64,000 nt of DNA from an uncultured Lentimicrobiaceae bacterium (lineage in GTDB: Bacteria > Bacteroidota > Bacteroidia > Bacteroidales > F082). How positions within the stretch are numbered: the stretch's first letter is position 1; every line of letters starts with the position of its first letter. The notes under the pieces are model-generated. The model did no database searches and was not told where the DNA came from. It saw nothing but the letters and a program-made list of their open reading frames with translations. This document shows positions 1-64,000 of this stretch, piece by piece. The stretch spans positions 79,236 through 143,235 of the forward strand of contig CAYWLJ010000003.1 in NCBI GenBank assembly GCA_964459375.1, read 5' to 3'. The translations under genes and the position numbers were made by a program.

Positions 1-258
1 CAGATCATCAGCGAAGCCATATTGCTGACCACGGTTTCGGGTTACATAGGCCTCGTAATCAGTGTTTTTCTGCTCGAGCTTGTCAGCAAAAGTCTGCCTT
101 CGGACGGCGGACAGCAAATGTTCCTCAATCCGGGTGTGGATTTCAATGTAGCCGCGGCGGCCCTGCTCATCCTCATTGCTTCGGGCGCACTGGCCGGTCT
201 GATTCCTGCCCGTCGTGCCGTGGCTATGAAACCGATTGATGCCCTGAGATACGAATAG
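1..258 (+). CDS. ABC-transporter permease, FtsX/MacB type, 3' end only (gene begins upstream of window)
   Basis: Frame is open from nt 1 (the track M at 22 is an internal TTG). Last TM helix is followed by the tail GLIPARRAVAMKPIDALRYE*, the conserved C-terminus of FtsX-domain permeases. An adaptor gene follows 33 nt later. Confidence 0.75.
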   Translation, partial: QIISEAILLTTVSGYIGLVISVFLLELVSKSLPSDGGQQMFLNPGVDFNVAAAALLILIASGALAGLIPARRAVAMKPIDALRYE

Positions 259-291
259 ATCAAATCAACAATAAACATCAAAATAAAAGCC

Positions 292-1374
292 ATGAAAACT
301 TTTTTAAAAATTGCAGCAGCGCTCGTTGTGGTGGGCGTTTTTGCCGGAACCTTGCTGTACCTGTACAAGAAATCACAGGCTAAGCCGGTGGTTTATAAAA
401 CCGAAAATCCACTCGAAACCACCATTATCCGCAAGACCGTAGCCACCGGATCGGTGGTGCCACGTCACGAAATCGACATCAAACCCAAAGTGTCGGGCAT
501 CATCGAGGAAGTGTTCGTCGAGCCCGGCGATATGGTGCGCAAAGACCAGCTCATTGCCAGGGTGCGCATCATACCGGATATGATCAACCTGAACAATGCC
601 GAGGCCAGGGTAAAAAAAGCCGGGATACAGCTCGACGAAGCCCGTCGCAACCATCTCAGGTATAAAGAGTTGTTTCGCAAGGGCGTGATTCCCGAAGCTG
701 AATACCTCACCTACGAAGTGGCGTTTCGCACGGCCGAACAGGAACTCGAGGCCGCCGAAGACAACCTTACCCTGATCCGTGAAGGCGCCACACGCAAGGC
801 CGGAAATGCCACCAACACCCTCATTCGCAGCACCATCGATGGCATGGTATTGGCCGTGCCAGTCGAAAAAGGCCGTTCGGTGATCGAGAGCAACACGTTC
901 AACGACGGAACCACCATTGCCACCATTGCCGACATGAACGAGATGATTTTTGAAGGCAAGGTGGACGAGTCAGAGGTGGGCAAGATACGTGAGGGCATGG
1001 AACTGATCCTGACTATCGGGGCCATCGAAAACGAAAAGTTTACTGCACGTCTGGAACGCATCTCGCCCAAAGGCGTTGAAGAAAATGGCGCCATTCAGTT
1101 CGAGATCAGGGCCGCGGTTGAGCCCCGCGTTGGTCAGTTTATCCGTGCAGGCTACAGTGCCAATGCCGACATTGTACTCGAAAAGAAAGAAAACGTGTTG
1201 GCTGTAAACGAGGCACTTGTAAAATTTGAAGGCGACAGCGCTTTTGTAGAAGTGGAAACCACACCGCAGACGTTCGAAAAAAGACAGATAAAGACCGGCC
1301 TTTCGGATGGCATCGTGGTTGAGGTGTGCGAGGGCCTGGGCAAGGAAGATAAAATCAAGGCGGCTGCAAAATAG
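292..1374 (+). CDS. efflux periplasmic adaptor (membrane-fusion protein, HlyD/MacA family)
   Basis: 360 aa. N-terminal anchor IAAALVVVGVFAGTLLYLY, lipoyl-like hairpin VSGIIEEVFVEPGDMVRKDQLIARV, coiled-coil stretch (EARVKKAGIQLDEARRNH ... EQELEAAEDNL), beta-rich C-terminal half. Confidence 0.85.
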   Translation: MKTFLKIAAALVVVGVFAGTLLYLYKKSQAKPVVYKTENPLETTIIRKTVATGSVVPRHEIDIKPKVSGIIEEVFVEPGDMVRKDQLIARVRIIPDMINLNNAEARVKKAGIQLDEARRNHLRYKELFRKGVIPEAEYLTYEVAFRTAEQELEAAEDNLTLIREGATRKAGNATNTLIRSTIDGMVLAVPVEKGRSVIESNTFNDGTTIATIADMNEMIFEGKVDESEVGKIREGMELILTIGAIENEKFTARLERISPKGVEENGAIQFEIRAAVEPRVGQFIRAGYSANADIVLEKKENVLAVNEALVKFEGDSAFVEVETTPQTFEKRQIKTGLSDGIVVEVCEGLGKEDKIKAAAK

Positions 1375-1402
1375 CCGTTCTGGTTTGTGTGTTGGTTTGG
1401 TT

Positions 1403-1440
1403 GCCGCAGCCTCCCGGGCAGGAGGTTGCGGCTTTTTTTT
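1403..1440 (+). terminator. Rho-independent terminator after the adaptor gene
   Basis: 12-bp GC-rich stem gccgcagcctcc / ggaggttgcggc (one G-U pair), 6-nt loop, then T8. Lies 28 nt after the stop at 1374. Confidence 0.85.
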
Positions 1441-1453
1441 ATTTTGACAATAA

Positions 1454-1520
1454 TTTCTTTGAGTGCTTTGCGAAAGAGGTTTTTCACGCAAAGGCTGCGA
1501 AGGTTTCCACGCAAAGGTCA
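1454..1520. repeat. palindromic CTTTGCG/CGCAAAG intergenic repeat (single copy of the family arrayed at 16254-16575)
   Basis: tttctttgagtgctttgcgaaagaggtttttcacgcaaaggctgcgaaggtttccacgcaaaggtcac. Shares the ctttg(c/a)gtgctttgcg and cacgcaaagg arms and the gaggttttt spacer with the 16.3-kb array. Sits between convergent genes. Confidence 0.7.
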
Positions 1521-1560
1521 CAATGGGAGTTTACGCGCCAAGGGTTATGATAGTAATTGA

Positions 1561-2049
1561 TTACCTGGCGTGAAGCAGTTTAATCCCAAATCCTTTGTTC
1601 GACGACCAACCAGTTTTGTCGGTCAGGCTGATGAAGAAGTGGTAGTCGCCCTCTTGCAGGGTGCCAGTGTCGTTTTGGGAAGGTATGGGAATTTTCAAAA
1701 TCCCTTCGTGGGTGCGTTTGCCCGGAGGTATGTCGAATACCCCGATGAAAACGAAGGGATTGGTGGCAGGTTTTCGAAGTTCGAGCGGGCAATTGACGGC
1801 TTCAGTACTGTGCGAGTGGTGGTCGAAGTTGTGGTGTATGTCAATGCGGTAGCTGCCCAGTTCGGTATTGTCTTCGAACCTTACCCGAACACTCAGTGTA
1901 TCGCCCAGCAGCAACGTGTCGCAGGGCAGGGGAGTAGCCCCGGCAAAGCCGAATTCGATGACCGGTTTCTGGTCGTCCACTTCGGCTTTCCGGCAGGCCG
2001 TTGTCAATCCTGACAGGTAAAGCATCAACAAGAGGAATTTCCTGTTCAT
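1561..2049 (-). CDS. His-rich lipoprotein, DUF4625-like
   Basis: 162 aa. Lipoprotein signal LSGLTTAC followed by RKAEVDD. His cluster IDIHHNFDHHSHSTE. Beta-rich, paralogous in layout to the next gene. The DUF4625 assignment is from memory. Confidence 0.65.
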   Translation of the reverse strand: MNRKFLLLMLYLSGLTTACRKAEVDDQKPVIEFGFAGATPLPCDTLLLGDTLSVRVRFEDNTELGSYRIDIHHNFDHHSHSTEAVNCPLELRKPATNPFVFIGVFDIPPGKRTHEGILKIPIPSQNDTGTLQEGDYHFFISLTDKTGWSSNKGFGIKLLHAR

Positions 2050-2060
2050 GATCAGTTGAT

Positions 2061-2501
2061 TTAACGAGTAGGCAACAACACTTTAAGTTCAGCCTCAGCC
2101 TTTGCTTTGTTGCCTTTTTGGTCGATGACACTCAGGTGCACGTGATAATCGCCGGCTGGAGCAGTGATTGGTACATCAAAATGCTTGTGAAACTCGCTGT
2201 TTTTGAGTCCTTTGAATTCGTCATAAATCATTTCCAGATGCCATTCGTTCCCTTCGGAAGTGATGCGTACACTTTTGTTGCCGCCTTCCTTGTGGATCTC
2301 GAGCTCCACGCGTTCAATTTTATTCGGCGCTTCAATTTCGGCTTCGATGTGAAGTTCCTCTCCGGCCACTACCCTGCCGCTGTTCTCATAGCCCAGTTCG
2401 GTGATTTTGATAGTGGGCAGTTTGTCGTCCTTGGTGCATGAGGTGAATGTGAGCAATGCAAATACCAGGATAAAAGCGAAGTAAAAAATGTATTTTTTCA
2501 T
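2061..2501 (-). CDS. lipoprotein, DUF4625-like
   Basis: 146 aa. Signal plus lipobox LTFTSC followed by TKDDK (acidic surface-export-like signal). Repeated His (EFHKHFDVP, GDYHVHLSV). Its start overlaps the receptor stop by 4 nt. Confidence 0.7.
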   Translation of the reverse strand: MKKYIFYFAFILVFALLTFTSCTKDDKLPTIKITELGYENSGRVVAGEELHIEAEIEAPNKIERVELEIHKEGGNKSVRITSEGNEWHLEMIYDEFKGLKNSEFHKHFDVPITAPAGDYHVHLSVIDQKGNKAKAEAELKVLLPTR

Positions 2502-4921
2502 TTGAGTAAATTTTTTGTTGATGAATTTGATTTCTTTTCGTTCGAAAATTGTTTTTCCAATGGCATACTGAGCATCAGCACCAGATTTCTTCCGGTTTCG
2601 GGAAGGTTGATGCGGCGGTAATAGCTCAGGTGATTCAGGTAAGTGTTATTAGTCAGGTTGTTGAGTTGGAGGTTAAGCTCCACGATTTGCCTGCCAATGC
2701 GGATGTTGCTGTTGGCCCGCAGATTCAGGACATACCATGCCGGGGTTTTTTGCTCGGGTGGGGCAATGCGGTTTTGGGCAGCTGTCAGTCTGAGGTCGGT
2801 TGCCAGTTCGACCGGAAAGCGGGTTGGAAAAGTGTAGCTCAGGTTTAATAGTACAGAGGCCGGAGGGCTGAGCGGAAGTCCGAAACCTTTTTTGGTTCCG
2901 GAAAGCTGGTTGGTGAAAAGTCCCTCGAACATCAATCCGAGCAAAAGGTCAGGTCTCAGTCCATAGTGCAGATGCAGCTCGCCTCCGGTTCGGAATACCC
3001 TGTTTTGGATGTAAACGAACTTTTGGTTGCCGTTGCCGTATAGGTAGTCGTGCTCAGGCGTGGGATCGAGATAGATAAAGTCGGGAGAGTAGGCAGCAAA
3101 CGGACTGATTTCGAGAGCGAGGTGTTCCGTTTTCAATACAGCTGAAGCATCAACCTGCCAAGAAGTTTCGGGTTTGAGTGCTGGATTGCCCTTTTCGAAG
3201 CGAAACTGGTGGTAGTTTACACCATTGGCACCCAGTTCCGCTGCTGTTGGCAGGCGGAAACTTTTGCCCAGGTGTGCGCTCAGGTTCCATTGGCCCTTTT
3301 GCAGGCTGTATCCCACCGAGCCGGTCAGGCTTTGGTGCGACTTTCGTATGGGCAGTGTCCGTAAGGTATGTTCGCCCGACGGGGAGGTAAACCAATCGCG
3401 GTATTCGGCAATTCTGGTTATAGCGGCGTCGAGCCTCAGGCCGAGCTGCAACGTTTGTCCTGCACCGGGCTTGTGCTCCATCAAGGCAAATCCACCAATG
3501 CGTCCTGATTGGTATTCAGGAAATACAAAAGCCCAGCCGTCGATGCGGTTGCGTGTGCCATCGGCCATCAGTCCGGTAGTTAGTTTGTAATCAGCCCTGT
3601 GTGTCTCGAAAGTGGTTTCGAAGCTCATGAAGTCTTTGTCGAAGAAGCGTTCCAGTGTGGAAAGGTATTGCAGGGATTCCGGCAGCATGGGCGGCATGAA
3701 TCCGTGGTTGACATAGTCACTGCGTTCCTCAAACATATTTTTTTGATAGCCGAGCACAAGGCCTAATGTACCTTTTGGGGTGTTGAGCTGTGTTTGATGG
3801 GTGAATTTGAGGTGTGTGGACAAATGGTATGGTTGCTGCAGGTCGCGTATTGACCTGTCGTGCAATAATGTATCCACTTTTCGGGGTTCAATCCCATGCG
3901 CATGGGCAAAAAAGCCCTGTTTGGTTTGCAGCACCCCCATTCGGGTCTGATGCCGCCATATATTGTTTCCGAGATTAAAACCGGCGCGAAAGCTGCGACC
4001 GGTGGCGGCAGTATTGCGCAGTCGGCCATCGGGCAAAGCCAGGCGGAAGTTGTACACATCAGCGCTATCAGCCGGAAGTTTCATATCAGCAGCGTCCCAC
4101 CAACCAATGCCGGCATAAGCAGCATGATGGTTTTGTTTCCATCTGTACAAAGCATTGGTGCCCAGCATTCTATTAGCTGTGGCCGTGTGTGCATCAAGCC
4201 GTGCAGACCATCTGTCGTTGGCAAGGTTTTCCGTCGAGCTGATGCGCAGCACACCGCCGATGGCATCCGAGCCGTAGCGCACTGACAATGGCCCTTTTAT
4301 CACTTCTATTTTGCCGGCAGTCAGGGCATCAATCTCCAGTCCGTGTTCTTCGCCCCATTGCTGGCTTTCGTGCCTCAGGCCGTCGTCTATGACCAGTACA
4401 CGATTGGCCGCCATGCCACGAATCATTGGCTTGGAGTGTCCCATTCCGATGCGGATGCTGTTGATTCCCGGAAGGCGTTCGAGCGTGGATGCCAGGCTAC
4501 CGTCGTAAAACCGTTGCACGAATGCCCTGCTGACTGCCTCGGACGGCAACACCATTTCTGGTTTGGCTAAACGCGCCGAGGATGCATTCACCTGCACTTC
4601 ATCGAGGTTCATCAGTTTTTGGTTCAGCTTCAGATTCAAGGGGTTGGGCAGGGGCAGATGTAGCTCGAGGGAAAGTGTTTCGAAACCAAGAAATGATACT
4701 TCAAGGGTGTATTTGCCTGGTGGAATTTGTCCAAATACCACCGTACCCCGTGCATCAGCGATAGCGGCATAACGACCAGGCCTGAGCAATGCCACCGCAC
4801 CGGGCAAGGCTTCGCCCGAAGCATCACGTATGTGCAGCTCCAGCCCGTTCTTCTGTGCATTGGCCTCTAAAAAGCACAGCATCAGGACTGCCAAAATCAA
4901 GAATGATTTGTTCAAAGGCAA
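2498..4921 (-). CDS. TonB-dependent receptor with CarboxypepD_reg-like N-domain
   Basis: 807 aa. Signal peptide ...FLEANAQ. CarboxypepD_reg-like segment (IPPGKYTLEVSFLGFETLSLEL). Plug motifs (PMIRGMAANRVLVIDDG, IEVIKGPLSVRYGSDAIGGVL). Long beta-barrel region. The start codon in the track is TTG. Confidence 0.9.
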   Translation of the reverse strand: MPLNKSFLILAVLMLCFLEANAQKNGLELHIRDASGEALPGAVALLRPGRYAAIADARGTVVFGQIPPGKYTLEVSFLGFETLSLELHLPLPNPLNLKLNQKLMNLDEVQVNASSARLAKPEMVLPSEAVSRAFVQRFYDGSLASTLERLPGINSIRIGMGHSKPMIRGMAANRVLVIDDGLRHESQQWGEEHGLEIDALTAGKIEVIKGPLSVRYGSDAIGGVLRISSTENLANDRWSARLDAHTATANRMLGTNALYRWKQNHHAAYAGIGWWDAADMKLPADSADVYNFRLALPDGRLRNTAATGRSFRAGFNLGNNIWRHQTRMGVLQTKQGFFAHAHGIEPRKVDTLLHDRSIRDLQQPYHLSTHLKFTHQTQLNTPKGTLGLVLGYQKNMFEERSDYVNHGFMPPMLPESLQYLSTLERFFDKDFMSFETTFETHRADYKLTTGLMADGTRNRIDGWAFVFPEYQSGRIGGFALMEHKPGAGQTLQLGLRLDAAITRIAEYRDWFTSPSGEHTLRTLPIRKSHQSLTGSVGYSLQKGQWNLSAHLGKSFRLPTAAELGANGVNYHQFRFEKGNPALKPETSWQVDASAVLKTEHLALEISPFAAYSPDFIYLDPTPEHDYLYGNGNQKFVYIQNRVFRTGGELHLHYGLRPDLLLGLMFEGLFTNQLSGTKKGFGLPLSPPASVLLNLSYTFPTRFPVELATDLRLTAAQNRIAPPEQKTPAWYVLNLRANSNIRIGRQIVELNLQLNNLTNNTYLNHLSYYRRINLPETGRNLVLMLSMPLEKQFSNEKKSNSSTKNLLK

Positions 4922-4983
4922 AAGGTTTTTACGGAAAAAAATGGTCCTTCTCTGTGGATGTCATCAGAGGCTGTATTCAATCG

Positions 4984-5328
4984 TCAGCAGATAGTAATGA
5001 AGGCCGGGGGTGCCCTTGTGCTCGAATGATTCGTCAGGCTACACGGTAGTGGGTAATCCGGAATATGGGGATAATGAAAAACCAGTGTTTCAAGCTTGTT
5101 TATACCGGACGGAAGCTTGCTTATGCCGGGCAACACCAGCTCGTAATCGCAGACATGGCAGAGCGATGAAATTGATATATGTATTTCGTCGGCACTTTTG
5201 TGGCTAATATCACAATGCCCGTTGCAGTGGTCAAGCCCTTTGTGCGAAAGGCGATGCAGGTTTTGCCAAACCAACGGTAGGAGAAACAGACAGATGCCTA
5301 TCCAGGCTGTGCGTCGCAAAGCATTCAA
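4984..5328 (-). CDS. hypothetical Cys/His-rich membrane protein
   Basis: 114 aa, one N-terminal TM helix (WIGICLFLLPLVW), then HCNGHCDISH and CHVCDYE motifs. Has no ATG (TTG start). Wedged between the fur stop (5330) and the receptor gene. Confidence 0.4.
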   Translation of the reverse strand: MNALRRTAWIGICLFLLPLVWQNLHRLSHKGLDHCNGHCDISHKSADEIHISISSLCHVCDYELVLPGISKLPSGINKLETLVFHYPHIPDYPLPCSLTNHSSTRAPPAFITIC

Positions 5329-5329
5329 A

Positions 5330-5743
5330 TCAGCTGGCAGTGGTTTGGTTACAAATCGGGCAAAAACCGTGGAGAATAATTTCGGCTTCGGACATGCTGT
5401 ACCCTTGTGGTAGTGCTATGGGAGGCACAGGAGCCACGCTCAGGCAACGGACGCTCTGACAAGCAGTGCAATGAAAGTGAGCATGACTTTGATTCGCATC
5501 GTTTCCGGCCAAAGCATAACGTACCTTCTGGCTGTCGAGCACTATTTTGTGGATGATGCCCGATTCTTCAAGGGTTTTGAACGAACGGTAAAAGGTAGTG
5601 CGGTCGTAGGTGCCCGCAAGCCCATCGCGGATATCGTGCTCCGACAGGGCCTGTCCGGCTTGCATCATCAGATTGATGATGCCTTCGCGGCAACTGGTTC
5701 GTTTGAGGGCATACCGCCTGAGCAAATCACGTGCTTCCGACAT
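5330..5743 (-). CDS. Fur-family metalloregulator (Fur/Zur type)
   Basis: Winged-helix part (LKRTSCREGIINLMMQAGQALSEHDI ... YRSFKTLEESGIIHKIV) and metal site HAHFHCTACQSV ... CPIC. I prefer the ATG at 5743 because a TAnnTTTG box lies at 5773-5780. The track start is 5764. Confidence 0.85.
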   Translation of the reverse strand: MSEARDLLRRYALKRTSCREGIINLMMQAGQALSEHDIRDGLAGTYDRTTFYRSFKTLEESGIIHKIVLDSQKVRYALAGNDANQSHAHFHCTACQSVRCLSVAPVPPIALPQGYSMSEAEIILHGFCPICNQTTAS

Positions 5744-5772
5744 GCAAGTATGTTTTAAATGCAATGATGTTG

Positions 5773-5780
5773 CAAAAATA
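5773..5780 (-). promoter_or_regulatory. candidate Bacteroidota -7 box (TATTTTTG) for the fur operon
   Basis: Plus-strand caaaaata is the reverse complement of TAnnTTTG. Lies 30 nt upstream of the ATG at 5743. Confidence 0.45.
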
Positions 5781-5812
5781 ACAAAACTTGCAGCAGAATG
5801 TTCTTCGCAGTT

Positions 5813-6820
5813 TTATTTTTCGCGGCTCACGGCAACAAAGGGTTTTTCGCCGGCCCTCACGCTTGCGCGGAACATACCAGAGGTATTGAATGGCATGGCA
5901 ATATTTCCCTTGGCGTTGACAGCGATGATTCCTCCGCCAGCATCAAGGGCGGCTAACTTGACCATAACAACTTCGTGGGCAGCTTTTTCAAGGCTTTCGC
6001 CAAGATATTGCATGCGGGCACTGATGTCGTGGGCCACGGCATTTCGGATAAAATACTCGCCATGGCCGGTGGCCGAAATGGCGCAGGTCTTGTTGTCGGC
6101 CCAGGTGCCTGCACCGATCACGGGTGAGTCGCCGAGGCGTCCCACACGTTTGTAGTGCATTCCTCCCGTAGAGGTGCCGGCAGCCAGGTTCCCTTTCATA
6201 TCAAGTGCAACAGCTCCCACCGTGCCTTTGGGTTGCAGCGGAAATTCGCGTTCAAGTCTGGTTTTGCGTGTTTTTTCCCATGCATCGCGTCGTTCTTTGG
6301 TATAGAAATAGTCGGCCGGCATGGTATCGACACCATTTGATGCGGCAAAAACTTCGGCGCCACGTCCCACCATAAACACATGACGCCCGTCGTCCATCAC
6401 GGCTTTGGCGGCCAAGATAGGATTTTTAATACAGCTGACCATGCCCACAGCACCGGCTTTGCCTTCTCTGCCTTCCATAATGCTGGCATCGTGTGCAAGT
6501 TGACCTGCTTCGTTGTACACCGCTCCGCGTCCGGCATTGAATAGCGGGTTATCCTCCAAAACGGTGATCGCGGCCACTACGGCATCGAGGCTGCTACCTC
6601 CCGATTTGAGTATGGCCTCGCCAGCCTTCAGGGCATCGAGCAAGGCTGTTTCATAGCTATTTCTGGCTTCGGCCGACATATTTTCCCATTCCATGGTGCC
6701 GGCGCCCCCATGAATGGCCAGCGCATAGGCCGGTTGCTGCAGTTGTGTGGAATGCTGTGCAATGCCTTTCAAATCAAAAATCAGTAAAACGAAAAGAATG
6801 ATGTAGTGCTTCATACGCAT
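5813..6820 (-). CDS. isoaspartyl peptidase / L-asparaginase (Ntn hydrolase)
   Basis: 335 aa with signal peptide. HGGAG near the N-terminus, autoprocessing site GTVGAVALD, GHGEYFIR. Matches the plant-type asparaginase/IaaA family pattern. Confidence 0.9.
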   Translation of the reverse strand: MRMKHYIILFVLLIFDLKGIAQHSTQLQQPAYALAIHGGAGTMEWENMSAEARNSYETALLDALKAGEAILKSGGSSLDAVVAAITVLEDNPLFNAGRGAVYNEAGQLAHDASIMEGREGKAGAVGMVSCIKNPILAAKAVMDDGRHVFMVGRGAEVFAASNGVDTMPADYFYTKERRDAWEKTRKTRLEREFPLQPKGTVGAVALDMKGNLAAGTSTGGMHYKRVGRLGDSPVIGAGTWADNKTCAISATGHGEYFIRNAVAHDISARMQYLGESLEKAAHEVVMVKLAALDAGGGIIAVNAKGNIAMPFNTSGMFRASVRAGEKPFVAVSREK

Positions 6821-6830
6821 AGATTTCTGA

Positions 6831-6838
6831 CAAATGTA
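6831..6838 (-). promoter_or_regulatory. candidate -7 box (TACATTTG) upstream of the asparaginase gene
   Basis: Plus-strand caaatgta. Only 11-17 nt from the two possible ATGs (6820, 6814), so the leader would be very short. Confidence 0.3.
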
Positions 6839-7371
6839 GGTGTTTTAAAAAATGGGATTAGCTGAACAATGCAGCCCTTGAGCATATTGGTGGGCAGCCC
6901 GTTTTTGCAATAGATGGCAATGAAACCCATAAGGATGGGCAATTTAGAAAATGCTCAACTGGCAGGTTGTTTACTGTCCTGACTCAGAATATCCGTCACT
7001 ATGAGAACCATGATAGGCTATAAAAGATTACCTGTCTGAAATCAGCTCAAACAAAGAAATCATTATCAATGACAAAGAAAATATTTTAAAAATACTTCAT
7101 TTTTTTTGATGCGATTTTACCCCTGAGTGGTATAAATGCACAGTAAAACCCATAAATGCACCCGACGAAAAGTCGTTTGCGGACAAGCCAGTCGGCAGTG
7201 TGCAGGCTGCAGCCAAAATACGATTGGTAGGTCACCGATTGCGCAGACGGAAGTCAAATTTTTTGGATGAGGTTTGACAATAAGTAATAAACAAATTGAT
7301 GCGAAATGCTTAAATTGTAAAAAAGCTCCAACCGACGGCATCTTCATTCACACAATAATACCTTAACGATC

Positions 7372-8007
7372 TCAATCCCTAACCCAGAAAAACGATTTAC
7401 CTTTTTCGTTATCGTCATAAGTGACCACATATCTCTCTGTCCTGAGCTGCATAAAGTTAATCATGGCAAAATCGCCCATGCACGAGAGGGTGTGCAACAG
7501 GAGGGTGATGAGCAAACAAAACTGCCAGAAAGGGTTAGCGGCAACCAAAATGGCTGAAAGCAATGTCGAAATGACAACAAATGGCGCAAGGGCCACCACA
7601 TAAAAAGGCTCCCGGCCAATGACAAAACGGTCGGCCAACGCAGCCACATATAGTTTTCTCCAGTTGATGATATAGCTCACTGTTTTAGCGCCGGCCCATT
7701 TGTAAGCCAGGCCATGCAGCCACTCGTGCGCCGGAATGAGCGGCAGCAAAAGCAGCAATGCCGGCAACACGGCGCTGGCGAGGGTATCCAGTTCTGCCCT
7801 GCCATTCATGATGTGATACCCAGCGAAAGCTGCAAGCATAAACACATGTAGCGCCGTTGCGCCTATCCATATCCAGATAAACAATCCTTTGCGCCGCACA
7901 TATTGCATCAGAAACGTGGTGAGCTCTTCGTGCGAAAGTTCATCGGCCTTGTGAAAACCCAAGCCGGGCAGGTCGTCGGGATGAATCTGTCCCAGTTTTT
8001 GTGCCAT
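7372..8007 (-). CDS. DUF3267-like membrane protein (putative zincin-like HExxH)
   Basis: 211 aa, 4-5 hydrophobic helices, HEWLHGLAYK motif after the second helix. Family name from memory. Confidence 0.55.
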   Translation of the reverse strand: MAQKLGQIHPDDLPGLGFHKADELSHEELTTFLMQYVRRKGLFIWIWIGATALHVFMLAAFAGYHIMNGRAELDTLASAVLPALLLLLPLIPAHEWLHGLAYKWAGAKTVSYIINWRKLYVAALADRFVIGREPFYVVALAPFVVISTLLSAILVAANPFWQFCLLITLLLHTLSCMGDFAMINFMQLRTERYVVTYDDNEKGKSFFWVRD

Positions 8008-8037
8008 AATTTTCGGTGATTGTTTTGTGTTGAGAGA

Positions 8038-9615
8038 TTAAAGGTCAAAAATACTTACGGGCAGACGCCTGTACAGGCTTACCATTTTTTGGCTGTCCTG
8101 ATAAACAGGCGCATACAAACCTTTGAAGTAGTGTTGGTTAATCAGGCTTCCCACCGATTCAGGTGCCCTATTGCCTGGGCTGATTACCAGCACAAAGTCG
8201 GCCTGCCTGTTGCGCAAACCACCGGTAGCTGGCCAAGCCTTGACTGGTTTCGACATCTCGCCCAGATGAAGCACAGGCAAATTGCGTAAGTTCCATTGCA
8301 CCGGAAAGTAAGGTAAAGCTGCCTGATAGTTTTCGCTGATTACCACTGCACAATGCATGCCCAAATAGTTCGAAAAATGTGTGTGCAGCATTTGCCCGGA
8401 GGCATTTTCCACATAAACCATTGCTCCGGCAGGCAGCTGACGTGCAGCCATGGCCACGGCACGTGCCACGGGCTGATCGTGCCGCAAAGTCTGCATGTAC
8501 AACACCAATAGCGCTACACTCGTCATCAGTGATACTCCTCTGCTGAGCCATTTTAGCCATCGCTGCACGGCAACCGAGGCCAGCAGCACCAACAAGGCCA
8601 AAAACCACATCAGTCCTGTACGCTGGCTCATCACGCCCGAGAGCGCATTGCCATCCGGCAGCACCACAAGCGCCAGGGAGAGCAACACGAGCGAAGTAAA
8701 GGCACCTATTGCCATGAGAGATAGCTGGCTTTTGAATACCGAATGCAACATGAACAAAAACCGGATTGCCAGCAGCCAGAATAACCACTGGGTGTAGATG
8801 TTGGCTTTGCCGTAATCCAGCCCTTTGGCCGGCTGCACTTCGTAGATGATGCGCCACAGCGACGGCAGCGAAAGCCTGTGGCTTTCCCCGTCAGAAAACT
8901 GTCCGGCAGCCACGAAATAAATGGCAGGCAAGAGCGGCAACAACCAGATCAGTGCCGGCTTCCAAAATGGAAAAGCCACTGCTCCAGAACTTACGAAACG
9001 CCTGAACTGCCACAGCACAATGAGCCCCGAAAATAAAGCATACCAGGCAAATGCATAGAGGTGAGCAAAAAGGATAAGTAGTCCTGTGGCGACCAATAAG
9101 GCAGACACCCACCCTTTCCGGCTTTGGTCAGGAAAACTGACCCAAAGACTAAGTCCGAAAAGCCCGAACAGCATTCCCAGTAGAAAATTATAGAACCCCA
9201 TGAAAAACAAGAACCCGTAAACAAAGGGGAAGACAAGCAGCGCCACCTCGTCCGATTGGCCTGTACTTGCTTTTAGCAGGCGACGGAAGGTCAATGGAAA
9301 AAGGGCCACAATGAGGGTGAGCAGGATTTTTTCGGCCAGCAGGGCAGGAATGCCCGTCACCATCAGGCCGGCCAGCAGATAATGCGCCAGCACATTGGGT
9401 TGCAGGAGCGGGTTCAACCGATAAAATTCGGCCACGAAGGCATTATCCCTCCAGAGCTCGAGCAAAATGCGGGAATTGTATAGATGGGCAGGTCCGTCAA
9501 CGGTCGGAAAAGGCGTGAACAACCAAACCGGAATCAGGTGAATAGCCCACAGCAGCCAGAACAATGCCTCGTCGGGTTTTGGCCGGAAGGAGCGGACTAT
9601 GTCATTCATGTTCAT
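8038..9615 (-). CDS. polytopic membrane protein of unknown function
   Basis: About 525 aa with more than 10 hydrophobic helices, then a soluble roughly 130-aa C-terminal domain. The ATG at 9615 is preferred over the track's TTG (9639), which overlaps a -7 box. Confidence 0.6.
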   Translation of the reverse strand: MNMNDIVRSFRPKPDEALFWLLWAIHLIPVWLFTPFPTVDGPAHLYNSRILLELWRDNAFVAEFYRLNPLLQPNVLAHYLLAGLMVTGIPALLAEKILLTLIVALFPLTFRRLLKASTGQSDEVALLVFPFVYGFLFFMGFYNFLLGMLFGLFGLSLWVSFPDQSRKGWVSALLVATGLLILFAHLYAFAWYALFSGLIVLWQFRRFVSSGAVAFPFWKPALIWLLPLLPAIYFVAAGQFSDGESHRLSLPSLWRIIYEVQPAKGLDYGKANIYTQWLFWLLAIRFLFMLHSVFKSQLSLMAIGAFTSLVLLSLALVVLPDGNALSGVMSQRTGLMWFLALLVLLASVAVQRWLKWLSRGVSLMTSVALLVLYMQTLRHDQPVARAVAMAARQLPAGAMVYVENASGQMLHTHFSNYLGMHCAVVISENYQAALPYFPVQWNLRNLPVLHLGEMSKPVKAWPATGGLRNRQADFVLVISPGNRAPESVGSLINQHYFKGLYAPVYQDSQKMVSLYRRLPVSIFDL

Positions 9616-9636
9616 GGCCAGGGCAAGTGCTGCCCG

Positions 9637-9644
9637 CAAAGATA
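9637..9644 (-). promoter_or_regulatory. candidate -7 box (TATCTTTG)
   Basis: Plus-strand caaagata, 22 nt upstream of the ATG at 9615. Confidence 0.45.
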
Positions 9645-9744
9645 GGCTTATACGAGGTATCAGAAACTTGATCCTTCGCGTTGAAATTTATGAAACAGGC
9701 AATGGTAATTCCGGAACAGCAGGGTAAATTCGCAATAAAAAACG

Positions 9745-10263
9745 ATGGACTTTATCAGCCTGGCCTCATTGCGATCGAGTGTGCGCAGCTATGACCCTTC
9801 GAAGCCGGTGGAAATGGATGTATTGCTCCGAGTACTGGAGGCCGGACGCATGGCCCCATCGGCAGCCAACCGGCAGCCATGGAAGGTATTGGTAGTGCGG
9901 CAGAGACAGCTGTTGACGCGCCTGCACAAGGCCTACGAGGCACCCTGGTTTGCCGATGCCCCTGTGGTGCTGGTGGTCAAAGGCTTTCGCCAGCAGGCCT
10001 GGACGCGGCGCTACGACGGCTGGAACAGCCTCGAAACCGACCTGGCCATTCTGATGGATCATCTGATTTTGGCTGCGCATGCCAAGGGACTTGCTACCTG
10101 CTGGATTTCGGCCTTCGACCCTGCCGTGCTTTCGCATGCACTCGGATTACAAGAGGGTGAGGAAGTATTCGCCATTACACCCCTGGGTTATCCCAAAGCA
10201 GGTGAAATAGCCACCAGGCCCAAGCAACGCAAACCGCTGGACGAGGTAGTACAATGGCTTTAA
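9745..10263 (+). CDS. nitroreductase family protein
   Basis: 172 aa. RSSVRSYDPSKPV and EAGRMAPSAANRQPWK motifs typical of the FMN nitroreductase fold. Confidence 0.85.
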   Translation: MDFISLASLRSSVRSYDPSKPVEMDVLLRVLEAGRMAPSAANRQPWKVLVVRQRQLLTRLHKAYEAPWFADAPVVLVVKGFRQQAWTRRYDGWNSLETDLAILMDHLILAAHAKGLATCWISAFDPAVLSHALGLQEGEEVFAITPLGYPKAGEIATRPKQRKPLDEVVQWL

Positions 10264-10778
10264 ACCTAAATACGGACGAGATAACCAGGCTATTCGGCCG
10301 ACCGTTTGGCAAAGCAGAAAAAAAGGCCATGGCTGCGGCCTTTGTTCAGCACCCGGCGATGATTAAAGCCTTGTTCGGCGCACTGCCTTCGGCCCCTGAC
10401 AGGCAGGCTGCCCGCATGGCCTGGGTGATAGAAGAAATATCCTGCCTCGAACGGGCAATGCTGGATGCGCACAAAAGCGACATTCTCACTCTGTTGTTTC
10501 ACTCCGACCTGCAAGCTGTGCTGCGCAATTTGCTAAAGGTATTGTTGTTGTACAGCACCGATGAGGCAGAGGCTACAGCACTATTCGACCGCTGCATACA
10601 CCTGGCTGCCAATCCTGTAAACGACATTGCCGTACGCTGCAATGCCTTCAGCTTGGCACACCATATTGCCCGCCAGTTCCCCGGACTGGAACAGGAATTA
10701 TTTCTACTGACCGATTTACTCGGGCGTGATGTCAGCGTCGGACTGTATTCAAGAACAAGAAAGTTGCTCAGGAAATGA
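10254..10778 (+). CDS. hypothetical helical protein
   Basis: 174-aa ORF overlapping the nitroreductase stop by 10 nt. All-helical, Leu/Ala-rich. No motif recognised. Confidence 0.45.
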   Translation: MALNLNTDEITRLFGRPFGKAEKKAMAAAFVQHPAMIKALFGALPSAPDRQAARMAWVIEEISCLERAMLDAHKSDILTLLFHSDLQAVLRNLLKVLLLYSTDEAEATALFDRCIHLAANPVNDIAVRCNAFSLAHHIARQFPGLEQELFLLTDLLGRDVSVGLYSRTRKLLRK

Positions 10779-10839
10779 AGCGTAAAATGCACTCAGGCCA
10801 TTCTGCCGCAATGCCTTAGTTTTTGGCCGTAAAGCCGGA

Positions 10840-12351
10840 TTATTTTGAGATAATAACCTTCTTTATTTCACGAAACCCATCGGACCTGTCAAACTGCAAC
10901 AGATAAACACCCGGCTTAAGGCTTGCCGAATCCAACCGACAAACCCCTTCGAAACGGAAGCTTTTGACCAAGGCACCCTCTAACGAATAAATAGTAGCAG
11001 TGGTGGGCAATAAGGATGTGCTTTGAATAGTAAGATGGCTCCGGGCTGGCATCGGAAACATGGAATATGCCTCTATCCTGTATGGCAGATGGTTATTTTA
11101 TCTTACAATATTACAACTGGCATCCATCTTCAGGTATAAAGCATCCTGCGTAGGGTAAGTATTGTAATACGTTACCGGAATCAAACAGCCTCCGTCTGAA
11201 GTAGCCATTAAACTACCACATGCAATACCACTGGTTGTACTGAAAAATGCAGAGTAGAGCAGCTGACCAAAAGTGGCTGTTTTATAAATAAATATCTGAT
11301 TGAAATTGACTGATGGAGTTTGATGGTTATCTCTTTGATACTTAGTGCCGCCAACAAACTGTACGCCCGGGTTGTAACTGCTAATACTTGCTCCTCTGGA
11401 ATCTTGGCCTTCAAAACCGATTACAAATGTGTTGATAATATTAGCCTGATCATTGACCTGAAGAACCTCTATTTCACTTATTGGTTGAGAATAGCCGGGA
11501 ACAAACTTCATTTTGTCGCGAATGATGAAACAGCTCTGATAATTATAGGGTTGTATCCTCACTCATAAAAATTCGTGTGGCAAACCCAATGAGAAAGTGC
11601 TTTCGAAGCCGAAATTCGCATCCAGTTGCAAAACGAAATTGAACCAGCTCCACATATAATATTTGTTATTTCCGACGGGTAAAAGGTAGAATGCATTATG
11701 ATCAAGTGTTTGCTCTTTGATTTGGATCGTTTCGCCACTTTGCGAAATTTCCATGAAGTAATAATGGTTGAGCCAATGCCTTGAGCAATAATTTTCCACA
11801 ACATTGCCATACGTTACTACATTGCCGTACTGATTCAGGATGATGGAGCCACTTGGCTCAATTTTCTTACCATCCAGACCATATAATGATTGCTGAAGGA
11901 TGTTTAGCGATTCATCCATCCATATAAGGCCTAATTTTTTTTCGTTAGAATCAGGATGAAACGCTGGGCCAGCTAAAAGGACGTGCCCATTATTCAAAAC
12001 GAGACCCTGATACAACATAATGTGCCAGTTGTCAATGAATTTCACATACACGCTATCAATTTTGGTCAGGTTCTTGTCAGTCGAAAGCAGAATGCTTCCC
12101 CAGGCTGTGAACGGATCACCTAATGTGCCATTGTCCTTTATTTTACATTCGAGCATTCCCAAAACATACCTGTTGGGTGTTTCAAGCGAAAACGCTGGCG
12201 CAACATATTCACCTGTACTGACCCAAATCGGTGGGGTAACCTGGCCATGAAGAGTATCTGATTGAGTAATCATTAATAATAAACCCAGCATGCCGACATG
12301 TGAAAGCAGACTTTGTATGGGGTTATTTGCGTATGCTCCTCTTTTTTTCAT
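10840..12351 (-). pseudogene. T9SS-secreted protein gene interrupted by two in-frame stops
   Basis: ORFs 11563-12351 (signal peptide), 11098-11562 and 10840-11061 are all in one frame. They are separated only by TGA (11563-11565) and TAA (11098-11100). The 3' end encodes a T9SS C-terminal sorting domain (FPMPARSHLTIQS ... LKPGVYLLQF ... KVIISK). Confidence 0.6.
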
Positions 12352-12389
12352 TGACTATTAATTTTAAAAAACAGATGTGTTATAAAAAA

Positions 12390-13476
12390 TCAATCAGGAA
12401 ACCCAATGTACGTACGACGGTAAATCTGTGCAACATATCGGTGCGAAAACCATGATTGAGTGCCGTAAGGATTGACCGGGTTGGGACACGGCCAGTTGAA
12501 ACACTGTACATCCCAACAATAGATATAAAACCAGCCAATAACTAAGTCAGGATTTCTGGTGTAGAGCGGGTTTGTTTCATCGATAACCTCTTTTGTTGAT
12601 AACAAGTACTGATTAAGAATCGGTCCGAACATTTTAAACTGACCGCACATCCCGTAATTTCAGAAAATTCTCAGTTCCGGAGTCCCCCCGACCGGGTATG
12701 CAGTTATATAAAGAGGGTAGTAGTATGTATAAACATAGGAAGGGTCAAAATAGTGCGGTGAGCCGCTGGAGAATTTTTCAAAATATCTATAGTTAGTCCT
12801 CATATATTGCGGATGATAAATGTTTATATCAGGGCTTTGTTCGGCCCAAAGCCACTCGTTTTGATCGAACAGAGGCATGTTTGAGCCAGGGGATAATGGG
12901 GTAATTAAAAATCGAACGTTGTTTCTTGGTCCGCCAGCAAATATTGACATTAATTGAACATGGTTCAAATCAAAGTCCTTCACGATTAGAGCTAATGACC
13001 AAAAGTTGAATCCGGAAGCTTGATTCGAAACGATTCTGTTTACAAACTCCAGGTATTGATTAATAATGTCCTGACCATTAATAATGGCAAACCATTTTCA
13101 GCGAAATATTCAATAGGTAATGTTTAATAGGCAGTATCAATAACCAAATAATCAATAGAGTCATTAATAAAACCATAATTTCTGTTGATTAATGCGCTTA
13201 CTACCCAAATCGCTTCATCAAGAGTGCGATCCATGGCCACACTAACAGATTTATTCCCAAACGCTTTAACATTATCAACTTCGTTATAAAAGGAATTAAA
13301 AATCACTTTAGCGAAATACGGTGATGGTGTGTATCCGTTGATTTTATTAATGAGACAATATTTATTAGGAATTAAAATTTCAGAGTGTTGCGATTTTTTG
13401 CAGGAAGTTATGCTTGCGATTATCAAAAGCAAAATAATATTAGCAATTGGTCGAAGAAGTATCGCCTTGTTTTCAT
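12390..13476 (-). pseudogene. decayed lipoprotein gene (unknown family)
   Basis: ATG at 13476 gives MKTRRYFFDQLLILFCF*, then a 1-nt frame change at a T-run restores ...LLIIASITSCKK (lipobox). There is a further frame change and stops at 13098-13126. An in-frame TGA at 12660-12662 separates ORFs 12660-12983 and 12390-12650. Confidence 0.45.
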
Positions 13477-13798
13477 GTTTTCATCAGTTCATTGTAAAAA
13501 TAACACCTCTGGAGTCTTGTTGTCAAGCAAAGCAAACAGGATTTGAAAAACTTCAAATGTAGAATTGTCAACAAACAGTTAAATAGCGCCTTACAAATTA
13601 TTCAGAGTTATTCTAACTAATTTTATCTATTATTAGCATTTGACATCCGACTATTCAATATTCATCGCCTGAATCTGAGAAGTTCATAAGCAATGTGCGA
13701 GTTCAAAATACCACATTTATTCTTGCGCTTGCTTTACAATGCAAAACAGCTAGGCCCGTTGGGGTCTGGCTGCCTTGTTCATTAGTTGTTGACTGGTT

Positions 13799-15976
13799 TC
13801 ATGGCCTTATCTGGCGGTCATTTTGTATGATCAGCAATTCGTTCATGATATGACTGGCGCCGGCAAAGCGGTCCACAATCAGCAAAACATAGCGGATATC
13901 CACACTGATGGTGCGTTGCAGCTCGGGCTCGTAGGCGATGTCGCCGCTCATGGCTTCCCAGTTGCCGTCGAAGGCGAGGCCAATGAGCCTGCCCTGGGCA
14001 TCGATCACCGGACTGCCCGAATTGCCACCGGTAATGTCGTGGTTGGTGAGGAAGTTGACCGTCATGCTGCCGTCGGGATTGCCATATATACCGTAATCCC
14101 TGTTTAGGATTATATTTTTGAGTTTTTCGGGCACTTCAAATTCCCAGGTGATGGGGTCTTCCTTTTCGAGTATGCCTTTGGTGGTGGTGATGTAGTTGTA
14201 GTGCACCGCATCTGCGGGGTAATAATCCTGCACTGTGCCATAGGTGAGGCGCAGGGTGCGGTTGGCGTTCGGATAGAAGGTGCGTTTAGGATACATCGTT
14301 TTAAGTCCGGCCACAAAAAGCCGGTTTCCGCTGCGAAGCATTTCGTTGGGTTCGGCCATGGCTTTCTGCAGGTTTTGGTTTACTTCGCCAAATGCCTTGG
14401 CGAGGGCAAAGGCAGGATCGGCAGCAATGGCTTTTGCTGTGGGCCTGACCAGCAGAGCCTGCGATTTTTCGAGGGTGGCAAACGATGAGCGCGCAAAAAC
14501 AGCCTTGGCTAAAGCGGCAAAGTTGTTCTTGTGTTTGGCGGCCATCGTTTTCAGCAATTCCGGATGAAACTCAGCAGGAACGTCCTTGTAATACATCTCG
14601 AGCATGCGGGCCAGCATGTTTATTTCCACCTGCAGGTCGTAGTTTTTAAAAGCTGCTTCAAGACCGGCATTCAGGCGATCGATTTCCTTTTTCACAGCCT
14701 CTGCATCCAATGGTTTCGCGTTGAGCAGCTCAAGCAGTCTGTTGTAACGGTTGGCAATGTTCAGGATTTCAGAGCCCGACATGATGGCTTCGACCATATA
14801 CCAGCGGGCGAGGTTGTAACGCTTGATTTGGTCATAAGCTTGCTCTATCAATGGAAGGGCTTTACCATACTGTGATTCCCAAGAGGGATTTGCGGTCAGT
14901 TTGTTGCGAAATTCTTCTTCGATGGCCAGTTTTTTGTCAACCACATCCAGCCTTTTCAGTCCTCGGGTCTGGCCGATGAAGTATTTCCAATAATTGGCTA
15001 CGCCGGCGTATTTGCTGGAGTATTGAATTCGCACTTTGGTCGAGGCTTCCATGCCTTCGTTCATGATGCGGAGCTTTTCTTCTCTGATTTTTACCCGAGT
15101 TGGATTAGACTCATCTATGGCCAATAGCACGCCCCAGGAGGTGAGGTATCGGTCGGTGCTGCCCGGGTTGCCCATGATCATGGCATAGTCGTCCTTTTTG
15201 ATTCCGTCAAGCGATATGGGCAGAAAATGGCGGGGTTTGAATGGCTTGTTGTCTTTGCTGTAGGTGGCCGGCTTGTTGTCGACTCCGGCATACACCCTGA
15301 AAATCGCAAAGTCGCCGGTGTGACGGGGCCACATCCAGTTATCGGTGTCGGCTCCGAACTTGCCGATGGATTCGGGTGGCGTGCCTACCAGCCGCACATC
15401 GCGAAACACCTCATAAACGATGAGGTAGTAGGCATTTCCTTCGAAATATTCGCTTACCGATGCGGTGTAGTGTGTGCCATCGGTAGCAGCTTTTTCGAGG
15501 GCGGAGCTGTTTTTGCGAATCAGATCGGCGCGTTCTTTACCGCTGGCATCGGCACTCACGCCTGCAAGCACTTTTTCGGTGACTTCTTCCATGCGGATGA
15601 CAAAGGTGACGGTGAGGCCGTTGATGGGGATTTCCTCTTCGAACGATTTGGCCCAGAAACCATTGCGCAAATAGTCTTTTTCGACGGTGCTGACGCTTTG
15701 AATGGCCCCGTAGCCGCAATGATGGTTGGTGAGGATGAGGCCTTTGTCGGAAATGATTTCGCCCGTGCAGCCACGGCCAAAAATAACGATGGCATCTTTG
15801 AGGCTTGGGTTTGTTTCGCTGTAAATCTGATCGGCCGAAAGTTTAAGCCCCAGCCGTTGCATGTCGGCAATATTGAGCTTTTCGACCATTTTAGGAATCC
15901 ACATGCCCTCGTCAGCCCGTGCTGGCATAACCACCAGGCTAATCGCGACAAACAGGAAAATAATGTAGCGTTTCAT
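13799..15976 (-). CDS. S46 family dipeptidyl-peptidase (DPP7/DPP11-like)
   Basis: Signal peptide then ADEGMWIP, LTNHHCGYG (His), ITGGNSGSPVIDAQGRLIGLAFDGNWE (Ser). The ATG at 15976 is preferred because the track's TTG at 16006 overlaps a -7 box. Confidence 0.9.
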   Translation of the reverse strand: MKRYIIFLFVAISLVVMPARADEGMWIPKMVEKLNIADMQRLGLKLSADQIYSETNPSLKDAIVIFGRGCTGEIISDKGLILTNHHCGYGAIQSVSTVEKDYLRNGFWAKSFEEEIPINGLTVTFVIRMEEVTEKVLAGVSADASGKERADLIRKNSSALEKAATDGTHYTASVSEYFEGNAYYLIVYEVFRDVRLVGTPPESIGKFGADTDNWMWPRHTGDFAIFRVYAGVDNKPATYSKDNKPFKPRHFLPISLDGIKKDDYAMIMGNPGSTDRYLTSWGVLLAIDESNPTRVKIREEKLRIMNEGMEASTKVRIQYSSKYAGVANYWKYFIGQTRGLKRLDVVDKKLAIEEEFRNKLTANPSWESQYGKALPLIEQAYDQIKRYNLARWYMVEAIMSGSEILNIANRYNRLLELLNAKPLDAEAVKKEIDRLNAGLEAAFKNYDLQVEINMLARMLEMYYKDVPAEFHPELLKTMAAKHKNNFAALAKAVFARSSFATLEKSQALLVRPTAKAIAADPAFALAKAFGEVNQNLQKAMAEPNEMLRSGNRLFVAGLKTMYPKRTFYPNANRTLRLTYGTVQDYYPADAVHYNYITTTKGILEKEDPITWEFEVPEKLKNIILNRDYGIYGNPDGSMTVNFLTNHDITGGNSGSPVIDAQGRLIGLAFDGNWEAMSGDIAYEPELQRTISVDIRYVLLIVDRFAGASHIMNELLIIQNDRQIRP

Positions 15977-16003
15977 GTTGTTGTGATTGTTGTTGAACGG
16001 GCA

Positions 16004-16011
16004 CAAAACTA
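16004..16011 (-). promoter_or_regulatory. candidate -7 box (TAGTTTTG) for the S46 peptidase gene
   Basis: Plus-strand caaaacta, 28 nt upstream of the ATG at 15976. Confidence 0.45.
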
Positions 16012-16253
16012 TGCAAAAGCCGCAAACATGGACTTAAAGGCCAGTCAAAGGCGGTGGCGGGCGGATTTTCGGAGATGAAATGGCATATACGAGTGTCAAT
16101 AGAAAGGGAGCCGGACGAATTGATTTAAAATTAGAAATGCACCCTATCCGGAATTTTTCTTACTTAAACAGGCAATGAAGGTATTCATCACATAGGCTAT
16201 GAAGCTTTCGGGAAATCCGAAAACTTTACTGCCGCGCGAAGAGCACAATGTTA

Positions 16254-16575
16254 TTTCTCGCTAAGACCGCGAAGGTTAACGCAAAGATCGCAAAGGGGTT
16301 TTTAGTACTATTTCTTTGCAAGCTTTGCGCCCTGTCTTTACGTGTTTTGCGAGAAATAGGTTTCACGCAAAGAGGTTTTTAGTACTATTTCTTTGTGTGC
16401 TTCGCGCCTTCCTGGCGTGCTTTGCGAGAAATACGTTTTCACGCGAAGACCGCGAAGGCTAAAGCAAAGATCGCAAAGGGATTATGGTCTTATTTCTTTG
16501 CGTGCTTTGCGCCCTGTCTTTGCGTGCTTTGCGAGAAAATGGAATCACGCAAAGGCCGTAAAGGTTGAGCCGGAA
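16254..16575. repeat. array of alternating inverted copies of a roughly 45-nt CTTTGCG/CGCAAAG palindromic unit (REP/MITE-like)
   Basis: Three forward copies of tatttctttgcgtgctttgcgccctgtctttgcgtgctttgcgagaaa (about 16310, 16386, 16491). Two full reverse copies (tttctcgctaagaccgcgaaggttaacgcaaagatcgcaaagg at about 16254; cacgcgaagaccgcgaaggctaaagcaaagatcgcaaaggg at about 16440) and two partial ones. Adjacent copies can pair into long hairpins. Confidence 0.8.
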
Positions 16576-16645
16576 CTCAGCCACGGCATAAAACTAAGCA
16601 CATGTTAATTTAAGGTCCTGATTCACCCTGAAGTGCAGGAAAGTT

Positions 16646-17623
16646 TTACCACCCCAGAATCCAAGCAAAAATTAGCGGAGCCACTATTGTGGCGTCGGAT
16701 TCGATGATGAATTTCGGGGTGTTGATGTCGAGCTTGCCCCAGGTAATTTTCTCGTTGGGCACTGCTCCACTGTAAGAGCCATAACTGGTTGTGGAGTCGG
16801 AAATCTGGCAAAAATAGGCCCAGTAAGGCACATCAGTCCATTCGAGGTCCTGATACATCATCGGAACCACACAGATGGGGAAATCGCCGGCTATGCCTCC
16901 GCCAATCTGGAAGAAGCCCACCCCATTTCCTGCCGAATTTTTACGGTACCAGTCGGATAGCCACACCATGTAGTCGATACCGCTTTTCATGGTTGTAGAT
17001 TTGAGCTCACCTTTGATGACATAGGAAGCAAAAATGTTGCCCATAGTGCTGTCCTCCCATCCCGGCACAACAATGGGCAGGTTTTTTTCGGCAGCGGCAA
17101 GCATCCAGCTGTTTTTTGGGTCTATTTCGTAGTATTGTTCGAGCACACCCGAAAGCAACATTTTGTACATGTATTCGTGCGGGAAGTAACGTTCGCCTTT
17201 TTCGTCGGCATCTTTCCAAAGCTTGAAGACGTGTTTCTGAAGCCTGCGGAAAGCATCTTCTTCCGGGATACAGGTATCGGTCACACGGTTGAAACCGTTT
17301 TCGAGCAGTTCCCATTCGTCCTGCGGACTAAGGTCGCGGTAGTTGGGCACACGTTTGTAGTGGTTATGGGCCACCAGATTCATCAGGTCCTCCTCGAGGT
17401 TGGCGCCTGTGCACGAGATGATCTGCACCTTGTCCTGACGGATCATTTCGGCCAGCGAGATGCCCAGCTCGGCGGTGCTCATGGCTCCGGCCAGGGTGAT
17501 CATCATTTTGCCGCTGGAAACCATATGGGCTTCGTAGGCTTTGGCGGCGTCCATGAGTGCGGCAGCATTGAAGTGCCTGTAGTGATGCTGTATGAATTGC
17601 GAAACAGGACCTTTGTTTTTCAT
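16646..17623 (-). CDS. deoxyhypusine synthase-like protein
   Basis: 325 aa. HYRHFNAAALMDAAKAY, ITLAGAMSTAELG, SCTGANLEEDLMN and GGGIAGDFPI resemble the DHS/homospermidine-synthase-like NAD-binding family. Confidence 0.8.
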   Translation of the reverse strand: MKNKGPVSQFIQHHYRHFNAAALMDAAKAYEAHMVSSGKMMITLAGAMSTAELGISLAEMIRQDKVQIISCTGANLEEDLMNLVAHNHYKRVPNYRDLSPQDEWELLENGFNRVTDTCIPEEDAFRRLQKHVFKLWKDADEKGERYFPHEYMYKMLLSGVLEQYYEIDPKNSWMLAAAEKNLPIVVPGWEDSTMGNIFASYVIKGELKSTTMKSGIDYMVWLSDWYRKNSAGNGVGFFQIGGGIAGDFPICVVPMMYQDLEWTDVPYWAYFCQISDSTTSYGSYSGAVPNEKITWGKLDINTPKFIIESDATIVAPLIFAWILGW

Positions 17624-17655
17624 GGCATTGATTTTCAGAAGGGTGAATTTGCCGG

Positions 17656-17663
17656 CAAAGATA
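17656..17663 (-). promoter_or_regulatory. candidate -7 box (TATCTTTG) for the DHS-like gene
   Basis: Plus-strand caaagata, 33 nt upstream of the ATG at 17623. Confidence 0.45.
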
Positions 17664-17762
17664 CGATTTTAGGATATTTTTGTGTACTAAGCAGGGCAAG
17701 CTTGCAATAGTGGTGAAAGAGATTGCAGCCTGATGTGCGATTGCAAAAACGGTGTGCGTCGT

Positions 17763-19436
17763 TCAACCTGCCTGATACGATCGGGCATGCACGCCAGCTA
17801 CGGCACGGCCCGAGGGGTCAATCATGTTTTTGAAAGCGGGGTCCCAGGCCAGGGCTTCGGGTGTGCTGCAGGCTACAGAGGGTACTGATGGAACTGTGGC
17901 TGCAGCGGTATCGGATGGAAAATGTTCGCTGAAGATGGTGCGATAGTAATACTCCTCCTTGGTTTGGGGAGTGTTGACTGGAAAACGGAAGCGTGCATTG
18001 ACCAATTGTTCGTCGGACACCTGTTCGCTAACGAGTTTTTTCAAGCTGTCGATCCAGTTGTAGCCCACGCCGTCGGAAAATTGTTCTTTCTGGCGCCAGG
18101 CCACCTCGCTGGGCAGGTAATCTTCGAAGGCCTTGCGGAGCACCCATTTCTCGATGCGGCCGTTGCCGGGTTTTTTATCGGCCGGATTGAGCCGCATGGC
18201 CACATCCAGAAACTCTTTGTCAAGGAAGGGCACCCGACCTTCCACGCCCCAGGCCGCCAGTGATTTGTTGGCGCGAAGGCAGTCGTATAGGTGCAGCTTG
18301 CTGAGCTTGCGCACCGTTTCCTCGTGAAATGCCTCAGGGTTGGGAGCCTTATGGAAGTAGAGGTATCCGCCGAAGACCTCGTCGGCACCTTCGCCCGAAA
18401 GCACCATCTTGATGCCCATCGATTTGATCACCCTGGCCAGAAGGTACATGGGCGTGGAAGCCCTGACGGTGGTCACATCGTAGGTTTCGATGTGGTAAAT
18501 CACATCGCGTATGGCATCCAGACCTTCTTGCACGGTATAGTGGATTTCGTGGTGAACAGTGCCCAGATGGTCGGCTACTTTACGTGCAGCTGCCAGATCG
18601 GGCGATCCTTCCAGCCCAATGGCAAAGCTGTGCAGGCGGGGCCACCATGCTGTCTGCTGGTCGCCGCTTTCGATGCGTTTGGGCGCAAAACGGCTGGCAA
18701 TGGCCGAAATGATGGATGAATCTAATCCTCCTGAGAGTAAAACGCCGTAAGGCACATCCGACATCAACTGACGATGAACGGTTGCCTCAAGGGCCAGGCG
18801 CAATTGCTCCAGATCGGTTGTGCTGTCTTTCACGGCATCGTAACTGGACCAGTCGCGCTCATACCAACGCACCATCTTGCCCTCAGGGCTATGGTAATAG
18901 TGACCGGGAGGGAAGCTTTCGATGCGGTTGCATACGCCTTCGAGGGCTTTCAGCTCTGAAGCCGTGTAATAGTTACCAAGCTTGTCCCAACCAATATAGA
19001 GCGGGATGATGCCGATATGGTCGCGCGCTATGAGGTAGGTATTGTTGCGGCTGTCGTAAAGGGAAAAGGCAAAGATGCCATTGAGTTCATTGAGAAAACC
19101 GACGCCTTTTTCTTCGTACAGCGCAAGAATCACCTCGCAGTCCGACTGAGTACGGAACTTATAGGGTCGGCTGAGGGTTTTGCGCAGCTCCATATGGTTA
19201 TAAATCTCGCCGTTCACGGCAAGAACCACAGTTTTATCCTCGTTGTAAAGCGGCTGACCACCCGAGATGGGATCGACTATGGCTAGGCGTTCGTGGGCCA
19301 TAATCACACGCTCGCCCGCATAAATCCCCGACCAGTCGGGCCCGCGGTGGCGCACTTTCTTCGACATATCGAGAATCTGGGGCCTGAATGCCTGCGTGTC
19401 GCCCTTCAGGTCAAAAACACATACGATTCCACACAT
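17763..19436 (-). CDS. asnB: asparagine synthase (glutamine-hydrolysing)
   Basis: N-terminal MCGIVCVFDLKG (catalytic Cys2 after Met removal) fixes the start at 19436, not the track's 19529. SGGLDSS PP-loop. Length about 557 aa. Confidence 0.92.
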   Translation of the reverse strand: MCGIVCVFDLKGDTQAFRPQILDMSKKVRHRGPDWSGIYAGERVIMAHERLAIVDPISGGQPLYNEDKTVVLAVNGEIYNHMELRKTLSRPYKFRTQSDCEVILALYEEKGVGFLNELNGIFAFSLYDSRNNTYLIARDHIGIIPLYIGWDKLGNYYTASELKALEGVCNRIESFPPGHYYHSPEGKMVRWYERDWSSYDAVKDSTTDLEQLRLALEATVHRQLMSDVPYGVLLSGGLDSSIISAIASRFAPKRIESGDQQTAWWPRLHSFAIGLEGSPDLAAARKVADHLGTVHHEIHYTVQEGLDAIRDVIYHIETYDVTTVRASTPMYLLARVIKSMGIKMVLSGEGADEVFGGYLYFHKAPNPEAFHEETVRKLSKLHLYDCLRANKSLAAWGVEGRVPFLDKEFLDVAMRLNPADKKPGNGRIEKWVLRKAFEDYLPSEVAWRQKEQFSDGVGYNWIDSLKKLVSEQVSDEQLVNARFRFPVNTPQTKEEYYYRTIFSEHFPSDTAAATVPSVPSVACSTPEALAWDPAFKNMIDPSGRAVAGVHARSYQAG

Positions 19437-19464
19437 AAGCTGCTGGGTTGTTTTTTGCAGGCGC

Positions 19465-19472
19465 AAAATTAA
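19465..19472 (-). promoter_or_regulatory. candidate -7 box (TAATTTTG) for asnB
   Basis: Plus-strand caaaatta, 29 nt upstream of the ATG at 19436. Confidence 0.45.
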
Positions 19473-19961
19473 TATTTCAGCAATAGGGTCACACAACACA
19501 ACAAACAAGGCAGATAGAAAACCGGACAAATAACGGATCCAAAAGCTTGCTTATATTGCGAGGCAACGCAATGGACTGAAATGCGTTTAGACGCAATTAT
19601 CTGTTATCAATCAGTGATATTCGAGCAGTGTCGATATTTTTTGTTACCAAAACCTAATCTGTCTTGCGGATTTCACCTTGAGCACGAATTATTAGACCCA
19701 ATAAACTTGCTGAACCGATGATCAGCAAACATAATCGGTCTGATTTACCGGGTGTAGACAGTTGGAAAGTATTTTGCACGATAAAAAAAATTGACGGGTC
19801 GAGGCCGTAATCTGAACGCAGAACATTTTAAACTTTGTTAACACTTCTAACTTTTTTTAACATTATTTATGTTGAAGCCTCTTCAAATGTTAAATATTTA
19901 TATAGTTGATAATAAAAAACATAAACAATTTAAATGACATATATCAATATATTTTATTGTA

Positions 19962-19969
19962 TAGATTTG
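19962..19969 (+). promoter_or_regulatory. candidate -7 box (TAGATTTG) for the cytochrome cluster
   Basis: The only exact TAnnTTTG on the plus strand in the AT-rich 19.56-20.1 kb region. Implies a roughly 130-nt leader before the ATG at 20108. Confidence 0.3.
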
Positions 19970-20107
19970 GATTCAAGCAATAAAACTTCATGTTTTAGTG
20001 GGCTGGGATTTCTAAAAGCGGTGTTAACATTGCATCTGGAACAAGCTGTATTATTAAAGTGTTCCTGTATAATGAAGAGAATTGAAACCAAAACTTAACT
20101 AATATTT

Positions 20108-21163
20108 ATGAAAAGACAAATGCTTCGACTCAGCATGATGCTTTTGGCAGGTGCCATGGCATTCAGTGCATGCACAAAGGAAGGGCCGATGGGTCTATCG
20201 GGTAAAGATGGTAAAGACGGCAAAGACGGACGCGATGGGCGCGATGGTGTTGACGGCACTGCGGGTTGTATTCAGTGTCACGACAACAGCCAGGTGAACT
20301 TTGCAATCACCGCACAGTGGGAGCGCTCGACGCATGCCACTGGTGGGTTGTTTGTGCGCAACACAAACACCTGTGCCGGTTGCCACACCAGTCAGGGATT
20401 CCGCGAAATCATCCAGACCGGACTTCCGAACACAGCTGCCACTATCAACAATCCGGTTCCGCCGAATTGCTACACCTGTCATAATGTGCACACCACTTTT
20501 ACACCTGCTGACTGGGGGCTTAGCACAACTGCCAACATTACTTTCCGCCTTTTCCCCGACCGCACTCACAATTTTGGAAAAGGTAACCTTTGCGCAAGCT
20601 GTCATCAGCCCCGTCTGCCCAGCCCGATGCCTACCATTGGTGGACCGAATATAAACATTACTTCTGCCACTTGGGGACCTCATTATGGAACAGCAGGGGC
20701 TATTGTATCGGGCAAAGGTGGCTTTGAGCTAGGCACTGGATACACCAACTCGGCCCACGTTAACATGATCGGTCAGAGCTGCGTGGCATGCCACCTCACC
20801 ACAGCAAGTGGAATTAATGGCGGAGGCCACATGATGAACCTCGGCTATACCACAAGCACCGGAACAAAAGCTGTTATTACCACATCCTGCACCACATGCC
20901 ACAGTGATGATACTGCACTCAACACGCTCATTACGACAAAGAGAAATGAAATTGACACCCTCAAGATGCAGCTTGGCGATCGCCTGGTACAGATTGGCAT
21001 GCTCAACCCTACCACCCAGCGCGTTGTTACCGGCACATGGTCAGCAGCACAGGCTGGTGCCTTCATCAATTATATGCTGGTGAAGAACGACAAGGGCGCT
21101 GCATCGCACAATTTCCCTTATGCTAAGAAACTACTTGAAAATTCGCTTGCTGCCATTCAATAA
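20108..21163 (+). CDS. hexahaem c-type cytochrome lipoprotein with collagen-like N-terminal repeat
   Basis: Signal plus lipobox LAGAMAFSAC. Nine Gly-X-Y triplets. Six CxxCH: CIQCH, CAGCH, CYTCH, CASCH, CVACH, CTTCH. Confidence 0.85.
   Translation: MKRQMLRLSMMLLAGAMAFSACTKEGPMGLSGKDGKDGKDGRDGRDGVDGTAGCIQCHDNSQVNFAITAQWERSTHATGGLFVRNTNTCAGCHTSQGFREIIQTGLPNTAATINNPVPPNCYTCHNVHTTFTPADWGLSTTANITFRLFPDRTHNFGKGNLCASCHQPRLPSPMPTIGGPNINITSATWGPHYGTAGAIVSGKGGFELGTGYTNSAHVNMIGQSCVACHLTTASGINGGGHMMNLGYTTSTGTKAVITTSCTTCHSDDTALNTLITTKRNEIDTLKMQLGDRLVQIGMLNPTTQRVVTGTWSAAQAGAFINYMLVKNDKGAASHNFPYAKKLLENSLAAIQ
20183..20266 (+). repeat. collagen-like (Gly-X-Y)9 coding repeat inside the hexahaem gene
   Basis: GPM GLS GKD GKD GKD GRD GRD GVD GTA G. 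The 9-nt DNA periodicity (ggtaaagat ggtaaagac ggcaaagac ggacgcgat gggcgcgat) ends 1 residue before the first CxxCH. Confidence 0.9.
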
Positions 21164-21182
21164 CAGTCTTGCGACCTGAATT

Positions 21183-21218
21183 AAATTGAGCAGGGGCAAT
21201 CCAGTCTCTGCTCAATTT
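21183..21218 (+). terminator. perfect 11-bp hairpin between the hexahaem gene and the next gene (attenuator or partial terminator?)
   Basis: aaattgagcag / ctgctcaattt with a 14-nt loop, 20 nt after the stop at 21163. There is no strong T-run, so its function is uncertain. Confidence 0.35.
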
Positions 21219-21276
21219 CATGTTAAGCCGTTTTTACCTCAAATTCGTAACTTCGTCAATAAATTATAACAAGAAA

Positions 21277-21678
21277 ATGAAATCATTCGGCATTAACTAC
21301 TACAGGGTTTTGTTTGCCGTGATGGCTCTGGTGGCCTCAGCCGCACTCAGCTCGTGTCAGTACGAGTTTATCGAACCCGAGAGGCCAATTATTGACCCCA
21401 CTGTAGAAATCAAGTTTGCTACGGAGATCGCACCCATTTTCAGCAACAACAATGCCTGTACTGCCTGTCACCGCACCGGTGCCACACCTCCCGACCTCAC
21501 AGCCGAAAAGGCCTACAATGCCATTGTTCCTGCCTTTGTAAATACGGCAAACCCCGAACAAAGCAGCATCTATTGGTTTGCTCACCCCAACTCGACCACC
21601 CACAGCTGGAAGAAGTACACCCTTGCCGAAGCGGCACTCATACTTGAATGGATTAAACAAGGTGCCAAGAACAATTAA
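21277..21678 (+). CDS. monohaem lipoprotein, PSCyt1-like cytochrome c domain
   Basis: Start at MKSFGINYY (the track's 21220 start is less likely). Lipobox ALSSC. IAPIFSNNNACTACH ... AEAALILEWIKQGA resembles the Planctomycete cytochrome C (PSCyt1) pattern. Confidence 0.7.
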   Translation: MKSFGINYYRVLFAVMALVASAALSSCQYEFIEPERPIIDPTVEIKFATEIAPIFSNNNACTACHRTGATPPDLTAEKAYNAIVPAFVNTANPEQSSIYWFAHPNSTTHSWKKYTLAEAALILEWIKQGAKNN

Positions 21679-21686
21679 TAAATGCA

Positions 21687-22568
21687 ATGATGAAAGCAAT
21701 TATCAGCACGATTTTATTTTTCATGATTGCCAATGCTGGCATCATAGCTCAGGAGGAACAGCAGGCAGCTAAGCCCAAAGACCGCCCGGTGCGTTCGCCC
21801 TTCGAAAGTGGTTATCTGATTGACAACCAGACAACAGTTATTCCATCGCCTAAAACCCTGGAATATATTATCCAGCATAAGTTTGGCAGTATGAACAACG
21901 GTTTGACTGATCTTTTCGGGATATATGCACCCGGAGCAAACATCCGTATGGGATTGAATTATGTTCCTTACAAGAACGTTCAGGTAGGTTATGGCCTCAC
22001 AAGACTGAATATGTACAGCGACTTTTCGGTAAAGTATACTATCCTGGAACAAACCCGCCGCAATACCACACCTGTTGCAGTGGCCCTGTTTGGCAACATG
22101 GCCATCGATGGACGCAATGAAAAGGTCTATGGCAAAAACTACAGCTTTGCCAACCGTTTTTCCTACTTCAGTCAGCTCATTGTTGGCCGCCGCTTCAACG
22201 ACTGGCTGTCGGTTCAGTGCAATGCCAGCTTTACGCACTATAATGCCACCGATTCGCTCATCGACCACGATAAAATTGCTGTGGGAATCAACGGACGCAT
22301 TAAATTTTCGCCACAATCGAGCATTTTGTTCCAATACGATCATCCCCTGAAAATTAAAGATATAAGTGAGCACAGAGAGTTTACCAAGCCATCAAAACCC
22401 AACCTGGGTGTGGGATGGGAAATAAGAACAAGCACTCACGCGTTTCATATATATGTTTCGTCAGCCGATGGACTTGTTCCGCAGCACAATGCCATGTATA
22501 ACCAGAACGATTTCACGAAGGGCGATATGATGTTCGGATTTTCCATCACCCGCCTGTGGAGCTTTTAA
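21687..22568 (+). CDS. outer-membrane beta-barrel protein, DUF5777-like
   Basis: 293 aa. Signal peptide ...NAGIIAQ. Alternating beta-strand pattern. C-terminal FGFSITRLWSF (aromatic terminal residue typical of OMPs). No CxxCH. DUF number from memory. Confidence 0.65.
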   Translation: MMKAIISTILFFMIANAGIIAQEEQQAAKPKDRPVRSPFESGYLIDNQTTVIPSPKTLEYIIQHKFGSMNNGLTDLFGIYAPGANIRMGLNYVPYKNVQVGYGLTRLNMYSDFSVKYTILEQTRRNTTPVAVALFGNMAIDGRNEKVYGKNYSFANRFSYFSQLIVGRRFNDWLSVQCNASFTHYNATDSLIDHDKIAVGINGRIKFSPQSSILFQYDHPLKIKDISEHREFTKPSKPNLGVGWEIRTSTHAFHIYVSSADGLVPQHNAMYNQNDFTKGDMMFGFSITRLWSF

Positions 22569-22596
22569 ACACGTTTAACCTAATAAAACTTTTAAA

Positions 22597-23010
22597 ATGA
22601 GAAAACTCGTAATTGCAATGGCCGGATTGTTCACACTCGGCCTTCTGGCATTCGCCATGTCTCAGGAACAGAAAAAGGGCGAACCCTGGAAGATCTCAGC
22701 AGAGTACAAAAACAAGAAGAACCCACATACAGTTAATGCTGAATTTCTGAGTATCGGTAAGGATGTATATGCCAAACACTGCCGCTCATGCCACGGAAAC
22801 GCCGGCAAGGGCGATGGCCCCAAGGCACGTAACCTGAAAACACACCCCGGTGATTTTTCGGATGCCAAGTGGCATGCTTCTGTAACCGACGGTGAGGTGT
22901 ATTATATGTCAATCATCGGACGTGACGAAATGCCGAACTATGAATCCAAAATCACGGACGAAGAAGAGCGCTGGGCAATTGTTGTCTATATCCGCAGTAT
23001 GAAGAAATAA
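22597..23010 (+). CDS. class I monohaem cytochrome c
   Basis: 137 aa. Signal peptide. CRSCHGNAGKGDGP haem site and distal GRDEMP Met ligand context. Confidence 0.85.
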   Translation: MRKLVIAMAGLFTLGLLAFAMSQEQKKGEPWKISAEYKNKKNPHTVNAEFLSIGKDVYAKHCRSCHGNAGKGDGPKARNLKTHPGDFSDAKWHASVTDGEVYYMSIIGRDEMPNYESKITDEEERWAIVVYIRSMKK

Positions 23011-23021
23011 ATCGGTTAATT

Positions 23022-23061
23022 TGCTTCACAAGGGAAAGCAAATGGCTTTTCTCTTGTGAAG
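23022..23061 (+). terminator. long imperfect hairpin after the monohaem gene
   Basis: gcttcacaagggaaagc / gcttttctcttgtgaagc (10 perfect outer bp plus an inner arm), followed by acatttatt. Lies 12 nt after the stop at 23010. Confidence 0.5.
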
Positions 23062-23137
23062 CACATTTATTCTGGCATAGGGTTGCCTCATACCTTTACT
23101 GCTGTGATTCACGAATTCTGAACCAATCCCAAAACCT

Positions 23138-24094
23138 ATGACCAAGTATTTTACCTGGCTGGTAGCCTTTATGTTATTCCCATTCAATCTGCTTTTTGCA
23201 CAGCTGACCGTGGATATAGATGGCGAGCCGGCCGGGAAAACAGACAATCAGACTTGTTTCGATTGCCACGGAAAAAAGATATATTCCTACGAAAACCCAG
23301 TCACAGGCCGTATTGAGCGCAAGGCCATGAACCCCAATTTTGTTTTCGACCAACAGGCTTTTTATAGTGGGGTTCACCGCCATTTCCGGTGCACCGATTG
23401 CCATTCTCCTGATTATGAAACGTTTCCGCACAAAGCCGAGCTAAGGCTCGAAGCCAGGTATGGATGTCTGGACTGTCATGGAGGAGATCCTGCCTATGCC
23501 CATTTCCGTTTCGACGAAATTGGAGCAGAGTTCGAGAAAAGTGTGCATTTCGAGCGCCAACAGGAACGTTTCAACTGTTGGAGCTGTCATAATCCACATA
23601 CATACAAGGCTATGACACGAAGCGGTTTCAGAATTAGCGAAATTGTTCAGTACCACAACAATATGTGTGCAAGCTGCCACGACAATCCCGACCGCTTTCA
23701 AACAATCAGTGATAGCCTGAAGCTTCCGCTTGAAAAAATACATGGTTTTCTGCCAAATTTTAAACTGCACTTCAATGCCGTACGATGCATTGAGTGCCAC
23801 ACAGCTACAGCAGACACCATGTGGGTAGCCCACAACATCCTACCCAAAGAAATGGCTGTAAAACGCTGTGTTGAGTGTCATTCGAGCAATTCGCTGCTGA
23901 TGTCGTCGCTCTATAAGTATCAGAACATTGAATCGCGGAGGAGCCGTGGCACGCTTAATGCCATCATCCTCAACGAAGCATATGTGATTGGCGCCAACCG
24001 AAACATCTACCTGAACATTATGAGTATTGTAATTTTCGGCATGACCCTGCTGGGCGTGTTCATCCATATCATCTTCCGAATAAAAAAACCCTGA
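23138..24094 (+). CDS. heptahaem c-type cytochrome with C-terminal membrane anchor
   Basis: Seven CxxCH (CFDCH, CTDCH, CLDCH, CWSCH, CASCH, CIECH, CVECH). N-terminal signal. C-terminal TM helix IYLNIMSIVIFGMTLLGVFIHIIF. Confidence 0.85.
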   Translation: MTKYFTWLVAFMLFPFNLLFAQLTVDIDGEPAGKTDNQTCFDCHGKKIYSYENPVTGRIERKAMNPNFVFDQQAFYSGVHRHFRCTDCHSPDYETFPHKAELRLEARYGCLDCHGGDPAYAHFRFDEIGAEFEKSVHFERQQERFNCWSCHNPHTYKAMTRSGFRISEIVQYHNNMCASCHDNPDRFQTISDSLKLPLEKIHGFLPNFKLHFNAVRCIECHTATADTMWVAHNILPKEMAVKRCVECHSSNSLLMSSLYKYQNIESRRSRGTLNAIILNEAYVIGANRNIYLNIMSIVIFGMTLLGVFIHIIFRIKKP

Positions 24095-24095
24095 C

Positions 24096-24713
24096 ATGGC
24101 CGAAAGATTATACCTCTATCCCGTTTGGCTCCGATTCTGGCATGCCGTAAATGCGCTGATGTTTTTGGCGCTGATTGTCACAGGTATCAGCATGCAATAT
24201 TCCAATCCTGATGCGCCGCTCATCCGTTTTGATCTGGCTGTGCGCTTTCATAATATTGCCGGGGTGATTGTCACATTCAACTATCTGATATTTCTGGCAG
24301 GAAACCTTGCTACCGGCAACGGCCGGCATTACCGCATCCTCTTCGAGGGTTACTTCAGGCGTATTCTTCAGCAAATGGATTACTACCTGCGCGGGCATTT
24401 CAAGGGCGAGAAACCGCCATTCCCCGTTACAGGTGAGCGCAAATTCAACCCATTGCAGCAGGCCACCTATGTGGGCACCATGTATCTGCTGCTGCCACTG
24501 ATCATCATCACCGGTCTTGCGTTGCTTTTCCCTGAAACCATTGCCAACAGGGTTGGTAATTTCAGTGGCATTTACCTGACAGCACTGTTGCATTCAGCCG
24601 TTGGATTCCTGCTTTCCCTTTTTATGGTAATCCATATTTACTTCTCAACCATGGGTGCCACACCCTCGAGCAACTTCAAGGGAATGGCCACTGGCTGGCA
24701 CGAACCACACTGA
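24096..24713 (+). CDS. dihaem cytochrome b membrane subunit (Ni/Fe-hydrogenase/FdnI-type cytochrome b family)
   Basis: 205 aa, 4 TM helices with conserved His (RFWHAVN, VRFHNIAG, LLHSAVG, MVIHIYF). The ATG is 1 nt after the heptahaem stop (tgacatg). Confidence 0.8.
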   Translation: MAERLYLYPVWLRFWHAVNALMFLALIVTGISMQYSNPDAPLIRFDLAVRFHNIAGVIVTFNYLIFLAGNLATGNGRHYRILFEGYFRRILQQMDYYLRGHFKGEKPPFPVTGERKFNPLQQATYVGTMYLLLPLIIITGLALLFPETIANRVGNFSGIYLTALLHSAVGFLLSLFMVIHIYFSTMGATPSSNFKGMATGWHEPH

Positions 24714-24730
24714 GCGTAAGCCATTAGCTT

Positions 24731-24738
24731 TATCTTTG
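24731..24738 (+). promoter_or_regulatory. candidate -7 box (TATCTTTG)
   Basis: 27 nt upstream of the ATG at 24765. Suggests the following lipoprotein gene can be transcribed on its own. Confidence 0.45.
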
Positions 24739-24764
24739 TTGCACTTTACTAAATCATTACACCA

Positions 24765-25499
24765 ATGAACCGACTCATCGTTCTGTTTTTCGCTGTGACC
24801 CTTTTTTCATGCGGTAATCAGCAACCCAAAGTGGAATATGCACTCGACCCCAATAATACTGCCATTATTGTGTCGGAAGTATTGCAAAGCCCTATGTACA
24901 ATTATGTTCAGGGAAAAATTGACGGCAAGGAAACCTGGATAGCCGTTACAGCCGACGAGGTGGAAACCGGCAAGACCTACTACTTTTCCGAAATGTTGGA
25001 GATGACGGATTTTCATAGCAAGGAATTAGATCGCACTTTCGATCTGATTTTGTTTGTCGGAAACCTGAGCAGCAGGCCTATTCCGGTTACGGCAGCCATT
25101 CAGCATGATCATCAGCACGAAAATCGGCAATCAATGCAGCAAAGCAAAGGTGCTCCGCATCCGAGCCGGCAGGAGGTGACCATCAAACCGGTCGAAGGCA
25201 GCATCAGCTTGCAGGAATTGTGGGAAAAGCGCAAAAGTCTGGCTGGCAAAGTAGTTAAGGTTACTGGTCAGGTGGCTAAGTTCAATCCTGCAATCATGGG
25301 ACGCAACTGGCTGCATATTCAGGATGGAACAGGAAGCGAAGAATTTTTTGACCTCACCATTACCACGCTTGATCTGGCCGAGGTGGGCGATGTGGTAGTG
25401 GTTGAAGGTACAGTGGTGCTGAACAAGGATTTGGGTTCGGGCTATTTTTACGACATACTGCTCGAGGAAACTAAGGTTACTCGCCTGAGCATCTATTAA
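24765..25499 (+). CDS. two-domain lipoprotein with OB-fold-like C-terminal domain
   Basis: Lipobox TLFSC. N-domain YNYVQGKIDGKETWIAV ... DFHSKELDRTFDLILFV. His/Gln-rich linker IQHDHQHENRQ. C-domain GKVVKVTGQVAKFNPAIMGRNWLHIQDGTG ... GDVVVVEGTVV. Confidence 0.6.
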   Translation: MNRLIVLFFAVTLFSCGNQQPKVEYALDPNNTAIIVSEVLQSPMYNYVQGKIDGKETWIAVTADEVETGKTYYFSEMLEMTDFHSKELDRTFDLILFVGNLSSRPIPVTAAIQHDHQHENRQSMQQSKGAPHPSRQEVTIKPVEGSISLQELWEKRKSLAGKVVKVTGQVAKFNPAIMGRNWLHIQDGTGSEEFFDLTITTLDLAEVGDVVVVEGTVVLNKDLGSGYFYDILLEETKVTRLSIY

Positions 25500-25502
25500 A
25501 AG

Positions 25503-26147
25503 CTATTTACGGCCAAAATCGGCCGGAATCTCACCCCATTGAGCAGTGTCCCATTTCAGCAGGGCCACCTCGATGGGGTTTTCTTTTAACCATTTTTCGG
25601 CCCTTTCGATGACGGTAAAAAGGGCTTCTGTTGCCTCATTGCGAGGCAGCCTGCTTTTGGCTACGCCCTTACGCACCCATTTAATTGCCAGTTCCGAATC
25701 GGTGTAAACAGAAAGGTTTAGTCGTTTTTTTTTCTGCCAGGCCAGGGCATGAACAATGGCCAAAAACTCCCCGATATTGTTGGTGCCCAACTCCCATACC
25801 GGGCTGCGGAATATTTCGGTTCCGGTTTCAACATACACCCCGCGGTATTCCATCTTCCCGGGATTGCCGGAGCAGGCAGCATCCACACAAATGGCGTTGC
25901 CATCGGGTTTTGTGGCCAGTTGAAGGGTCGTCTTCTTCGGGTTCAGGGCTGGTGAAGCAAGCTGCGCACCATCTTCGTGCCCATGAGCAAAAGCCTTACG
26001 GGCAAGCTCAAGAGTGGGAAAACCCTTGTGCTTGGCGCCAGCATAGCCTTGCACCTGTTGCCGGCAAGCCTCCCAGCTCGTGTATATTCCGGGCTGAAAA
26101 CCCGACCATACAACATAGAATTTTGGCTTGTCTGATTTCTTTGGCAT
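25503..26147 (-). CDS. rnhA: ribonuclease HI with N-terminal hybrid-binding (viroplasmin-like) domain
   Basis: Start at MPKKSDKPKFYVVWSGFQPGIYTSWEACRQQVQGYAGAKHKGF (HBD). RNase H core DAACSGNPG ... TNNIGEFLAIVHAL ... YTDSELA. A -7 box at 26171 supports the ATG at 26147. Confidence 0.85.
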   Translation of the reverse strand: MPKKSDKPKFYVVWSGFQPGIYTSWEACRQQVQGYAGAKHKGFPTLELARKAFAHGHEDGAQLASPALNPKKTTLQLATKPDGNAICVDAACSGNPGKMEYRGVYVETGTEIFRSPVWELGTNNIGEFLAIVHALAWQKKKRLNLSVYTDSELAIKWVRKGVAKSRLPRNEATEALFTVIERAEKWLKENPIEVALLKWDTAQWGEIPADFGRK

Positions 26148-26170
26148 GCTTCGAAATAAGTCGATGACAT

Positions 26171-26178
26171 CAAAGATA
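26171..26178 (-). promoter_or_regulatory. candidate -7 box (TATCTTTG) for rnhA
   Basis: Plus-strand caaagata, 24 nt upstream of the ATG at 26147. Confidence 0.45.
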
Positions 26179-26214
26179 AGGACTTGCTTTGGGGATATCA
26201 AACCTGTTATGCCT

Positions 26215-26680
26215 TTACGCATTACATTTAAATAAAAGCCGGCTGAAATGCTCCATGCGATGAATGTCCACTTCGCCTGTAGGCTGCAAGGCCTGATAGC
26301 AAAATTGATCTCCGCTTGCATCCACACGGAAAAAATTGGCCCGCAAGCTCATGGGAAGCTCTGCCCGCAGCATAGAGAGTTCGTGTAAGGGAATAGCCAG
26401 CTCTGCAACCCATACTTTACATTGGCCCCGACTATTAACTTTCCCGTCAATCAACACCCGCGTCTGCGCACTACTCACGGCCTGCTCTACTTCGTGGAAA
26501 TGAGTGTGGAAGAATTTCTGCTTTCGGCCCGCGAGTCGGAGAAATCCACCGAGGGCTTCTGATTTCGGTAGCTAATTTGTACAAACAAGGGGCAAGAATG
26601 CCGCTAATTGTTCTTTTTAGTGACCCAGATTCCTGAATCGACCTTCCAGTCGTGGCCGAAAAAGCCTGATATTTCGACAC
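26215..26680 (-). pseudogene. remnant of a CBM9/DOMON-like carbohydrate-binding domain gene
   Basis: Only the C-terminal signature survives (ELAIPLHEL ... ANFFRVDASGDQFCYQALQPTGEVDIHRMEHFSRLLF). The frame is open from 26571 without a plausible start. The overlapping ORF 26471-26680 is in another frame. Confidence 0.3.
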
Positions 26681-26724
26681 CCTCCGGACCTTTAAATAAC
26701 CATTCAGACGTGAAAATCAACACA

Positions 26725-29100
26725 TCAGGAAAGGGCAGTGATGCCCGAGAAGTAATGATTCTGTACCGATGCCCTTGCTCCGGTCAGCCCTGTACCGCCT
26801 ACCATACCAATCAGGTTATCTTTGCTCCCGCTGCGCGGATAGACTACATAATAGCCCAGATCATCGCCTTCGATCAGCATATTTCCCAGCTCGAGAAAAC
26901 CGTTTCCGGCCTTGAATGGCATCTGGCTGCACAATGCTGTCCAGGCTTTGTTGTTGTCGGCATTGCCATACAGAATGATATTGCGCCCATCATAGCGACT
27001 GGCATCAAAAAGGGTATCGGCAATTACTTCGGGTGCGCCATTGGCCCGGTAAAGGAAGGCTTCGGCGTCGTACAGGGCTCTACGTGTATTCCAGCCTCGC
27101 TCATCACTACTTCCTCCCGTTCCATAAACAAGCACAAACTGATTGTCGAAGGCTGTTTTGAAGCCTCCGTTGCGCCCGGGGTGTTTTTCGACCTGCGGCA
27201 TTGTTCGGGCAGGCTTCCAGCGCCCGCCCTTAAGCACATAACGGCAGGCAACAGCAGGCATCCGTTGACCATCGATTTCAATGCGCCTTAATTTTTGGGC
27301 CTTGAAAGCCTCGTCCGAAATTGCCAGCCTTCGAACGTTTGAAGTGTTGAAAATCAGCTTGGATCGCTTCCTTACGGCACTTGCCCGGCTGATGGAGCCG
27401 TTGTACTGCTGCTGTTCGATGGTAAGCCAACCGTTAGTGGCATTGACTCCAATGTTGGCAGTGAGCAGTGCTATGGTGTCGCGCTCAGCTATTGGTCTAA
27501 GACGATGTTTTCTTAGGAAATCGAACAAAGGAGGCCAATCCATGCTTTCATCGCCGTACCAGTGGGTACCGCCCGGATACTCGTAATAAGTCATGTCAGG
27601 ATGCGAGGGCTCAAGCATTTCTCTCATTTTTCGGGCTTGTTGAACTGGAACCACCTTGTCGGCATCGCCATGAAGCACGTACAGTGGTGTTTGCCGATAA
27701 TTCTCCAAAAAATTGAGCATGCGGGCGTGCAGGGATGAGTTATAAATCGTTCTGAATTGGGGATGTTCAAAGAATGCCGTATCCGAACCAGTGCGCCGGT
27801 AGGCAATGATGTCGGGGTAACCGGCAGCCGGGGCCATGGCAGCAAATATCCCGGGAAACGTGCCTCCCATCACCCAGGTGCCGTGTCCGCCCATGCTGTG
27901 GCCTGTTACATAAGTGCGAAGGGTGTCGGTGTTCAGCAGCTTCCGGGCCTGATCCAGCACCTCAAAAGCGTCGAGCCTGCCCCAGTCCTCCCAGTTGAAA
28001 CCAAAAGGTCTTCGGTTGGTGGGTGCCACAAGGTGTGTCCATTCTTTTTGTTTGTAAGCCCTGATCTGGTTGGTGGCTTCCACCGAAGCGCCGTGAAGCG
28101 ACAAAACAAGCGGTTGACCCGGATTGCTGGCGAATGATGGTAAAAGGCTGAAATATTGCACGCTTCCATCTATCTTGCTTATAAAAGTGCGATCGTGATG
28201 ACTATTCGGATCTTGTACTTTCAAGAAAACGACGACCTGATGTATCAGGCTGCCATCGGCTCCGAGGAGCTCTATCCTGGCCTCGATTTTATCACCATGC
28301 GGAGGATTTGCCGGCTCAGGTATTTCCAGCGGCACTTTGCGCTGACTCATGGCAGGAACGCGTACCACTGCACTTTCGGAAGTTTCGCCCTCCGGCAGTA
28401 TAACACGGATGCTAAGATGCGTGAGGTCGTTGGTGGTTGCATTGAGCAGACGAATAGCCCCCGGGGCTTTTCCGGCTTGTCCGGTGAGGATCGGAGGCAG
28501 GGTCATGTCGCGTTTGATGAGCATTATAGGCTTTTCAGGTTCGACAAGAGCTGCCTTGAGTCGTTGAAAACGTCCATATGAAAATAGAAACTCATTCGTT
28601 CCGGCATTCAGTCGGATAGGTTGAACTGTGTATCCATAATCATAATGATCGCCTTCGAACGGGAGTCCGTTCACCATGGCCATGGTATGGCCTGTGGCAT
28701 CAAGCAGCACCACTTTTTCCACAGGGCTGTCGTAACGCGCATATAGCCAGCCCCTTTGCATACCCATGAACAGATGACTGGTGTCGGCAACCACACTGGT
28801 CCAACGCAATCCGGTTGCTCCCTGCGGGAAGTTGGCCATCACGGTATCGCCATCGACAGGTGACACCCATTTACTGGTTGCCAACTGCCAGAGTATCAGA
28901 TCCTGATTACCTAGCAACATGCCTGGTTGGATAGCCTCGTTGAGCATCAGGCCTTGACCGAAATGGTGCAAAATACGACCCTCCGCGGTGGTTTCAACCC
29001 TTTCCTTGCCAAAATACTCCACCACATTGCCCTGCTGCTGTGCCTGAACGGCATACACCGACAGAATCAGGAACATCAATAACACCAATTTTAATTTCAT
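26725..29100 (-). CDS. secreted alpha/beta-hydrolase (prolyl-oligopeptidase/esterase-like) multidomain protein
   Basis: 791 aa. Signal peptide ...VYAVQAQ. Nucleophile elbow GHSMGGHG, later HGDADKVVP. Large N- and C-terminal beta-rich extensions. Confidence 0.7.
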   Translation of the reverse strand: MKLKLVLLMFLILSVYAVQAQQQGNVVEYFGKERVETTAEGRILHHFGQGLMLNEAIQPGMLLGNQDLILWQLATSKWVSPVDGDTVMANFPQGATGLRWTSVVADTSHLFMGMQRGWLYARYDSPVEKVVLLDATGHTMAMVNGLPFEGDHYDYGYTVQPIRLNAGTNEFLFSYGRFQRLKAALVEPEKPIMLIKRDMTLPPILTGQAGKAPGAIRLLNATTNDLTHLSIRVILPEGETSESAVVRVPAMSQRKVPLEIPEPANPPHGDKIEARIELLGADGSLIHQVVVFLKVQDPNSHHDRTFISKIDGSVQYFSLLPSFASNPGQPLVLSLHGASVEATNQIRAYKQKEWTHLVAPTNRRPFGFNWEDWGRLDAFEVLDQARKLLNTDTLRTYVTGHSMGGHGTWVMGGTFPGIFAAMAPAAGYPDIIAYRRTGSDTAFFEHPQFRTIYNSSLHARMLNFLENYRQTPLYVLHGDADKVVPVQQARKMREMLEPSHPDMTYYEYPGGTHWYGDESMDWPPLFDFLRKHRLRPIAERDTIALLTANIGVNATNGWLTIEQQQYNGSISRASAVRKRSKLIFNTSNVRRLAISDEAFKAQKLRRIEIDGQRMPAVACRYVLKGGRWKPARTMPQVEKHPGRNGGFKTAFDNQFVLVYGTGGSSDERGWNTRRALYDAEAFLYRANGAPEVIADTLFDASRYDGRNIILYGNADNNKAWTALCSQMPFKAGNGFLELGNMLIEGDDLGYYVVYPRSGSKDNLIGMVGGTGLTGARASVQNHYFSGITALS

Positions 29101-29382
29101 TACGTCCTTGGTTTTGATCGGGTAAAGTTACTGAAACGATTTAGTGGAAAAACCTTTTATCACAGCTGTTTATAGGAGTTGCTCCGAAAAAAGCGCGCTG
29201 AGCTATCAGGCTGAATTTTAGATTATTTACTTCATGTAGTCTGATAATAGGTCACTTAATGGACAGAATACCCAATCTGGAATGTTTAGTGTTTGCTATG
29301 CGTATTATTCCATCAACTACATCCATAAGCAAATGGTTATATATTACCCCAAACAATTCTTGCAACACATTAATCCATTGTT

Positions 29383-29390
29383 TAATTTTG
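29383..29390 (+). promoter_or_regulatory. candidate -7 box (TAATTTTG)
   Basis: 39 nt upstream of the ATG at 29429. Confidence 0.4.
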
Positions 29391-29428
29391 AAGAAAATAC
29401 GTCTTTCGATATTTAAAAAGCTGCAGGC

Positions 29429-31941
29429 ATGAATGTTGGCGAGCCAGCTAGTTCATTGATGATTAATGCTTTGCTGCTTTTCTTTCTGGCATTGTATTTT
29501 TTCAGAAAAAAGGCAGAACCCTTTGCTGAAATATTATTGTTGTTAATGCTGGCTGCCGGCTGGTGGTCATTGTTTTACGGCTTTGAACTAACGGTAAAGA
29601 ATGAGCGTTTTCTGCATTTGTTGTTTTCGGTTAAGTATCCCGCTGTTTTTACCCTTCCGGTATTCTGGCTCATATTTTCTATCAGGCTAACCGGTTACAA
29701 ACCTCCCGAAAAGTTCCACATAAGCTGGCTGTTTCTGTTGCCTATCATCAACTGGATCCTGCTTCTGAGCAATCCGAACCATCATCTTTTTTATAAAAGC
29801 GCCAGCATTTCAACAACCTCCACTTATAGCTATGTGGAGTTTGATCCCGGTCCGGCTTTTATTTTCAGCCACTTCATTTACTCAAACATCATAGTTGGAG
29901 CAGGTCTGGTGTTGCAGCTCAGAGCCTTTGCCCTGACAAAGGGAATTGCACGCAACAAGCTATCAGTCATGATTTTAGCGGTCACATTACCATTCATTTT
30001 GAACTTTGCATGGATTTTGGGGTTCAGGCCGTATGGTTTCCTTGATACCACACCATTTGGATTTACCATACTAGGCATTCTGATTGTTGCAGTGTTCGAC
30101 CGCCTCTCCGAGTTTGAACTGAGACCCCTAATACTCGACAGCCCGCTCGAACATCAGCCTGATGCACTGTTGGCCACAGACGTACAGTCCTCACGTTTGC
30201 TGTATTCCAATATCCTTGGAACTAAACTTTTCGAGTTGCTTTCATCTCAGAACGGCATTAGGCATGGCCTCGAGTACCTAAGTAAAATGCGTAACAATTA
30301 CGGGGTTTCGATCGGCAACAGGCATTATCAGGTGCTGGTTAAGGATTTCGACGAAGGTGAGGCTGGCCGCAGGCTGAAGCTTTTCAGCTTTAGGGATGTG
30401 AGCGAACTGAAACAACACGAGACTAACCTGTCGGCACTTACACAATTAACAACAACATTTGGAAACGATGCCATTGAGAATATTGGTAAATTATTAGCCA
30501 TATTGGGGGAGATTTTCGGTGCAGACGCTTGTTTCTACAATAAAAAAGTTGGCCCAATGCTGATTACGGAGACATCGTGGAATGCCCCTCCCGGTTATCA
30601 GGATGTTGACAGGGCCGAAAGGCATATTTGTAACGATGGATTATTCAGAACAGACCGGAGCTTGTTATCCAGATCAACCTGAAGCAATCATCGTATTTTC
30701 ATACCGCCCCCAATGTTCGCCGCTAAGAACTCGATTCCTATCTTGGGGTGGTTGTACGCAATGAAGGCAAGCCTATCGCCACTCTTTGTCTGGTCTTCGT
30801 TCAAGAGCGTGATTTTACCGAAAACGAGCAGCAATTTCTCAACCTGATTTCTTTTGTGGTTGCAAACGAGGAATCCCGTCAAATTCAATTGCAAAAGCTC
30901 AACGAAGCCAAAGTTAATCTGAGGGCAATACTCGAGAACTCACTCGACAGCATCTGGTTGGTGGACAGTGAGTTTCGCAATACCTATGTGAACGAGGTCT
31001 TCAAGGCAGCATACAGTAGTACATTCAACATCGAGCTTTCTGAAGGAGTGCGCATCATCGACACTTTGCCCGTATCCCTGCAGCCTATCTGGCGCAGCCG
31101 TTATGAACAGGCGCCGAAAGGGGAGCATTTTATTTTTCTCGACAGTGTGCCGGTCAGCAATGACTTAACTTTTTATATCGAAGTTTCAGTGATGCCCATT
31201 ATTGTTGAAGGCAGGGTTTCAGGCATATCTTTCTTCGGGCGCAATATAACTGACAAATACCTGGCTGAACAACGCCTCAGGCAAAGCGAGCAGCGCCTTG
31301 CCGAACTCAATGCAGCAAAGGACCGTTTGTTTTCAATCATCAGCCATGACCTAGTCAGTCCGTTCAACAACATCATTGGCCTTAGCGAAGTGATCGAAAG
31401 GATGGCTGATGAGGCTGGCAATCAAACCCTCCGTGAGTACGCAGCAAGCATTCTGCGGGTATCAAAGAACACCTTTGCCATGCTCGAGAACCTGCTGCAC
31501 TAGTCTCGCGCTCAATCAGGCAAGATGCAGTTGTTACCCGTGGTGGTATCTTTGACCGAAGTTGTTTCGCAAGAAATTGAATTCCAGCGTCATCGGCTTG
31601 ATCAGAAGTTGATAAACGTTGTCAACAAAGTGGATTTCGGACACGCTGTTATGGCTGATGCCCTTTCGGTGGCCGTGAAGGTACGAAACCTCATTTCGAA
31701 CGCCATCAGGTTCAGCTACACTGAGGGCGAGATCGTTATTCAGACTGAAAAGCTGGATGGAAATGTGCTGCTCAGGGTGCAGGATTATGGTTGTGGATTC
31801 AGTGTTGAAGATCAAAAATCGCTTTTCCAGATTGACAGGCACCCAAGCCGCAGAGGCACGCAAAACGAAACAGGAACAGGTCTTGGTCTGATGCTCTGTA
31901 AAGAGCTGTCCGAAAAAAACGGCGGGCACCTATTGGTCTAA
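29429..31941 (+). pseudogene. sensor histidine kinase (7TM-GAF-PAS-HisKA-HATPase) with one frameshift and two nonsense codons
   Basis: ORFs 29429-30682, 30748-31503 and 31525-31941 together spell one kinase: GAF ...SYLGVVVRNEGKPIATLCLVF, H-box SIISHDLVSPFNNIIGLSE, HATPase NLISNAIRFS / GTGLGLMLCKEL. Lesions are a frame change near 30640, TAA at 30724-30726, and TAG at 31501-31503 in LENLLH*SRAQSGKM, where kinases normally have Trp (TGG to TAG). Confidence 0.75.
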
Positions 31942-32039
31942 AGCCGCACTGGCAAAGGAAGCACATTCACCCTTGTGCTCAGGGCGGCATTAGCAAACAG
32001 CTGAAAAGCTTTTCAATTTCAACAAAATTGAACCAATTT

Positions 32040-33851
32040 ATGAGAATAAAAGCCCACAATCCGTTCATCCCGTTTGTTTTGCTGATTTGGCACACATTAT
32101 GCCCGGCACAGGACACAACCAGTTGGCAAACCTTAAGGCAACGAGAATACCCCAAGTGGTTTACCGATGCCAAGCTCGGTATTTTTATTCATTGGGGTGT
32201 TTATTCGGTGCCTGCCTATGGCAGTCCTGAATCATATGCCGAATGGTACTTGCGCGGTTTGCAGACCGGGGCACCGCTCAGGGTTGAGTTCATGAAAAAG
32301 AACTTTGGCAACAACTTCACTTACCGCGATTTTGCTCCTTTGTTCAAAGCTGAACTTTTCGACCCTGAAGAGTGGGCGGCCATTTTTGAACGCGCAGTGG
32401 AAAAATACATCATCCTTGTGGCAAAGCATCACGATGGGTATTGCCTGTGGCCCAGCCGTTTTGCTCCTGGCTGGAACAGTGTTGAAAATGGGCCTGGCAG
32501 CGATGTTGTCGGCTAACTAGCACAGGCTGTGCGAAAGCGTGGCATTCGGTTCGGGCTTTATTATTCGTTGCCCGAGTGGGATCATCCCCTTCACCGTTGG
32601 GACACCGATGCGCCCGACAGCATCGGTCCCTACGTACAACAGCACATGATACCCCAGCTGAAAGAACTCATAGAACAGTATAAGCCAGACCTACTTTTCA
32701 CTGATGGTGAATGGTTCAACACCGTTGAGCAGTGGCATGCCCGCGAGCTCATCAGCTTGGTATTACAACCTTGTTGGTCCCGATGCCATCGTTAATGACC
32801 GCTGGGGTCATGGGGCCGACATCGGTTTCATTACCCCAGAATACAGCGCTACAGCCCCCGACACGCAGCGACCCTGGGCTGAGGTGCGCGGGCTGGGTCG
32901 TTCGTTTGGTCTCAACCGCAACGAAAAACTTAGTGCCTACATGAGCAGCCGCGATCTGGTGCGGCGTTTTGCGTGGACGGTGGCACACGGTGGAGGCCTT
33001 TGTATCAACCTTGGTCCCGGAGCCGCCGGACATATCCCTTTGCTTCAACAGGAACGTGTCGAAGCACTCGGCCTATGGATCGAACGCAACAGCGAAGCGT
33101 CTTTGGCGCTGCAAGGTGGATCAGGCCAGCCGATTACGTTGATGTGGAGTTGCGTCGAACCGACACCTTGCTTCAGCTCAACTGGGTTCGAAACAGTCCC
33201 GGAAAACCCATATCCGAAGACCGCTTCAGTGCCGTATGGACAGGTTGGATCAGGCCCGACAGCACTGCCAAATACACCTTCAGCCTGGAAGCCGATGATG
33301 CCGCCAGCCTTTGGATCGACGAAAAAAAATGCATCGACACCCAACAACTGGAAAACGAAAACGCCGCCGAAGCCATGCGCCAGAACGGCACACCAACGCA
33401 TGAGGCAAGCATTCAACTCGAAGGCGGAGTGTTTTACCCTATACGCCTCACCTACCACGAAACTGTGCAAAACGCCCACATCAGACTCAGCTGGCGAGCC
33501 GGTTCAGGCGAGCAGATACCTGTTGGCAAAAAGAACCTTTTCGCCCATCGCGACCTCAGCAAGGGCGATGGCCTGAATGCTGTTTACCGATCGAAACAGC
33601 CAAACATCGTTTACACCGCTAATCAAGGCAATGTTTATGCTGTTGTGTTTGGCTGGCCGGGGAAGAGCTTGCAGATGATGATGAGCCAACCACCCCGTAA
33701 GATGAAAGTGTCGCTGCTTCCCAACAAGAATTCCCTGCCCTGGCGCTGGAAAAACGGCATACTGACCATCGACCTGGGTAAGTCCGCCTGCCCGACTGGT
33801 GATGATGTGGATACATGGGTATTCCGGATGGAAAGCGTGGCCACGCCCTGA
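32040..33851 (+). pseudogene. GH29 alpha-L-fucosidase with C-terminal PA14-like domain, disrupted
   Basis: GH29 motifs GIFIHWGVYSVPAY, VAKHHDGYCLWPS, IRFGLYYSLPEW, VNDRWG, GGLCINLGP lie in three frames. In-frame TAA at 32514-32516 (DVVG*LAQAV). 1-nt insertion near 32757 and 1-nt deletion near 33100. PA14-like FSAVWTGWIRPDSTAKYTFSLEADDAASLWIDEKK. Confidence 0.75.
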
Positions 33852-33987
33852 GCCGGAGATCAGGTGTTTTTCATCCTCTGCAGTTCATATCATCGATTGA
33901 GCGGACAAAGAAAAGGCATCCATTTTGACCAATCACCGCAAAATCGTCACCTCAACCTTTGCCCACCACTACTTAACCCAAAATTTC

Positions 33988-33995
33988 TATCTTTG
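33988..33995 (+). promoter_or_regulatory. candidate -7 box (TATCTTTG) for the oxidoreductase-cys operon
   Basis: 26 nt upstream of the ATG at 34021. Confidence 0.45.
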
Positions 33996-34020
33996 CTAAC
34001 CAACGAGAAGCACATTCATA

Positions 34021-34968
34021 ATGTCGCAGCAAGCAAGTCCACTGCATTTTGCCCTCATCGGTGCTGCCGGCTACATTGCCCCCCGGCACATGAAAGCCAT
34101 CCGCGATACAGGAAACACCCTTGTGACTGCCTTAGATCCTTTTGACAGCGTGGGCATCATCGATAGTTATTTTCCCGAAGCCCAGTTCTTTACAGAGCCT
34201 GAGCGCTTCGACCGTCATCTTGACAAGCTGCGCCGCAAGGGCGATGCGGGAGTGGACTATGTAAGCATATGCTCACCCAACTACCTTCACGATGCCCATA
34301 TTCGGATAGCTTTGCGTAATCAGGCGCATGCCATCTGCGAGAAGCCCCTGGTGCTCAACCCATGGAACCTTGATGCCCTCGGTGAAATCGAAAAAGAAAC
34401 GGGCAAACGCATCTACACCATCCTGCAGCTTCGTCTTCATCCCGCCGTGCAGGCCCTCAGGCAAAAAGTGCTGTCGGCGCCCCACGGTAAGGTGTTCAAT
34501 GTGCAACTCGAATACATCACCTCACGCGGCAAATGGTATCATTATTCCTGGAAAGGTAACCTTGAAAAATCAGGAGGTATCGCTACCAACATAGGCGTCC
34601 ATTTCTTCGATATGCTCAGCTGGATATTTGGTGAGGTGAAACAGAATGTGCTCAGGCAGCATACGCACGACCGTGCTGCCGGATATCTTCAGCTCGAAAA
34701 AGCTAATATCAACTGGTTTTTAAGCATCAATGCCGAAACCCTCCCCAACGAAGTGAAGCAAAAAGGCAAAACCACCTACCGCTCGCTCAGCATCGACGGC
34801 GAAGAATTTGAGTTCAGCGAGGGTTTCACCGATCTGCATACCCAGAGCTACAGACAAATACTCGATGGCCATGGCTTCGGCATTGCCGATGCCCGTCAAT
34901 CCATCAGCATGGTACACGACATCCGTGTTCAGGCTGCCCTACTCATGAGAACAACCAATCTCATATGA
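34021..34968 (+). CDS. Gfo/Idh/MocA-family NAD-dependent oxidoreductase (WbpB-like sugar dehydrogenase type)
   Basis: 315 aa. N-terminal Rossmann FALIGAAGYIAPRHMKAI. EKPL motif (AICEKPLVLN). Stop overlaps the cysQ start (ATGA). Confidence 0.8.
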   Translation: MSQQASPLHFALIGAAGYIAPRHMKAIRDTGNTLVTALDPFDSVGIIDSYFPEAQFFTEPERFDRHLDKLRRKGDAGVDYVSICSPNYLHDAHIRIALRNQAHAICEKPLVLNPWNLDALGEIEKETGKRIYTILQLRLHPAVQALRQKVLSAPHGKVFNVQLEYITSRGKWYHYSWKGNLEKSGGIATNIGVHFFDMLSWIFGEVKQNVLRQHTHDRAAGYLQLEKANINWFLSINAETLPNEVKQKGKTTYRSLSIDGEEFEFSEGFTDLHTQSYRQILDGHGFGIADARQSISMVHDIRVQAALLMRTTNLI

Positions 34969-35798
34969 AACAAATTACTCCCGAAACTTTCGAGCAGCTT
35001 ATTCTTGTAGGCATCAGGGCCGGAAAAGCCATCATGGAAGTGTATGCCACCAATTTTAATGTCGAAATCAAGCCCGACCAGACCACGCTTACACTGGCCG
35101 ACACACGTGCCAATGATATCATTCAGCAATTTCTTGCCCAAACCAGCATCCCTGTGATCAGCGAAGAAGGCCGCAACGTCCCCTGGCACATCAGGGAAAC
35201 CTGGGAACAATTCTGGCTGGTCGACCCCCTAGATGGCACCAAGGAATTCGTGCACCGCAATGGTGAGTTCAGCGTCAATATTGCCCTTATCACCAAACGC
35301 ATTCCTGTGCTGGGGATCATCTATGCCCCGGTGACCGATACGCTGTACTGGACCGATGGCTATGGCGCCTTCAGGCTGGATCATGCTGCCGGACAGGCCG
35401 AAGGAAACACCCACCTTCCGGCACTGCGCCGTCTGGCCTTGCAACTGCCGCTGCAACGCACCGACAGCGATTATACCATTGTGGCCAGCCGTAGCCACCT
35501 GACCTCCGAAACCATGAGCTACATCAACCGTGTAAAGCGCGAGCACCACAACATCCGCATCGTATCGCGCGGTAGCTCGTTAAAGATGTGTATGGTGGCC
35601 GAAGGACAAGCCGATGTTTATCCCCGTTTCGGTCAGACCAGCGAATGGGACACCGCTGCCGGTCACGCCATTATCCTGGCCGCGGGAGGTAAAGTAGTAC
35701 TGGCTGATCAACCCCAACAGGCCTTGACCTATAATAAGCCCGACCTACAAAACCCCTCTTTCCTGGCCTTCCCATATGAGAAAGAACATCAGCATTAA
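34965..35798 (+). CDS. cysQ: 3'(2'),5'-bisphosphate nucleotidase
   Basis: IMPase-fold motifs VISEEG, WLVDPLDGTKEF, and WDTAAGHAIILAAGG near the C-terminus. Confidence 0.85.
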   Translation: MKQITPETFEQLILVGIRAGKAIMEVYATNFNVEIKPDQTTLTLADTRANDIIQQFLAQTSIPVISEEGRNVPWHIRETWEQFWLVDPLDGTKEFVHRNGEFSVNIALITKRIPVLGIIYAPVTDTLYWTDGYGAFRLDHAAGQAEGNTHLPALRRLALQLPLQRTDSDYTIVASRSHLTSETMSYINRVKREHHNIRIVSRGSSLKMCMVAEGQADVYPRFGQTSEWDTAAGHAIILAAGGKVVLADQPQQALTYNKPDLQNPSFLAFPYEKEHQH

Positions 35799-35813
35799 AT
35801 CAGCGCTATAATA

Positions 35814-36728
35814 ATGGAACTGTACAACTATTCGCTCAATAACCTGCGCGAGCTCGAAGCCGAAGCCATCCACATCATCCGCGAAGTGGCCGCCTCGTTC
35901 GAAAAACCGGTGATGCTCTATTCCATCGGCAAAGACAGCTCGGTGATGGTGCGTCTGGCCGAAAAAGCCTTTTACCCGGGCAAGGCACCTTTCCCTCTTA
36001 TGCACATCGATACAACATGGAAGTTTCGCGAAATGGTGGAGTTTCGCGACCGCTACGCTACCGAGAATGGCTGGGAGCTCATCGTGGAGATCAACCATGA
36101 GGGCATCGCCGCCGGAATCGGTCCGTTTACACATGGCTCCAAAGTGCACACCGATGTAATGAAAACCCAGGCCCTGCTCAAAGCACTCGATAAGCACCGT
36201 TTCGATGCAGCCTTCGGCGGAGCACGACGCGATGAGGAAAAAAGCCGCGCCAAAGAGCGCATCTTCAGCTTCCGCGACCGCTTTCATCAGTGGGACCCAA
36301 AGAACCAACGTCCCGAACTGTGGGACATCTACAACACCAAAGTGCATAAAGGGGAGTCAATTCGTGTGTTTCCGCTGAGCAACTGGACCGAGCTCGACAT
36401 CTGGCAATATATCCGCCTCGAAAACATTCCCATAGTGCCCCTTTATTTTGCCAAAGAAAGGCCTATCGTGGAGTACGAAGGCACCCTCATCATGGTGGAC
36501 GACGAGCGCATGCCGGCGCATATTGCATCCAGAGCCACCATGCGCAGGGTACGTTTCCGCACCCTCGGCTGCTACCCTCTCACCGGTGCAGTGGAATCGG
36601 ATGCCGATACCATCGAAAAAATTGTCGAGGAAATGATGACCACCACCAAAAGTGAGCGCACCACCCGCGTGATCGATTTCGATCAGGAGGGCAGCATGGA
36701 ACAGAAAAAGAGGGAAGGGTATTTTTGA
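35814..36728 (+). CDS. cysD: sulfate adenylyltransferase subunit 2
   Basis: [43 protein letters not shown] is near-identical in pattern to enterobacterial CysD. 304 aa. Confidence 0.95.
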
Positions 36729-36803
36729 ATGTTCCGCGTTGCGGGTTATGAAGTTCAGGGTTTAAACCATCAGCCAACATGTTAACATAGAAATGAATTG
36801 AAA

Positions 36804-38729
36804 ATGCAGATACAAACCGGAAATATTACCACTTTCCTCGATCAGGACCAGCAAAAAGACCTGCTGCGGTTTCTCACTGCAGGCTCGGTGGACGATGGCA
36901 AATCGACCCTCATCGGCAAGCTGCTCTTCGATAGCAAGAAGATTTACGAAGACCAGCTCATGGCGCTGGAGCGCGACAGCAAGCGCATAGGCCATGCCGG
37001 CGACGAAACCGACTACGCCCTGCTGCTCGATGGGCTGCAGGCCGAACGCGAACAGGGCATCACCATCGACGTGGCGTACCGCTATTTTTCGACCAACAAG
37101 CGTAAATTCATCATAGCCGACACCCCGGGCCACGAACAATATACCCGCAACATGGTCACCGGTGCCAGCACTGCCAATCTGGCCATCATTCTGGTGGATG
37201 CCCGCAAAGGCGTCATCACCCAGACACGCCGACATACATTTCTTGTCTCATTACTGGGAATCAAGCATATTGTTCTAGCTGTGAACAAGATGGACCTGAT
37301 GGACTACAGCGAGGAGGTGTTCGAGCAAATCTGCAACGACTACAAGAAGTTTGTCACAAGGCTCTCCATGCCCGACATTTATTTCATTCCGCTGTCGGCC
37401 CTCAAAGGCGACAATGTCGTGGAGATTTCCGATAAAATGCCCTGGTATCATGGCAAAAGTCTGCTGCATTACCTCGAAACGGTGCATGTGAGTTCCGACC
37501 GCAACTTTGAAGACCTGCGTTTTCCTGTGCAGGTGGTTTTACGCCCTGATCTGGGTTTCAGAGGCTTTGCCGGAAAGATGGCTTCGGGCATTGTGCGCAA
37601 AGGCGAAAAACTTATGGCATTGCCATCGCGCAGAACCAGCACCGTAACACGCATCATTGGCCCCGACGGCGATCTGGACTACGCATTTCCACCACAAAGC
37701 GTAACCATCACACTGGAAGACGAGATCGACCTTTCGCGGGGCGAGATGCTGGTGCATCCATCGAATCTGCCACGCATCGAAAGGCAGTTTGAGGCTATGC
37801 TGGTGTGGATGGACGAAAAACCAATGGATCCCTTCGCCCAGTTTTTTATCAAACACGCCAACAACACCACCCGCGCCCACATCGATCAGATCCGCTACCG
37901 CGTGGATGTGAACACCCTGGAACGAGCCGAAACCAATGCGCTGGTACTTAACGAAATAGGTCGTGTGGTCATCACAGCGGCCAAGCCTTTGATGTTCGAC
38001 CCCTACCACCGCAACCGCAATACAGGCGCCTTCATCCTCATCGACCCCATCACCCACAACACTTCGGCGGTGGGTATGATCATCGACAAGGTGAACCCAA
38101 GCGATTTGCCTTCACGTCTAGTTGACCCTGAGGCCAAACGCCTGATCGAAGAGGGCAAGAGTCTGATCGACCGGCAAGAACTCGAGAAACGATACAGACA
38201 GCGCGGGCACTCCCTATGGATCACCGGACTGCATGGAAGCGGAAAGAACGTGCTGGCTTATTCGCTCGAAAAACAACTCTTCGAGGCCGGAGCCACCGTG
38301 GTAATGGTGGACGGCAGCACCGCCCGCTCGGGCCTGAATCGTGAACTTGATTTCAGTCCGGCCGGCCGTGCCGAACAAATGCGCCGTGTGGCCCATGTGT
38401 GCCGCATCCTCAACGATCAGGGTATCATTACCATCTGTTCGTTCATCTCGCCCCGCGAGCAAGTGCGCAGGCAACTGGCCGAAATCGTCGGGCCCGAACG
38501 CTTCCACCTGCTGTATATGGATGCCGGTATCGAATATTGCCGCAACAACAAACCCGAACTCTACGACCTGGCCGATAAAGGCGAACTGCGGTTCCTGCCA
38601 GGCGCCGACGAACCATACGAAATTCCGGAAAACCCCGCCCTGCGTCTTAAGCCGGACAATATGGCCGGAAGCATAGCACAGGTTGTGGAGTATCTGCAGA
38701 AAAATAAAATATTTCCGCTGACACACTGA
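36804..38729 (+). CDS. cysN: sulfate adenylyltransferase subunit 1 fused to an APS-kinase-like domain
   Basis: GTPase motifs [24 protein letters not shown]. The C-terminal roughly 175 aa are APS-kinase-like ([16 protein letters not shown]). The ATG at 36804 is preferred over the track's TTG at 36798. Confidence 0.9.
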
Positions 38730-39139
38730 GGTCAGGAAGCCTGTCTTGGAGCAGGGCAGATTTGATCAGCTTTGCGTCATCCTTCGGAAACAGAGATCAA
38801 AGTATCACGCTTTTCGGCACATCTGTTCCAAGAGGTTGACCAAAACGCCCTCAGCCGAAAAAGCCTCTATGATTAGCTAAATCCTGAAATGGGCTAAGCT
38901 TGGGATTAGGTTCTGCTTCAGCATTATAATGGTCTGAAAGGAGATCGCAGATGTTGCCAGATTTTTCATTTAACCCAGCCCCAAAGCCTTAGGCATTTCT
39001 CCCGGCTATCAACCATCCCGAAAAACGAATTCAGTTGCTTCAACTATCAACGTTCGGAAATAAAACATGGGAACTTCTGAATGCTGCGGCCATGAAACAT
39101 GCCGCAAAAAAGTCGGTTTTCAAATAAAGGAAGACGCTT

Positions 39140-40441
39140 CTACTTTGTTTTACAAACGGCATCAAGCACCCGCTCAAAATTGTTTGGAAGCCTGATCTGG
39201 TTTTCATTCTTTTCGAAAAATGCCGCCAGCTGTTCGGGCACTTCTACCTCAATGCCAAGGGCTTTCTTCACCGTTTCGGGGAACTTGGCCGGGTGGGCGG
39301 TTTCGAGAAATACAAAGGCTGCCTCAGGAAAGCTTTCGTTAAACCGTTTTGCCCCCAGATAGCCAATGGCGCCATGGGGGTCGGCCACAAAGCCATAGCT
39401 TTCATAGAGTTCGTGCATGGCAGCAAGGGTCTGCTGATCGGTAAATCCAGTCCCGCTCACCGATGCTCTCATCCTTTCGCGGTCGTAGCCGAAAAGCATC
39501 TGCACGCGCTCGAAATTGCTCGGATTGCCCACGTCCATGGCGTTGCTCAGGGTGCTTGCCGAGGGTCGAGGTTGGTAATACCCGGTATGCAGGAAGTGAG
39601 GCACCACATCGTTGATGTTGGTGGCCGCCACAAAATGTTTCACCGGCACACCCATGGCAGCAGCCATGAGCCCGGCAGAGAGGTTGCCGAAGTTGCCGCT
39701 CGGAACACTGAATACCACCTCCCTGCCACTTAGCTTCTGGCTTGCAGCAGAATAATAAACCATCTGGGGCAGGAGTCTGGCCAGATTAATGCTATTTGCC
39801 GAGGTGAGCAGAAAATCATCATTGTGATCTGGATTCGAAAGGAGCTGCTTCACAAGCTGCTGGCAGTCGTCGAAGCTGCCTTCAATTTCGAGCGCCGTGA
39901 TGTTGTCGCCCCAGGTGGTGAGCTGTTTTTGTTGGCCGGGGCTCACCCTGCCTCTGGGATACAGAATAAATACCCTGATGCCAGGAGCACGGAAAAAGCC
40001 GGCTGCCACTGCACTGCCCGTGTCGCCCGAGGTAGCCACCACCACCCTGATTTCCAAGCCCTTTTCCTGAGCAATGCTGCTCAGCACCCTTGCCATGAAC
40101 CGTGCCCCAAAGTCTTTGAATGCCAGGGTGGGCCCGTGAAATAGTTCAAGACAATACAGGTTATTATCGAGCGGCACCAGCGGGTGCGGAAAGTTGAAAG
40201 CTTCGCGACACAAACGTTCAAGGCTAGCAAGATCAAACACCCCATCGGTAAATGGTCGAAGCGTGTGGGCCGCCAACAGGCCCGTGTTGACGGCATCTGA
40301 CCCTGTGAAGCGCGAAAAATCAACAACCGGAATCTGCTCCGGCATATACAATCCGCCATCCGGAGCCAAACCATTGAGCACTGCGGTTGTAAAATCTACC
40401 CCAAACTGCTTGCTTTTGTCGCGGGTCGAAAAGTAAATCAT
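39140..40441 (-). CDS. thrC: threonine synthase
   Basis: 433 aa. PLP-Lys context GPTLAFKDFG, ATSGDTGSA. Last gene of thrA-thrB-thrC. Confidence 0.9.
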   Translation of the reverse strand: MIYFSTRDKSKQFGVDFTTAVLNGLAPDGGLYMPEQIPVVDFSRFTGSDAVNTGLLAAHTLRPFTDGVFDLASLERLCREAFNFPHPLVPLDNNLYCLELFHGPTLAFKDFGARFMARVLSSIAQEKGLEIRVVVATSGDTGSAVAAGFFRAPGIRVFILYPRGRVSPGQQKQLTTWGDNITALEIEGSFDDCQQLVKQLLSNPDHNDDFLLTSANSINLARLLPQMVYYSAASQKLSGREVVFSVPSGNFGNLSAGLMAAAMGVPVKHFVAATNINDVVPHFLHTGYYQPRPSASTLSNAMDVGNPSNFERVQMLFGYDRERMRASVSGTGFTDQQTLAAMHELYESYGFVADPHGAIGYLGAKRFNESFPEAAFVFLETAHPAKFPETVKKALGIEVEVPEQLAAFFEKNENQIRLPNNFERVLDAVCKTK

Positions 40442-41373
40442 AAGTTGGTCATCAATTTGGCCCCATTTGTGTTGAAGGATGAAACATAAAAACTGCTCCC
40501 CACTCCGGTCTCGGCAAGCATTTGTTGAAGCTGCTGACCGCAGGCGGATGCCGGCCCAGGTTGCTCGAAAAAGGCAAACACAGTCGGGCCTGAGCCCGAG
40601 ATGCCAAAAGCCAGCGCTTCATTTTTCAGTGCATATGTTTTCATTTCTGAAAACAAGGGTATGCGTGGAGCGCGCACCGGTTCGGCAATCAGGTCGGTCA
40701 TGCTGCGGCTAAGCAGGCCAAGGTCGTTGCTGTGGCAGGCCGATACAAAGCCTGCCAGATTGGCCCATTGGGCAATGGCGATTTTCAGTGGGATGTGTTT
40801 AGGCATGGCCTCGCGCGCTTCGCGCGTAGAAATATGTACGTGCGGGTGTACAACAAGGCAGGTCAAAGGTGCAGGCACCGGGAGTTCGATCACTTCCAGA
40901 GGGTCGTAGGAGCGGATGAGTACCAGGCCGCCGTAGAGGCACGGGGCTACGTTGTCGGCATGTGCGCTGCAGCAGGCCAGACGCTCGCCTTCCATGGCCA
41001 GTTGCAGCATGTCGGGCTTTTCCATCGGATGACCTGTCAGATGGTTGATGGCCACAAGGGCAGCCACGCTGCTGGCGGCACTCGAGCCCAACCCGCTGTT
41101 GAGCGGCATGCCCTTGTGCAGCCAGACCCTGGCACCAAAAGCCAGTTGAAGGCGGTCGAGAAACAGACGCACAACAGCGGTGGCGGTGTTGAGTTGCGGA
41201 TCAACAGGCAACAGTCTTCCATCGCCTGTGATGCCCATGAGCTGCACTTTGCCGCTGTTGTCGAGTTCAATTTCCACCACATCACCCGGTTCATCAAGGG
41301 CAAACCCTAGCACATCGAAACCGCAGTTGAGGTTCGATACCGTGGCGGGTGCAAAAGCTTTGATACGATTCAT
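40438..41373 (-). CDS. thrB: homoserine kinase
   Basis: GHMP-kinase motif PLNSGLGSSAASSVA. N-terminal APATVSNLNCGFDVLG. Overlaps thrC by 4 nt. Confidence 0.9.
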   Translation of the reverse strand: MNRIKAFAPATVSNLNCGFDVLGFALDEPGDVVEIELDNSGKVQLMGITGDGRLLPVDPQLNTATAVVRLFLDRLQLAFGARVWLHKGMPLNSGLGSSAASSVAALVAINHLTGHPMEKPDMLQLAMEGERLACCSAHADNVAPCLYGGLVLIRSYDPLEVIELPVPAPLTCLVVHPHVHISTREAREAMPKHIPLKIAIAQWANLAGFVSACHSNDLGLLSRSMTDLIAEPVRAPRIPLFSEMKTYALKNEALAFGISGSGPTVFAFFEQPGPASACGQQLQQMLAETGVGSSFYVSSFNTNGAKLMTNL

Positions 41374-41384
41374 GCCAATATAAT

Positions 41385-43832
41385 TTATTGATAACTAACC
41401 CTCAGAACATCCGCAAACACGCCTGCCGCCGTAACGCCGGCACCCGCACCGGGGCCTTTGACCACCAGTGGATTGCTGTGGTAACGCGTTGTGGTAAATG
41501 CAATAATATTGTCGCTACCGTCAAGATTGTAGAAAGGATGCCGGATATCCACCATCTGCAGGCTGATAGAGGCTTTTCCACTGGCAATGCTTCCTATATA
41601 GCGAAGCTTTTTCTGTTGTAATTCAGCCTGTTGCAACAATGCGACAAAGTACGATTCAGCTTTTTCCAGTTCAATAAAGAACGATTCCACCTCGGGTGCT
41701 GCAAGGCAGGCATCGGGCAATACGGGCTGCAGCTCAATGTCGTCTGCATCGAGCTTCAAACCTGTTTCTCTGGCCAGGATCAATACCTTACGGCGAAAGT
41801 CCATCCCGCTGAGGTCGTCGCGCGGATCGGGCTCTGTAAAGCCCTTTTCGCGGGCTTCTCGGACCACCGAGGCGAAGGTTCGACCACCACGGTAGTTGTT
41901 GAAAATATAAGAGATGGTTCCTGAGAGTATGGCTTCGATGCGTAAAAAGCGATCACCGCTGGCCAGCAGGTCGGTCATTGTTTTGATAACGGGTAGCCCT
42001 GCTCCTACATTGGTTTCATACAGAAAATCAACACCAGCCCTGCGCGCAGTGCTTTTCAAACGGTCGTACTGTTCCTGTGTGCCCGAGGCGCCCAGCTTAT
42101 TGCAGGCCACCACCGATACATTATTGCGCAGCAATAGTTCGTATTGTTCAACCAGCTTCTCACTGCTGGTATTGTCCACAAATATGGTGTTGGGCAGGTT
42201 GCGGCCGATGATATGCCTGATAAAAGTTTCAATCTCGGCTTTCTGGCCTTTCTGCTCAAGCATTTCATTCCATTGGGTCGGTGCAACGCTCTGATCTTCT
42301 GCGAGCAACATACGACGGCTGTTGGCGATTCCCATCAGGCGCAAGTTGATATGAAGCTCGTCCTGAAGGTATTTTTTGGAAGCTGCTATCTGATTTAACA
42401 GTTCGCGCCCAATATTGCCGGTGCCGGCTACAAAGAGGTTGAGACTCTTATAGGGCGACAGAAAGAGCTCGTCGTGCACGGCATTAAGGGCTTTGGCCAG
42501 ATCGTTGTACGAAATGACCACTGAAATATTGAGTTCGGACGAACACTGTGCAATGGCCACCACATTAACCCCACTGCGCCCCAGCGATTGAAACAGTTTG
42601 CCGCTCAAACCTCTGGTGCGGCGCATATTCTCGCCCACTACGGCTAAAATACTCAGTTGCTGTTTGGCAGTAGGGGATTCAACCTTTTGTGTGCTTATCT
42701 CCCATTCGAAAGTTTTTTTGATGGCTTCGAGGGCCGGGCCGGTATCGTCGGGCGCTACAGCAAAGCTGATGCTGTGCTCCGAGCTGGCCTGGGTGATGAG
42801 GATAACATTCACGCCGGCCTCGGCCAGTCCGTTGAAAAGCCTGCCACCAAATCCTTTCAGGCCTACCATTCCGCTACCTTCAACGTTGATGAGGCTTACA
42901 CGGTTGATTGACGAGATACCCTTGATCAGACTGCCATTGGCCGATGGCTTTGGAAGAATGGTGGTTCCGGGATGACAGGCGTTGAAGGTGTTTTTTATCA
43001 GAATAGGGATGTTGTGCGCTATGGCCGGGATCATTGTGGGGGGATAAATCACCTTTGCGCCAAAATAGGACAGCTCCATTGCTTCTTTGTAGCTGAGCTC
43101 CGGCAGGGTGAAGGTATTGCGCACCAATCGCGGGTCGGCGGTCATAAACCCGTCCACATCGGTCCATATCTGAATTTCGTCTGCCTGCAGTGCGGCGCCA
43201 AAGATGGCCGCCGTCAGGTCCGACCCACCCCGCCCGATCGTCGTAGTCTGACTCTGAGCATTGGTAGCAATGAATCCGGTCACCACCGGAACAACATCGC
43301 CAACGCCCGAAAACCACTGGCTAATGTTTCGATAGGTGTCTTCTTCCAGAACGGTAGCATTTCCATAGCGGCTGTCGGTAATCACCAGCTGCCGGCTATC
43401 GGTATATTCCGCTTTAAGGCCTGCCTCGGAAAGACAGGCTGTGACCAACCGGCACGAAAGTTGCTCGCCAAAGCTCATCACCAGATCGAGGGTGCGGGCC
43501 GAAAGCTCCCCCACTACGCTGATGCCGCTCAACAGGTTTTCGAGCCGCGCAAAGAGCGACATCATTTCGCCGCGCAATGGCTGGCTGTTGACGAGTAAGT
43601 CCGCGGATGCCTCAAGATGCAGGCTCACCAATTGCTGAAAGCCGGCCGCAGTATTGTTATTCTCCCTGGCATGTGAAGCCAGGGCAATGAGCTGATTGGT
43701 AACGCCTGCCATGGCCGAACACACCACAAGAGGTTGATCGCCATTCATCGCACTTTCTGATACAATTTTGGTAAGGTTACGGATGGCCTCCACACTACCA
43801 ACCGAAGTGCCACCAAATTTTAAAACCTTCAT
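41385..43832 (-). CDS. thrA: bifunctional aspartokinase / homoserine dehydrogenase
   Basis: MKVLKFGGTSVGS start (ATG 43832; the track's TTG is at 43838). ACT repeats. C-terminal HSDH (FVAGTGNIGRELL ... ). About 815 aa. Confidence 0.92.
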   Translation of the reverse strand: MKVLKFGGTSVGSVEAIRNLTKIVSESAMNGDQPLVVCSAMAGVTNQLIALASHARENNNTAAGFQQLVSLHLEASADLLVNSQPLRGEMMSLFARLENLLSGISVVGELSARTLDLVMSFGEQLSCRLVTACLSEAGLKAEYTDSRQLVITDSRYGNATVLEEDTYRNISQWFSGVGDVVPVVTGFIATNAQSQTTTIGRGGSDLTAAIFGAALQADEIQIWTDVDGFMTADPRLVRNTFTLPELSYKEAMELSYFGAKVIYPPTMIPAIAHNIPILIKNTFNACHPGTTILPKPSANGSLIKGISSINRVSLINVEGSGMVGLKGFGGRLFNGLAEAGVNVILITQASSEHSISFAVAPDDTGPALEAIKKTFEWEISTQKVESPTAKQQLSILAVVGENMRRTRGLSGKLFQSLGRSGVNVVAIAQCSSELNISVVISYNDLAKALNAVHDELFLSPYKSLNLFVAGTGNIGRELLNQIAASKKYLQDELHINLRLMGIANSRRMLLAEDQSVAPTQWNEMLEQKGQKAEIETFIRHIIGRNLPNTIFVDNTSSEKLVEQYELLLRNNVSVVACNKLGASGTQEQYDRLKSTARRAGVDFLYETNVGAGLPVIKTMTDLLASGDRFLRIEAILSGTISYIFNNYRGGRTFASVVREAREKGFTEPDPRDDLSGMDFRRKVLILARETGLKLDADDIELQPVLPDACLAAPEVESFFIELEKAESYFVALLQQAELQQKKLRYIGSIASGKASISLQMVDIRHPFYNLDGSDNIIAFTTTRYHSNPLVVKGPGAGAGVTAAGVFADVLRVSYQ

Positions 43833-44079
43833 ATACAATATATTACAACATGATTAAAATTAAAACTATCCGTTCAGGCCAAACGAGGATATTTTCATCA
43901 GCGGTATGCAGACTTAGAAAAACGATAGCTCAACGGCAGGTTGCCACAAAAGTAGGATAAAGCTCCTGATTGTAGCCATTACCAAACTGCCTGTGCAATT
44001 ATACGCGGCTACATCGTTTGAGGAACGAGAAGCTTTATAGCTAATCATGGTTTTCGTAAAGCACAATGTTGAATCGGGT

Positions 44080-44087
44080 TAACTTTG
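44080..44087 (+). promoter_or_regulatory. candidate -7 box (TAACTTTG)
   Basis: 23 nt upstream of the ATG at 44110. Confidence 0.45.
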
Positions 44088-44109
44088 CAGCAACCAACAC
44101 TGCCTGACG

Positions 44110-44943
44110 ATGGAAAAAAGCCCGATGAATGCCCTGGTCGAGAACCCCGAAATGGTGATAAAAATTCTGGTTGATTTTGGTTTCAAACTATTTGGGGGCA
44201 TTGTTGCCCTTGTTATTGGTTTCTGGATTGTCGGGAGGTTCAAAGCCGGACTGATGCGGATTATGGAGCGCCGCAATGTGGATCCGTCGCTGCGCACCTT
44301 TCTTCGCAGTTTTTTGAGTATAGCCCTGAAAATCCTTGTGATCATCACCGTGTTGGGGATGATTGGGGTGCAGATGACGAGCTTTATTGCCATGCTGGGC
44401 GCTGCAGGCCTTGCAGTAGGTTTGGCCTTGCAGGGCACACTGCAGAACGTTGCCGGAGGAGTTATTATTCTAATTTTTAAGACGTTGCGTGTGGGCGATG
44501 TGATTGAAAGCGGGAGCTATATTGGCACCGTGCGCGAGATTCAGATGATGTACACCCTGCTCAACACCTTCGACAACCGCGTGGTTACCATCCCCAACAG
44601 TGCATTGGCCACAGGTTCGCTCATCAACTACAGCAAGATGCCCGAAAGGCGGGTCGATTGGGTATTCAGCATTTCGTATGGCGACTCTTATGCGAAGGCA
44701 GAGTCCATCCTTAAACGGTTGATCGAAGCTGATGCACGCATTCTTACCGAACCAGAGCCGTTTATTGCCCTGCAACGGCTCAACACCAGTTCGGTGGATA
44801 TTGTGGTGCGGTGCTGGACAAAACAGGATGACTTCTGGCCGGTGTTTTTCGAAATGAACAGGAGGGTTTATGAAATCTTTACCCGCGAAGGCCTCACTAT
44901 ACCTTTTCCACAAATGGACGTGCATCTCCGTCAGAAAAGTTAA
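44110..44943 (+). CDS. small-conductance mechanosensitive channel (MscS family)
   Basis: 277 aa. 3 TM helices, pore helix GAAGLAVGLALQGTLQNVAGG, beta-domain VGDVIESGSYIGTVREIQMMYT. Confidence 0.85.
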   Translation: MEKSPMNALVENPEMVIKILVDFGFKLFGGIVALVIGFWIVGRFKAGLMRIMERRNVDPSLRTFLRSFLSIALKILVIITVLGMIGVQMTSFIAMLGAAGLAVGLALQGTLQNVAGGVIILIFKTLRVGDVIESGSYIGTVREIQMMYTLLNTFDNRVVTIPNSALATGSLINYSKMPERRVDWVFSISYGDSYAKAESILKRLIEADARILTEPEPFIALQRLNTSSVDIVVRCWTKQDDFWPVFFEMNRRVYEIFTREGLTIPFPQMDVHLRQKS

Positions 44944-45010
44944 TCCGTTCAGGCTTATTTTTTTGCAGTCGGGTCGGCGAAAGTGTTCTTATTAATCAAA
45001 CGACTTCACT

Positions 45011-45577
45011 ATGATCATCATACGCAACACCATTATTTCAGACGATTTTCTTGAAGTCCGCTTTATTTGCGATCTACCCCGCTGCAAGGGCGAGTGCTGC
45101 GTGGGCGGCGATGCCGGAGCACCACTCGAAGAAGACGAAATAAGCATTTTGGAAGACGAAATCGAAAAAATACTGCCTTATTTGACCGAAGATGGAAAGG
45201 CTGTGGTGACCGAAAACGGAGTTTTCGACTACGACGATGCCGGCAACTTTGTTACGCCTCTGGTGCGAGGACGAGAATGTGCATTTGCGGGTTTTCACCC
45301 TGATGGGGTGAGCTATTGCACCATTGAGCGTGCATGGAGCGAGGGACGTACCAGCCTGCGAAAACCAATAAGTTGTCACCTATACCCTGTGCGATTATCC
45401 CTCAAGAGTGGATTCACCCACGTAAACTACCACAAGTGGAACATCTGCAATCCTGCCCGTAAACTTGGTGCGCGAATCGGTATACCCCTGTACAGGTTTC
45501 TGAAAGAAGCGCTTATCCGCAAGTTTGGGCAAGAGTGGTACGAGCAGCTTGAGAAAGAGATGAGTCAGCGCGAATAA
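45011..45577 (+). CDS. DUF3109-like Cys-rich protein
   Basis: 188 aa. CDLPRCKGECCVGGDAGAPLEEDE and later Cys residues. Family name from memory. Confidence 0.6.
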   Translation: MIIIRNTIISDDFLEVRFICDLPRCKGECCVGGDAGAPLEEDEISILEDEIEKILPYLTEDGKAVVTENGVFDYDDAGNFVTPLVRGRECAFAGFHPDGVSYCTIERAWSEGRTSLRKPISCHLYPVRLSLKSGFTHVNYHKWNICNPARKLGARIGIPLYRFLKEALIRKFGQEWYEQLEKEMSQRE

Positions 45578-45581
45578 AAAA

Positions 45582-45599
45582 TCCGGCGCCTGGGCCGGA
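45582..45599. terminator. short bidirectional hairpin between convergent genes
   Basis: tccggc-gcctgg-gccgga flanked by A6 on the left and a T-rich run on the right. Lies between the stops at 45577 and 45607. Confidence 0.45.
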
Positions 45600-45606
45600 C
45601 TTTCTC

Positions 45607-46032
45607 TTACTTGTTTTTCAGGATATCCCTGATTTCGGTGAGCAACAACTCTTCCTTGCTTGGTGGCGGAGGTGCAGGCGCCGGAGCAGGCTCTTCCACT
45701 TTTTTCTTCGCCATATTGTTCACGCCCTTGATCAGCAGGAAGATGGCAAAAGCTACAATGGTGAAGTCGATCACTGTGTTGAGGAATAAGCCGATGTTCA
45801 TCGTCACAGCCGGCGAAACCACCTCGGCACCGTTCATCTCGGCAGCTTTGAGGGTGAGCCTGATATTGCTGAAATCGACACCGCCCACAAGCAAACCAAT
45901 AGGCGGCATAATGACATCAGCCACAAAGGAGGACACTATTTTCCCGAAGGCACCACCAATAATGATCCCCACAGCCATGTCGAGCACATTGCCTCGCATG
46001 GCAAACGTCTTGAATTCGGATACGAAACCCAT
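45607..46032 (-). CDS. mscL: large-conductance mechanosensitive channel
   Basis: [46 protein letters not shown] is the canonical MscL N-terminus. Confidence 0.95.
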
Positions 46033-46219
46033 AATGTTGATTTTTGGTTAAACAATAGACGTGCAAGGTAAGGATAATTGCGACCAAAAAGCAACATAAT
46101 TATGCGCTGTGGGCGTATGCTCGCCTGAGGATCCATCTCGATGGCCCGGATATTAAACCAGGAGCCGCTTATGGCCTGATCCCAACCGCCAAACTCCGAA
46201 CCCCCTGACCCTTAGATCA

Positions 46220-47221
46220 TCATGTTCCCAACGTGGCCACCATGACGGCCTTTATGGTATGCATGCGGTTCTCGGCCTGATCGAAGACTACTGAGTGTTC
46301 CGATTCGAAAACATCGTCGGTAACTTCCATGGCTTCGAGACCAAATTTCTGAAAAATCTGTTCGCCAATGGCCGTTTCGCGGTTGTGGAACGAGGGCAGG
46401 CAGTGCAGAAACTTGACCTTAGGATTGCCGGTTTTCTCCACCATCTCTTTGTTTACCTGATAAGGCCTGAGCAACTTGATACGCTCTTCCCAAACATGGT
46501 CTGGCTCGCCCATCGACACCCAAACATCTGTATAGAGGAAATCAACGCCTTTTACACCTTCGTCCACACTTTCGGTAAGCGTGATGTTGGCACCGGTTTG
46601 TGCAGCAATCTCGCGGCATCTGCCCACCAGTTCCTCATTGGGCCACACCTGTTTTGGAGCTACTGCCCTGAAATCCATGCCCATCTTGGCAGCACCCACC
46701 ATGAGCGAGTTGCCCATATTGTTGCGGGCATCGCCGCAGTAGGCAAATCTCATCTGGTGCAGCGGCTTGTCGCTATGTTCCATCATGGTCAGCAGGTCGG
46801 CCAGAATTTGTGTGGGGTGAAACTCATTGGTCAGCCCGTTCCAAACCGGAACACCGGCATAGCGGGCCAGCACTTCAACAATAGCCTGTCCGAAACCACG
46901 GTACTCAATGCCGTCGTAAAACCGTCCAAGCACACGGGCAGTGTCTTTCATCGATTCTTTTTTACCAATCTGCGAACCCGAAGGGCCAAGGTAGGTTACG
47001 TGCGCACCCTGATCGAATGCAGCCACCTCAAAGGCACAACGCGTACGGGTGGAATCCTTCTCGAAAATCAGGGCAATGTTTTTGCCTTTCAGGCGCTGCT
47101 GTTCGGTGCCGGCGTACTTGGCTTTTTTAAGATCGATGGATAAGTCGAGCAAAAACCGAATCTCGGCCGGAGTGAAGTCTAGCAGTTTGAGAAAACTGCG
47201 GTTGCGAAGGTTAAATGCCAT
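46220..47221 (-). CDS. argF: ornithine carbamoyltransferase (canonical ArgI/ArcB type)
   Basis: [56 protein letters not shown]. Confidence 0.9.
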
Positions 47222-47267
47222 ATTGTTAATGTTTTGTGTGATTGTTTCTGTGGCTTGTGATCAGTGG

Positions 47268-47275
47268 CAAAAGTA
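47268..47275 (-). promoter_or_regulatory. candidate -7 box (TACTTTTG) for the OTC gene
   Basis: Plus-strand caaaagta, 47 nt upstream of the ATG at 47221. Confidence 0.4.
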
Positions 47276-47451
47276 GCCAGTTTTTGTTAATTAATTCACA
47301 TTTTGACTAAAAACAGCCATTTTCTGGATATGCACTCATGCGTTTTGTTCGATTTCGGACATTTGGCGGATAGTTGGGTCAATCTGACCAATGATTTCAG
47401 GCCCCAATTTCACGAGGCCTGTCAACGCAAAAACGTGCAGAAGATACTATT

Positions 47452-48297
47452 CTATTCAAGGGCCTTTTCATGCCAGCCGTTGCTGCCATACACAAGGACT
47501 GTACGATAACCTGCATGTCGGATGGCATTGGTGGCATGGTCGAATCCGAGCTGCAATTCGGCCGGGAGGTGGGCATCGGAGCTGATGATTACTGGTATGC
47601 CCTTCCGGCACATTTCTTCCAACAGCCATTGCGAAGGATAAAGGTTATCGGACCGTTTTTTGTACAATCCACGCGTATTGACTTCGGCAATCAGACCCTT
47701 TTCAGCAATCAGACCAAGGGTTTCGAGGGCCAGCTGCCGGTACCAAACTTCATCTTCGGTGAAAAAGCGGTTCTGATTATGCATCTTGATCTTGTCCCAA
47801 TGCCCGATCACATCAAACTGCTGTGTTTCGATCATTTCGTTGGTTTGGTGATAAAAGGCCCTGACGGCCCTGCGGATATCGCCCTCATAAAACTCTTGTA
47901 GCCCGGCATCGTAAACGGCAACATCAGGCCCATCGGTAAACCACAGGTTTTCTTTAGCATGGCTGCCGACCAGATGCACCGAGCCGATCACGTAGTCCAG
48001 ATCGCATTGCTGGCTACGCGCGGAAAACGCTTGTGAGATGCCGGGGATGTAGTCCATTTCGATCGAGAGGTAAATCTGAAGTTCATCCTGGTATAGCTGC
48101 GCTAGATTTCTAACCTCCTCAACATAGTTTTGCAATTCAGATTCTTTAAGGCTAAACTTGTTGCTGAATGGCAGAGGCGAGTGGTCGCTGAAGCCAAGAG
48201 CCTTCATTTCCAAAGCTATAGCTTGTTTCACAAAAGCTTCAGGTGTGTCGCGACCGTCGGAATAGTGCGTGTGGGTGTGAAAGTTATAGCCAATCAT
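47452..48297 (-). CDS. histidinol-phosphatase, PHP family
   Basis: MIGYNFHTHTHYSDG ... GFSDHSPLPF. The start at 48297 is supported by a -7 box at 48314 that would lie inside the track's longer ORF (48339). Confidence 0.75.
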   Translation of the reverse strand: MIGYNFHTHTHYSDGRDTPEAFVKQAIALEMKALGFSDHSPLPFSNKFSLKESELQNYVEEVRNLAQLYQDELQIYLSIEMDYIPGISQAFSARSQQCDLDYVIGSVHLVGSHAKENLWFTDGPDVAVYDAGLQEFYEGDIRRAVRAFYHQTNEMIETQQFDVIGHWDKIKMHNQNRFFTEDEVWYRQLALETLGLIAEKGLIAEVNTRGLYKKRSDNLYPSQWLLEEMCRKGIPVIISSDAHLPAELQLGFDHATNAIRHAGYRTVLVYGSNGWHEKALE

Positions 48298-48313
48298 AGC
48301 AGAGATTTTCCGG

Positions 48314-48321
48314 CAAAGATA
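48314..48321 (-). promoter_or_regulatory. candidate -7 box (TATCTTTG)
   Basis: Plus-strand caaagata, 17 nt upstream of the ATG at 48297. Confidence 0.4.
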
Positions 48322-48391
48322 CCTCGTGCTTTCCGACAATTTCGGGAAACAAATTGTACTTTTAATCGTTTAGTGTTAAAGAACGCTAATC

Positions 48392-49012
48392 ATGGAAACC
48401 AAAGAAACTATGAACGTCAAAATTGCCAGTCCTGACCACGAAATAATGCCCCTTATTGCACAACGCTGGAGTCCCAGGTCTTATGCTGCCCGCATGGTGG
48501 AAAACGAAAAGCTGCAGCGCATTTTTGAGGCTGCCCGGTGGGCCCCTTCAAGCAGCAACAAGCAGCCCTGGCGTTTTATCGTCGGTTTTGCCGACGATGC
48601 GGCCTATCAGAAAATATTCTCGACCCTGGTGGAATTCAATCAGTTGTGGGCAGGTGCAGCGCCGGTGTTATTCCTTGCACTTGCAAAAATAAGCTCCGAT
48701 AAGAATCCGGGAAAAGAGAATAAATCTGCCCATTATGATCTTGGCCAAGCCATGGCCTACCTGACCTTTCAAGCCATGCACGAGGGCCTGTATGTGCATC
48801 AGATGGGCGGATTTGATGCCAAAAGGGCTGCGGAATTGTTCGGATTGACAGATGAATATAAAGTAGTTACTGCCAATACTATAGGTTATCTGGGCAATCC
48901 GGAAGCACTTCATCCCAATCTCAGAAAAATGGAAGTGAGTGCACGGGAGCGAAAGCCGCTTACTGAGCTGGTTTTTCACGAAGAGATGGGACGGGCAGCC
49001 GGGTTTCTCTGA
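48392..49012 (+). CDS. nitroreductase family protein
   Basis: RWSPRSY and EAARWAPSSSNKQPWRF motifs. 206 aa. Confidence 0.8.
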   Translation: METKETMNVKIASPDHEIMPLIAQRWSPRSYAARMVENEKLQRIFEAARWAPSSSNKQPWRFIVGFADDAAYQKIFSTLVEFNQLWAGAAPVLFLALAKISSDKNPGKENKSAHYDLGQAMAYLTFQAMHEGLYVHQMGGFDAKRAAELFGLTDEYKVVTANTIGYLGNPEALHPNLRKMEVSARERKPLTELVFHEEMGRAAGFL

Positions 49013-49044
49013 GGACGCGCGCAACAGCCGCTGCCCGGAATGAT

Positions 49045-49052
49045 TACTTTTG
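49045..49052 (+). promoter_or_regulatory. candidate -7 box (TACTTTTG)
   Basis: 16 nt upstream of the ATG at 49068. Overlaps the track's TTG start (49050). Confidence 0.4.
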
Positions 49053-49067
49053 CCAAAAAATAAGCCC

Positions 49068-50075
49068 ATGAGCCGTTTCACTGTCTTCATAAGCATTCTT
49101 GCTGTTTTTACTGCCTGCAACGCAACCACACGCAAGCCTGCTGTCTCCGAAGGTGGAAAGCAGCAAACGCGACAGGTGGAAATTCCTACTTTTTCTTCCG
49201 ATTCAGCATACAGATATGTCGCCGAGCAACTTGCTTTCGGGCCACGTGTGCCGGGCACTAATGCCCATGCAAAGGCATCCCAATGGCTTTATAAAAAAAT
49301 GAAGCAGTGGTCAGATACGGCTATCATTCAGGAGTTTAAAGCCAGAGTGTACAACAACAGCATTTTTGACGGGAAGAATATCATCGGCAGTTTCAATCCA
49401 CAATCCAAAAAGCGCATATTGCTTGCAGCTCATTGGGATTCAAGACCTTATGCTGATCATGACCCCGATCCCGCCAATCGGCGTAAACCCATCGACGGAG
49501 CCAACGACGGAGCAAGCGGTGTGGGTGTGCTGCTCGAGATAGCCCGCCTTTTGCACAACCATCCACTTGAGTCCGGCATAGGTATCGACATCATCTTTTT
49601 TGATCTTGAGGATTATGGGCCCCATCAGGACGACACGCGCAGCGGAAATAACGACGAACACTGGGCGCTCGGCTCGCAGCACTGGTCGCGCAATCCCCAT
49701 GTAGCGGGCTATCGTGCTCTGTTTGGTATTCTGCTCGATATGGTCGGGGCGCCGGGGGCTGTTTTTCCCCGCGAATATTTCTCGCAGCAATATGCCTCGT
49801 GGGTGCTCGATAAGGTTTGGCGCACCGCCCAGCGCATGGGCTACGACTATAAGTTTGTGAACAAACCCGGAGCGCCCATCAGCGACGACCACCTGCCCGT
49901 GAACCAGATCGCCGCAATCCCGATGATTAATATCATTCACCTCGACCCTGACAGCCGAAACGGTACTTTCTACGAATACTGGCACACCCTCGGAGATAAC
50001 CTGAGCCAAATCGATCCAAAGACCTTAAAAGCTGTGGGCGAAGTGGTTACAAGAGTGATTTACGAGAGTAAATAG
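49068..50075 (+). CDS. M28-family metallopeptidase / glutaminyl-cyclase-like lipoprotein
   Basis: Lipobox AVFTAC. LLAAHWDSRPYAD, DGASGVGVLLEIAR, FFDLEDYG metal-ligand motifs. Confidence 0.75.
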   Translation: MSRFTVFISILAVFTACNATTRKPAVSEGGKQQTRQVEIPTFSSDSAYRYVAEQLAFGPRVPGTNAHAKASQWLYKKMKQWSDTAIIQEFKARVYNNSIFDGKNIIGSFNPQSKKRILLAAHWDSRPYADHDPDPANRRKPIDGANDGASGVGVLLEIARLLHNHPLESGIGIDIIFFDLEDYGPHQDDTRSGNNDEHWALGSQHWSRNPHVAGYRALFGILLDMVGAPGAVFPREYFSQQYASWVLDKVWRTAQRMGYDYKFVNKPGAPISDDHLPVNQIAAIPMINIIHLDPDSRNGTFYEYWHTLGDNLSQIDPKTLKAVGEVVTRVIYESK

Positions 50076-50277
50076 TTCCGGCCGGCTATTGGGTAATCCC
50101 TTTGGCCACATTCGGCACAGCTTGATGCCTGCACTGAATGTCCTTTTCAATGGCGCACGTTATTCTCGTCTCAAAAAATAGGGAGTTTGCGCGAAACTGA
50201 TTGCTCGCGATGGTGAGTCGAAGTCAGGGGAAATTGACTGAACAACAAATCGATTCAGTACTGCATATTAATTGTAT

Positions 50278-50784
50278 TCAGGAAGCCGGGCCGTAGATAT
50301 CCTGAATCTCGCTTGCCAGATTTTCGGAAGCTTCCTCGAGCAGGTCTATAACCAGGTCGAAGCCATCGGCCCCGCCATAATATGGATCAGGGATGTGATC
50401 AAAATCCTTGCGATCGAGGAAATCAGCCATACGTACAACCTTATCGTTTTCTTCAATGGTATTGGCCAATTGGCGCAGGTTGTCGTAGTTGCTGTCGTCC
50501 ATGGCCACCAGCAGGTCGAAACGGCTGAAGTCGCTTCGGCGCACAGGCCGCGAAATGCTTGTCAGCTCGTATCCGCGATTACGCGCAGCCCGGCGCATCC
50601 GACCATCGGCAGGCTCACCTTCGTGCCATCCCGATGTGCCGGCCGAATCAACTTCAACATTGAGTCCGCGCTCGTGAGCGATGCGCTTGAAGATTCCCTC
50701 GGCAGCCGGCGAGCGGCAGATGTTGCCCAGACAAACAAAAAGAATACGATAAGGTTTCTTTTTATCAAAATCGCTGCGATTCAT
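50278..50784 (-). CDS. low-molecular-weight protein-tyrosine phosphatase
   Basis: P-loop ILFVCLGNICRSPAAEG and a C-terminal DPYYG. Confidence 0.88.
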   Translation of the reverse strand: MNRSDFDKKKPYRILFVCLGNICRSPAAEGIFKRIAHERGLNVEVDSAGTSGWHEGEPADGRMRRAARNRGYELTSISRPVRRSDFSRFDLLVAMDDSNYDNLRQLANTIEENDKVVRMADFLDRKDFDHIPDPYYGGADGFDLVIDLLEEASENLASEIQDIYGPAS

Positions 50785-50798
50785 TGCTTTGAAAGGGT

Positions 50799-51437
50799 TT
50801 ATTCGGGTGGCCGGTATTTGTGTTCGGGTTCTTCAGGAATAAGCTCATCATAGCGTCCTTCCCTGATCAGTTGCTGATTATAGGCCCGGCGATTGCGTTC
50901 AAGGCGACGCTGCATTCTGGCCGCGTCGTTGAAAAGATCATATAGCGTCTGAATAGGCCCTTTGATGGTCATGGGGGCAGGCTGCATATAAAGCAGGATG
51001 TCTTTCAGTTCCTCGTTGATCGACTCCAGATTCACCGGCTTGATCGAAGGCATGCGAACGAACATATGCCTGAAAGTAGGCCAGTCGTAAAATGACCTTA
51101 CAACTACTTCATCCATAGTTATGGTGTCTTTGGTAATCAGCACCTTCCAGCTTTCCTCAGGCCGCAGAAACGATTGATCGAAGGCCACAATTCGCCTCCT
51201 GAACCCAACCGCACTGAAAAAAACAGTATCCACCGGCAACGACCTGAGCGAAAAACGACCATGCTCATCGCTGATGGTGCCCGAGCGAGTCATCCTGCTG
51301 ATGATATGTACGTTCTTTTGCGGCAGCAAACTGTCGGACGATAACACAATTCCCTCGAGCCGTATATATTCCTGTGACACAGCAGGCAAAAATGGCAACG
51401 TCAGAAACAGCAAAAAAATAAAGTGCCTCTTCAACAT
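50799..51437 (-). CDS. CarboxypepD_reg-like domain protein
   Basis: Signal peptide. IRLEGIVLSSDSLLPQKNVHII ... SDEHGRFSL ... VFFSAVGF is the carboxypeptidase-regulatory-like beta-sandwich pattern. Confidence 0.55.
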   Translation of the reverse strand: MLKRHFIFLLFLTLPFLPAVSQEYIRLEGIVLSSDSLLPQKNVHIISRMTRSGTISDEHGRFSLRSLPVDTVFFSAVGFRRRIVAFDQSFLRPEESWKVLITKDTITMDEVVVRSFYDWPTFRHMFVRMPSIKPVNLESINEELKDILLYMQPAPMTIKGPIQTLYDLFNDAARMQRRLERNRRAYNQQLIREGRYDELIPEEPEHKYRPPE

Positions 51438-51589
51438 ATGGGATTGAACAACGAAAATAGTGTGAACATTCGTGCACTGAAGGTAATCGCCTGATAAAAA
51501 ATGTTAAGCATTGGCCAACAGAGTTTCCCCCTCATCGGAGCATAGTTATGTAATTCTGTTACTTTTACGCATCAAAAAATACGAAACCA

Positions 51590-52645
51590 ATGAAGATACT
51601 TTTCAGTGTTATTGCAGGAATAATCCTGATACCGGCGCTGGCTTTCGGATTGTTTTTGCTATACATCAACCTCACCGACTATCAACCTGAGCCTGTTGAG
51701 GAGCTCAGTACGCTTTATGCTTCGGTCAATCCGGGACTGGATACCGAAAATATTAGTCTGATTACATGGAATATTGGTTATGCCGGGCTGAACAGTGACA
51801 TGGACTTTTTTTACGATGGAGGGCATAGGGTACGCGATTCCAAAGAAGCCACACGTGACAACCTGAACCAGATCATCACTTTCATGCTGGCCAACCCGGC
51901 GGATATCTGGCTGATACAGGAAATTGATTTCAATGCACACCGCACCTATGGGCTCGATCAGTCAGCCATACTCGGTCAGGCCCTGCGAGACTATCACCAA
52001 ACCAAGGCCATCAACTACAAAGTGCCCTTTGTGCCTGTTCCGCTACGCGAACCCATGGCAAAAGTGCTGGCTGGACAAACCACCCTGAGCAAACCAATGC
52101 CGCGACTGGCCCGACGTTATGGTTATCCGTTGATTGCCGGATGGCCCGACCGGATCTTTCTGCTTGATCGATGCTTCATTGAGACCCGTTTTGAGCTGCA
52201 AAACGGAGCCGAGCTTGTGGTGCTCAACACCCACAACTCAGCTTTTGTGAAAAATCAACTCCTTATGGACAAAGAACTGGAGGTGATACGCAACAAAATG
52301 CTGCGCGAATTCGAGCTGGGAAACTATGTGATAGCCGGAGGCGACTGGAACATGAACCCACCTGATTTCAGACCTTCGGAGGGCTATGGCGGACATCGCT
52401 TCGAAGCCGTGCCTGTGAGTATTCCTGCCGAACTCCTGCCCAAGGGGTGGCAGCTGGCCTACGACAGCAGCATTCCTTCCAACCGTTTTCTCGATCAGTC
52501 ATACGTCAAAGGTACTACACGCACGACAACCATCGACTTCTTTGTGGTTTCGCCCAACATCAGCGTCAAATCGGTCAAAGCCATTGATCTGGATTTCGGC
52601 CCAAGCGACCATCACCCAGTGAAGCTCGAAGTGGCTCTGCGCTGA
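51590..52645 (+). CDS. endonuclease/exonuclease/phosphatase (EEP) family protein, membrane-anchored
   Basis: N-terminal TM helix. LITWNIGY, WLIQEID, NTHNSAF, GDWNM and a C-terminal SDHHPV. Confidence 0.75.
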   Translation: MKILFSVIAGIILIPALAFGLFLLYINLTDYQPEPVEELSTLYASVNPGLDTENISLITWNIGYAGLNSDMDFFYDGGHRVRDSKEATRDNLNQIITFMLANPADIWLIQEIDFNAHRTYGLDQSAILGQALRDYHQTKAINYKVPFVPVPLREPMAKVLAGQTTLSKPMPRLARRYGYPLIAGWPDRIFLLDRCFIETRFELQNGAELVVLNTHNSAFVKNQLLMDKELEVIRNKMLREFELGNYVIAGGDWNMNPPDFRPSEGYGGHRFEAVPVSIPAELLPKGWQLAYDSSIPSNRFLDQSYVKGTTRTTTIDFFVVSPNISVKSVKAIDLDFGPSDHHPVKLEVALR

Positions 52646-52777
52646 TTGAACCTTTTAGCCTTCACTGCAGTTATTAGTGAGGGAAAGTGAAAACAAAACG
52701 TTAAAGTTTTGATTATAATTATTTGATTGACAATTTGATGTATGAGTTCCGCGTTATCCGGCCTCAACATAAAAACC

Positions 52778-53215
52778 ATGAACAAAAAGACTTCTTTAAT
52801 GCTACTTGCTGTGGTGGTAATCGGAGCCATAGCCGCTGCCTGGGTGTATTTTTTTGTTTATAACAAAAAGCACCCTGAATTTGAGAAACTGAAACCCGCG
52901 TTCACCCTTGAGGCTGCGGAACTCTTTGAATCATACCGCAACGACAACCATGTTGCCTCTGCCCTTTACAACGGTAAAATGGTGGCTGTGCGCGGAACGC
53001 TGAGCGCCATTGAACAGACCGACGCACTGACAATCGCCGTATTTGTTATCGAACAGGGCATGTTTGGCGACGAAGGGCTGCGCGTAAGCATGCTTCCGGC
53101 GCAAGCCGAAAAACTGAAGTCAATAGCACCGGGTTCGCCAGTCAGCATCAAAGGGTATGTTACAGGTTTCAACGAGTCCGATGTAGTGCTCGAACATGGT
53201 TCAATCAATGAATAA
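52778..53215 (+). CDS. OB-fold (tRNA_anti-like) membrane-anchored protein
   Basis: MNKKTSLMLLAVVVIGAIAAAWVYF anchor. ELFESYRNDNHVASALYNGKMVAVRGTL pattern. An alternative ATG lies at 52742. Confidence 0.55.
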   Translation: MNKKTSLMLLAVVVIGAIAAAWVYFFVYNKKHPEFEKLKPAFTLEAAELFESYRNDNHVASALYNGKMVAVRGTLSAIEQTDALTIAVFVIEQGMFGDEGLRVSMLPAQAEKLKSIAPGSPVSIKGYVTGFNESDVVLEHGSINE

Positions 53216-53233
53216 TCGTTAAAAACATTTATT

Positions 53234-53785
53234 ATGAAAACTTTGCTTTCCTTCACCATCGTATTACTGCTCAGCGTTCAGCTGAATGCTCAGCGCTATG
53301 CCACCAAAACAGGCTTCATCCGCTTCTATTCCGAAGCCCCTGCCGAAAACATCGAAGCTGTTAACCGACAGGTAAACAGTGCCCTCGACACACAAACAGG
53401 CGATTTTGTGTTTCGCCTGTTGATGAAGGGGTTTCAGTTCGAAAAGGCACTGATGCAGGAGCATTTCAATGAATACTATGTGGAGTCGCATAAATTTCCA
53501 AATGCCACATTTAATGGCAAGGTTGTCAATTCCGGAAGCATCGACTGGAGCAAAAATGGAACGCACAATGTGGAAGTAAGTGGCGATCTGACCATTAAAG
53601 GTGTAACAAGAAAGGTGACGGAAAAAGGAACCTTTGAGGTAAAAGACGGTGTAATAATTGGAAAATCAAAATTTTACGTCAAGCTCGCCGATTACGACAT
53701 CAAGATTCCAAAGGCGGTCGTAAAAAACATTGCAGAAACAATCGAAATAAATGTGGATGTTTCGCTCACTGCATTGAACAATTAG
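53234..53785 (+). CDS. YceI-family periplasmic protein
   Basis: Signal peptide. SKITFxxxxP-like FIRFYSEAPAENIEAVN, FQFEKALMQEHFNEYYVES, GDLTIKGVTRKV. Confidence 0.8.
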   Translation: MKTLLSFTIVLLLSVQLNAQRYATKTGFIRFYSEAPAENIEAVNRQVNSALDTQTGDFVFRLLMKGFQFEKALMQEHFNEYYVESHKFPNATFNGKVVNSGSIDWSKNGTHNVEVSGDLTIKGVTRKVTEKGTFEVKDGVIIGKSKFYVKLADYDIKIPKAVVKNIAETIEINVDVSLTALNN

Positions 53786-53839
53786 CGGCCGGTTGATGTT
53801 TGAGGATTGGTTTTGGTTATACATTTCAATTCACGCTTT

Positions 53840-53879
53840 AAACCGGATCTGAGGTTCCCCACCCAATCCGGTTTTTTTT
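53840..53879 (+). terminator. Rho-independent terminator after the YceI gene
   Basis: Stem aaaccggat / atccggttt, 17-nt loop, followed by T8. Confidence 0.7.
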
Positions 53880-53894
53880 GTGTAATTTGGCTGT

Positions 53895-54593
53895 ATGCCT
53901 TTTCCGGTCGAGATCATCTACAACAAAGAGGATTTGCTGGCCATCAACAAGCCGCACGGTTTGCTAGTGCACCGAAGTCAGATGGCAGGTCAAGTGCACG
54001 AGTATGCCCTTCAGATGGTGCGAAATGCCCTTGGACGTAAGGTTTACCCGGCTCACCGCATTGACAGGAAAACTGCCGGAGTGCTGCTTTTTTCCACTAC
54101 ACCCGAGCTGAACAGCCTGATGCAGCAGGCATTCATGAACCGTGAGGTCGAAAAAACCTATCATGCCATAGTTCGTGGCTGGATTGAAGATGAGGGGACC
54201 ATCGATTATCCTCTGGCCAACGAGACGGGACAACTTCAGGATGCTATTACTTTCTACAGATGCCTATCTCGTACTGAGATGCCCTGGACATCTGCAGGCT
54301 TTGGCACCTCGCGCTATTCCATGGCCGAAATCAGGCCGGGCACCGGACGGCTGCATCAGATCAGAAGGCACTTTGCCCACATTTTTCACCCTGTGATCGG
54401 CGATGTAAAACATGGCTGCAACAAGCAAAACCGACTGCTGCGGCAACAGTTCAACCTCAACATCATGCTCCTGCATGCCTGTAGTTTGCGATTTAAGCAT
54501 CCCTTAAGTGGCAACGAAGTGTTTATTCATGCTCCGTATCAGGGCGAGTTTCGCCGTTTTGCCCGACTGTTGGGCTTTGAGGTTTTTGATTAG
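53895..54593 (+). CDS. truC: tRNA pseudouridine synthase, RluA family (TruC-like)
   Basis: LLAINKPHGLLVHRS, HRIDRKTAGVLLFS (catalytic Asp), YHAIVRGW ... IDYPL, HQIRRHF. Confidence 0.7.
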   Translation: MPFPVEIIYNKEDLLAINKPHGLLVHRSQMAGQVHEYALQMVRNALGRKVYPAHRIDRKTAGVLLFSTTPELNSLMQQAFMNREVEKTYHAIVRGWIEDEGTIDYPLANETGQLQDAITFYRCLSRTEMPWTSAGFGTSRYSMAEIRPGTGRLHQIRRHFAHIFHPVIGDVKHGCNKQNRLLRQQFNLNIMLLHACSLRFKHPLSGNEVFIHAPYQGEFRRFARLLGFEVFD

Positions 54594-54604
54594 CCTCCGA
54601 TCTC

Positions 54605-54612
54605 TATCTTTG
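54605..54612 (+). promoter_or_regulatory. candidate -7 box (TATCTTTG)
   Basis: 20 nt upstream of the ATG at 54632. Confidence 0.4.
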
Positions 54613-54631
54613 TTGCTTTTAAAATTTGCGT

Positions 54632-55282
54632 ATGGATTGGATTCAAAACGTGAGCCCGCTCGAATGGCTGGGTTATGCTGCTTCGGCGGTGGTGGCTGTT
54701 TCGCTGGCTTTAAGTTCGGTGGTTAAGTTCAGGATAATCAATCTGATTGGTGCCGCCATGTTTTCGGCCTACGGTTTTATTATTGGTGCCTATCCGGTGG
54801 GAGTGATGAACGGGCTGATTGTGTTGCTGGACTTGTATTATCTGGTCAGGATTTTTGGTGCCAAAGAGGTTTTTGAGGTGCTCGAAATCCAGCCCGACAG
54901 CCGCTACTTAAGACGATTCCTTGGGTTTCACCGCAAAGAGATTCAGCGCTTTTTCCCCAAATACCATTTTAACCCTTCAGCCGATACCATTTCGTATTTT
55001 GTGTTGCGCAATATGGAGGTGGCCGGAGTATTTGCCGGATCGCCCGACAAGGAAGGCCGGCTTAATGTGAACATCGATTATGTGATACCCCGTTTTCGCG
55101 ACTTCAAGAATGGGAAGTTTGTTTACGGCCATCTTGGGCAGAAACTGGCTGAGGCAGGCATAAAAACCATCATCACCCGGCCTGCTACAAAAACACACGC
55201 CCAATACCTGATCAGGATGGGATTCGAAAACACGCCTGAGGGTTATTATTCAAAGGCCCTTTTAATGGACATCGCTATTTAA
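54632..55282 (+). CDS. YgjV-like membrane domain fused to a soluble C-terminal domain
   Basis: EWLGYAASAVVAVSLALSS ... IINLIGAAMFSAYGFIIGAYPVGVMNGLIVLLDLYYL (3 TM helices), then a roughly 140-aa alpha/beta domain. The track start at 54626 is TTG. Confidence 0.5.
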   Translation: MDWIQNVSPLEWLGYAASAVVAVSLALSSVVKFRIINLIGAAMFSAYGFIIGAYPVGVMNGLIVLLDLYYLVRIFGAKEVFEVLEIQPDSRYLRRFLGFHRKEIQRFFPKYHFNPSADTISYFVLRNMEVAGVFAGSPDKEGRLNVNIDYVIPRFRDFKNGKFVYGHLGQKLAEAGIKTIITRPATKTHAQYLIRMGFENTPEGYYSKALLMDIAI

Positions 55283-55895
55283 GGGTGCTTAATCCCTGAA
55301 GGGCATCGGCATCGTTGGGCCTAATGAGCAGGGCTTTCTGAAACATCACTTTGGCTTCGCGGAGTTGTCCCGATTTGAGGCGGGTCCATGCCACCATAAT
55401 CACGGTGTCATAGTCGAAGGGATAAAGGTTGAGCACCTTTTCAAAAAACCGCAAAGCCTGTGCATATTCCTGTCGTCCGTAGTGAATGAGCCCCATGCGG
55501 TAGTTGGCCAGTGTATTCATGGGGTCGATTTTCAGAATGTCGCGGTATTGTTTTTCAACCTGTGCCCAATTGCCAAGGGCAGCTGCCGGAAGCACATAAC
55601 CCAGCTTAGCCTCGGTAGAAACAGGCATCAGCTCGATACTCTTCTGGTAGTAGGGCAGAGCGTCGGTAAAGCGGCCCGACATATAGTAGAGCCATCCCAG
55701 CCTCAGGTTGAGTTCGTAGCTGTCTGGCCTGTAAACATTGAGCAAAGCCTGAATGGCCTGCGGGTACTCGCCCTTGTTTTCGGCTGCGTAAGAGGTTTCG
55801 AATGCTTTGACCAGTTTTTCCTGATCCTGGGCGTAGCTGCCTGATGCAAAGGCAAGCAAAAACATCATGAAAAGGGCTTTTCTCAGAAATTCCAT
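55275..55895 (-). CDS. secreted tetratricopeptide-repeat protein
   Basis: Signal peptide MMFLLAFASGSYAQ. Four to five TPR units (YPQAIQALLNVY ... , FTDALPYYQKSIEL ... , WAQVEKQYRDILKIDP ... , YAQALRFFEKVLNLYP ... ). Confidence 0.7.
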   Translation of the reverse strand: MEFLRKALFMMFLLAFASGSYAQDQEKLVKAFETSYAAENKGEYPQAIQALLNVYRPDSYELNLRLGWLYYMSGRFTDALPYYQKSIELMPVSTEAKLGYVLPAAALGNWAQVEKQYRDILKIDPMNTLANYRMGLIHYGRQEYAQALRFFEKVLNLYPFDYDTVIMVAWTRLKSGQLREAKVMFQKALLIRPNDADALQGLSTLK

Positions 55896-57349
55896 ATCAA
55901 TCCTCCGATAATTCCATGTGAAGTTAGTGATTTAGCTGAAATCTGCAGCTGCTGCTCGTTGTCGATTTGTTCTTCCAGATAAAAACTCCTGCTCTGACGG
56001 TAGCGTATGTTGATGCCGAGCCGGGGTATAAGTTGGTGGTAGAAAGTGGCGTCACCAAACAGCATAATTTTTTCACGATGGTTTAAGGTGACATAACCCC
56101 ATTGATCGGCCATGCCATTAAGATGTCCGGCTATTGCCACTGCCGAGAGGTAGGTTTTCCGGCCAAGCCATTGCCCGGCAGAGACTTTCACAGCCGGACG
56201 CAAGCTGCCTCGTGTGCCAAGCAAAAATATTTCGGTCTGTTGCCAGGTTCTGGCATTCCCTGCCACCCGCCAGGTATAACCCAGCTGTAGTTGCAATATG
56301 CTGGTATCGTTTACCCTGCCGAGGTGTATTGCGGCTCCGGGACTTACCCCTCCAAAATGCATCACCCCTCCCAGCACAAAGCGGTAGTCGGTGGTCTGCC
56401 ATAAAGTATTACTAACACGAATGGCAGGCACATCGATGCTGAATAAGGTGGCAAGGCCGGTGTTGAGGTCAAGCCGGGCCGTGTCGGTGAATGTTTTGCT
56501 TATTTCCTGAGCATAAGGATATTCGCCCTCAAGCTTTGAGATCCCTGCCGAAGCCACCAGCATGATATGGTGCGCAGGGGCGTGGCGCATCTGAAGGTAG
56601 GCCGTGTTCTGAACTACAGAGGCCCCGGAAGTAAACACTGTCGGTTCAGTATCGATACGGTAGTAGAAATCTTTGTAATTCCCGTTGATTTCCACCCTGT
56701 CGGTTTTCATTTTCGGATTCAGGTAAGCATAGTTTTGCCCGAAAATATGAGCAAAGTGTTGCGCTCCGGCATATAACATCCAGCCGGGCTTAAGTTGCAT
56801 CCACAATCCGGCATCAGCCACTCCGCTGCTGGTAAGTCCTGACTGACTACCGTACACCCCTGCTTCGCCAGCCAGGGTTTCGAAGTTTTCCGATGTTTTG
56901 TGGTTGGATATGGTATTTCCGACATCCACATGAGCGGTCAGCAGTCCAAATCCGGAACGAATAGGCAGGTCATTGCGCTGACTTTCGGGCAGTTTGGCAA
57001 ACACCGCCCCGGCCTCAGTTGGCATAAGGCTGTATTGTCGGGCCAGCACTAAAAGGCGTCTTGCCTGTGGATCGGACGGGTTAAACTGCAACGCTTTGCT
57101 CAGATGCCTTGCGGCCTGATCGTATTTGTGAGTTTCTATCGCAGCCACTGCCAGACGCATCCGCAAAAAATAATAGTCGACACCCTGACGATGAAGCTGC
57201 CGGCCGGTGCGCAACAAATCGTCCCACCTGCCCTGCTGATAAAGCTGCCAGCTGAGGCTGTCGGGATTGAGCGAACGACTCCATGATTGCGCGCGCAATG
57301 CCATAGCAACAAACAGCAATAGCAATGTAAACAATATATTCCTAAACAC
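55883..57349 (-). CDS. outer-membrane beta-barrel protein with N-terminal TPR-like region
   Basis: Signal peptide ...AMALRAQ. Helical repeat region (about aa 25-115). Then alternating beta-strand pattern ending GIIGGLIWNF (aromatic C-terminus). Confidence 0.5.
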   Translation of the reverse strand: MFRNILFTLLLLFVAMALRAQSWSRSLNPDSLSWQLYQQGRWDDLLRTGRQLHRQGVDYYFLRMRLAVAAIETHKYDQAARHLSKALQFNPSDPQARRLLVLARQYSLMPTEAGAVFAKLPESQRNDLPIRSGFGLLTAHVDVGNTISNHKTSENFETLAGEAGVYGSQSGLTSSGVADAGLWMQLKPGWMLYAGAQHFAHIFGQNYAYLNPKMKTDRVEINGNYKDFYYRIDTEPTVFTSGASVVQNTAYLQMRHAPAHHIMLVASAGISKLEGEYPYAQEISKTFTDTARLDLNTGLATLFSIDVPAIRVSNTLWQTTDYRFVLGGVMHFGGVSPGAAIHLGRVNDTSILQLQLGYTWRVAGNARTWQQTEIFLLGTRGSLRPAVKVSAGQWLGRKTYLSAVAIAGHLNGMADQWGYVTLNHREKIMLFGDATFYHQLIPRLGINIRYRQSRSFYLEEQIDNEQQLQISAKSLTSHGIIGGLIWNF

Positions 57350-59540
57350 GCTTCAAGGTTTTAACATTTCCATTCCGCCTGATGATTACCTGCCTCAGTT
57401 GTTCGTCGTTGAAGTGCAGTTCGCAGTCTTGTGCTGCCAGAACTTTTCCGAATATTGAAAATTTCGTTTGGCTGGTCATCACAAAGCCCTCGTCGAACAA
57501 ATCGCCTTTTCTTGCGCTGTGTTCCAAACGATAGGACGTTTTGAGAAACCTGTATAAGGGTGCTACGATATCCAGTAGCATCCTCAGGGTTTTGTTCGGA
57601 AAATAATGAAGGCTGATGCTTTCGTCGAGTTGGATTCCGGGCTCAAACCCGGTGGTGAGCTGATAGGCTCCCAGAAAAAAATCGCGCAGCAGACTGTTCT
57701 CCGGTCCCTCGTAATGGGTGAAAAAAAGGATATCGGGCAGCCTCACCATCCAGGCCCTTGCACCGGTCTGGCTACATTCGAGGTAAGTATTGTTGAAAAT
57801 ATCGGTTTCAACCCGCCATACCACCTGTTCATTCGCCTCTTGCTGATCGATGACCTCGAAGCAAAGTTCCTGACCGGGCACAAAATGCAGGGCCTTGTCG
57901 AGCAGGGTTTCAGTATTGAGGTTGGATACAAATTCATTGATCCTGGGCTGACCGGATGCAATGAAATGCTTTTTGTGAGTCTTATTCAGGTATCCGGAGA
58001 ACGAATAATTGAGAGTGGCAGCACCTATTTCGGGTGCCGTCTGAAACTGCACATGCAGATGCGGGTAGGGCGAGCGCCCCGAATTGCCACAACGTCCAAT
58101 CTGCTCGCCTTTGCGCACGGGCTGTCCCGCCTTGACTGCAATACTGCCTTTTTTCAGGTGGCTTAGTTGGCTGTAGAGGCCTGTGGTGTGCCAGATAAGC
58201 ACTGTATTGCCCCAATTCTTGTTCAGGTTTATATCGCCAATGGCGTTATCGGGGATGCCGTCGGCTACCTCCTGCACCACCCCGTCGGCAGGTGCCACTA
58301 CAGGTTTGTCGAAACAATAATAATCCTCGCAGTTGAGGCCTTCGCCCCGAAAAGTTTTCCCCTCCTCATCGGTCATCTCAAAATCCCAGGCATGTCGCCA
58401 GGCGTCCTTGTGGGTGAACTCGCCATCGAAAGCCTGAGTCACTTTCCATATCCCCCAGAAAGGCAGCTTTACGGGAAAGCTGTAGAGGTGAGCAAGGCGC
58501 TTGCGGTTCACAAGGTAATTATACTGGTTTTGTTCGGGGCTGTATTGCTGGTAAAAAACCAGGGGTGGATTTTCGGTAAAACGCTCGCGCAGACGCAGCA
58601 AATAGAGCACCAGCAACACCACCACGTTGAAAGGCAGCGAATAGATGCCCATCTGCCAGTTGCCAAACACGGCATTGCCCGATGCTATCACAAACGCAGT
58701 GAGCGGAACCGCCAGCAACAGCCATATCAGCGAGCCTGCCGAAGGCACCAGAAAAAACCCTCCGATGGCAATGCTGGTGAGAATATAGTTGAAACCGATA
58801 TAGCTGTACGAAACCGACTGCATGTTGATGCCCAGCAGCTTGTATAACCACCAGGCAGTCGCAAAACCCACAACTGAAAACAGCAAGGCCTGCCGCGACC
58901 ACCTGAAAAGGGCAATGGCTACAAGCAGTCCGGCAAACAGATGGTATTGAAAAAATATGGCTCCCAGCGACCGGAAATAGATCTTGACCACCTCGGGCAG
59001 ACTGAGGTTGTTGATCCATTCATAGCCATCGAGCAGGGGAAGTCCGCCCAGCAGAAACATTTCGTTGAGTTTATATAAACCATGGGTGCTAAGCTCGAGC
59101 TGACCAAAGTCGCGGGTGCTCAAGAGGCTCATCCAGTAGGTGATCAGGAACGGCAGGCTCAGAAAAGGCAGATTGTATTTCGAAAGGATGCCTTCGAGCA
59201 GGGTGGTGACCAGCAGACTCAGCAGGGCAGCAAACAAAATAACCAGCAGAAATGCCGCGTTGAAGTGGTAATACGATCCCAGACCCAGACCAACCAGTAA
59301 GGCATTGAACCCATAAAGCCCGTCGGTGATTTTCTGTCTGTTAAGTCCACTAAGATATGCTGCAAGGTTGGCCACCACCACCGAAAGCCATCCGGCCAAT
59401 CCAGCCTGCCAGTCGAAAAAGGAAATGAGAATGAGTGTCCAGCCCAGAATTTTATCTTTCGAAAAAAGTATCTGGGTGTAGCTGTTGCGGATGCTCAGCC
59501 TGAAATGAGGGAATACCAGCCTGAACTGCGCGATGCTCAT
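57342..59540 (-). CDS. urea-transporter-family membrane domain fused to an M23 (LytM) peptidase domain and an unknown C-terminal domain
   Basis: N-terminal roughly 330 aa polytopic with NSYTQILFS ... GLYGFNALLVGLGLG (UT family). Middle has GNTVLIWHTTGLYSQLSHLKKGS ... GEQIGRCGNSGRSPYPHLHVQ (M23 HxH). About 200-aa tail. Confidence 0.75.
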   Translation of the reverse strand: MSIAQFRLVFPHFRLSIRNSYTQILFSKDKILGWTLILISFFDWQAGLAGWLSVVVANLAAYLSGLNRQKITDGLYGFNALLVGLGLGSYYHFNAAFLLVILFAALLSLLVTTLLEGILSKYNLPFLSLPFLITYWMSLLSTRDFGQLELSTHGLYKLNEMFLLGGLPLLDGYEWINNLSLPEVVKIYFRSLGAIFFQYHLFAGLLVAIALFRWSRQALLFSVVGFATAWWLYKLLGINMQSVSYSYIGFNYILTSIAIGGFFLVPSAGSLIWLLLAVPLTAFVIASGNAVFGNWQMGIYSLPFNVVVLLVLYLLRLRERFTENPPLVFYQQYSPEQNQYNYLVNRKRLAHLYSFPVKLPFWGIWKVTQAFDGEFTHKDAWRHAWDFEMTDEEGKTFRGEGLNCEDYYCFDKPVVAPADGVVQEVADGIPDNAIGDINLNKNWGNTVLIWHTTGLYSQLSHLKKGSIAVKAGQPVRKGEQIGRCGNSGRSPYPHLHVQFQTAPEIGAATLNYSFSGYLNKTHKKHFIASGQPRINEFVSNLNTETLLDKALHFVPGQELCFEVIDQQEANEQVVWRVETDIFNNTYLECSQTGARAWMVRLPDILFFTHYEGPENSLLRDFFLGAYQLTTGFEPGIQLDESISLHYFPNKTLRMLLDIVAPLYRFLKTSYRLEHSARKGDLFDEGFVMTSQTKFSIFGKVLAAQDCELHFNDEQLRQVIIRRNGNVKTLKRV

Positions 59541-60898
59541 AGGTCGAAATGGGCCAGATGAGCAGGGATGAGTTCCTGACTGGTGAGGGTTTCGAGGGTT
59601 TCGGCTCTGCGGATCAGGTGCTTGCCTCCTTCTTCATCGATAAGGATTACGTTGGGCCTGAGGGTGATAAACTGCAACCATTGGGTCATATTGTAAGCAC
59701 CCACATGATGCACTACCACGTGATCGCCCCGGTTGAGCAGGGGCAGGTTGATGTTTTCGCGCACAACGTCGATATTCATGCAAAGCGGCCCGTAAAGTGC
59801 GGTGTCCTCAGTGTAGGAAGTGATGGGTTGGGCCGGGGTGATTAGATGGTCATACCAAAAAGCAGTGAATAGGGTGTTTACACCAATGTCGAGAATGGTA
59901 GCCCTTCGTCCATCGCTCAGGCGCTTATTGGCCAGCACGGTTCCAAGCAACCAGGCTGCATCGTCGATCAGGGCGCGGCCCGATTCGATGATAAGTACTG
60001 GCGATGTTTTCGGGCGGTAATCGCTGTTCATCAGGGCCGAAGTGATGGCCTCGGCAAAGTCGTTAATCGATGGGCTGATGTCGGTGCCCGGCAGGTAAGA
60101 GCCTTTAAGGGTGTTTTTGCTTGCAAATCCCCCTCCGATATCGATGTATTTGATTTCGTGGTTGTACTTGTTCAGCACACTCTGGGCAAGATGGGCCAGC
60201 TTGGAAGCTGCCACAGCATAGGCGTTGGGCGAGAGCATGAAAGTGCCGATATGGGTGTGCAGCCCTACCAGATCCATCAGCCCCGAAAACATGATCTTGT
60301 TGAGCGCATCCCAGGCCTGCCCGTTTTCGTAGTTAAAGCCAAAACGATCCCACATAGGATAGACTCCGGTGTCCATGTTCACCCTGATGGCAACCCGCGG
60401 CCGTAACTTCGAATCCCGGGCAATGTCCTGCAGCAGGTAAAGCTCATCCAGATGGTCAATGTGAATCAGCGAGTTGTTGGTAATGGCCTTTCGCAGATCT
60501 GCTTCGGTTTTGTCAGGCCCATTGAAAATAATTTTACCTCCGGGCACTCCGTTGCGAATGGCTTTATCGTACTCGAATCCTGAAACTACCTCGGCCCACG
60601 AGCCCTCCTGATGATAGATATTGCAAATGGCATCGAGGTAGTTGGTTTTATAACTCCATGCAAACTGCACTTTTGGATAACGGGTTTGAAATGCCTGTCG
60701 CGCATTACGGTAATTCTTGCGCAGCTTTTTTTCCGACACCACAAACAGCGGTGAACCAAACTCCTTGATAAGGTCTTTAACCATCAGTCCTTCAATGGAC
60801 TGGGTGGGATCCTGTGCCGACCTCATTCCGAATTTGTTAGGCATATTGCCCTCAAGTTTCTTGATGACAGGTCTTTCGTAAATTTTTCTCGTTGGCAT
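59537..60898 (-). CDS. PLP-dependent decarboxylase, fold type III (Orn/DAP/Arg decarboxylase family)
   Basis: FGSPLFVVSE, PLP-Lys context FAWSYKTNY, HTHIGT, DIGGGFAS, IIESGRALI, YGPLCMNIDV. The ATG at 60898 avoids overlap with the upstream gene (track start is 60967). Confidence 0.8.
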   Translation of the reverse strand: MPTRKIYERPVIKKLEGNMPNKFGMRSAQDPTQSIEGLMVKDLIKEFGSPLFVVSEKKLRKNYRNARQAFQTRYPKVQFAWSYKTNYLDAICNIYHQEGSWAEVVSGFEYDKAIRNGVPGGKIIFNGPDKTEADLRKAITNNSLIHIDHLDELYLLQDIARDSKLRPRVAIRVNMDTGVYPMWDRFGFNYENGQAWDALNKIMFSGLMDLVGLHTHIGTFMLSPNAYAVAASKLAHLAQSVLNKYNHEIKYIDIGGGFASKNTLKGSYLPGTDISPSINDFAEAITSALMNSDYRPKTSPVLIIESGRALIDDAAWLLGTVLANKRLSDGRRATILDIGVNTLFTAFWYDHLITPAQPITSYTEDTALYGPLCMNIDVVRENINLPLLNRGDHVVVHHVGAYNMTQWLQFITLRPNVILIDEEGGKHLIRRAETLETLTSQELIPAHLAHFDL

Positions 60899-60917
60899 GA
60901 TGCAATAATTAACGGTT

Positions 60918-61970
60918 TTATAGCTCGCCCTGGGTCGATATGGTTTCAAATTCACTGATGTCCACAATCATATCCCAGGCATAGCGGACAAACATTTTTC
61001 CTGTTTCGTATTGGCTAAAAGGCTCCACCGGCCAGCCCATGGCAAGGCGGGCAACCGCCTCCGGAATGTTTTGTCCACACCCTACGGACAGATAGATCCA
61101 TGCCGGCATGCGGGGATTGATTTCCAGAAGGTGGTATTGCCCGTCTTTGTTTTTCATCAGCTCCAGCTCGAAGGGCCCGCGCCATCTGGATGCCTTGATA
61201 AATTGACGTGTCAGTTCGAGGGCCTGCTGATCGGCTATCGAAATGCCTCCCCAGGCTTTGCCTTTGTCGGTGATGTATTGCTTGCGCATGGGTACTGCCG
61301 CCAGGGTATTGCCTTTGCCATCGCCCAGCCCTGTAACATTAAATTCCGTGCCATGAATAAATTTCTGTATGATGATGGGCAGACCCCATTTGGCCGAAAT
61401 CTTATTGAAGGCAGATCTCACCTGTTCGTTGTTATAGGCCAGGCTGGCGTCGTAATATTTTCCCTTGACCACCAGCGGCCAATCGAATTCTTTATCCAGA
61501 TTCTGTGCTTCGCCCAGGGTATAAATCACCTTTGCCGGTGGAACGTTTATGTTATGCTCCTTGCCGAACTTGTACAGATTCACTTTCTGACGGGCTTCAA
61601 ACTGCTCGTTTTCAGGTAAGAACGTGTGGACTCCCATGCTGCGCAGTGTGCCCGAAAGGCGCATAAACGAAAAGAGCTCTGCATCGAAATTCGGAATGAT
61701 CACATCCAGCTTTTCTTGCTGATGGATATAATTCAGCCGCTGCATCAGGGCTTCGGTTCCGGCCGAGGGATAGGGAATCTGGTAGGTTTTGTCAACAAGC
61801 TCGTGCATATAGATACCCGGTTCGAGCGATTCGTAGAACAGCCCGATAATGCGGCAATCGAAACTCCGGGCCTCCCGCAGACCGCGGATGACGGCCACAC
61901 CGGGCCCTGGGCTGTCGATGGCATTGAGTCCCGAAACAGCGATGGTAAGCTTGGGCCTAATCTTCGTCAT
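60918..61970 (-). CDS. ATP-grasp domain ligase
   Basis: 350 aa. Pre-ATP-grasp LTIAVSGLNAIDSPGPGVAV, WPLVVKGKYY, IIQKFIHGTEFNV, ELELMKNKDGQYHLLEINPRMPAW (Mg/ATP site pattern E-x-N). Confidence 0.8.
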   Translation of the reverse strand: MTKIRPKLTIAVSGLNAIDSPGPGVAVIRGLREARSFDCRIIGLFYESLEPGIYMHELVDKTYQIPYPSAGTEALMQRLNYIHQQEKLDVIIPNFDAELFSFMRLSGTLRSMGVHTFLPENEQFEARQKVNLYKFGKEHNINVPPAKVIYTLGEAQNLDKEFDWPLVVKGKYYDASLAYNNEQVRSAFNKISAKWGLPIIIQKFIHGTEFNVTGLGDGKGNTLAAVPMRKQYITDKGKAWGGISIADQQALELTRQFIKASRWRGPFELELMKNKDGQYHLLEINPRMPAWIYLSVGCGQNIPEAVARLAMGWPVEPFSQYETGKMFVRYAWDMIVDISEFETISTQGEL

Positions 61971-62208
61971 AACTTAAAAGGTGATATTGACGCATCATCT
62001 CGATGAAGTCCTGAAGGTCGCGCTCAGCTTGCGTTGACTCAACCTGAAACACCTCACATAGACTTTCGGTAATCTCCTTTGCCTCTGCGCCGCGCCGTAT
62101 AAGGTTCATGATTTCGAGACCAGTGGGATTGGCTGTAAACGATTCGCCTGTCACCGGGTTGAAAACGAAACCGTTGTCGCTGATGGCTATGTTGCTTTTG
62201 ATTTTCAT
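61957..62208 (-). CDS. PqqD-family (RRE-fold) small protein
   Basis: 83 aa. FVFNPVTGESFTANPTGLEIMNLIRRGAEAKEI ... AERDLQDFIEMMRQYHLL fits the PqqD pattern. Acidic C-terminus SYDED. Overlaps the ATP-grasp start by 14 nt. Confidence 0.7.
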   Translation of the reverse strand: MKIKSNIAISDNGFVFNPVTGESFTANPTGLEIMNLIRRGAEAKEITESLCEVFQVESTQAERDLQDFIEMMRQYHLLSYDED

Positions 62209-62271
62209 GGCCGCTTATTTAAATGCAAGATTAGACCTTTTTCATTGTAATTATTGTTCATAAAAATGTGT

Positions 62272-62889
62272 TTATGGTTCAAAATTTTCGACCTTGTTCA
62301 GCATACTGGATTCAGATAACCTGATGCCCATGCGTCCTTTCTCGGGCAAGCTGCGATAATCCGTCACCGAGTAACCTGTTATCTGCTTAAACTGGGTGGA
62401 CAGGTATTGAACGCTGCTGTAGCCCATCATATAGGCAATTTCACTTAATGTAATATATTCGTCCTGAAGCAGTTCTTTCACTTTCTCAATTTTTTGAAGG
62501 ATGATGTATTTCTCCAGTGTAATGTGCTCGTGTCGCGAAAATAAGGTGGATAGATACTGATAGCTCCGGTCGAAGCGGCTGACAATAAAATCGGAATTAC
62601 GTACCATGGCATTAAAGGTAGTATGCCAGACCAGTTCTACAACCACTCTTTTAATGTCCTCGACCATGGCCTTCTCGTGATCGTCTATCAGACTGAACCC
62701 CAACTTCTCGAACAGGCTCAGGATGTCATGCTCCGACACTTTTTCTTCGTCCCAGCGCAGGTTTACCTCTCCAATCCGGGCTTTTTTCACTTCCACACCC
62801 AGCTTTTCCAGCTCAAGCATCAACAGCTTCAGGCAACAGTCGCTGAGCATATTGCGGAGCAGGTATCGTGTCTGGCGAATAGCGGGCAT
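62272..62889 (-). CDS. AraC-family transcriptional regulator
   Basis: C-terminal HTH pair (ITLEKYIILQKIEKVKELL ... LSEIAYMMGYSSVQYLSTQFKQITGYSVTDYR). N-terminal ferredoxin-like domain. Confidence 0.8.
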   Translation of the reverse strand: MPAIRQTRYLLRNMLSDCCLKLLMLELEKLGVEVKKARIGEVNLRWDEEKVSEHDILSLFEKLGFSLIDDHEKAMVEDIKRVVVELVWHTTFNAMVRNSDFIVSRFDRSYQYLSTLFSRHEHITLEKYIILQKIEKVKELLQDEYITLSEIAYMMGYSSVQYLSTQFKQITGYSVTDYRSLPEKGRMGIRLSESSMLNKVENFEP

Positions 62890-62904
62890 GGTTTAAAGCT
62901 TATA

Positions 62905-62912
62905 CAAAGTTA
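62905..62912 (-). promoter_or_regulatory. candidate -7 box (TAACTTTG) for the AraC gene
   Basis: Plus-strand caaagtta, 16 nt upstream of the ATG at 62889. Overlaps the stop codon of the upstream gene. Confidence 0.35.
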
Positions 62913-63971
62913 GCTTTTAGGTAATTGCAAATGCAGGAATTGCTGTTTGGCCCGATTCCAGAGCAAAACCAGCACAGCACTTGTAATGATAACAACAACA
63001 AACCACATCAGCAACTGCAGCGGATATTGCGTTTGATAAATGAGTGTGGCAATATTGCCGATTATCAGCCATTGGATAACATAGAAAGCGGTTACATTGC
63101 GCCCATTCCAGCATAAAAAATTTGTTGCCGGGTCGTTGTCGAATGCCTTGGTTATCAGAACAGCAAGGGCTGCAATAGTGGCCACAAACAGCAGATTCCA
63201 AAATACAACCGGAGCCTGGTGGTGATACCACTTATCCATAGAGGTGGCTGCATTCCAGCCAACATTAAAGGTAATGGCAAGAACCAATAGCCCGGCAAAA
63301 GCCATCAGGCCGTAGTGCCACTCACTCAATGCCAGCATCCTCGTCCATCGGATCAATCCGGAAGCTACAAAACCAGATAACGGATAGGCTGCCCATGGAA
63401 CAAGTGGAAAATAACTCCACGCGGCATCAGAATGGATAAAAGCCATGAGGTATACAGGGATTGTTTCGTTTGTCGACCAGGGCTCGAGGTATGATGCAAA
63501 AAGCACCACAATGAGTAAAACCAGCGCAGCTGAATATGAAAATTTGCCGGTTGCTGACAGTAAAGCCAATATAATCAGGCTGAATCCGGCCAAAAAAAGA
63601 ATATCCACACCAAACAGGTAATGAAGCGGATTTTGTGGCCAGGCTTCGATCCAGATCTTCATAAACAAATGGACGTTCATGCCAATATTGAGCAGGAGGC
63701 CCCAGAGCAGGAGCTTCGAACCACGACGAATTAAATAGCCTGTTTTGTGCCCCGAAAAGCCGGCCAGATAACCCATCACAACCATAAACATTGGCGCAGC
63801 TGCAGGACCTCCCAAAAACAAGCTTATACGTCCCAACACACTCTGCTGCCATACCGGCACGGCAAACAATTCAGTGATATGAACCTGAATCATGGCCATA
63901 ACTGCCAGCCCTTTCAACAAATCCAGACTCCTTAGCCGCGAATGCACTTGTGCTGAATTAGCCTCATTCAT
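62910..63971 (-). CDS. polytopic membrane acyltransferase-like protein (DUF1624 / heparan-alpha-glucosaminide N-acetyltransferase-like)
   Basis: 353 aa. RLRSLDLLKGLAVMAMIQVHITELF N-terminus followed by about 9 further hydrophobic helices. Family name from memory. Confidence 0.6.
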   Translation of the reverse strand: MNEANSAQVHSRLRSLDLLKGLAVMAMIQVHITELFAVPVWQQSVLGRISLFLGGPAAAPMFMVVMGYLAGFSGHKTGYLIRRGSKLLLWGLLLNIGMNVHLFMKIWIEAWPQNPLHYLFGVDILFLAGFSLIILALLSATGKFSYSAALVLLIVVLFASYLEPWSTNETIPVYLMAFIHSDAAWSYFPLVPWAAYPLSGFVASGLIRWTRMLALSEWHYGLMAFAGLLVLAITFNVGWNAATSMDKWYHHQAPVVFWNLLFVATIAALAVLITKAFDNDPATNFLCWNGRNVTAFYVIQWLIIGNIATLIYQTQYPLQLLMWFVVVIITSAVLVLLWNRAKQQFLHLQLPKS

Positions 63972-64000
63972 TGTTGTAGTATTTAGACTGCTAAAGTATC

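Follow-up and report, generated by a model that had tools for sequence, protein, structure and literature searches.

A conserved six-gene multihaem cytochrome cluster of Bacteroidales: a putative electron route between the quinone pool and the outer membrane

Gene content of the cluster and its surroundings

The window, i.e. the whole stretch of DNA from an uncultured Bacteroidales bacterium that was analysed (64 kb), contains six co-directional open reading frames (g1 to g6), which are preceded by an AT-rich spacer and followed by a gene for a further lipoprotein (g7). The following features were located:

19530..20107, + strand: AT-rich regulatory spacer of 578 bp with 32.5% GC; the orthologous spacers carry an FNR-type box
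19934..19947, + strand: degenerate FNR/CRP-type box ATGACATATATCAA, two mismatches to TTGAT-N4-ATCAA, 174 nt before the ATG of g1
19962-19969, + strand: -7-like motif TAGATTTG, 3' of the degenerate box
20108-24713, + strand: six-gene cluster g1-g6
20108..21163, + strand: g1, hexahaem cytochrome c lipoprotein, 351 aa, six CxxCH, lipobox ...AFSAC
21220..21678, + strand: g2, small monohaem cytochrome c lipoprotein, one CxxCH, lipobox LSSC
21687..22568, + strand: g3, DUF5777 outer-membrane beta-barrel, no haem motif, C-terminal Phe (ends RLWSF)
22597..23010, + strand: g4, periplasmic class I monohaem cytochrome c, one CxxCH, His66/Met112 ligation
23022..23063, + strand: hairpin in the g4-g5 spacer, 17-bp stem, then a T-rich tail
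23138..24094, + strand: g5, heptahaem cytochrome c of the CbcA type, seven CxxCH, signal peptide, C-terminal TM anchor
24096..24713, + strand: g6, 4-TM dihaem cytochrome b of the CbcB type, with 1 nt between the g5 stop and its start
24765..25499, + strand: g7, lipoprotein with unassigned fold, 244 aa, His-rich linker, following g6 in 30 loci

The motif count gave 6, 1, 1 and 7 CxxCH sites for g1, g2, g4 and g5 (15 in total), and addition of the two b haems of g6 brings the cluster to 17 haems. Coordinates, motif counts and hydropathy agreed with the six same-strand genes and the haem and TM counts that had been given in a preceding sequence-only reading; the AT-rich upstream region, there put at 570 bp, was also found (32.5% GC in comparison to about 50% across the window). 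No CxxCK motif occurs among the cluster proteins, and no molybdopterin, copper or CxxCK enzyme and no CxxCH protein other than the cluster's own were found within the 64-kb window, as expected from the earlier claim that a catalytic subunit is absent in and near the cluster. The flanks encode housekeeping proteins (Asn synthase, a deoxyhypusine synthase-like protein, S46 and S9 peptidases, RNase H), and no gene for a Crp/Fnr-type regulator, ImcH or CcsBA was detected in this window. Annotation with Pfam yielded the same labels as before, apart from the loose term 'PSCyt1-like' for g2. The co-occurrence of g7, the total of 17 haems and the 12-strand barrel described below are new relative to that reading.

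The inner-membrane pair and the class I cytochrome

The product of g5 matched c7/c3 multihaem families of Pfam and showed seven invariant distal His residues in the alignment, besides the invariant His310 within the TM helix at 294-312 (hydropathy); its haems are presumably bis-His ligated. For g6, four TM helices (hydropathy) and the invariant residues His16, 52, 166 and 180 (alignment) were found, together with matches to Pfam Ni_hydr_CYTB (1.9e-25) and to NCBIfam PRK15006 (176 bits, under the cut-off of 204); in public annotation it is 'thiosulfate reductase cytochrome b-like'. By these features g6 is the predicted quinol/quinone-interacting subunit. The claim that the cytochrome b and the heptahaem protein form a quinone-pool module is well backed; the module is of the CbcBA type, which has been linked to extracellular respiration in the literature. 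A similar pair of Zoogloea (35% identity and E 1e-56 for the 7-haem protein, 45% identity for the cytochrome b) is encoded beside MtrB/DmsE homologues.

The g4 protein matched Cytochrome_CBB3 (6.4e-12) and Cytochrom_C (2e-11) of Pfam, and the ligands His66 and Met112 were conserved in 100% and 94% of 78 sequences, respectively, in support of its designation as a class I cytochrome c. It is proposed to act as a soluble shuttle. His/Met-ligated class I cytochromes are usually of high potential, and g4 is for this reason an awkward fit if electrons run downhill to Fe(III) oxides. The gene is present in duplicate in several relatives. Most orthologous loci have a g4-g5 spacer with a structure similar to the hairpin found here downstream of g4, which is possibly a partial terminator or an mRNA-stabilising element.

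The outer-membrane pair g2 and g3

The real start of g2 is probably Met19 (about position 21274), as indicated by homologue comparison. Its designation as a small lipoprotein with one CxxCH held, whereas 'PSCyt1-like' is only loosely backed by a match to Pfam Cytochrom_C with an E value of 0.09. The haem motif is present in all orthologues; in 11 loci, however, g2 carries CX4CH, and the putative distal His is replaced by Met at the same alignment position. The DUF5777 barrel g3 is always paired with this protein, and paralogous DUF5777 barrels are likewise accompanied by g2-like proteins.

The proposed outer-membrane barrel with the terminal RLWSF was confirmed by a match of g3 to PF19089 (DUF5777, E 1.3e-74) and by an AF2 model with 12 strands (pLDDT 85.1). 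The top Foldseek matches of this model were FapF (5o68), the COG4313 channel (4rl8), OmpG, KdgM and NanC. Strand register analysis placed polar and charged, strongly conserved residues towards the lumen, and a conserved N-terminal segment may plug the lumen in the model. With only 12 strands, g3 is unable to enclose a multihaem wire in the manner of MtrB, and in modelling terms no haem chain across the outer membrane can be built with it. The earlier description of the path as complete, including the outer membrane, was therefore overstated, because a 12-strand barrel of the FapF/COG4313/KdgM kind cannot house a multihaem cytochrome. That the parts are unlike Mtr and Pcc applies to the outer-membrane part, which is previously undescribed, but not to the inner-membrane part and g1, which are of known kinds.

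The g7 protein gave no Pfam match and no PDB sequence match. Its C-terminal half is possibly OB-like, as hhalign weakly matched the protein to a tRNA_anti-like OB protein (E 0.0038, probability 8.7%).

The hexahaem lipoprotein g1

In g1, about ten collagen-like G-x-y triplets, a run kept in 74 of 75 homologues, lie between the lipid-anchor Cys motif CTKEGP and the six-haem domain. Among the distal His residues, H76, H128, H192, H241 and H334 are invariant in the homologue alignment, and H217 is conserved in at least 90%; since all six haems possess a conserved distal His, an obvious open catalytic site is not present. The protein exceeded the gathering score of the Pfam family for MtrC/MtrF domain II/IV (47.6 bits), and its AF2 model (pLDDT 80.7) showed OcwA (6i5b) as the top PDB fold match (E 2.4e-4, TMq 0.44, about 20% identity over about 300 columns). 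In addition, g1 is 30% identical to JNFKJAOJ_00301 of an anode-enriched Bacteroidota MAG. A role as the terminal or distal redox protein is proposed for g1. Its sequence C-T-K-E-G agrees only by half with the lipoprotein export rule of Bacteroidota, C-X-K-(D/E)2, a point against the conduit, in which surface exposure of the lipoproteins is putative.

As residues 212-300 weakly resemble cytochrome c552/NrfA (Pfam E 2.8e-4; PDB sequence E 0.004) and the model also matches octahaem and pentahaem nitrite reductase folds (E 0.05-0.5), g1 might instead belong to the NrfA/octahaem family as a catalytic multihaem protein, acting on nitrite, hydroxylamine or a sulfur oxyanion, and the cluster an ordinary periplasmic reductase system. 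OcwA itself was reportedly able to reduce nitrite and hydroxylamine in the study describing it. We regard this as very improbable: CxxCK is absent, the distal His residues leave no evident open coordination site, the scores for the NrfA family are far under the cut-offs, there are only six haems, and the N-terminal catalytic part is missing.

Conservation and regulation across Bacteroidales

A survey of 80 species-representative Bacteroidales loci showed that the six genes travel together, with all six in 61 of these species-level loci and an order that is conserved far beyond chance (123456(7) or 234561); the flanks vary. The most conserved core comprises g2-g3 plus g4, and not g5/g6. In Carboxylicivirga the g2-g3-g4 trio was found without g1, g5 and g6, so this core module does not need CbcBA. 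A known terminal enzyme or reductase was syntenic in none of the 80 loci, which speaks against the cluster being a mere accessory of such an enzyme, the finding by which the sequence-only reading would have been overturned. Recurrent neighbours are a Crp/Fnr regulator gene (35 loci), genes for more quinol-dehydrogenase-type cytochromes, cytochrome c maturation genes, CcsBA genes and housekeeping genes. In 25 loci an ImcH-like hexahaem protein of the NapC/NirT type is encoded, which shares 41% identity with JNFKJAOJ_00296 from the anode-enriched MAG. Single loci encode a CbcL-like fusion with 19 haems plus cytochrome b (L064), a 9-haem protein with the type IX secretion (T9SS) domain Por_Secre_tail (L053) and a CxxCH+Reeler protein with Por_Secre_tail (L075). 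Homologous cbcBA clusters have been reported for the Bacteroidetes Prolixibacter, Marinilabiliales and Labilibaculum, in which the b subunit carries a 'thiosulfate reductase'-like annotation, and cbcBA was put forward as a marker of extracellular electron transfer (EET) (10.1101/2021.04.15.440034). Marinilabiliales relatives reduce Mn and Fe oxides (PMC5760507).

Of 67 operon upstream regions, 56 contain an FNR-type box with at most one mismatch, which in most cases lies between -95 and -182; among other intergenic segments, only 14 of 202 contain one. The box ATGACATATATCAA corresponds in position to the perfect boxes of the relatives; TAGATTTG is designated -7-like after TAnnTTTG, the Bacteroidetes -7 motif. 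The two mismatches in ATGACATATATCAA and the lack of regulator, ImcH and CcsBA genes in the window count against the respiratory branch proposed below.

The cluster could also be a quinol:cytochrome c oxidoreductase branch that replaces bc1 or alternative complex III. In that case g4 would be reduced for a periplasmic enzyme encoded elsewhere (cbb3 oxidase, clade II NosZ, nitrite or peroxide reductase), and the lipoproteins and the barrel would be accessories outside any conduit. The quinol dehydrogenase type of g5/g6, the donor-type g4 with its Cytochrome_CBB3 similarity, an extra NrfC/NrfD-like quinol module in some loci and an FNR control that suits microaerobic or denitrifying respiration are consistent with it. 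We nevertheless consider it distinctly unlikely, since g2-g3 and g4, and not g5/g6, form the best-conserved core, the barrel, the two lipoprotein cytochromes and the T9SS-sorted cytochromes would be superfluous for a purely periplasmic donor chain, and the syntenic terminal enzyme is absent from all 80 loci.

Proposed function

We propose, at roughly even odds (probability about 0.5), that the cluster encodes an anaerobically or microaerobically induced respiratory branch which ends in cytochromes instead of an enzyme and links the menaquinone pool to redox partners at the outer membrane or further out; the most likely partners are chelated metals, Fe(III)/Mn(IV) phases, electrodes or shuttles of the humic type. 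Quinol would be oxidised by g6/g5, and g4, perhaps together with g1, would carry the electrons across the periplasm to the outer membrane. As g3 is too narrow for a haem wire, a Cyc2-like logic is inferred for the crossing, in which soluble or chelated redox species would be let into a small channel, with the single haem of g2 placed at its mouth. As a further or alternative route, g1 might be flipped to the cell surface and serve as the terminal reductase on its stalk. This role is backed by the conserved six-gene unit, the lack of a terminal enzyme, the FNR boxes and the metal-oxide-reducing relatives, and furthermore by the ImcH-like, CbcL-like and T9SS-signal multihaem cytochromes of the relatives and the OcwA-like fold of g1. 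The earlier proposal of an EET function is thus supported in part, by the quinone module, the accessory genes of the relatives, the fold of g1 and the absence of an enzyme; the crossing of the outer membrane is not explained by a 12-strand barrel.

Electron flow through cytochromes is reversible, and the same hardware could also work inward, in electron uptake or Fe(II) oxidation following the logic of Cyc2 and Mto. Fe2+ or another reduced species would then enter g3 and be oxidised by the g2 haem; g4 would pass the electrons on to a terminal oxidase or reductase of high potential whose gene lies elsewhere, and g5/g6 (with g1) would return some of them to the quinones. FNR-type boxes drive genes of microaerobic oxidases too, and Labilibaculum relatives encode cbb3 and Cox oxidases. 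The His/Met ligation of g4 and the stand-alone trio of the facultatively anaerobic Carboxylicivirga, which adjoins a haem-motif chemoreceptor, also fit this inward direction. The set of barrel plus monohaem cytochrome, class I shuttle and quinone module mirrors Cyc2-Cyc1 (10.1101/228056) and MtoAB-MtoD-CymA (PMC4412085), and the Zoogloea homologues of g5/g6 lie in an Mto-like cluster with a small monohaem cytochrome. However, the accessory ImcH-like, CbcL-like and CbcBA-type genes are the set used by Geobacter for outward respiration, the carriers are mostly MAGs of anoxic habitats (according to the record titles), relatives were enriched on anodes (PMC8258643), and in most loci no oxidase, RuBisCO or bc1 gene adjoins the cluster. 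Inward flow is considered rather unlikely. If the proposed outward branch is true, respiratory electrons of these Bacteroidales would reach metals or other acceptors at or outside the outer membrane via a previously undescribed outer-membrane part.

Comparison with known systems

In CbcBA of Geobacter sulfurreducens, an inner-membrane bc-type quinol oxidase of low-potential extracellular respiration (10.1101/2021.04.15.440034), features described in that paper resemble g5/g6: a heptahaem cytochrome c with a His-bearing C-terminal TM anchor and, encoded adjacently, a separate 4-TM dihaem cytochrome b, also 'thiosulfate reductase cytochrome b-like'. The b-haem His residues are distributed 3+1 in CbcBA according to the paper, whereas g6 holds all four (FdnI-like 1+1+2) besides the His of the g5 anchor. 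Control is by sigma54/BccR there and apparently of the FNR type here, and the order is c then b here, whereas the name of the Geobacter cluster, cbcBA, would suggest b then c.

MtrCAB, MtoAB-MtoD-CymA and Pcc likewise combine a quinol module, a periplasmic shuttle, a barrel plus cytochromes and a lipoprotein multihaem cytochrome, and g1 has the Pfam match to MtrC/MtrF. The 26-stranded sheath of these porin-cytochrome conduits (10.1101/228056), with its inserted decahaem protein of the MtrA/MtoA type, is absent here. The quinol module of this cluster is of the CbcBA type and not CymA.

OcwA of Thermincola potens is reportedly a nonahaem terminal reductase of the cell surface (PDB 6i5b). It shares with g1 the NrfA-related multihaem fold, and both occur in settings without a separate catalytic enzyme. 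OcwA possesses nine haems and g1 six, which are all apparently bis-His ligated; in contrast, g1 is a lipoprotein, bears a collagen-like stalk and stems from a diderm host, its surface placement being putative.

The seven-gene putative EET cluster of the anode-enriched MAG 'Bacteroidetes_1' (class UBA10030; PMC8258643) shares the g1 homologue with the same collagen-like N-terminus, and also the ImcH-like (41%) and CbcL-like (29%) accessory genes of the relatives. Its barrel, however, is larger (about 440 aa) and without similarity to g3, equivalents of g2, g3, g4 and g5/g6 are lacking, and the MAG belongs to a different Bacteroidota class.

Paralogous DUF5777 sets of Bacteroidota comprise a PSCyt1 cytochrome, a small cytochrome c, a tRNA_anti-like OB protein, a YceI-like protein and the DUF5777 barrel. 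As in the present cluster, a g2-like small cytochrome c is paired with the barrel, but these sets contain the YceI-like protein and neither multihaem cytochromes nor cytochrome b. The weak match of g7 hints that it may be the counterpart of their OB protein.

Cyc2 of Fe(II) oxidisers (10.1101/228056) resembles g2-g3-g4 in architecture, with one haem, a small barrel too narrow for a wire and a periplasmic cytochrome of class I as the next carrier. Cytochrome and porin are fused in Cyc2, whereas g2 and g3 are separate genes, and the barrel of Cyc2 has 16 strands and OprO/OprP as fold neighbours, in contrast to the 12 strands of g3 with FapF, COG4313 and KdgM as neighbours.

Organization of the gene cluster

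Six open reading frames (g1 to g6) were found on the + strand at exactly the positions assigned by the sequence-only reading, and searches against Pfam and NCBIfam agreed with its gene labels. They code for a hexahaem lipoprotein (g1), a monohaem lipoprotein (g2), a DUF5777 barrel (g3), a class I cytochrome c (g4), a heptahaem cytochrome c (g5) and a cytochrome b with four transmembrane (TM) helices (g6). Motif counts from g1 to g6 gave 6, 1, 0, 1, 7 and 0 CxxCH sites, i.e. the 15 haem sites claimed, and neither CxxCK nor long-spacer haem motifs occur in these genes. The gaps between the genes are 56, 8, 28, 127 and 1 nt, in order; judged from homologues, the true starts are Met19 in g2 and Met2 in g3. 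The AT-rich region described upstream of the cluster is likewise present as a spacer of 578 bp with 32.5% GC, in comparison to about 50% in the window. Directly after g6 follows a seventh gene, g7, which codes for a lipoprotein.

Features in the window
20108-24713, + strand: cytochrome gene cluster g1 to g6
20183-20272, + strand: collagen-like run of g1, rich in GKD/GRD, residues 26-55, directly after the lipid Cys
23022-23063: hairpin with a 17-bp stem and a T-rich tail in the g4-g5 spacer
24765-25499: lipoprotein gene g7
29429-31941: sensor histidine kinase, seemingly in three successive open reading frames (HisKA_7TM; GAF/PAS/HisKA; remainder)
52742-53215 and 53234-53785: tRNA_anti-like OB protein with an N-terminal TM helix, adjoining a YceI-like protein
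55275-61970, - strand: five genes for a TPR protein, a 488-aa protein, a urea-transporter/M23 peptidase fusion, a PLP-dependent decarboxylase and an ATP-grasp protein

The neighbours of the cluster are housekeeping genes, no further haem-c protein is encoded anywhere in the 64 kb, and an Rfam scan of the window gave no match. A search of the window for accessory genes (FNR-type regulator, ImcH, CcsBA, NrfCD, second DUF5777 gene) yielded none of them; of the related genes, only the OB/YceI-like pair is present. This pair stands here without barrel and without cytochrome; elsewhere in Bacteroidota it is flanked by a g2-like cytochrome c on one side and a paralogous DUF5777 barrel on the other. 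The seemingly split histidine kinase could be a pseudogene or result from frameshifts or an assembly error. In 10-12 related genomes, g7 is located directly upstream of the five-gene block from TPR to ATP-grasp, which is 30 kb off here.

Conservation and gene neighbourhood

One genome per species was scanned with an alignment of g3 relatives as anchor. This survey yielded 80 loci, all of them in Bacteroidota, and those assigned below the phylum belong mostly to Bacteroidales lineages. Carriers are Lentimicrobiaceae, Prolixibacteraceae, Mariniphaga, Maribellus, Bacteroidales bacterium 6E, Carboxylicivirga and numerous MAGs, many of whose names suggest groundwater, sediment, digester or hydrothermal habitats. 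The six genes do travel together: the full set is present in 61 of the 80 loci, and most of the others are truncated at a contig boundary. The gene order is either 123456(7) or 234561, and g7 was found in 30 loci of the survey. The flanks vary by lineage, and thus the cluster behaves as a self-contained unit.

The flanking open reading frames were clustered, and each family seen in several loci was annotated.

Recurrent neighbours of the cluster at orthologous loci
Crp/Fnr-family regulator, directly upstream: 35 loci
NapC/NirT-type hexahaem protein, 499 aa, membrane-anchored: 25 loci
Cytochrome c maturation genes CcsBA/ResB: about 12 loci
NrfC-like FeS protein and NrfD-like membrane protein: 6-7 loci

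At single loci, a 19-haem protein fused to cytochrome b (L064), a 9-haem protein bearing a type IX secretion (T9SS) sorting domain (L053) and a protein with CxxCH and Reeler domain, which has such a sorting domain as well (L075), were detected. The other recurrent neighbours represent housekeeping genes or lineage synteny (Asn synthase, nitroreductase, M28 peptidase, gldKLMN and the block from TPR to ATP-grasp). In seven loci, including L007, L008, L012 and L029, the T9SS core genes gldK, gldL, gldM and gldN are located immediately upstream of the cluster (about 1.2-6.3 kb in locus coordinates). This adjacency may be mere lineage synteny; it deserves attention because T9SS-sorted multihaem cytochromes stand beside the cluster in some relatives.

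Among the recurrent flanking families of the 80 loci, no nos, nrf (CxxCK), catalytic ttr/psr/phs, copper or molybdopterin gene is syntenic with the cluster. Therefore, no known terminal enzyme stands consistently alongside it, an arrangement in which the sequence-only reading would have seen a mere accessory. The cluster could also act as a quinol:cytochrome c branch that feeds an enzyme encoded elsewhere, which we regard as quite unlikely. If the reading as an electron conduit is wrong, the cluster would still represent a widespread branch of this kind in a phylum mostly without bc1.

Putative regulation

In 56 of 67 loci, the operon is preceded by a TTGAT-N4-ATCAA box that deviates from the consensus by no more than one base and is perfect in about 40 of them; as a control, such a box occurred in 14 of 202 other intergenic segments. 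Its position is mostly 95-182 nt ahead of the first start codon. In the window, the orthologous position (-174) is occupied by ATGACATATATCAA, which differs from this consensus at two bases, and the motif TAGATTTG is located downstream of it. At the level of sequence, the upstream boxes and the adjacent Crp/Fnr genes in relatives indicate oxygen- or redox-responsive control of the operon, as expected of a respiratory branch. A scan for sigma70-type promoters gave results at or below shuffle expectation.

The g4-g5 spacer, which contains the hairpin, is strongly structured in most orthologous loci (about -0.3 kcal/mol per nt), and in relatives it is the place where extra genes are inserted (an ImcH-like gene, a second copy of g4). 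The hairpin may act as a partial terminator or influence the stability of the mRNA, and the conserved structure hints at differing expression of g1-g4 and g5-g7.

The inner-membrane pair

In g5, the seven CxxCH motifs are followed by a C-terminal TM helix at residues 294-312, as judged from hydropathy. Seven distal His residues, one per haem, are kept, in addition to His310 within this helix, which is invariant in 68 sequences. Hits in Pfam were c7/c3-type multihaem families, and PDB sequence searches with g5 and g1 gave weak multihaem or NrfB/NrfA similarities only. The four TM helices of g6 were likewise predicted from hydropathy; His16, His52, His166 and His180 are invariant, and their 1+1+2 arrangement is that of FdnI/HydC-type dihaem b subunits. 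Pfam assigned g6 to Ni_hydr_CYTB, and its best NCBIfam match was the thiosulfate-reductase cytochrome b subunit PRK15006 (176 bits, below the cut-off of 204); the PDB sequence search gave no match.

This architecture resembles Geobacter CbcBA, which consists of a periplasm-facing seven-haem c subunit with one His-containing C-terminal TM anchor, as found in g5, and a separate 4-TM dihaem b subunit with conserved ligand His residues, as found in g6. Homologous cbcBA clusters were reported in Bacteroidetes (Prolixibacter, Marinilabiliales, Labilibaculum), where the b subunit is commonly annotated as thiosulfate reductase-like, and cbcBA may be a marker of extracellular electron transfer (EET) (10.1101/2021.04.15.440034). 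In agreement with that study, the relatives of g6 are publicly annotated as thiosulfate reductase cytochrome b-like. The regulation differs, however: a sigma54/BccR-type regulator adjoins the Geobacter genes and is absent from the window, and the orthologous loci possess a Crp/Fnr regulator and FNR boxes instead. With three architectural features shared, g5 and g6 probably belong to the CbcBA family, and by analogy the module is expected to work like CbcBA. A similar pair in Zoogloea (35% and 45% identity to g5 and g6, E about 1e-55) adjoins MtrB/PioB and DmsE homologues and a small cytochrome c, to which g4 showed no similarity.

The barrel, its cytochrome partners and g7

The protein g3 was assigned to DUF5777 (PF19089; E 1e-74, 251 bits at a cut-off of 23.1); a paralogous DUF5777 subfamily scores higher (329 bits). 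No similarity of g3 to the Bacteroidetes_1 porin was found. Its model (pLDDT 85.1) shows 12 strands after a highly conserved non-barrel N-terminal segment, and the nearest solved folds (FapF, the COG4313 channel, OmpG, KdgM and NanC) are barrels of 12 to 14 strands. One strand register is hydrophobic, and the other is rich in invariant charged or polar residues, which suggests a water-filled, solute-specific lumen. Judging from the model, this barrel cannot sheath a multihaem cytochrome, unlike the 26-strand MtrB.

The haem motif of g2 is retained in every orthologue. In eleven loci (L059-L062, L071, L073, L075, L076, L078, L080 and L081), CX4CH replaces CX2CH, and the putative distal His is exchanged for Met at the same alignment position, which argues for g2 as a genuine haem protein. 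In several of these loci, NrfC/NrfD-like and ResB/CcsA genes are present as well; the idea that ResB/CcsA are dedicated lyases for the CX4CH form was dropped, because ccs genes accompany the CX2CH forms too. Cytochromes like g2 also accompany the larger paralogous DUF5777 subfamily, whose gene set comprises a PSCyt1 cytochrome, a tRNA_anti-like OB protein and a YceI-like protein. Since such partners occur at the paralogous barrels as well, gene content marks the small cytochrome c and the DUF5777 barrel as an evolutionarily stable core.

The features of class I cytochromes c are present in g4, namely an N-terminal CxxCH (His66 in 100% of the sequences) and a distal Met near the C-terminus (Met112 in 94%; Pfam Cytochrom_C, 45.5 bits), and at orthologous loci the gene is often duplicated. 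In Carboxylicivirga (L045, L048, L050 and L051; about 11.5-13 kb), only g2-g3-g4 are present, followed by a methyl-accepting chemotaxis protein (HAMP and MCP signalling domain) with one CxxCH. This hints at a redox taxis tied to the trio. The main rival explanation, in which the same chain runs inward during Fe(II) oxidation or electron uptake, draws on g4 as a His/Met cytochrome, on the stand-alone trio in the facultative Carboxylicivirga and on the parallel with MtoAB-MtoD-CymA (PMC4412085); we consider it unlikely, but as the foremost competitor. For g7, no Pfam family and no relative in a PDB sequence search were found, and an hhalign match to the tRNA_anti-like OB protein was not convincing.

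The hexahaem lipoprotein

Pfam detected MtrC/MtrF domain II/IV (PF22113; 47.6 bits, gathering score 30) and several multihaem families in g1. The AlphaFold model (pLDDT 80.7), which was built without haems, is closest to OcwA (6i5b; Foldseek E 2.4e-4, TMq 0.44 for the haem-less model); nitrite reductases (E 0.05 or worse) and an S-layer undecahaem cytochrome matched far below. OcwA is a cell-surface terminal reductase of Thermincola (PMC6703420). According to the model, g1 appears to resemble it in fold; the number of haems, their ligation and the mode of anchoring are different. While OcwA and NrfA relatives possess an open-coordination or CxxCK haem, a distal His is conserved for each of the six haems of g1, so that no catalytic site is evident. 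A catalytic, NrfA-like g1 is thus very improbable, since CxxCK is lacking and all six distal His residues are present.

The mature N-terminus of g1, C-T-K-E-G-P, is a motif kept in 53 of 75 homologues. The collagen-like run comprises ten G-x-y triplets and leads directly to the first haem motif; the homologues have a median of 9 triplets, and at least 6 in 74 of 75. From its sequence, this run points to a trimeric stalk, an uncommon feature in a cytochrome. Furthermore, a homologue that aligns with the whole of g1 at 30% identity and also contains the collagen-like run is encoded in an anode-enriched Bacteroidota MAG. It is part of a seven-gene cluster that was highlighted by Ouboter and colleagues as a putative novel EET cluster (PMC8258643). 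Two other genes of that cluster have counterparts in the relatives, namely the 499-aa accessory protein (41% identity) and the 19-haem/b fusion (29%). With regard to the lipoprotein export signal of Bacteroidota (PMC5080379), g1 has K at +3 and one acidic residue only, and the N-termini of g2 and g7 read C-Q-Y-E-F-I-E and C-G-N-Q-Q. The motif is half matched in g1 and g2, and surface exposure is therefore not claimed.

Proposed role and comparison with known systems

To a role of the cluster in extracellular or outer-membrane-proximal metal or shuttle respiration we assign a probability of about 0.5. The parts in hand are a CbcBA-type quinol module (g6/g5), the soluble g4, the g2/g3 pair, a stalked, non-catalytic g1 and FNR-type control. 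Menaquinol would be oxidized by g6/g5, and g4, perhaps together with g1, would carry the electrons across the periplasm. For the outer membrane, one option is that a redox species, soluble or chelated, might reach the haem of g2 through the narrow channel of g3, similar to Cyc2; the other is that g1 might be exported to the surface, where the stalk presents the haem domain to minerals. Both options may coexist.

Tentatively, the DUF5777 barrel and its obligatory haem-c lipoprotein might form a minimal outer-membrane redox gate, coupled to g1 and the CbcBA-type oxidase. Such a gate would be a split, smaller and previously unrecognised analogue of Cyc2, widespread in Bacteroidota with thousands of protein clusters and two paralogous contexts. 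Together with a collagen-stalked, possibly trimeric, OcwA-like g1, the whole would be a new EET architecture for diderms, and metal reduction and anode enrichment of 'fermentative' Bacteroidales would be explained.

Anoxic sediments, groundwater, digesters and electrode biofilms harbour Bacteroidales in high abundance, and we know of no electron-export machinery defined for them. Some relatives reduce Mn and Fe oxides (PMC5760507). The operon is a conserved, apparently FNR-controlled and testable candidate for electron exchange of Bacteroidales with their surroundings; at least 61 species-level genomes carry it, and its protein clusters number more than 1000. It joins known parts (the CbcBA-type oxidase, the OcwA-like cytochrome) to an undescribed pair of DUF5777 barrel and haem lipoprotein. 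If confirmed, it would supply marker genes by which extracellular respiration, or electron uptake, could be recognized in Bacteroidota, assign a function to a DUF family and add a third way across the outer membrane to Mtr-type sheathed wires and Cyc2. The cbcBA homologues in Bacteroidetes and the related cluster in the anode MAG are already known; no description of the six-gene unit, of DUF5777 or of a collagen-stalked cytochrome was found in the literature, and Bacteroidota cytochromes are absent from the account of a deep-sea chitin/EET study.

MtrC and OmcA are surface decahaem lipoproteins; g1 scores above the gathering threshold of the MtrC/MtrF family, but it has six haems, and the best fold match of its model is OcwA and not MtrC. 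In Mtr, Mto and Pcc systems, a barrel of about 20-26 strands sheathes a multihaem cytochrome; since g3 has 12 strands, the cluster is not a member of the Mtr/Pcc group. Cyc2 is one polypeptide with a monohaem domain fused to a 16-strand barrel (10.1101/228056). In contrast, g2 and g3 are separate genes and the barrel is smaller, so that the cluster does not belong to Cyc2 either. By analogy, the g2-g3-g4 trio would nevertheless be most like Cyc2/Cyc1 in its workings.

Follow-up and report, generated by a model that had tools for sequence, protein, structure and literature searches.

A predicted collagen-like tether in a family of lipid-anchored hexahaem cytochromes of Bacteroidota

A c-type cytochrome lipoprotein encoded in a 64-kb stretch of DNA (the window) carries a run of Gly-X-Y triplets between its lipid anchor and its haem domain. 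Judged from the sequences of its relatives, this segment is a true collagen-like domain of the bacterial type, maintained by selection, that tethers the anchor to the haems, and the architecture of a large undescribed protein family would be a haem wire borne on a collagen-like rod. We lean slightly towards the whole proposal, in which the selected tether trimerises into a rod bearing relay haem heads. More tentatively, the cytochrome could be a homotrimeric lipid-anchored 18-haem protein on a collagen stalk, forming the terminal or bridging part of an undescribed electron-transfer pathway of Bacteroidota. Electron exchange of multihaem cytochromes with minerals, electrodes or partner cells is known chiefly from Shewanella, Geobacter and a few Firmicutes. 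The corresponding machinery of Bacteroidota, which are frequent in sediments and in biofilms on anodes, is to our knowledge essentially undescribed.

The hexahaem lipoprotein and its Gly-X-Y segment

Translation of 20108-21163 (+ strand) reads MKRQMLRLSMMLLAGAMAFSA-C22-TKE-GPM GLS GKD GKD GKD GRD GRD GVD GTA-G-CIQCH up to the first haem-binding motif. The initial annotation had described a hexahaem lipoprotein in which nine uninterrupted triplets follow C-TKE and the first CxxCH comes one residue after the ninth triplet, and the translation bears this out in each respect. There are six CxxCH motifs (starting at aa 54, 89, 121, 162, 225 and 261) in addition to the lipobox Cys22, and CIQCH starts at 20267. 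The Gly-X-Y run takes up nearly the whole stretch from the lipid-anchor Cys to haem 1. The signal peptide with its F-S-A-C lipobox is kept in homologues and C22 is invariant in 108 aligned homologues. The features of the gene are as follows.

20108-21163, + strand: hexahaem c-type cytochrome lipoprotein with collagen-like tether, 351 aa (ORF, Pfam PF22113/PF14522/PF09699, homologues, AF2)
20108-20173, + strand: signal peptide (aa 1-21) with lipobox F-S-A-C, predicted to be lipidated at Cys22 (20171-20173)
20174-20182, + strand: residues T-K-E following the anchor Cys, which match the Bacteroidetes lipoprotein export signal C-X-K-(D/E)2 in part
20183-20266, + strand: collagen-like segment, nine Gly-X-Y triplets (20183-20263) and a tenth Gly, G53 (20264-20266)
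20201-20229, + strand: 9-nt DNA tandem repeat GGTAAAGAC, 3.2 copies, coding for GKD GKD GKD (Tandem Repeats Finder)
20267-20281, + strand: haem-binding motif 1, CIQCH, abutting the repeat; C54, C57 and H58 invariant
20372-20902, + strand: haem motifs 2-6, all invariant in aligned homologues
20372-20386, 20468-20482 and 20591-20605, + strand: motif 2 CAGCH, motif 3 CYTCH and motif 4 CASCH
20780-20794 and 20888-20902, + strand: motif 5 CVACH and motif 6 CTTCH

Glycine makes up 9.6% of the protein outside the repeat, and on that basis about 2e-7 occurrences of nine in-register glycines are expected per protein. The next-longest Gly-period-3 run in the window (six frames, 64 kb) has five triplets. 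Tandem repetition at the DNA level covers 29 nt only, and because only 3.2 copies of the 9-nt unit are repeated, a young DNA repeat does not by itself account for the Gly periodicity. Among close relatives the Gly codons differ synonymously while Gly itself is retained. Both chance and a young DNA repeat were rejected on these grounds, namely the low expectation, the 29 nt of tandem sequence and the synonymous variation of Gly codons. In relatives of 83-87% identity the indels are in-frame 9-nt units, and the repeat at 20201-20229 is a likely substrate for slippage altering stalk length. The Pfam Collagen model PF01391 matches aa 26-52 with E 2.4e-4 and 21.2 bits, which is below its gathering score of 27.2 because the run is short; one homologue with ten triplets (P0007) has a precomputed PF01391 match. 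The NCBIfam SclB model gives a weak match of aa 25-53 to SclB positions 294-322 (E 1.1e-4, far under cut-off).

Conservation of the repeat across the family

A total of 568 homologues were found. The repeat lies at the same position in 116/116 close full-length homologues, with 5-11 triplets, and it is present in 111 of 122 representatives of 50% identity clusters, with 3-16 triplets. At least five triplets occur in 93 of these representatives and the maximum is 16, while 11 are without any Gly-X-Y and some others have 3-4 triplets only. The position is retained down to about 32% identity, and length varies across the family by in-frame indels. The initial annotation had allowed that homologues might lack the repeat; they carry it, among close relatives and representatives alike, and a lineage-specific insert was rejected since the position is the same in both. 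The combination of Gly-X-Y and CxxCH, which had been proposed as something to look for in other genomes, was found across a family spanning at least 354 species-level genomes, mostly Bacteroidota MAGs. The best 80 genome matches are all MAGs, with no cultured host among them. In public records the members are named hypothetical protein, nitrite reductase c552 subunit or nitrate/TMAO reductase-like subunit.

In the aligned homologues G26, G29, G32, G41, G44, G47 and G50 are invariant or at least 90% conserved. Family-wide, 1893 glycines are in phase and 15 are out (99.2% in phase). Position X is 29% Pro and less than 1.4% Gly, and position Y is 36% Asp, 27% Ala and 10% Asn, with 0.7% Gly. Thus the composition is of the collagen type, with Pro enriched in X and Gly shut out of both X and Y. 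The run makes up a median of 87% of the linker between Cys and CxxCH in the representatives. Saprospiraceae- and Lewinellaceae-type members have repeats that are rich in GPx and GxA and nearly Asp-free, for example GPQGPEGPTGATGPEGPAGQNG. Because such members exist, the conserved element is Gly and Pro, not Asp. Conservation of the repeat across the family speaks for a selected rod-like spacer, probably one that trimerises, and against a chance repeat.

The haem head

The AF2 monomer model has an overall pLDDT of 85. Confidence is high for the fold of the head (pLDDT about 90), while aa 22-58 have pLDDT below 50 and are uninformative on the stalk. The closest fold is that of OcwA (6i5b; Foldseek E 2e-5, with a remote TMq of 0.49), followed by NrfA and OmhA, and an HMM match to 6i5b extends over the C-terminal 130 aa (E 2.9e-13). 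Helices 268-296, 313-327 and 333-349 of the model form a C-terminal three-helix bundle, as in OcwA. Multiple CxxCH motifs, a haem-packing fold and a three-helix bundle, which define the NrfA/OcwA/MccA superfamily, are all found here. Going by the model, the haem domain folds as a distant member of the OcwA/NrfA type. Six extra histidines (H76, H128, H192, H217, H241 and H334) are invariant or near-invariant candidates for the six distal ligands, and the head haems are probably all bis-His.

The CxxCK catalytic haem motif is absent from the 351-aa sequence, and the nitrite-reductase equivalogs TIGR03152 and NF008339 score 18.9 bits against a cut-off of 692.5 and 17.9 against 595. An NrfA-type nitrite reductase was rejected on these two grounds together with the six candidate distal His. 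The Pfam model for MtrC/MtrF domain II/IV exceeds its threshold over aa 48-129 (47.6 bits), and the OmcA/MtrC family model TIGR03507 gives no match to the protein. With six haems, a match to the domain II/IV model alone and a 12-strand partner barrel, the protein falls outside the MtrC/OmcA decahaem family.

Gene neighbourhood

The hexahaem gene heads a conserved module of monohaem lipoprotein, DUF5777 barrel, monohaem c, heptahaem c and cytochrome b, which was compared across 84 related loci. The genes downstream in the window are listed below.

21220-21678, + strand: small monohaem (CTACH) lipoprotein, weakly LIC11213-like; adjoins the hexahaem gene in 72/84 loci
21687-22568, + strand: DUF5777 outer-membrane beta-barrel, 12 strands in the AF2 model (PF19089, E 1.3e-74); 76/84 loci
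22597-23010, + strand: monohaem class-I cytochrome c (CRSCH) with signal peptide (PF13442, PF00034); 56/84 loci
23138-24094, + strand: heptahaem c-type cytochrome, seven CxxCH and a C-terminal transmembrane helix (Pfam/NCBIfam); 64/84 loci
24096-24713, + strand: membrane cytochrome b, Ni_hydr_CYTB/b561 family (PF01292, E 1.9e-25); 61/84 loci
24765-25499, + strand: predicted lipoprotein, 244 aa, variable module member (N-terminus ...LFSC, no Pfam match); 20/84 loci

The true start of the small monohaem lipoprotein is probably Met20 at 21277. Cytochrome b is presumed to be the subunit that interacts with quinol/quinone. A structure search with the model of the DUF5777 barrel returned FapF, COG4313, KdgM and NanC as nearest folds. 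The barrel is far better conserved than the hexahaem cytochrome, and the cytochrome occurs without it in loci L004/L014, L067, L068 and L078. No paper on DUF5777 was found in the searchable literature. Scans for sigma-70 and Bacteroidetes-type promoters gave no signal above chance. Other Gly-X-Y proteins that could be partners in a heterotrimer were found neither in the 64-kb window nor, outside the hexahaem family, in the 84 related loci; in about 900 kb of these loci, all ORFs with at least five Gly-X-Y triplets belong to the hexahaem cytochrome family.

The Bacteroidetes export signal has been defined experimentally as C-X-K-(D/E)2, and 'KD' alone failed in C. canimorsus (PMC5080379). The N-terminus C-T-K-E-G satisfies the lipobox and has K at +3 and one acidic residue, and other members begin C-E-G-P or C-E-G-D. 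The hexahaem cytochrome may face the cell surface, where it could meet insoluble partners as the initial annotation proposed, or it may face the periplasm.

Trimerisation and competing explanations

In the proposal towards which we lean, three lipid-anchored chains would zip into a parallel triple helix. Collagen extends by about 0.29 nm per residue; the 28 residues would make a rod of about 8 nm and the 3-16 triplets of the family rods of roughly 3-14 nm, and such a rod would fix how far the hexahaem heads stand from the membrane. With haem motif 1 lying within 0-4 residues of the last triplet, three haem-1 groups would be placed at the three-fold axis of an 18-haem unit. The heads would relay electrons without catalysis, acting between the quinol-side complex of cytochrome b and heptahaem cytochrome (with monohaem c) and a partner. 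This partner could be the outer-membrane part, formed by the small monohaem lipoprotein and the 12-strand barrel, or an external or soluble redox partner. Slippage of triplet-coding units would tune the length of the stalk.

How well the segment would trimerise can be judged from its length and composition. Asp and Asn at Y are poor helix formers according to host-guest data, and a run of nine triplets that lacks hydroxyproline would probably not fold by itself. An operational threshold of at least six triplets has been used for triple-helical domains (PMC11923368). Nine triplets pass it, as do 82 of the 122 representatives (counted from the triplet distribution). The order K-G-D/E, which forms inter-chain salt bridges, is reported to stabilise triple helices kinetically, and KGD/KGE make up 3-6% in collagen-like proteins generally (PMC11923368). 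The charged Lys/Arg-Asp pairs had been taken in the initial annotation as characteristic of bacterial collagen-like proteins, which holds in part: GKD resembles Scl2/SclB, but the order in the hexahaem protein is D-G-K/R, and KGD/KGE account for 12 of 1609 family triplets (0.7%), under the usual range. The median net charge of the segment in the family is -3. Pfam and NCBIfam models revealed no known trimerisation domain in the protein. Within the superfamily of the head, NrfA and OcwA are dimeric and HAO and MccA trimeric. OcwA, the nearest solved relative, is a mixture of monomer and dimer (PMC6703420). Since 11 of 122 representatives do without Gly-X-Y and some have 3-4 triplets, a triple helix is not essential to head function.

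Several of these observations would also suit a segment that never trimerises and serves as a single extended, polyproline-II-like, negative tether giving the head reach and mobility, an explanation that is possible but unlikely. The Gly periodicity would then persist through growth and shrinkage by slippage of triplet units. It is consistent with a length of 0-16 triplets, the representatives that lack the repeat, indels in 9-nt units, the near absence of KGD/KGE together with the negative charge, the lack of a trimerisation domain and the monomer/dimer state of OcwA, and PgcA offers a precedent for repeat linkers in a lipoprotein cytochrome without a triple helix (PMC5732950). However, a flexible linker needs no Gly at every third residue. 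The Gly phase is kept across lineages in which X and Y have fully diverged and Gly codons differ, Pro is enriched specifically at X, and the DNA-level repeat is a small part of the Gly-X-Y run in the window, all of which argues against such a spacer.

The conserved neighbourhood allows another role for the tether. Single or triple-helical, it could run through the lumen of the DUF5777 barrel and leave the head on the opposite face, in the manner of passenger linkers in 12-stranded autotransporter barrels or of RcsF in OmpA/C/F. The adjacency of the two genes in 76/84 loci, the 12 strands, nearest folds that include autotransporter beta-domains and the polypeptide transporter FapF, the much stronger conservation of the barrel and the lack of a canonical export signal in the cytochrome are in line with this, and the shortest tethers (12-20 aa) could span the membrane if extended. 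But a fold similarity of this order (TM about 0.5) is what 12-strand barrels show in general, a conserved N-terminal segment of the barrel itself could be a plug, the cytochrome occurs without the barrel in the loci named above, and up to 16 triplets is far beyond what threading needs; we consider threading improbable. The still more specific idea of a new outer-membrane electron conduit that crosses the membrane by way of this segment, with three chains (or one) passing through DUF5777, a haem-1 cluster at the mouth and an 18-haem head beyond, is highly improbable. If such a conduit were real, it would represent a porin-cytochrome solution with no relation to MtrCAB, Pcc or Cyc2.

There is a very slight chance that the G-x-D/N carboxylates bind Ca2+, Fe or mineral surfaces and that spacing is secondary, as Ca2+ is bound by RTX and thrombospondin type-3 repeats. 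The Asp and Asn content of Y, the net negative segment and a gene context suggestive of metal or redox chemistry fit such binding, but the Saprospiraceae- and Lewinellaceae-type members are nearly Asp-free. The RTX pattern is GGxGxDxUx and that of TSP3 is DxDxDGxxDxxD, and both repeats were rejected because the segment fits neither pattern and because of these nearly Asp-free members. A chance or functionless lineage-specific low-complexity insert, with which the sub-threshold Pfam Collagen score would agree, has a negligible probability against an expectation of about 2e-7 and a repeat found in more than 90% of the family.

If the rod does trimerise, as we are inclined to think, it would be a natural triple helix organising redox cofactors at a defined distance from the membrane. 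Such a helix would bear on how the periplasm or LPS layer is bridged electrically and on how bioelectronic proteins might be built on collagen scaffolds. Should the rod stay monomeric, so strict a Gly period in a linker would itself demand explanation.

Comparison with known systems

No collagen-like or collagen-stalked cytochrome has been described in the searchable literature, in agreement with what the initial annotation had supposed, and literature joining multiheme and collagen held nothing relevant except a passing remark on PgcA (PMC5732950). PgcA of Geobacter sulfurreducens is a trihaem lipoprotein with (P-T-x)n repeats between its haem domains; CD gave no collagen-type structure, and the repeats were proposed to extend its reach to extracellular acceptors (PMC5732950). 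The two proteins have in common a lipid anchor, multiple haems and Pro-rich tandem repeats that vary in length. They are not homologous, and here the repeat is strictly Gly-X-Y and lies solely between anchor and head.

OcwA of Thermincola potens, a cell-surface terminal reductase related to NrfA and MccA, is the best match of the haem domain in both structure and sequence and has a proposed role in envelope electron transfer. It has nine haems, two with open coordination and one His-Met (PMC6703420). The hexahaem protein differs in having six haems and six candidate distal His, at about 20% identity, and OcwA has neither a lipid anchor nor a collagen-like segment.

A multihaem lipoprotein gene beside an outer-membrane barrel and quinol-side cytochromes recalls MtrC/OmcA with MtrAB, and Cyc2. 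Here, however, there are six haems and not ten, and no four-domain staggered cross. MtrB has 26 strands and Cyc2 has 16, so the 12-stranded DUF5777 barrel cannot sheathe a multihaem wire; it is too small for an MtrB-type conduit, and an MtrCAB-type conduit was rejected. An anode-enriched cluster of Bacteroidetes_1 comprises six multihaem genes and a barrel (PMC8258643). It may be related to the hexahaem module, though the comparison was by its description, which mismatches this gene set.

In C1q, the collectins and the ColQ tail of acetylcholinesterase a rigid collagen stalk likewise oligomerises heads and spaces them from an anchor. The likeness is one of design principle with no evolutionary relation, as those proteins are eukaryotic and hydroxylated, with much longer helices and dedicated trimerising necks. 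Among bacterial collagen-like surface proteins, the streptococcal Scl1/Scl2 (SclB) and BclA of Bacillus carry tens of triplets. The hexahaem family differs from them in its 3-16 triplets, N-terminal lipid anchor, multihaem head and near absence of KGD/KGE, and it has no V-domain or C1q-like trimerising head and no LPXTG or exosporium anchoring. What it shares with them is an uninterrupted Gly-X-Y run without hydroxyproline, with GKD, GQD and GxN triplets as in the collagen region of Scl2, a variable number of repeats (between strains in the case of Scl and BclA), and a stalk-plus-head arrangement on the cell envelope.

A collagen-like repeat conserved ahead of the haem domain

Translation of the ORF bears out in every detail the layout described in the initial annotation, namely a lipobox cysteine and nine Gly-X-Y triplets in a six-haem lipoprotein (CxxCH motifs, n=6). 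The N-terminus reads MKRQMLRLSMMLLAGAMAFSA-C22-TKE, followed by the triplets GPM GLS GKD GKD GKD GRD GRD GVD GTA and then by G-CIQCH.

Hexahaem lipoprotein gene and its N-terminal features
20108-21163 (+), hexahaem lipoprotein gene, 351 aa
20183-20263 (+), nine Gly-X-Y triplets (translation)
20264-20266 (+), tenth Gly (translation)
20267 (+), start of haem motif 1, CIQCH (translation)

Glycine makes up 9.6% of the protein outside the repeat, which gives an expectation of ~2e-7 nine-glycine in-register runs per protein, and no other period-3 run of glycines in the window, read in all six frames, is longer than five triplets. The DNA tandem repeat within the coding stretch extends over 29 nt only (3.2 copies of GGTAAAGAC). 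Pfam Collagen matched aa 26-52 (E 2.4e-4; 21.2 bits, under the gathering score of 27.2) and NCBIfam SclB weakly matched aa 25-53.

A search of 5.8 billion proteins yielded 568 homologues, and among the best 120 the 116 that are full-length and carry a lipobox (40-86% identity) all share a common layout of lipobox Cys, TKE or EGD, 5-11 triplets and the first CxxCH. A wider search covered a set clustered at 50% identity (1.84 billion representatives); its query was the cytochrome domain alone, to keep the repeat from biasing the matches. It gave 973 matches at E <= 1e-3 (157 at E <= 1e-30). Among 122 full-length lipoprotein representatives, 111 carry at least three triplets and 93 at least five, the longest run being 16. 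The initial annotation had proposed to look for the Gly-X-Y plus CxxCH architecture in other genomes and had taken a lack of the repeat in homologues as grounds to reject its reading; most homologues carry the repeat. The other 11 of the 122 have no Gly-X-Y run and carry instead an acidic or mixed linker of 12-20 aa (P0125, P0130, P0154, P0200, P0205, P0234, P0237, P0256, P0261, P0262, and P0140 with two triplets); these proteins are natural controls for a functional test of the stalk.

Over all family repeats 1893 glycines are in phase vs 15 out of phase, and the repeat takes up a median of 87% of the span between the lipid-anchor Cys and haem 1. The X position holds 29% Pro, 16% Thr and 10% Lys, and the Y position 36% Asp, 27% Ala and 10% Asn. 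Relatives at 83-87% identity keep the glycines although the Gly codons differ synonymously, and their repeats differ in length by in-frame 9-nt indels. Together with the family-wide phase, this sequence evidence places the periodicity under selection at the protein level; by the same comparisons, triplet number drifts by slippage.

No ORF with at least five triplets was found outside the hexahaem family in ~900 kb of related loci. In three of these loci a pair of hexahaem paralogues stands in tandem before the small lipoprotein and barrel genes (L037, 2142-4551; L038, 1808-4217; L049, 1029-4046), and there too every ORF with at least five triplets is a family member. Double-length 13-haem fusions, P0133 (797 aa) and P0208 (721 aa), retain the N-terminal stalk.

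The haem head

AF2 monomer prediction from an alignment of 108 sequences gave a confident model for aa 60-351 (mean pLDDT 85 overall); the stalk region, aa 22-58, falls below 50, as expected for a monomer run. Among solved structures the head comes closest to Thermincola potens OcwA (6i5b; Foldseek E 2e-5, TMq 0.49); next in rank are NrfA enzymes and OmhA, an undecahaem protein of the S-layer (6qvm). Profile searching against PDB sequences again led to 6i5b, with an alignment that covers the C-terminal region of three helices (E 2.9e-13). OcwA, a relative of NrfA and MccA, serves as a terminal reductase on the cell surface and exists in solution as a mixture of monomers and dimers (PMC6703420).

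All six CxxCH motifs, H76, H128, H192, H241 and H334 are invariant in the alignment, and H217 is conserved in at least 90%. The conserved histidines would be enough for six bis-His haems and the sequence contains no CxxCK motif, from which we infer an electron-relay protein. The same two features speak against a nitrite reductase, the name given to relatives in some databases; public records list 'hypothetical protein', 'nitrate/TMAO reductase-like tetraheme cytochrome c subunit' and 'ammonia-forming cytochrome c nitrite reductase subunit c552'.

A conserved gene module

The hexahaem gene is the first of seven genes lying on one strand with short gaps between them.

Genes following the hexahaem gene
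21220-21678 (+), small monohaem lipoprotein
21687-22568 (+), DUF5777 barrel
22597-23010 (+), monohaem cytochrome c
23138-24094 (+), heptahaem cytochrome with C-terminal TM helix
24096-24713 (+), cytochrome b (Ni_hydr_CYTB)
24765-25499 (+), variable lipoprotein, no function assigned

With each GTDB species represented by one genome, relatives of the hexahaem protein were found in at least 354 genomes. The best 80 of these are MAGs throughout, from Bacteroidales, Lentimicrobiaceae, Marinilabiliales, Draconibacterium, Lewinellaceae/Saprospiraceae and 'Chlorobiota'. Partners of the hexahaem gene at the 84 related loci are DUF5777 (76), the small lipo-cytochrome (72), the heptahaem cytochrome (64), cytochrome b (61) and monohaem c (56).

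The DUF5777 model has 12 strands (pLDDT 84), and its closest folds are FapF, the COG4313 channel, KdgM, NanC and autotransporter beta-domains. With 62-98% identity among the best 120 matches it is far better conserved than the hexahaem cytochrome, and it has a highly conserved N-terminal segment (aa about 28-55). DUF5777 was not mentioned in the open-access papers and bioRxiv preprints searched. The MtrB barrel has 26 strands; the 12 strands modelled here are too few to enclose a multihaem wire in that way, and the system is not an Mtr- or Pcc-type conduit. A gap of 8 nt separates the end of the small monohaem lipoprotein gene from the barrel gene, a spacing suggestive of coupled expression, and taken together they resemble a split cytochrome-plus-porin pair. 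From the first ATG its ORF encodes 152 aa vs 133-135 aa in homologues, so the true start is probably Met20 (21277).

By their domain families, the heptahaem cytochrome and cytochrome b look like a quinol-side membrane oxidoreductase, which we take to resemble Geobacter CbcL. Between monohaem c and the heptahaem gene lies a perfect-looking hairpin with a 17-bp stem and a T-rich tail (23022-23063, +); it may be a terminator or attenuator dividing the module into outer-membrane and inner-membrane units.

Some neighbours vary. Two distant relatives have a divergent Crp/Fnr-type regulator (cNMP_binding + HTH_Crp_2) upstream of the hexahaem gene (L003, 7110-7805; L004, 7086-7739), where the window has an asparagine synthase. 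In a Saprospiraceae locus (L002) the genes for system II cytochrome c maturation, ResB and CcsA (5216-7789), are directly upstream of the hexahaem gene and the heptahaem/cytochrome b pair is further upstream; the parts are the same, their order differs. Next after the module in the window is a gene for an RNase H1-like protein whose N-terminus carries a Cauli_VI (hybrid-binding) domain (25503-26327, -); the gene is syntenic in L001.

Structure and location of the stalk

The best-supported reading, with somewhat better than an even chance, is that the Gly-X-Y segment is a collagen-like rod which spaces the heads and bundles them, probably as a parallel homotrimer. In its favour are the strict Gly periodicity, otherwise without known structural rationale, the enrichment of Pro specifically in X and triplets like those of Scl2, a triple-helix former. 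The run of nine also exceeds the operational threshold of six triplets for a triple-helical domain (PMC11923368). The lipid anchors at the three N-termini would keep the chains aligned in register and locally concentrated. If trimeric, 28 residues at ~0.29 nm per residue would make a rod of ~8 nm, and the three haem-1 groups would lie near the axis, since haem 1 starts 0-4 residues past the last triplet in most family members.

Several points count against a triple helix. K-G-D/E triplets are nearly absent (0.7% of family triplets), the segment is net negative (median charge -3), Asp and Asn promote the helix weakly when they stand in Y, and the helix would be short and not hydroxylated. No trimerisation domain was recognisable in the protein with Pfam and NCBIfam, OcwA, the closest solved relative, is a monomer/dimer, and some family members lack the repeat. 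The segment could be a monomeric extended tether, which is possible though less likely than the trimeric rod, and the strict periodicity would then lack its rationale. Threading through the DUF5777 barrel is improbable, and a metal-binding acidic repeat still more so.

In Bacteroidetes, experiments have defined the export signal of lipoproteins as C-X-K-(D/E)2, and a 'KD' version was insufficient (PMC5080379). The window protein has C-T-K-E-G, i.e. K at +3 and one acidic residue only, and other family members begin C-E-G-P or C-E-G-D. This half-matching signal neither supports nor excludes surface exposure; judged from the sequences, surface exposure and a periplasm-facing outer-membrane anchor appear equally compatible with the data.

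Comparison with known systems

The combination of a collagen-like repeat with a multihaem cytochrome is undescribed in the open-access and bioRxiv literature searched, in line with the initial annotation, which was aware of no such protein. Its setting is a conserved Bacteroidota gene module, likewise undescribed there. The parts are already known: bacterial collagen-like repeats, lipoprotein multihaem cytochromes and OcwA/NrfA-type folds. CD of PgcA gave no sign of collagen-like structure (PMC5732950); this trihaem lipoprotein cytochrome, with its PTx repeat linkers, is the closest concept (PMC5732950).

Follow-up and report, generated by a model that had tools for sequence, protein, structure and literature searches.

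What would a bacterium make, and where would it move the product, with six adjoining genes for a PqqD-family protein, an ATP-grasp ligase, a PLP decarboxylase, a urea-transporter (UT) domain fused to an M23 metallopeptidase, an outer-membrane barrel protein and a TPR protein? The genes are located on the minus strand at positions 62208 to 55275 of the window, by which we refer to the whole stretch of 64,000 nucleotides analyzed here from an uncultured Lentimicrobiaceae bacterium, and an ORF check of the window recovered all six at these coordinates. An initial annotation of the same DNA had described them as one translationally coupled unit outside any characterized pathway.

A six-gene cluster conserved across the Bacteroidota

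With the start codons chosen here, the six genes overlap by 14, 4, 8, and 13 nt and are separated by a single gap of 19 nt, as initially annotated. The 14-nt overlap joins the stop of the PqqD gene to the start of the ATP-grasp gene, and the 13-nt overlap joins the start of the TPR gene to the stop of the barrel gene. The decarboxylase gene starts with ATG (the mechanical ORF reaches further, to a TTG at 60967) and the barrel gene with GTG. In the public gene call for the same sequence (L081), later starts were assigned to the decarboxylase, barrel, and TPR genes, by which two of the overlaps are lost and the signal peptides MFRNILFTLLLLFVAMALRAQ and MEFLRKALFMMFLLAFASGSYAQ are removed. We preferred the earlier starts because the starts in L081 lose the signal peptides, and because the overlaps in homologous loci agree with the earlier starts. 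A Pfam run recovered PF05402, ATP-grasp, PF02784 with PF00278, PF03253 with PF01551, and TPRs, in agreement with the initial domain assignments.

The fusion protein matched at least 586 stretches in genomes sampled at one per species, and the gene set recurs together in hundreds of Bacteroidota species. Of the best 80 loci, 45 had sufficient flank, and 39 of these carry all six genes in colinear order; the upstream trio and the downstream pair were present in 45 of 49 and 61 of 65 testable loci, respectively. The overlaps have been retained as well: a barrel/TPR overlap of precisely 13 nt occurs in 55 of 66 loci, the UT-M23 and barrel genes overlap in 43 of 68, and the PqqD and ATP-grasp genes in 37 of 40. 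All six parts were also identified in a distant lineage with a GC content of 64% to 71%, where the fusion protein shares just 32% identity and the barrel gene has been relocated upstream of the PqqD gene. The arrangement is thus far beyond chance, and both the coupled unit and the co-occurrence of its genes extend widely beyond the source genome. The most constrained members are the ATP-grasp protein (median identity 66%, 64 loci) and the decarboxylase (69%), and the fastest-evolving is the barrel protein (28%). No curated family and no paper that we found assigns the cluster, no described pathway matched it, and no riboswitch match was found for it.

Upstream neighbors of the cluster

Two further genes precede the cluster on the minus strand, and Pfam agrees with their initial description as an AraC regulator and a DUF1624-type acyltransferase. 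The AraC-family regulator (62272-62889, 205 aa; HTH_18/HTH_AraC) is separated from the PqqD gene by 63 nt, and a homolog was located upstream of PqqD in 24 of the 80 loci. It is likely an accessory regulator, and its gene is possibly the first of the transcript. The sequence TAACTTTG (62905-62912, minus strand), located 16 nt upstream of the AraC start, matches the -7 promoter consensus TAnnTTTG of Bacteroidota, the count of which across the window equals chance expectation; no such motif was present between the AraC and PqqD genes. The second neighbor is a membrane acyltransferase of 353 amino acids (62910-63971) of the Acyl_transf_3/HGSNAT-like type (PF01757 and PF07786). A further 6 loci have a homolog close to the cluster, in varied positions and orientations, and in one of these (L056) it sits between the decarboxylase and fusion genes. 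It was also noted that HGSNAT_cat is the family formerly named DUF1624.

The PqqD-family protein and the ATP-grasp ligase

The first gene (61957-62208, minus strand) encodes a small protein of 83 amino acids that matched PF05402 with an E-value of 2.6e-12 and belongs to a family with a peptide-binding chaperone fold. In an alignment of 55 homologs, the N-terminal sheet is strongly conserved (IAxSxxGFxFNPxTGESFxxN), whereas the acidic tail varies. The protein scored below the cutoff of every NCBIfam model, with 37 bits to the lasso PqqD model and 34.2 against a cutoff of 35 for the HPr-rel-A PqqD model. The second gene (60918-61970, minus strand) encodes a protein of 350 amino acids with matches to PF15632 (ATPgrasp_Ter) and PF02655 (ATP-grasp_3). 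Its NCBIfam matches, of the PRK12767 type, were far under the cutoffs, and a PDB profile search yielded weak matches only, to the large chain of carbamoyl phosphate synthetase (CPS) and to 2pn1. We predict from sequence that it is a distantly CPS-like amide ligase.

The nearness of the first protein to RiPP chaperone models and its conserved coupling to an ATP-grasp enzyme could point to a RiPP-type pathway with the precursor encoded elsewhere, in which recognition by PqqD would be followed by tailoring by the ATP-grasp enzyme and the decarboxylase, and the exporter-fused cytoplasmic M23 domain would serve as leader peptidase. A cytoplasmic peptidase fused to a membrane protein resembles the arrangement in peptidase-containing ABC transporters (PCATs), and M23 enzymes usually cleave Gly-Gly bonds. 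We nevertheless regard this pathway as unlikely. In 81 loci, 3 kb of upstream and 2.5 kb of downstream flank contained no conserved small ORF, a result that also counts against the reading that we favor below. Moreover, a PLP decarboxylase requires a free alpha-amino acid, which is uncommon on a ribosomal peptide, and the system, one conserved set of housekeeping character shared by hundreds of species, is unlike a variable biosynthetic cluster. The retained filter of the UT domain is, in addition, far too narrow for a peptide (PMC4357013).

A decarboxylase of the FigC/FslC type

The third gene (59537-60898, minus strand; PF02784 and PF00278) encodes an alanine-racemase-fold PLP decarboxylase of 453 amino acids. 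Its best NCBIfam match was FslC, with 234 bits against a cutoff of 500, and its best PDB match was the N-citrylornithine decarboxylase FigC (7kh2), with 203 bits and an identity of about 38% over the full length, versus 137 bits for a diaminopimelate (DAP) decarboxylase. The score to the lysA model, 215, was below the cutoff of 297.9. The initial annotation had left room for a housekeeping lysA or speA; this identity was rejected, since the lysA model was not reached and FslC and FigC were the best matches. The PLP motifs YKTN, HTHIGT, GGGF, and ESGR, as read from the sequence, are intact, and the cysteine loop, GPLCMN, resembles GPSCMQ in FigC, unlike GLCES in DAP decarboxylases.

The FigC/FslC-type subfamily acts on amino acids whose side chain already carries an amide or ester linkage (PMC7857480), and other alanine-racemase-fold decarboxylases that act on conjugates include SbnH, the AcsE type, BtrK, and MccE (PMC8503589). 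The operon's enzyme has the fold and PLP motifs in common with all of these (including PvsE) and the C-M-(N/Q) loop in common with FigC. However, the citrate-contacting Arg387 of FigC aligns with a glutamine, and the operon differs from FigC/FslC systems in that it contains no NIS synthetase, MFS exporter or TonB receptor, the role of the ligase being filled by the ATP-grasp protein. The FigC-like match is consistent with the order ligase, then decarboxylase. It also fits the amide-linked product with a decarboxylated amino acid proposed in the initial annotation, although the modified peptide among the suggested products is not matched by any precursor gene in 81 loci, and the filter argues against bulky cargo through the UT pore.

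The UT-M23 fusion protein

The fourth gene (57342-59540, minus strand; PF03253 and PF01551) encodes three domains. The UT channel domain (residues 17-314; 58599-59492) matched PF03253 with an E-value of 3e-57, aligned over its whole length with dvUT (3k3f), and gave target-normalized Foldseek TM-scores of about 0.8 to dvUT and UT-B. Both signature motifs, LPxxT/S-xPF and GFN, have been kept. Of the 12 filter residues that PMC4357013 gives for dvUT, mapping by alignment shows 7 to be unchanged and 2 to be replaced conservatively. The substitutions are T130S and T294S, which turn both Sm threonines into serines, and E187A and L293Y at the So sites. Since the selectivity filter is largely kept, bulky cargo is argued against for this pore. 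Other differences from urea channels are a score of 123 to the TIGR03441 equivalog, under the cutoff of 274.6, the fusion to M23 and a novel domain (present in nearly all of the 150 listed relatives of the M23 and C-terminal region), and the location in a biosynthetic operon without urea-metabolizing genes.

The largely conserved filter (PMC4357013) might point to regulated uptake or efflux of urea or small amides tied to nitrogen metabolism, with the barrel as amide/urea porin, the UT domain as channel, the M23 and C-terminal domains as amidase or gate, and the enzymes assimilating or detoxifying the solute. Outer-membrane porins for short-chain amides and urea exist (FmdC), and the nearest solved relatives of the ATP-grasp protein, although weak ones, activate bicarbonate or carbamate (CPS, biotin carboxylases, urea amidolyase). 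This CPS likeness is, however, generic to the fold. The cluster lacks genes for urease, allophanate hydrolase and a biotin carrier, as well as any other gene of urea metabolism, the FigC-like decarboxylase and the PqqD protein would be without a role in urea use, and TPR-bearing barrels typify export or assembly rather than uptake, so that we consider such a route improbable.

The second domain is an M23 (LytM-type) metallopeptidase (residues ~360-505; 58026-58463), which matched LytM domains in Foldseek. Residues H377, D386, H461, H494, and H496 were invariant in 84 of 84 sequences, and the second half aligned with Pgp3 (6jmx), including the catalytic histidines. The spacing of H377 and D386 is nine residues, where the canonical motif is HxxxD; peptidase activity is for this reason a presumption, which weakens the favored reading. 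The third domain (residues 506-732; 57345-58025) is novel and beta-rich, with a confident AlphaFold2 model (pLDDT mostly above 90) and with no match at E-values up to 10 in Pfam or, using a 38-sequence profile, in the PDB. Nearly all of the 150 representatives listed are UT-fused proteins with a length of about 700-750 amino acids, in which it spans roughly residues 340-730.

Both of these domains are predicted to be cytoplasmic, based on homology to dvUT, the positive-inside rule, and related architectures. Counts of lysine and arginine place both termini inside, and standalone relatives of the M23 and C-terminal region have no signal peptides, although their gene calls may be truncated. In the P0255 lineage, a homolog of the TPR region follows the fusion in one product of 953 amino acids, with a lipoprotein-like signal or transmembrane segment inserted ahead of the TPR region. 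The initial division into three cytoplasmic enzymes and three envelope proteins should accordingly be revised to four cytoplasmic activities and a channel.

This topology bears on a role in peptidoglycan or envelope remodeling, in which a periplasmic M23 endopeptidase would act with the TPR proteins and the barrel, and the enzymes would modify the stem-peptide diamino acid. M23 enzymes are mostly peptidoglycan hydrolases, the best sequence matches were Pgp3, ShyA, DipM, and Csd, the decarboxylase derives from DAP decarboxylases, and genes for PBP2 and RodA were located upstream in about 10 loci. The predicted topology, however, puts the M23 domain on the cytoplasmic side, the decarboxylase has a FigC-like cysteine loop and did not reach the lysA model, and the PBP2/RodA synteny was confined to loci sharing an AraC homolog of about 53% identity, probably one related genome group. 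We give this role very little weight.

In PCATs, cargo is processed at the exporter entrance by a cytoplasmic peptidase domain that is part of the transporter itself, and glutathionylspermidine synthetase/amidase combines an ATP-grasp ligase with an amidase domain of the cell-wall-hydrolase type, the cytoplasmic substrate of which is a peptide-polyamine amide. The likeness to both is conceptual only. There is no homology to either, and the operon encodes a passive narrow channel instead of an ABC pump and M23 instead of a C39 or CHAP domain.

The outer-membrane barrel and the TPR protein

The fifth gene (55883-57349, minus strand) encodes a protein of 488 amino acids in which a signal peptide is followed by about three TPRs (residues 29-125) and a beta-barrel of about 14 strands (residues 135-487) that ends in IWNF. 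Pfam identified only TPRs in this protein, but an AlphaFold2 model (pLDDT 80, 14 strand segments) and Foldseek matches to outer-membrane barrels agree with the barrel initially annotated. The matches were FadL, OmpG, TodX, EstA, and AlgE, all with low TM-scores, and AlgE (about 0.27-0.30) did not surpass FadL or OmpG. The lumen showed no charge bias. The sixth gene (55275-55895, minus strand) encodes a secreted TPR protein of 206 amino acids with a signal peptide and multiple TPR matches in Pfam. Neither protein reached a curated exporter model; those for PgaA and BcsC were matched weakly, and by the TPR protein only.

The initial annotation had compared this architecture to PgaA, BcsC, PelB, and AlgK/AlgE. 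The layout is indeed alike, with periplasmic TPRs N-terminal to an outer-membrane barrel, a separate TPR protein, and a co-transcribed inner-membrane component, but the comparison stands as analogy only, since the operon contains no glycosyltransferase synthase or c-di-GMP receptor and its barrel, with about 14 strands versus 16-18, has no specific kinship to polymer exporters.

The same layout would suit secretion of a linear, side-chain-free, nylon-like polyamide through the UT slot and the TPR barrel, in which M23 would cut the chains. Following the logic of BtrJ and BtrK, the ATP-grasp enzyme would repeatedly add Glu or Asp via the side-chain carboxyl, and each new terminus would be decarboxylated. 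The gene order, with a small protein first, then the ATP-grasp ligase and then the alanine-racemase-fold decarboxylase, is that of btrI-btrJ-btrK in butirosin biosynthesis, and BtrK is detectable as a homolog. Furthermore, the aromatic walls and hydrogen-bonding ladders of the UT filter, with both constriction threonines changed to serines, suit amides, and an HGSNAT-like N/O-acyltransferase recurs nearby. Such a polymer is nevertheless very improbable. The idea is wholly inferential and no natural polymer of this kind is known, the decarboxylase is far nearer to FigC (203 bits) than to BtrK (93 bits), and the barrel shows neither a charge bias in its lumen nor a specific relation to polymer exporters. 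The small protein, unlike BtrI, has the PqqD fold rather than being an acyl carrier protein; it contains no phosphopantetheine motif, and its conserved serine sits in a PqqD strand.

A putative system for synthesis and export of an amide-linked amine

The reading that we favor, with a probability of roughly 0.4, is that of a conserved envelope-spanning system of two translationally coupled modules by which an amide-linked amine is made, released at a channel, and exported. Several features count against it. Envelope trios without the enzymes, adjoining housekeeping genes, were found in four loci, so that the modules are separable, at least physically. The solutes for which UT pores are known are neutral and urea-like, whereas M23 hydrolysis would give a charged acid and an amine, and small molecules seldom require a dedicated outer-membrane barrel. 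Support comes from the gene order and coupling retained in 80 loci from different species and in the lineage of 64% to 71% GC, and from the nearness to FigC, the intact PLP motifs, the constraint on the ATP-grasp protein and decarboxylase, and the invariant M23 residues. Likewise in its favor are the alignment to dvUT, the mostly kept filter residues, the inside termini, and the barrel together with the two signal peptides.

The analysis shows the gene set with its conservation, the identities of the domains, catalytic motifs that are intact, an M23 domain placed in the cytoplasm, pore residues that have been retained, and a barrel of the outer-membrane type; the reaction order, substrate, transport direction, and physical contacts given next are inferred. 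In the cytoplasm, the PqqD-family protein would present a peptide-like or acyl substrate to the ATP-grasp ligase, which would couple a carboxylate to an amino acid via the side chain of that amino acid, and the FigC-like decarboxylase would then strip the free alpha-carboxyl group to give an amide-linked terminal amine. The second module would be built on an inner-membrane trimer of the UT channel type that carries the M23 and novel domains on its inner face, and at the mouth of this channel the peptidase would trim or free the completed moiety. A small polar product of the amide or amine type would pass through the UT pore and be handed by the periplasmic TPR protein to the TPR-bearing 14-strand barrel in the outer membrane.

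Gene organization and regulation of the cluster

The six genes are located on the minus strand of the window between positions 62208 and 55275. They encode a PqqD-family protein (61957-62208; PF05402, E-value 2.6e-12), an ATP-grasp protein (60918-61970), a decarboxylase (59537-60898), a fusion of a urea-transporter (UT) channel with an M23 peptidase and a C-terminal domain, here called UT::M23 (57342-59540; UT part PF03253, 194 bits), a 488-amino-acid protein with TPRs and a predicted barrel (55883-57349), and a TPR protein of 206 amino acids (55275-55895). We refer to the first 3 as the enzyme trio and to the last 3 as the envelope trio. The open reading frames and junctions described in the initial annotation, with overlaps of 14, 4, 8, and 13 nt and a single gap of 19 nt, were recovered at the same positions, and Pfam profile searches upheld its domain assignments for all 6 genes (the TPRs in the case of the 488-amino-acid protein) and for 2 upstream genes, which code for an AraC regulator and a membrane acyltransferase of the Acyl_transf_3/HGSNAT type (formerly DUF1624).

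The mechanically defined reading frame of the decarboxylase extends to a TTG codon at position 60967, and the ATG codon at position 60898 is the start that yields the 19-nt gap. It was also noted that the gene calls in a public record of the identical sequence (L081) place the starts of the barrel, TPR, and decarboxylase genes 15, 10, and 18 codons later, respectively, which removes the signal peptides of the barrel protein (gene at 10001-11422 of the record) and the TPR protein (11440-12030). Contrary to these calls, the homologs start at the positions of the initial annotation.

The genes for the AraC regulator and the PqqD protein are separated by 63 nt in the window. A match to the TAnnTTTG consensus was found immediately before the AraC gene and was absent between the AraC and PqqD genes, and scans for sigma-70 promoters and terminators gave hits at chance level. 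No Rfam family reached its gathering score across positions 1 to 64000 of the window, nor was there a match in 6 related loci, and a riboswitch or RNA leader was dropped as a candidate. On the plus strand, a convergent open reading frame of 218 amino acids (54626-55282) shares 8 nt (55275-55282) with the 3' end of the TPR gene; its product has a membrane segment at the N-terminus and matches Imp-YgjV weakly. L001, the closest relative, was the only locus in which tblastn placed this reading frame beside the cluster, and the reading frame is therefore probably not part of the system.

The six-gene set is conserved among Bacteroidota

Relatives of the UT::M23 protein were abundant, with more than 3,498 matches at an E-value of 1e-5 or lower in a set of 5.8 billion proteins; all 120 UT::M23 relatives among the matches listed were about 730 amino acids long. 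In a collection with one genome per GTDB species, at least 586 matching stretches were confirmed. Most of the carriers were uncultured members of the Bacteroidales, sampled from sediments, lakes, and bioreactors; an assembly of the cultured species Draconibacterium orientale (L053) was also among them. The cluster members carry public names such as "urea transporter", "diaminopimelate decarboxylase", and "carbamoyl-phosphate synthase large subunit".

To characterize the gene neighborhoods, we used tblastn and all-against-all clustering of open reading frames in the 80 best loci. The 6 cluster genes were the sole families conserved around the fusion gene, and their order and strand were constant. 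The enzyme trio was present in 45 of the 49 loci with adequate contig flank, and the barrel/TPR pair in 61 of 65 such loci, with 2 further pairs recovered by clustering. All 6 genes were colinear in 39 of the 45 loci with adequate flank, so that their co-occurrence extends well beyond the genome in which it was first described, and a chance neighborhood is excluded. The overlaps were also retained, in 37 of 40 loci for PqqD/ATP-grasp, in 43 of 68 for UT::M23/barrel, and in 55 of 66 for barrel/TPR, where the overlap was exactly 13 nt. The median amino acid identities were 69% for the decarboxylase, 66% for the ATP-grasp protein, 54% for the TPR protein, 45% each for the fusion and the PqqD protein, and 28% for the barrel protein. 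Four loci (L019, L028, L039, and L054) contained the envelope trio without the enzymes, with only housekeeping genes beside it.

A divergent version in a high-GC lineage

A search with the M23 and C-terminal domains as query against 1.84 billion cluster representatives (50% identity) identified 623 representatives at an E-value of 1e-30 or lower. Nearly all of the 150 matches listed were 700 to 750 amino acids long and aligned at approximately positions 340 to 730, and the region is therefore almost always fused to a UT domain. One representative, P0255, from a high-GC diderm lineage, is 953 amino acids long, a length shared by 3 members from independent assemblies (P0255 and the cluster members P0314 and P0315). 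In this protein, TPRs follow the C-terminal domain, separated from it by a lipoprotein-like signal segment (MSTLRKMRWVGVALLALAAC).

Scanning metagenome contigs with P0255 yielded 5 loci (L082 to L086) with a GC content of 64% to 71%, in which the PqqD, ATP-grasp, decarboxylase, UT::M23, and TPR parts are again colinear. The fusion proteins were about 32% identical to that of the window and the enzymes 44% to 53%. The gene directly upstream of the PqqD gene in L085 codes for a protein with a signal peptide, TPRs, and a β-rich region ending in GAGLDF, which, judged by these features, is the TPR-barrel protein in a shifted position. Since the other parts recur in these loci and the barrel gene has moved in L085, the six-part set has been maintained across very distant lineages despite a change in gene order. 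Its retention in the high-GC lineage is the strongest evidence that the genes belong to one functional system. We also noted that the UT::M23 reading frame in L084 stops before the TPR reading frame, which uses another frame, and that L085 appears to be alike; both loci contain a gene for an MFS transporter a few kb upstream.

The enzyme trio

Alignment of 55 homologs of the PqqD protein revealed a very conserved β-sheet face and a variable acidic tail, in which both the length and the end residue (D, E, A, K, S, N, G, or L) differ. The protein in the window ends in YDED, reminiscent of the LysW-like or AmCP carriers with a C-terminus of the EDWGE type, but because neither the end residue nor the length is conserved, such a carrier was rejected. 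A phosphopantetheine carrier was likewise rejected, the fold of the small protein being that of PqqD and not of an ACP.

The location of a PqqD-like recognition element next to a tailoring enzyme, with the genes overlapping at nearly all loci (37 of the 40), is the arrangement expected if the cluster were a RiPP pathway. A search for open reading frames of 12 to 75 amino acids within 3 kb upstream and 2.5 kb downstream of the cluster identified no conserved precursor peptide in 81 loci; the small reading frames that recurred were fragments of the core genes only. The precursor would have to be encoded remotely, and we consider a RiPP pathway unlikely. Two small reading frames upstream of the PqqD gene in L022 are apparently spurious.

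The ATP-grasp protein falls into the poorly characterized PRK12767/ATPgrasp_Ter group. Its solved relatives are all distant (the large chain of CPS, 2pn1, and biotin carboxylases) and tell little about the substrate.

The decarboxylase contains the full complement of PLP-enzyme motifs. The initial annotation had left room for a housekeeping LysA or SpeA, and the enzyme turned out to be neither. Its score of 215 bits against the NCBIfam lysA model TIGR01048 was below the cutoff of 297.9, and its closest solved relative was the N-citrylornithine decarboxylase FigC/FslC (7kh2), with 203 bits and approximately 38% identity from end to end, above every structure of a DAP decarboxylase (137 bits for the best) and above BtrK (93 bits). 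The loop with the catalytic cysteine reads GPLCMN, compared to GPSCMQ in FigC and GLCES in DAP decarboxylases. A housekeeping LysA was excluded on the basis of the lysA score, this loop (CMN, not CES), and the ranking of the structures. An FslC/FigC enzyme of an NIS siderophore pathway was also rejected, since the score against the FslC model was 234 bits with a cutoff of 500 and no IucA/IucC-type NIS synthetase was identified in the cluster or among the conserved neighbor families. The residue aligned to Arg387 of FigC, which contacts citrate, is a glutamine, so the acyl partner of the substrate is probably not citrate. The substrates of the other non-polyamine members SbnH, O-citrylserine decarboxylase, BtrK, and MccE are amino acids already linked through their side chains (PMC8503589).

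The channel-peptidase fusion

The AlphaFold2 model of the UT::M23 protein, built from 84 sequences, was confident (pLDDT 88.8, pTM 0.80). Residues 17 to 314 aligned end to end with dvUT, the Desulfovibrio urea channel, and Foldseek superposed the UT part on both dvUT and UT-B, giving target-normalized TM-scores of about 0.8. We mapped 12 filter residues of dvUT (PMC4357013) onto the family alignment and found that 7 were identical (Q24, F80, L84, L129, F190, L247, and the phenylalanine of the second repeat) and 2 were conservative. Both constriction threonines are replaced by serines (S128 and S301), which are invariant or nearly so, and at the outer site E187 is changed to alanine and L293 to tyrosine. 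The pore residues rank with the best-conserved positions of the fusion, which is why we regard the channel as functional and narrow.

A route for the transport and assimilation of urea or amides could be envisaged from these data, as the UT domain has the fold, the 2 signature repeats, and a largely conserved filter of the UT/Yut urea transporters. It did not reach the urea-transporter equivalog, scoring 123 against the TIGR03441 cutoff of 274.6, and we regard such a route as quite improbable.

In the M23 domain, H461, H494, and H496 aligned to the catalytic histidines of Pgp3, and H461 and the HLH motif (H494, H496) were invariant. The canonical HxxxD motif was absent; there is instead an invariant pair, H377 and D386, at a nine-residue spacing, and position 383 is H, Y, or T. 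Residues 506 to 732 form a confident β-rich domain in the AlphaFold2 model. No sequence relative of this domain was identified in Pfam or the PDB, and the Foldseek matches to the fusion were mostly to its UT and M23 parts.

The N- and C-termini of UT proteins, which have ten helices, are both cytoplasmic. According to the dvUT alignment, the M23 domain comes after the tenth helix and the fusion contains no additional helix. The content of lysine and arginine is high at the N-terminus and past the last helix (5.8), and the central loop is low or acidic (2.4). Standalone M23-CTD relatives, possibly truncated gene calls, had no signal peptide, and P0255 needs an additional hydrophobic signal or transmembrane segment before its TPRs. 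From the helix count, the charge pattern, the signal-less relatives, and the P0255 segment, the M23 and C-terminal domains are predicted to be cytoplasmic. An extracytoplasmic M23/LytM peptidoglycan endopeptidase was rejected, as the topology points inside. This predicted placement is unusual for an M23 domain and would rule out a direct role in the cell wall, so that a cell-wall complex is very unlikely.

The outer-membrane barrel and the TPR protein

The 488-amino-acid protein has a signal peptide, approximately 3 TPRs (residues 29 to 125), 14 strand segments (residues 135 to 487), and an aromatic end residue. Single-sequence and profile searches, in which a word prefilter limited the yield, recovered 10 close relatives, and the AlphaFold2 model was built from these 10 sequences only (pLDDT 80; 2 of 5 models poor). 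Profile searches detected the TPRs and nothing beyond. The Foldseek matches were generic (FadL, OmpG, TodX, EstA, and AlgE); their TM-scores were low, and no family stood out. No charge bias was found in the lumen as assigned by strand parity (14 acidic versus 14 basic residues), and the net charge in the family ranged from -12 to +18. The initial annotation had labeled the protein a TPR-barrel outer-membrane protein and likened it to PgaA, BcsC, and AlgE; the label is upheld by the signal peptide, the TPRs, and the 14-strand model, whereas kinship with these exporters was not borne out, and a synthase is absent.

The TPR protein has a signal peptide and no lipobox. In P0255, TPRs are fused to the channel protein, which suggests a contact of the TPR protein with the periplasmic face of the channel.

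Accessory and neighboring genes

A gene for an AraC regulator was located upstream of the cluster in 24 of the 80 best loci. Thirteen of the 80 loci have, adjoining the cluster, a gene for a conserved 264-amino-acid protein (family f7) with a C-terminal sorting domain for type IX secretion (T9SS) and an unassigned domain in the N-terminal 190 residues or so. In the genome studied here, its gene lies just past the end of the window on the minus strand, at 2397-3191 of L081, corresponding to approximately 64114-64908. It is located directly upstream of the PqqD gene in L046 and L072, between the ATP-grasp and decarboxylase genes in L075, and downstream of the TPR gene in L060, L063 (14193-14987), and L064. 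A gene for a T9SS cargo protein of 1,264 amino acids is located immediately upstream of the PqqD gene in L008 and L013.

At least 5 loci contain a gene for a divergent IF-2B/MtnA-like isomerase between the decarboxylase and fusion genes (L013 9048-9965, L008 9028-9936, L012 9014-9961, L022 7339-8295, and L048 9261-9950). The protein resembles ribose-1,5-bisphosphate and methylthioribose-1-phosphate isomerases, with scores far under all curated cutoffs, and hints at a link to sugar phosphates or SAM salvage in some lineages. The HGSNAT/Acyl_transf_3 acyltransferase of the window (62910-63971, minus strand) has counterparts near the cluster in 6 other loci, for example at L056 2360-3364, L035 14229-15251, L033 512-1510, L065 4111-5139, and L031 17256-18269. 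Their varied positions and orientations suggest that the enzyme has been recruited repeatedly, possibly to acylate an exported amine or hydroxyl. Genes for PBP2 (Transpeptidase and PBP_dimer domains) and a RodA/FtsW-family protein were observed upstream of the AraC and PqqD genes, 3 to 8 kb from the latter, in L018, L049, L052, and about 7 more loci, which share an AraC homolog of approximately 53% identity. This neighborhood is probably clade-specific synteny with no functional link.

Comparison with known systems

The nearest chemistry is found in NIS siderophores and butirosin, which follow a ligase-plus-conjugate-decarboxylase logic, the nearest envelope layout in the TPR-porin exporters, and the nearest concept for the UT::M23 fusion in peptidase-containing transporters. 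The Pga, Bcs, Pel, and Alg secretion systems need an inner-membrane glycosyltransferase synthase, whereas no glycosyltransferase domain was identified in the 6 proteins or their conserved neighbors, and the PgaA, BcsC, and AlgE porins have 16 to 18 strands, compared to 14 strand segments in the barrel model. None of the 6 proteins scored above any curated NCBIfam cutoff or matched a PADLOC defense model at an E-value of 0.001 or lower, and an anti-phage defense system was rejected. A full-text search of the published literature returned nothing on the cluster. Every domain could be assigned to a known superfamily; it is the combination that no curated family, defense model, RNA family, or paper covers, in agreement with the earlier failure to place it in a characterized pathway. 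As the cluster does not qualify as a member of any of the nearest systems, we rate it as a putative new kind of system, as judged by these models and the literature.

A proposed pathway and its implications

The features on which a functional model can be built are a conserved operon of 2 modules, apparently intact catalytic motifs, a retained UT pore, a predicted cytoplasmic M23 domain, and an outer-membrane barrel. We propose, with a probability of roughly 40%, that ligation, decarboxylation, M23-mediated release, and export of the product form one pathway. The ATP-grasp enzyme, helped by the PqqD protein, would link a carboxylate to an amino acid via its side chain, and the FigC-like decarboxylase would turn the free alpha-amino-acid end into an amine. 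The M23 domain tethered to the channel would then cut the product loose, and the product would pass from the UT pore to the TPR protein and exit by the barrel. The main tensions in this pathway are that a narrow pore suits neutral solutes and the expected hydrolysis products are charged, that a dedicated outer-membrane barrel is odd for a small solute, and that no ligand of the PqqD protein was found.

We consider the export of a linear polyamide very unlikely. A broader conjecture, just as doubtful, is that the cluster represents a new trans-envelope secretion machine, in which a UT-type pore fed by a tethered cytoplasmic M23 domain would export the product of the ATP-grasp and decarboxylase enzymes, either a linear side-chain-free (nylon-like) polyamide or a ureido or amide metabolite. 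In its boldest version, ligation and decarboxylation would be iterative, and the polyamide would thread the slot-shaped UT filter and leave by the TPR-barrel. If this were true, the UT fold would gain a role beyond urea permeation, and the product would belong to a new class of exopolymers or exometabolites of bacteria, common in anaerobic Bacteroidota.

The public labels, such as "urea transporter", would mislead inferences about the nitrogen cycle and the lysine pathway from metagenomes. Its small size (6 genes), the soluble enzyme trio, and the predicted regulator make the cluster a tractable target. If a dedicated amide or amine product is exported, as in the pathway proposed here, the cluster would define a new pathway in the envelope, put the urea-channel fold to a new use, and contain a rare cytoplasmic M23 peptidase.
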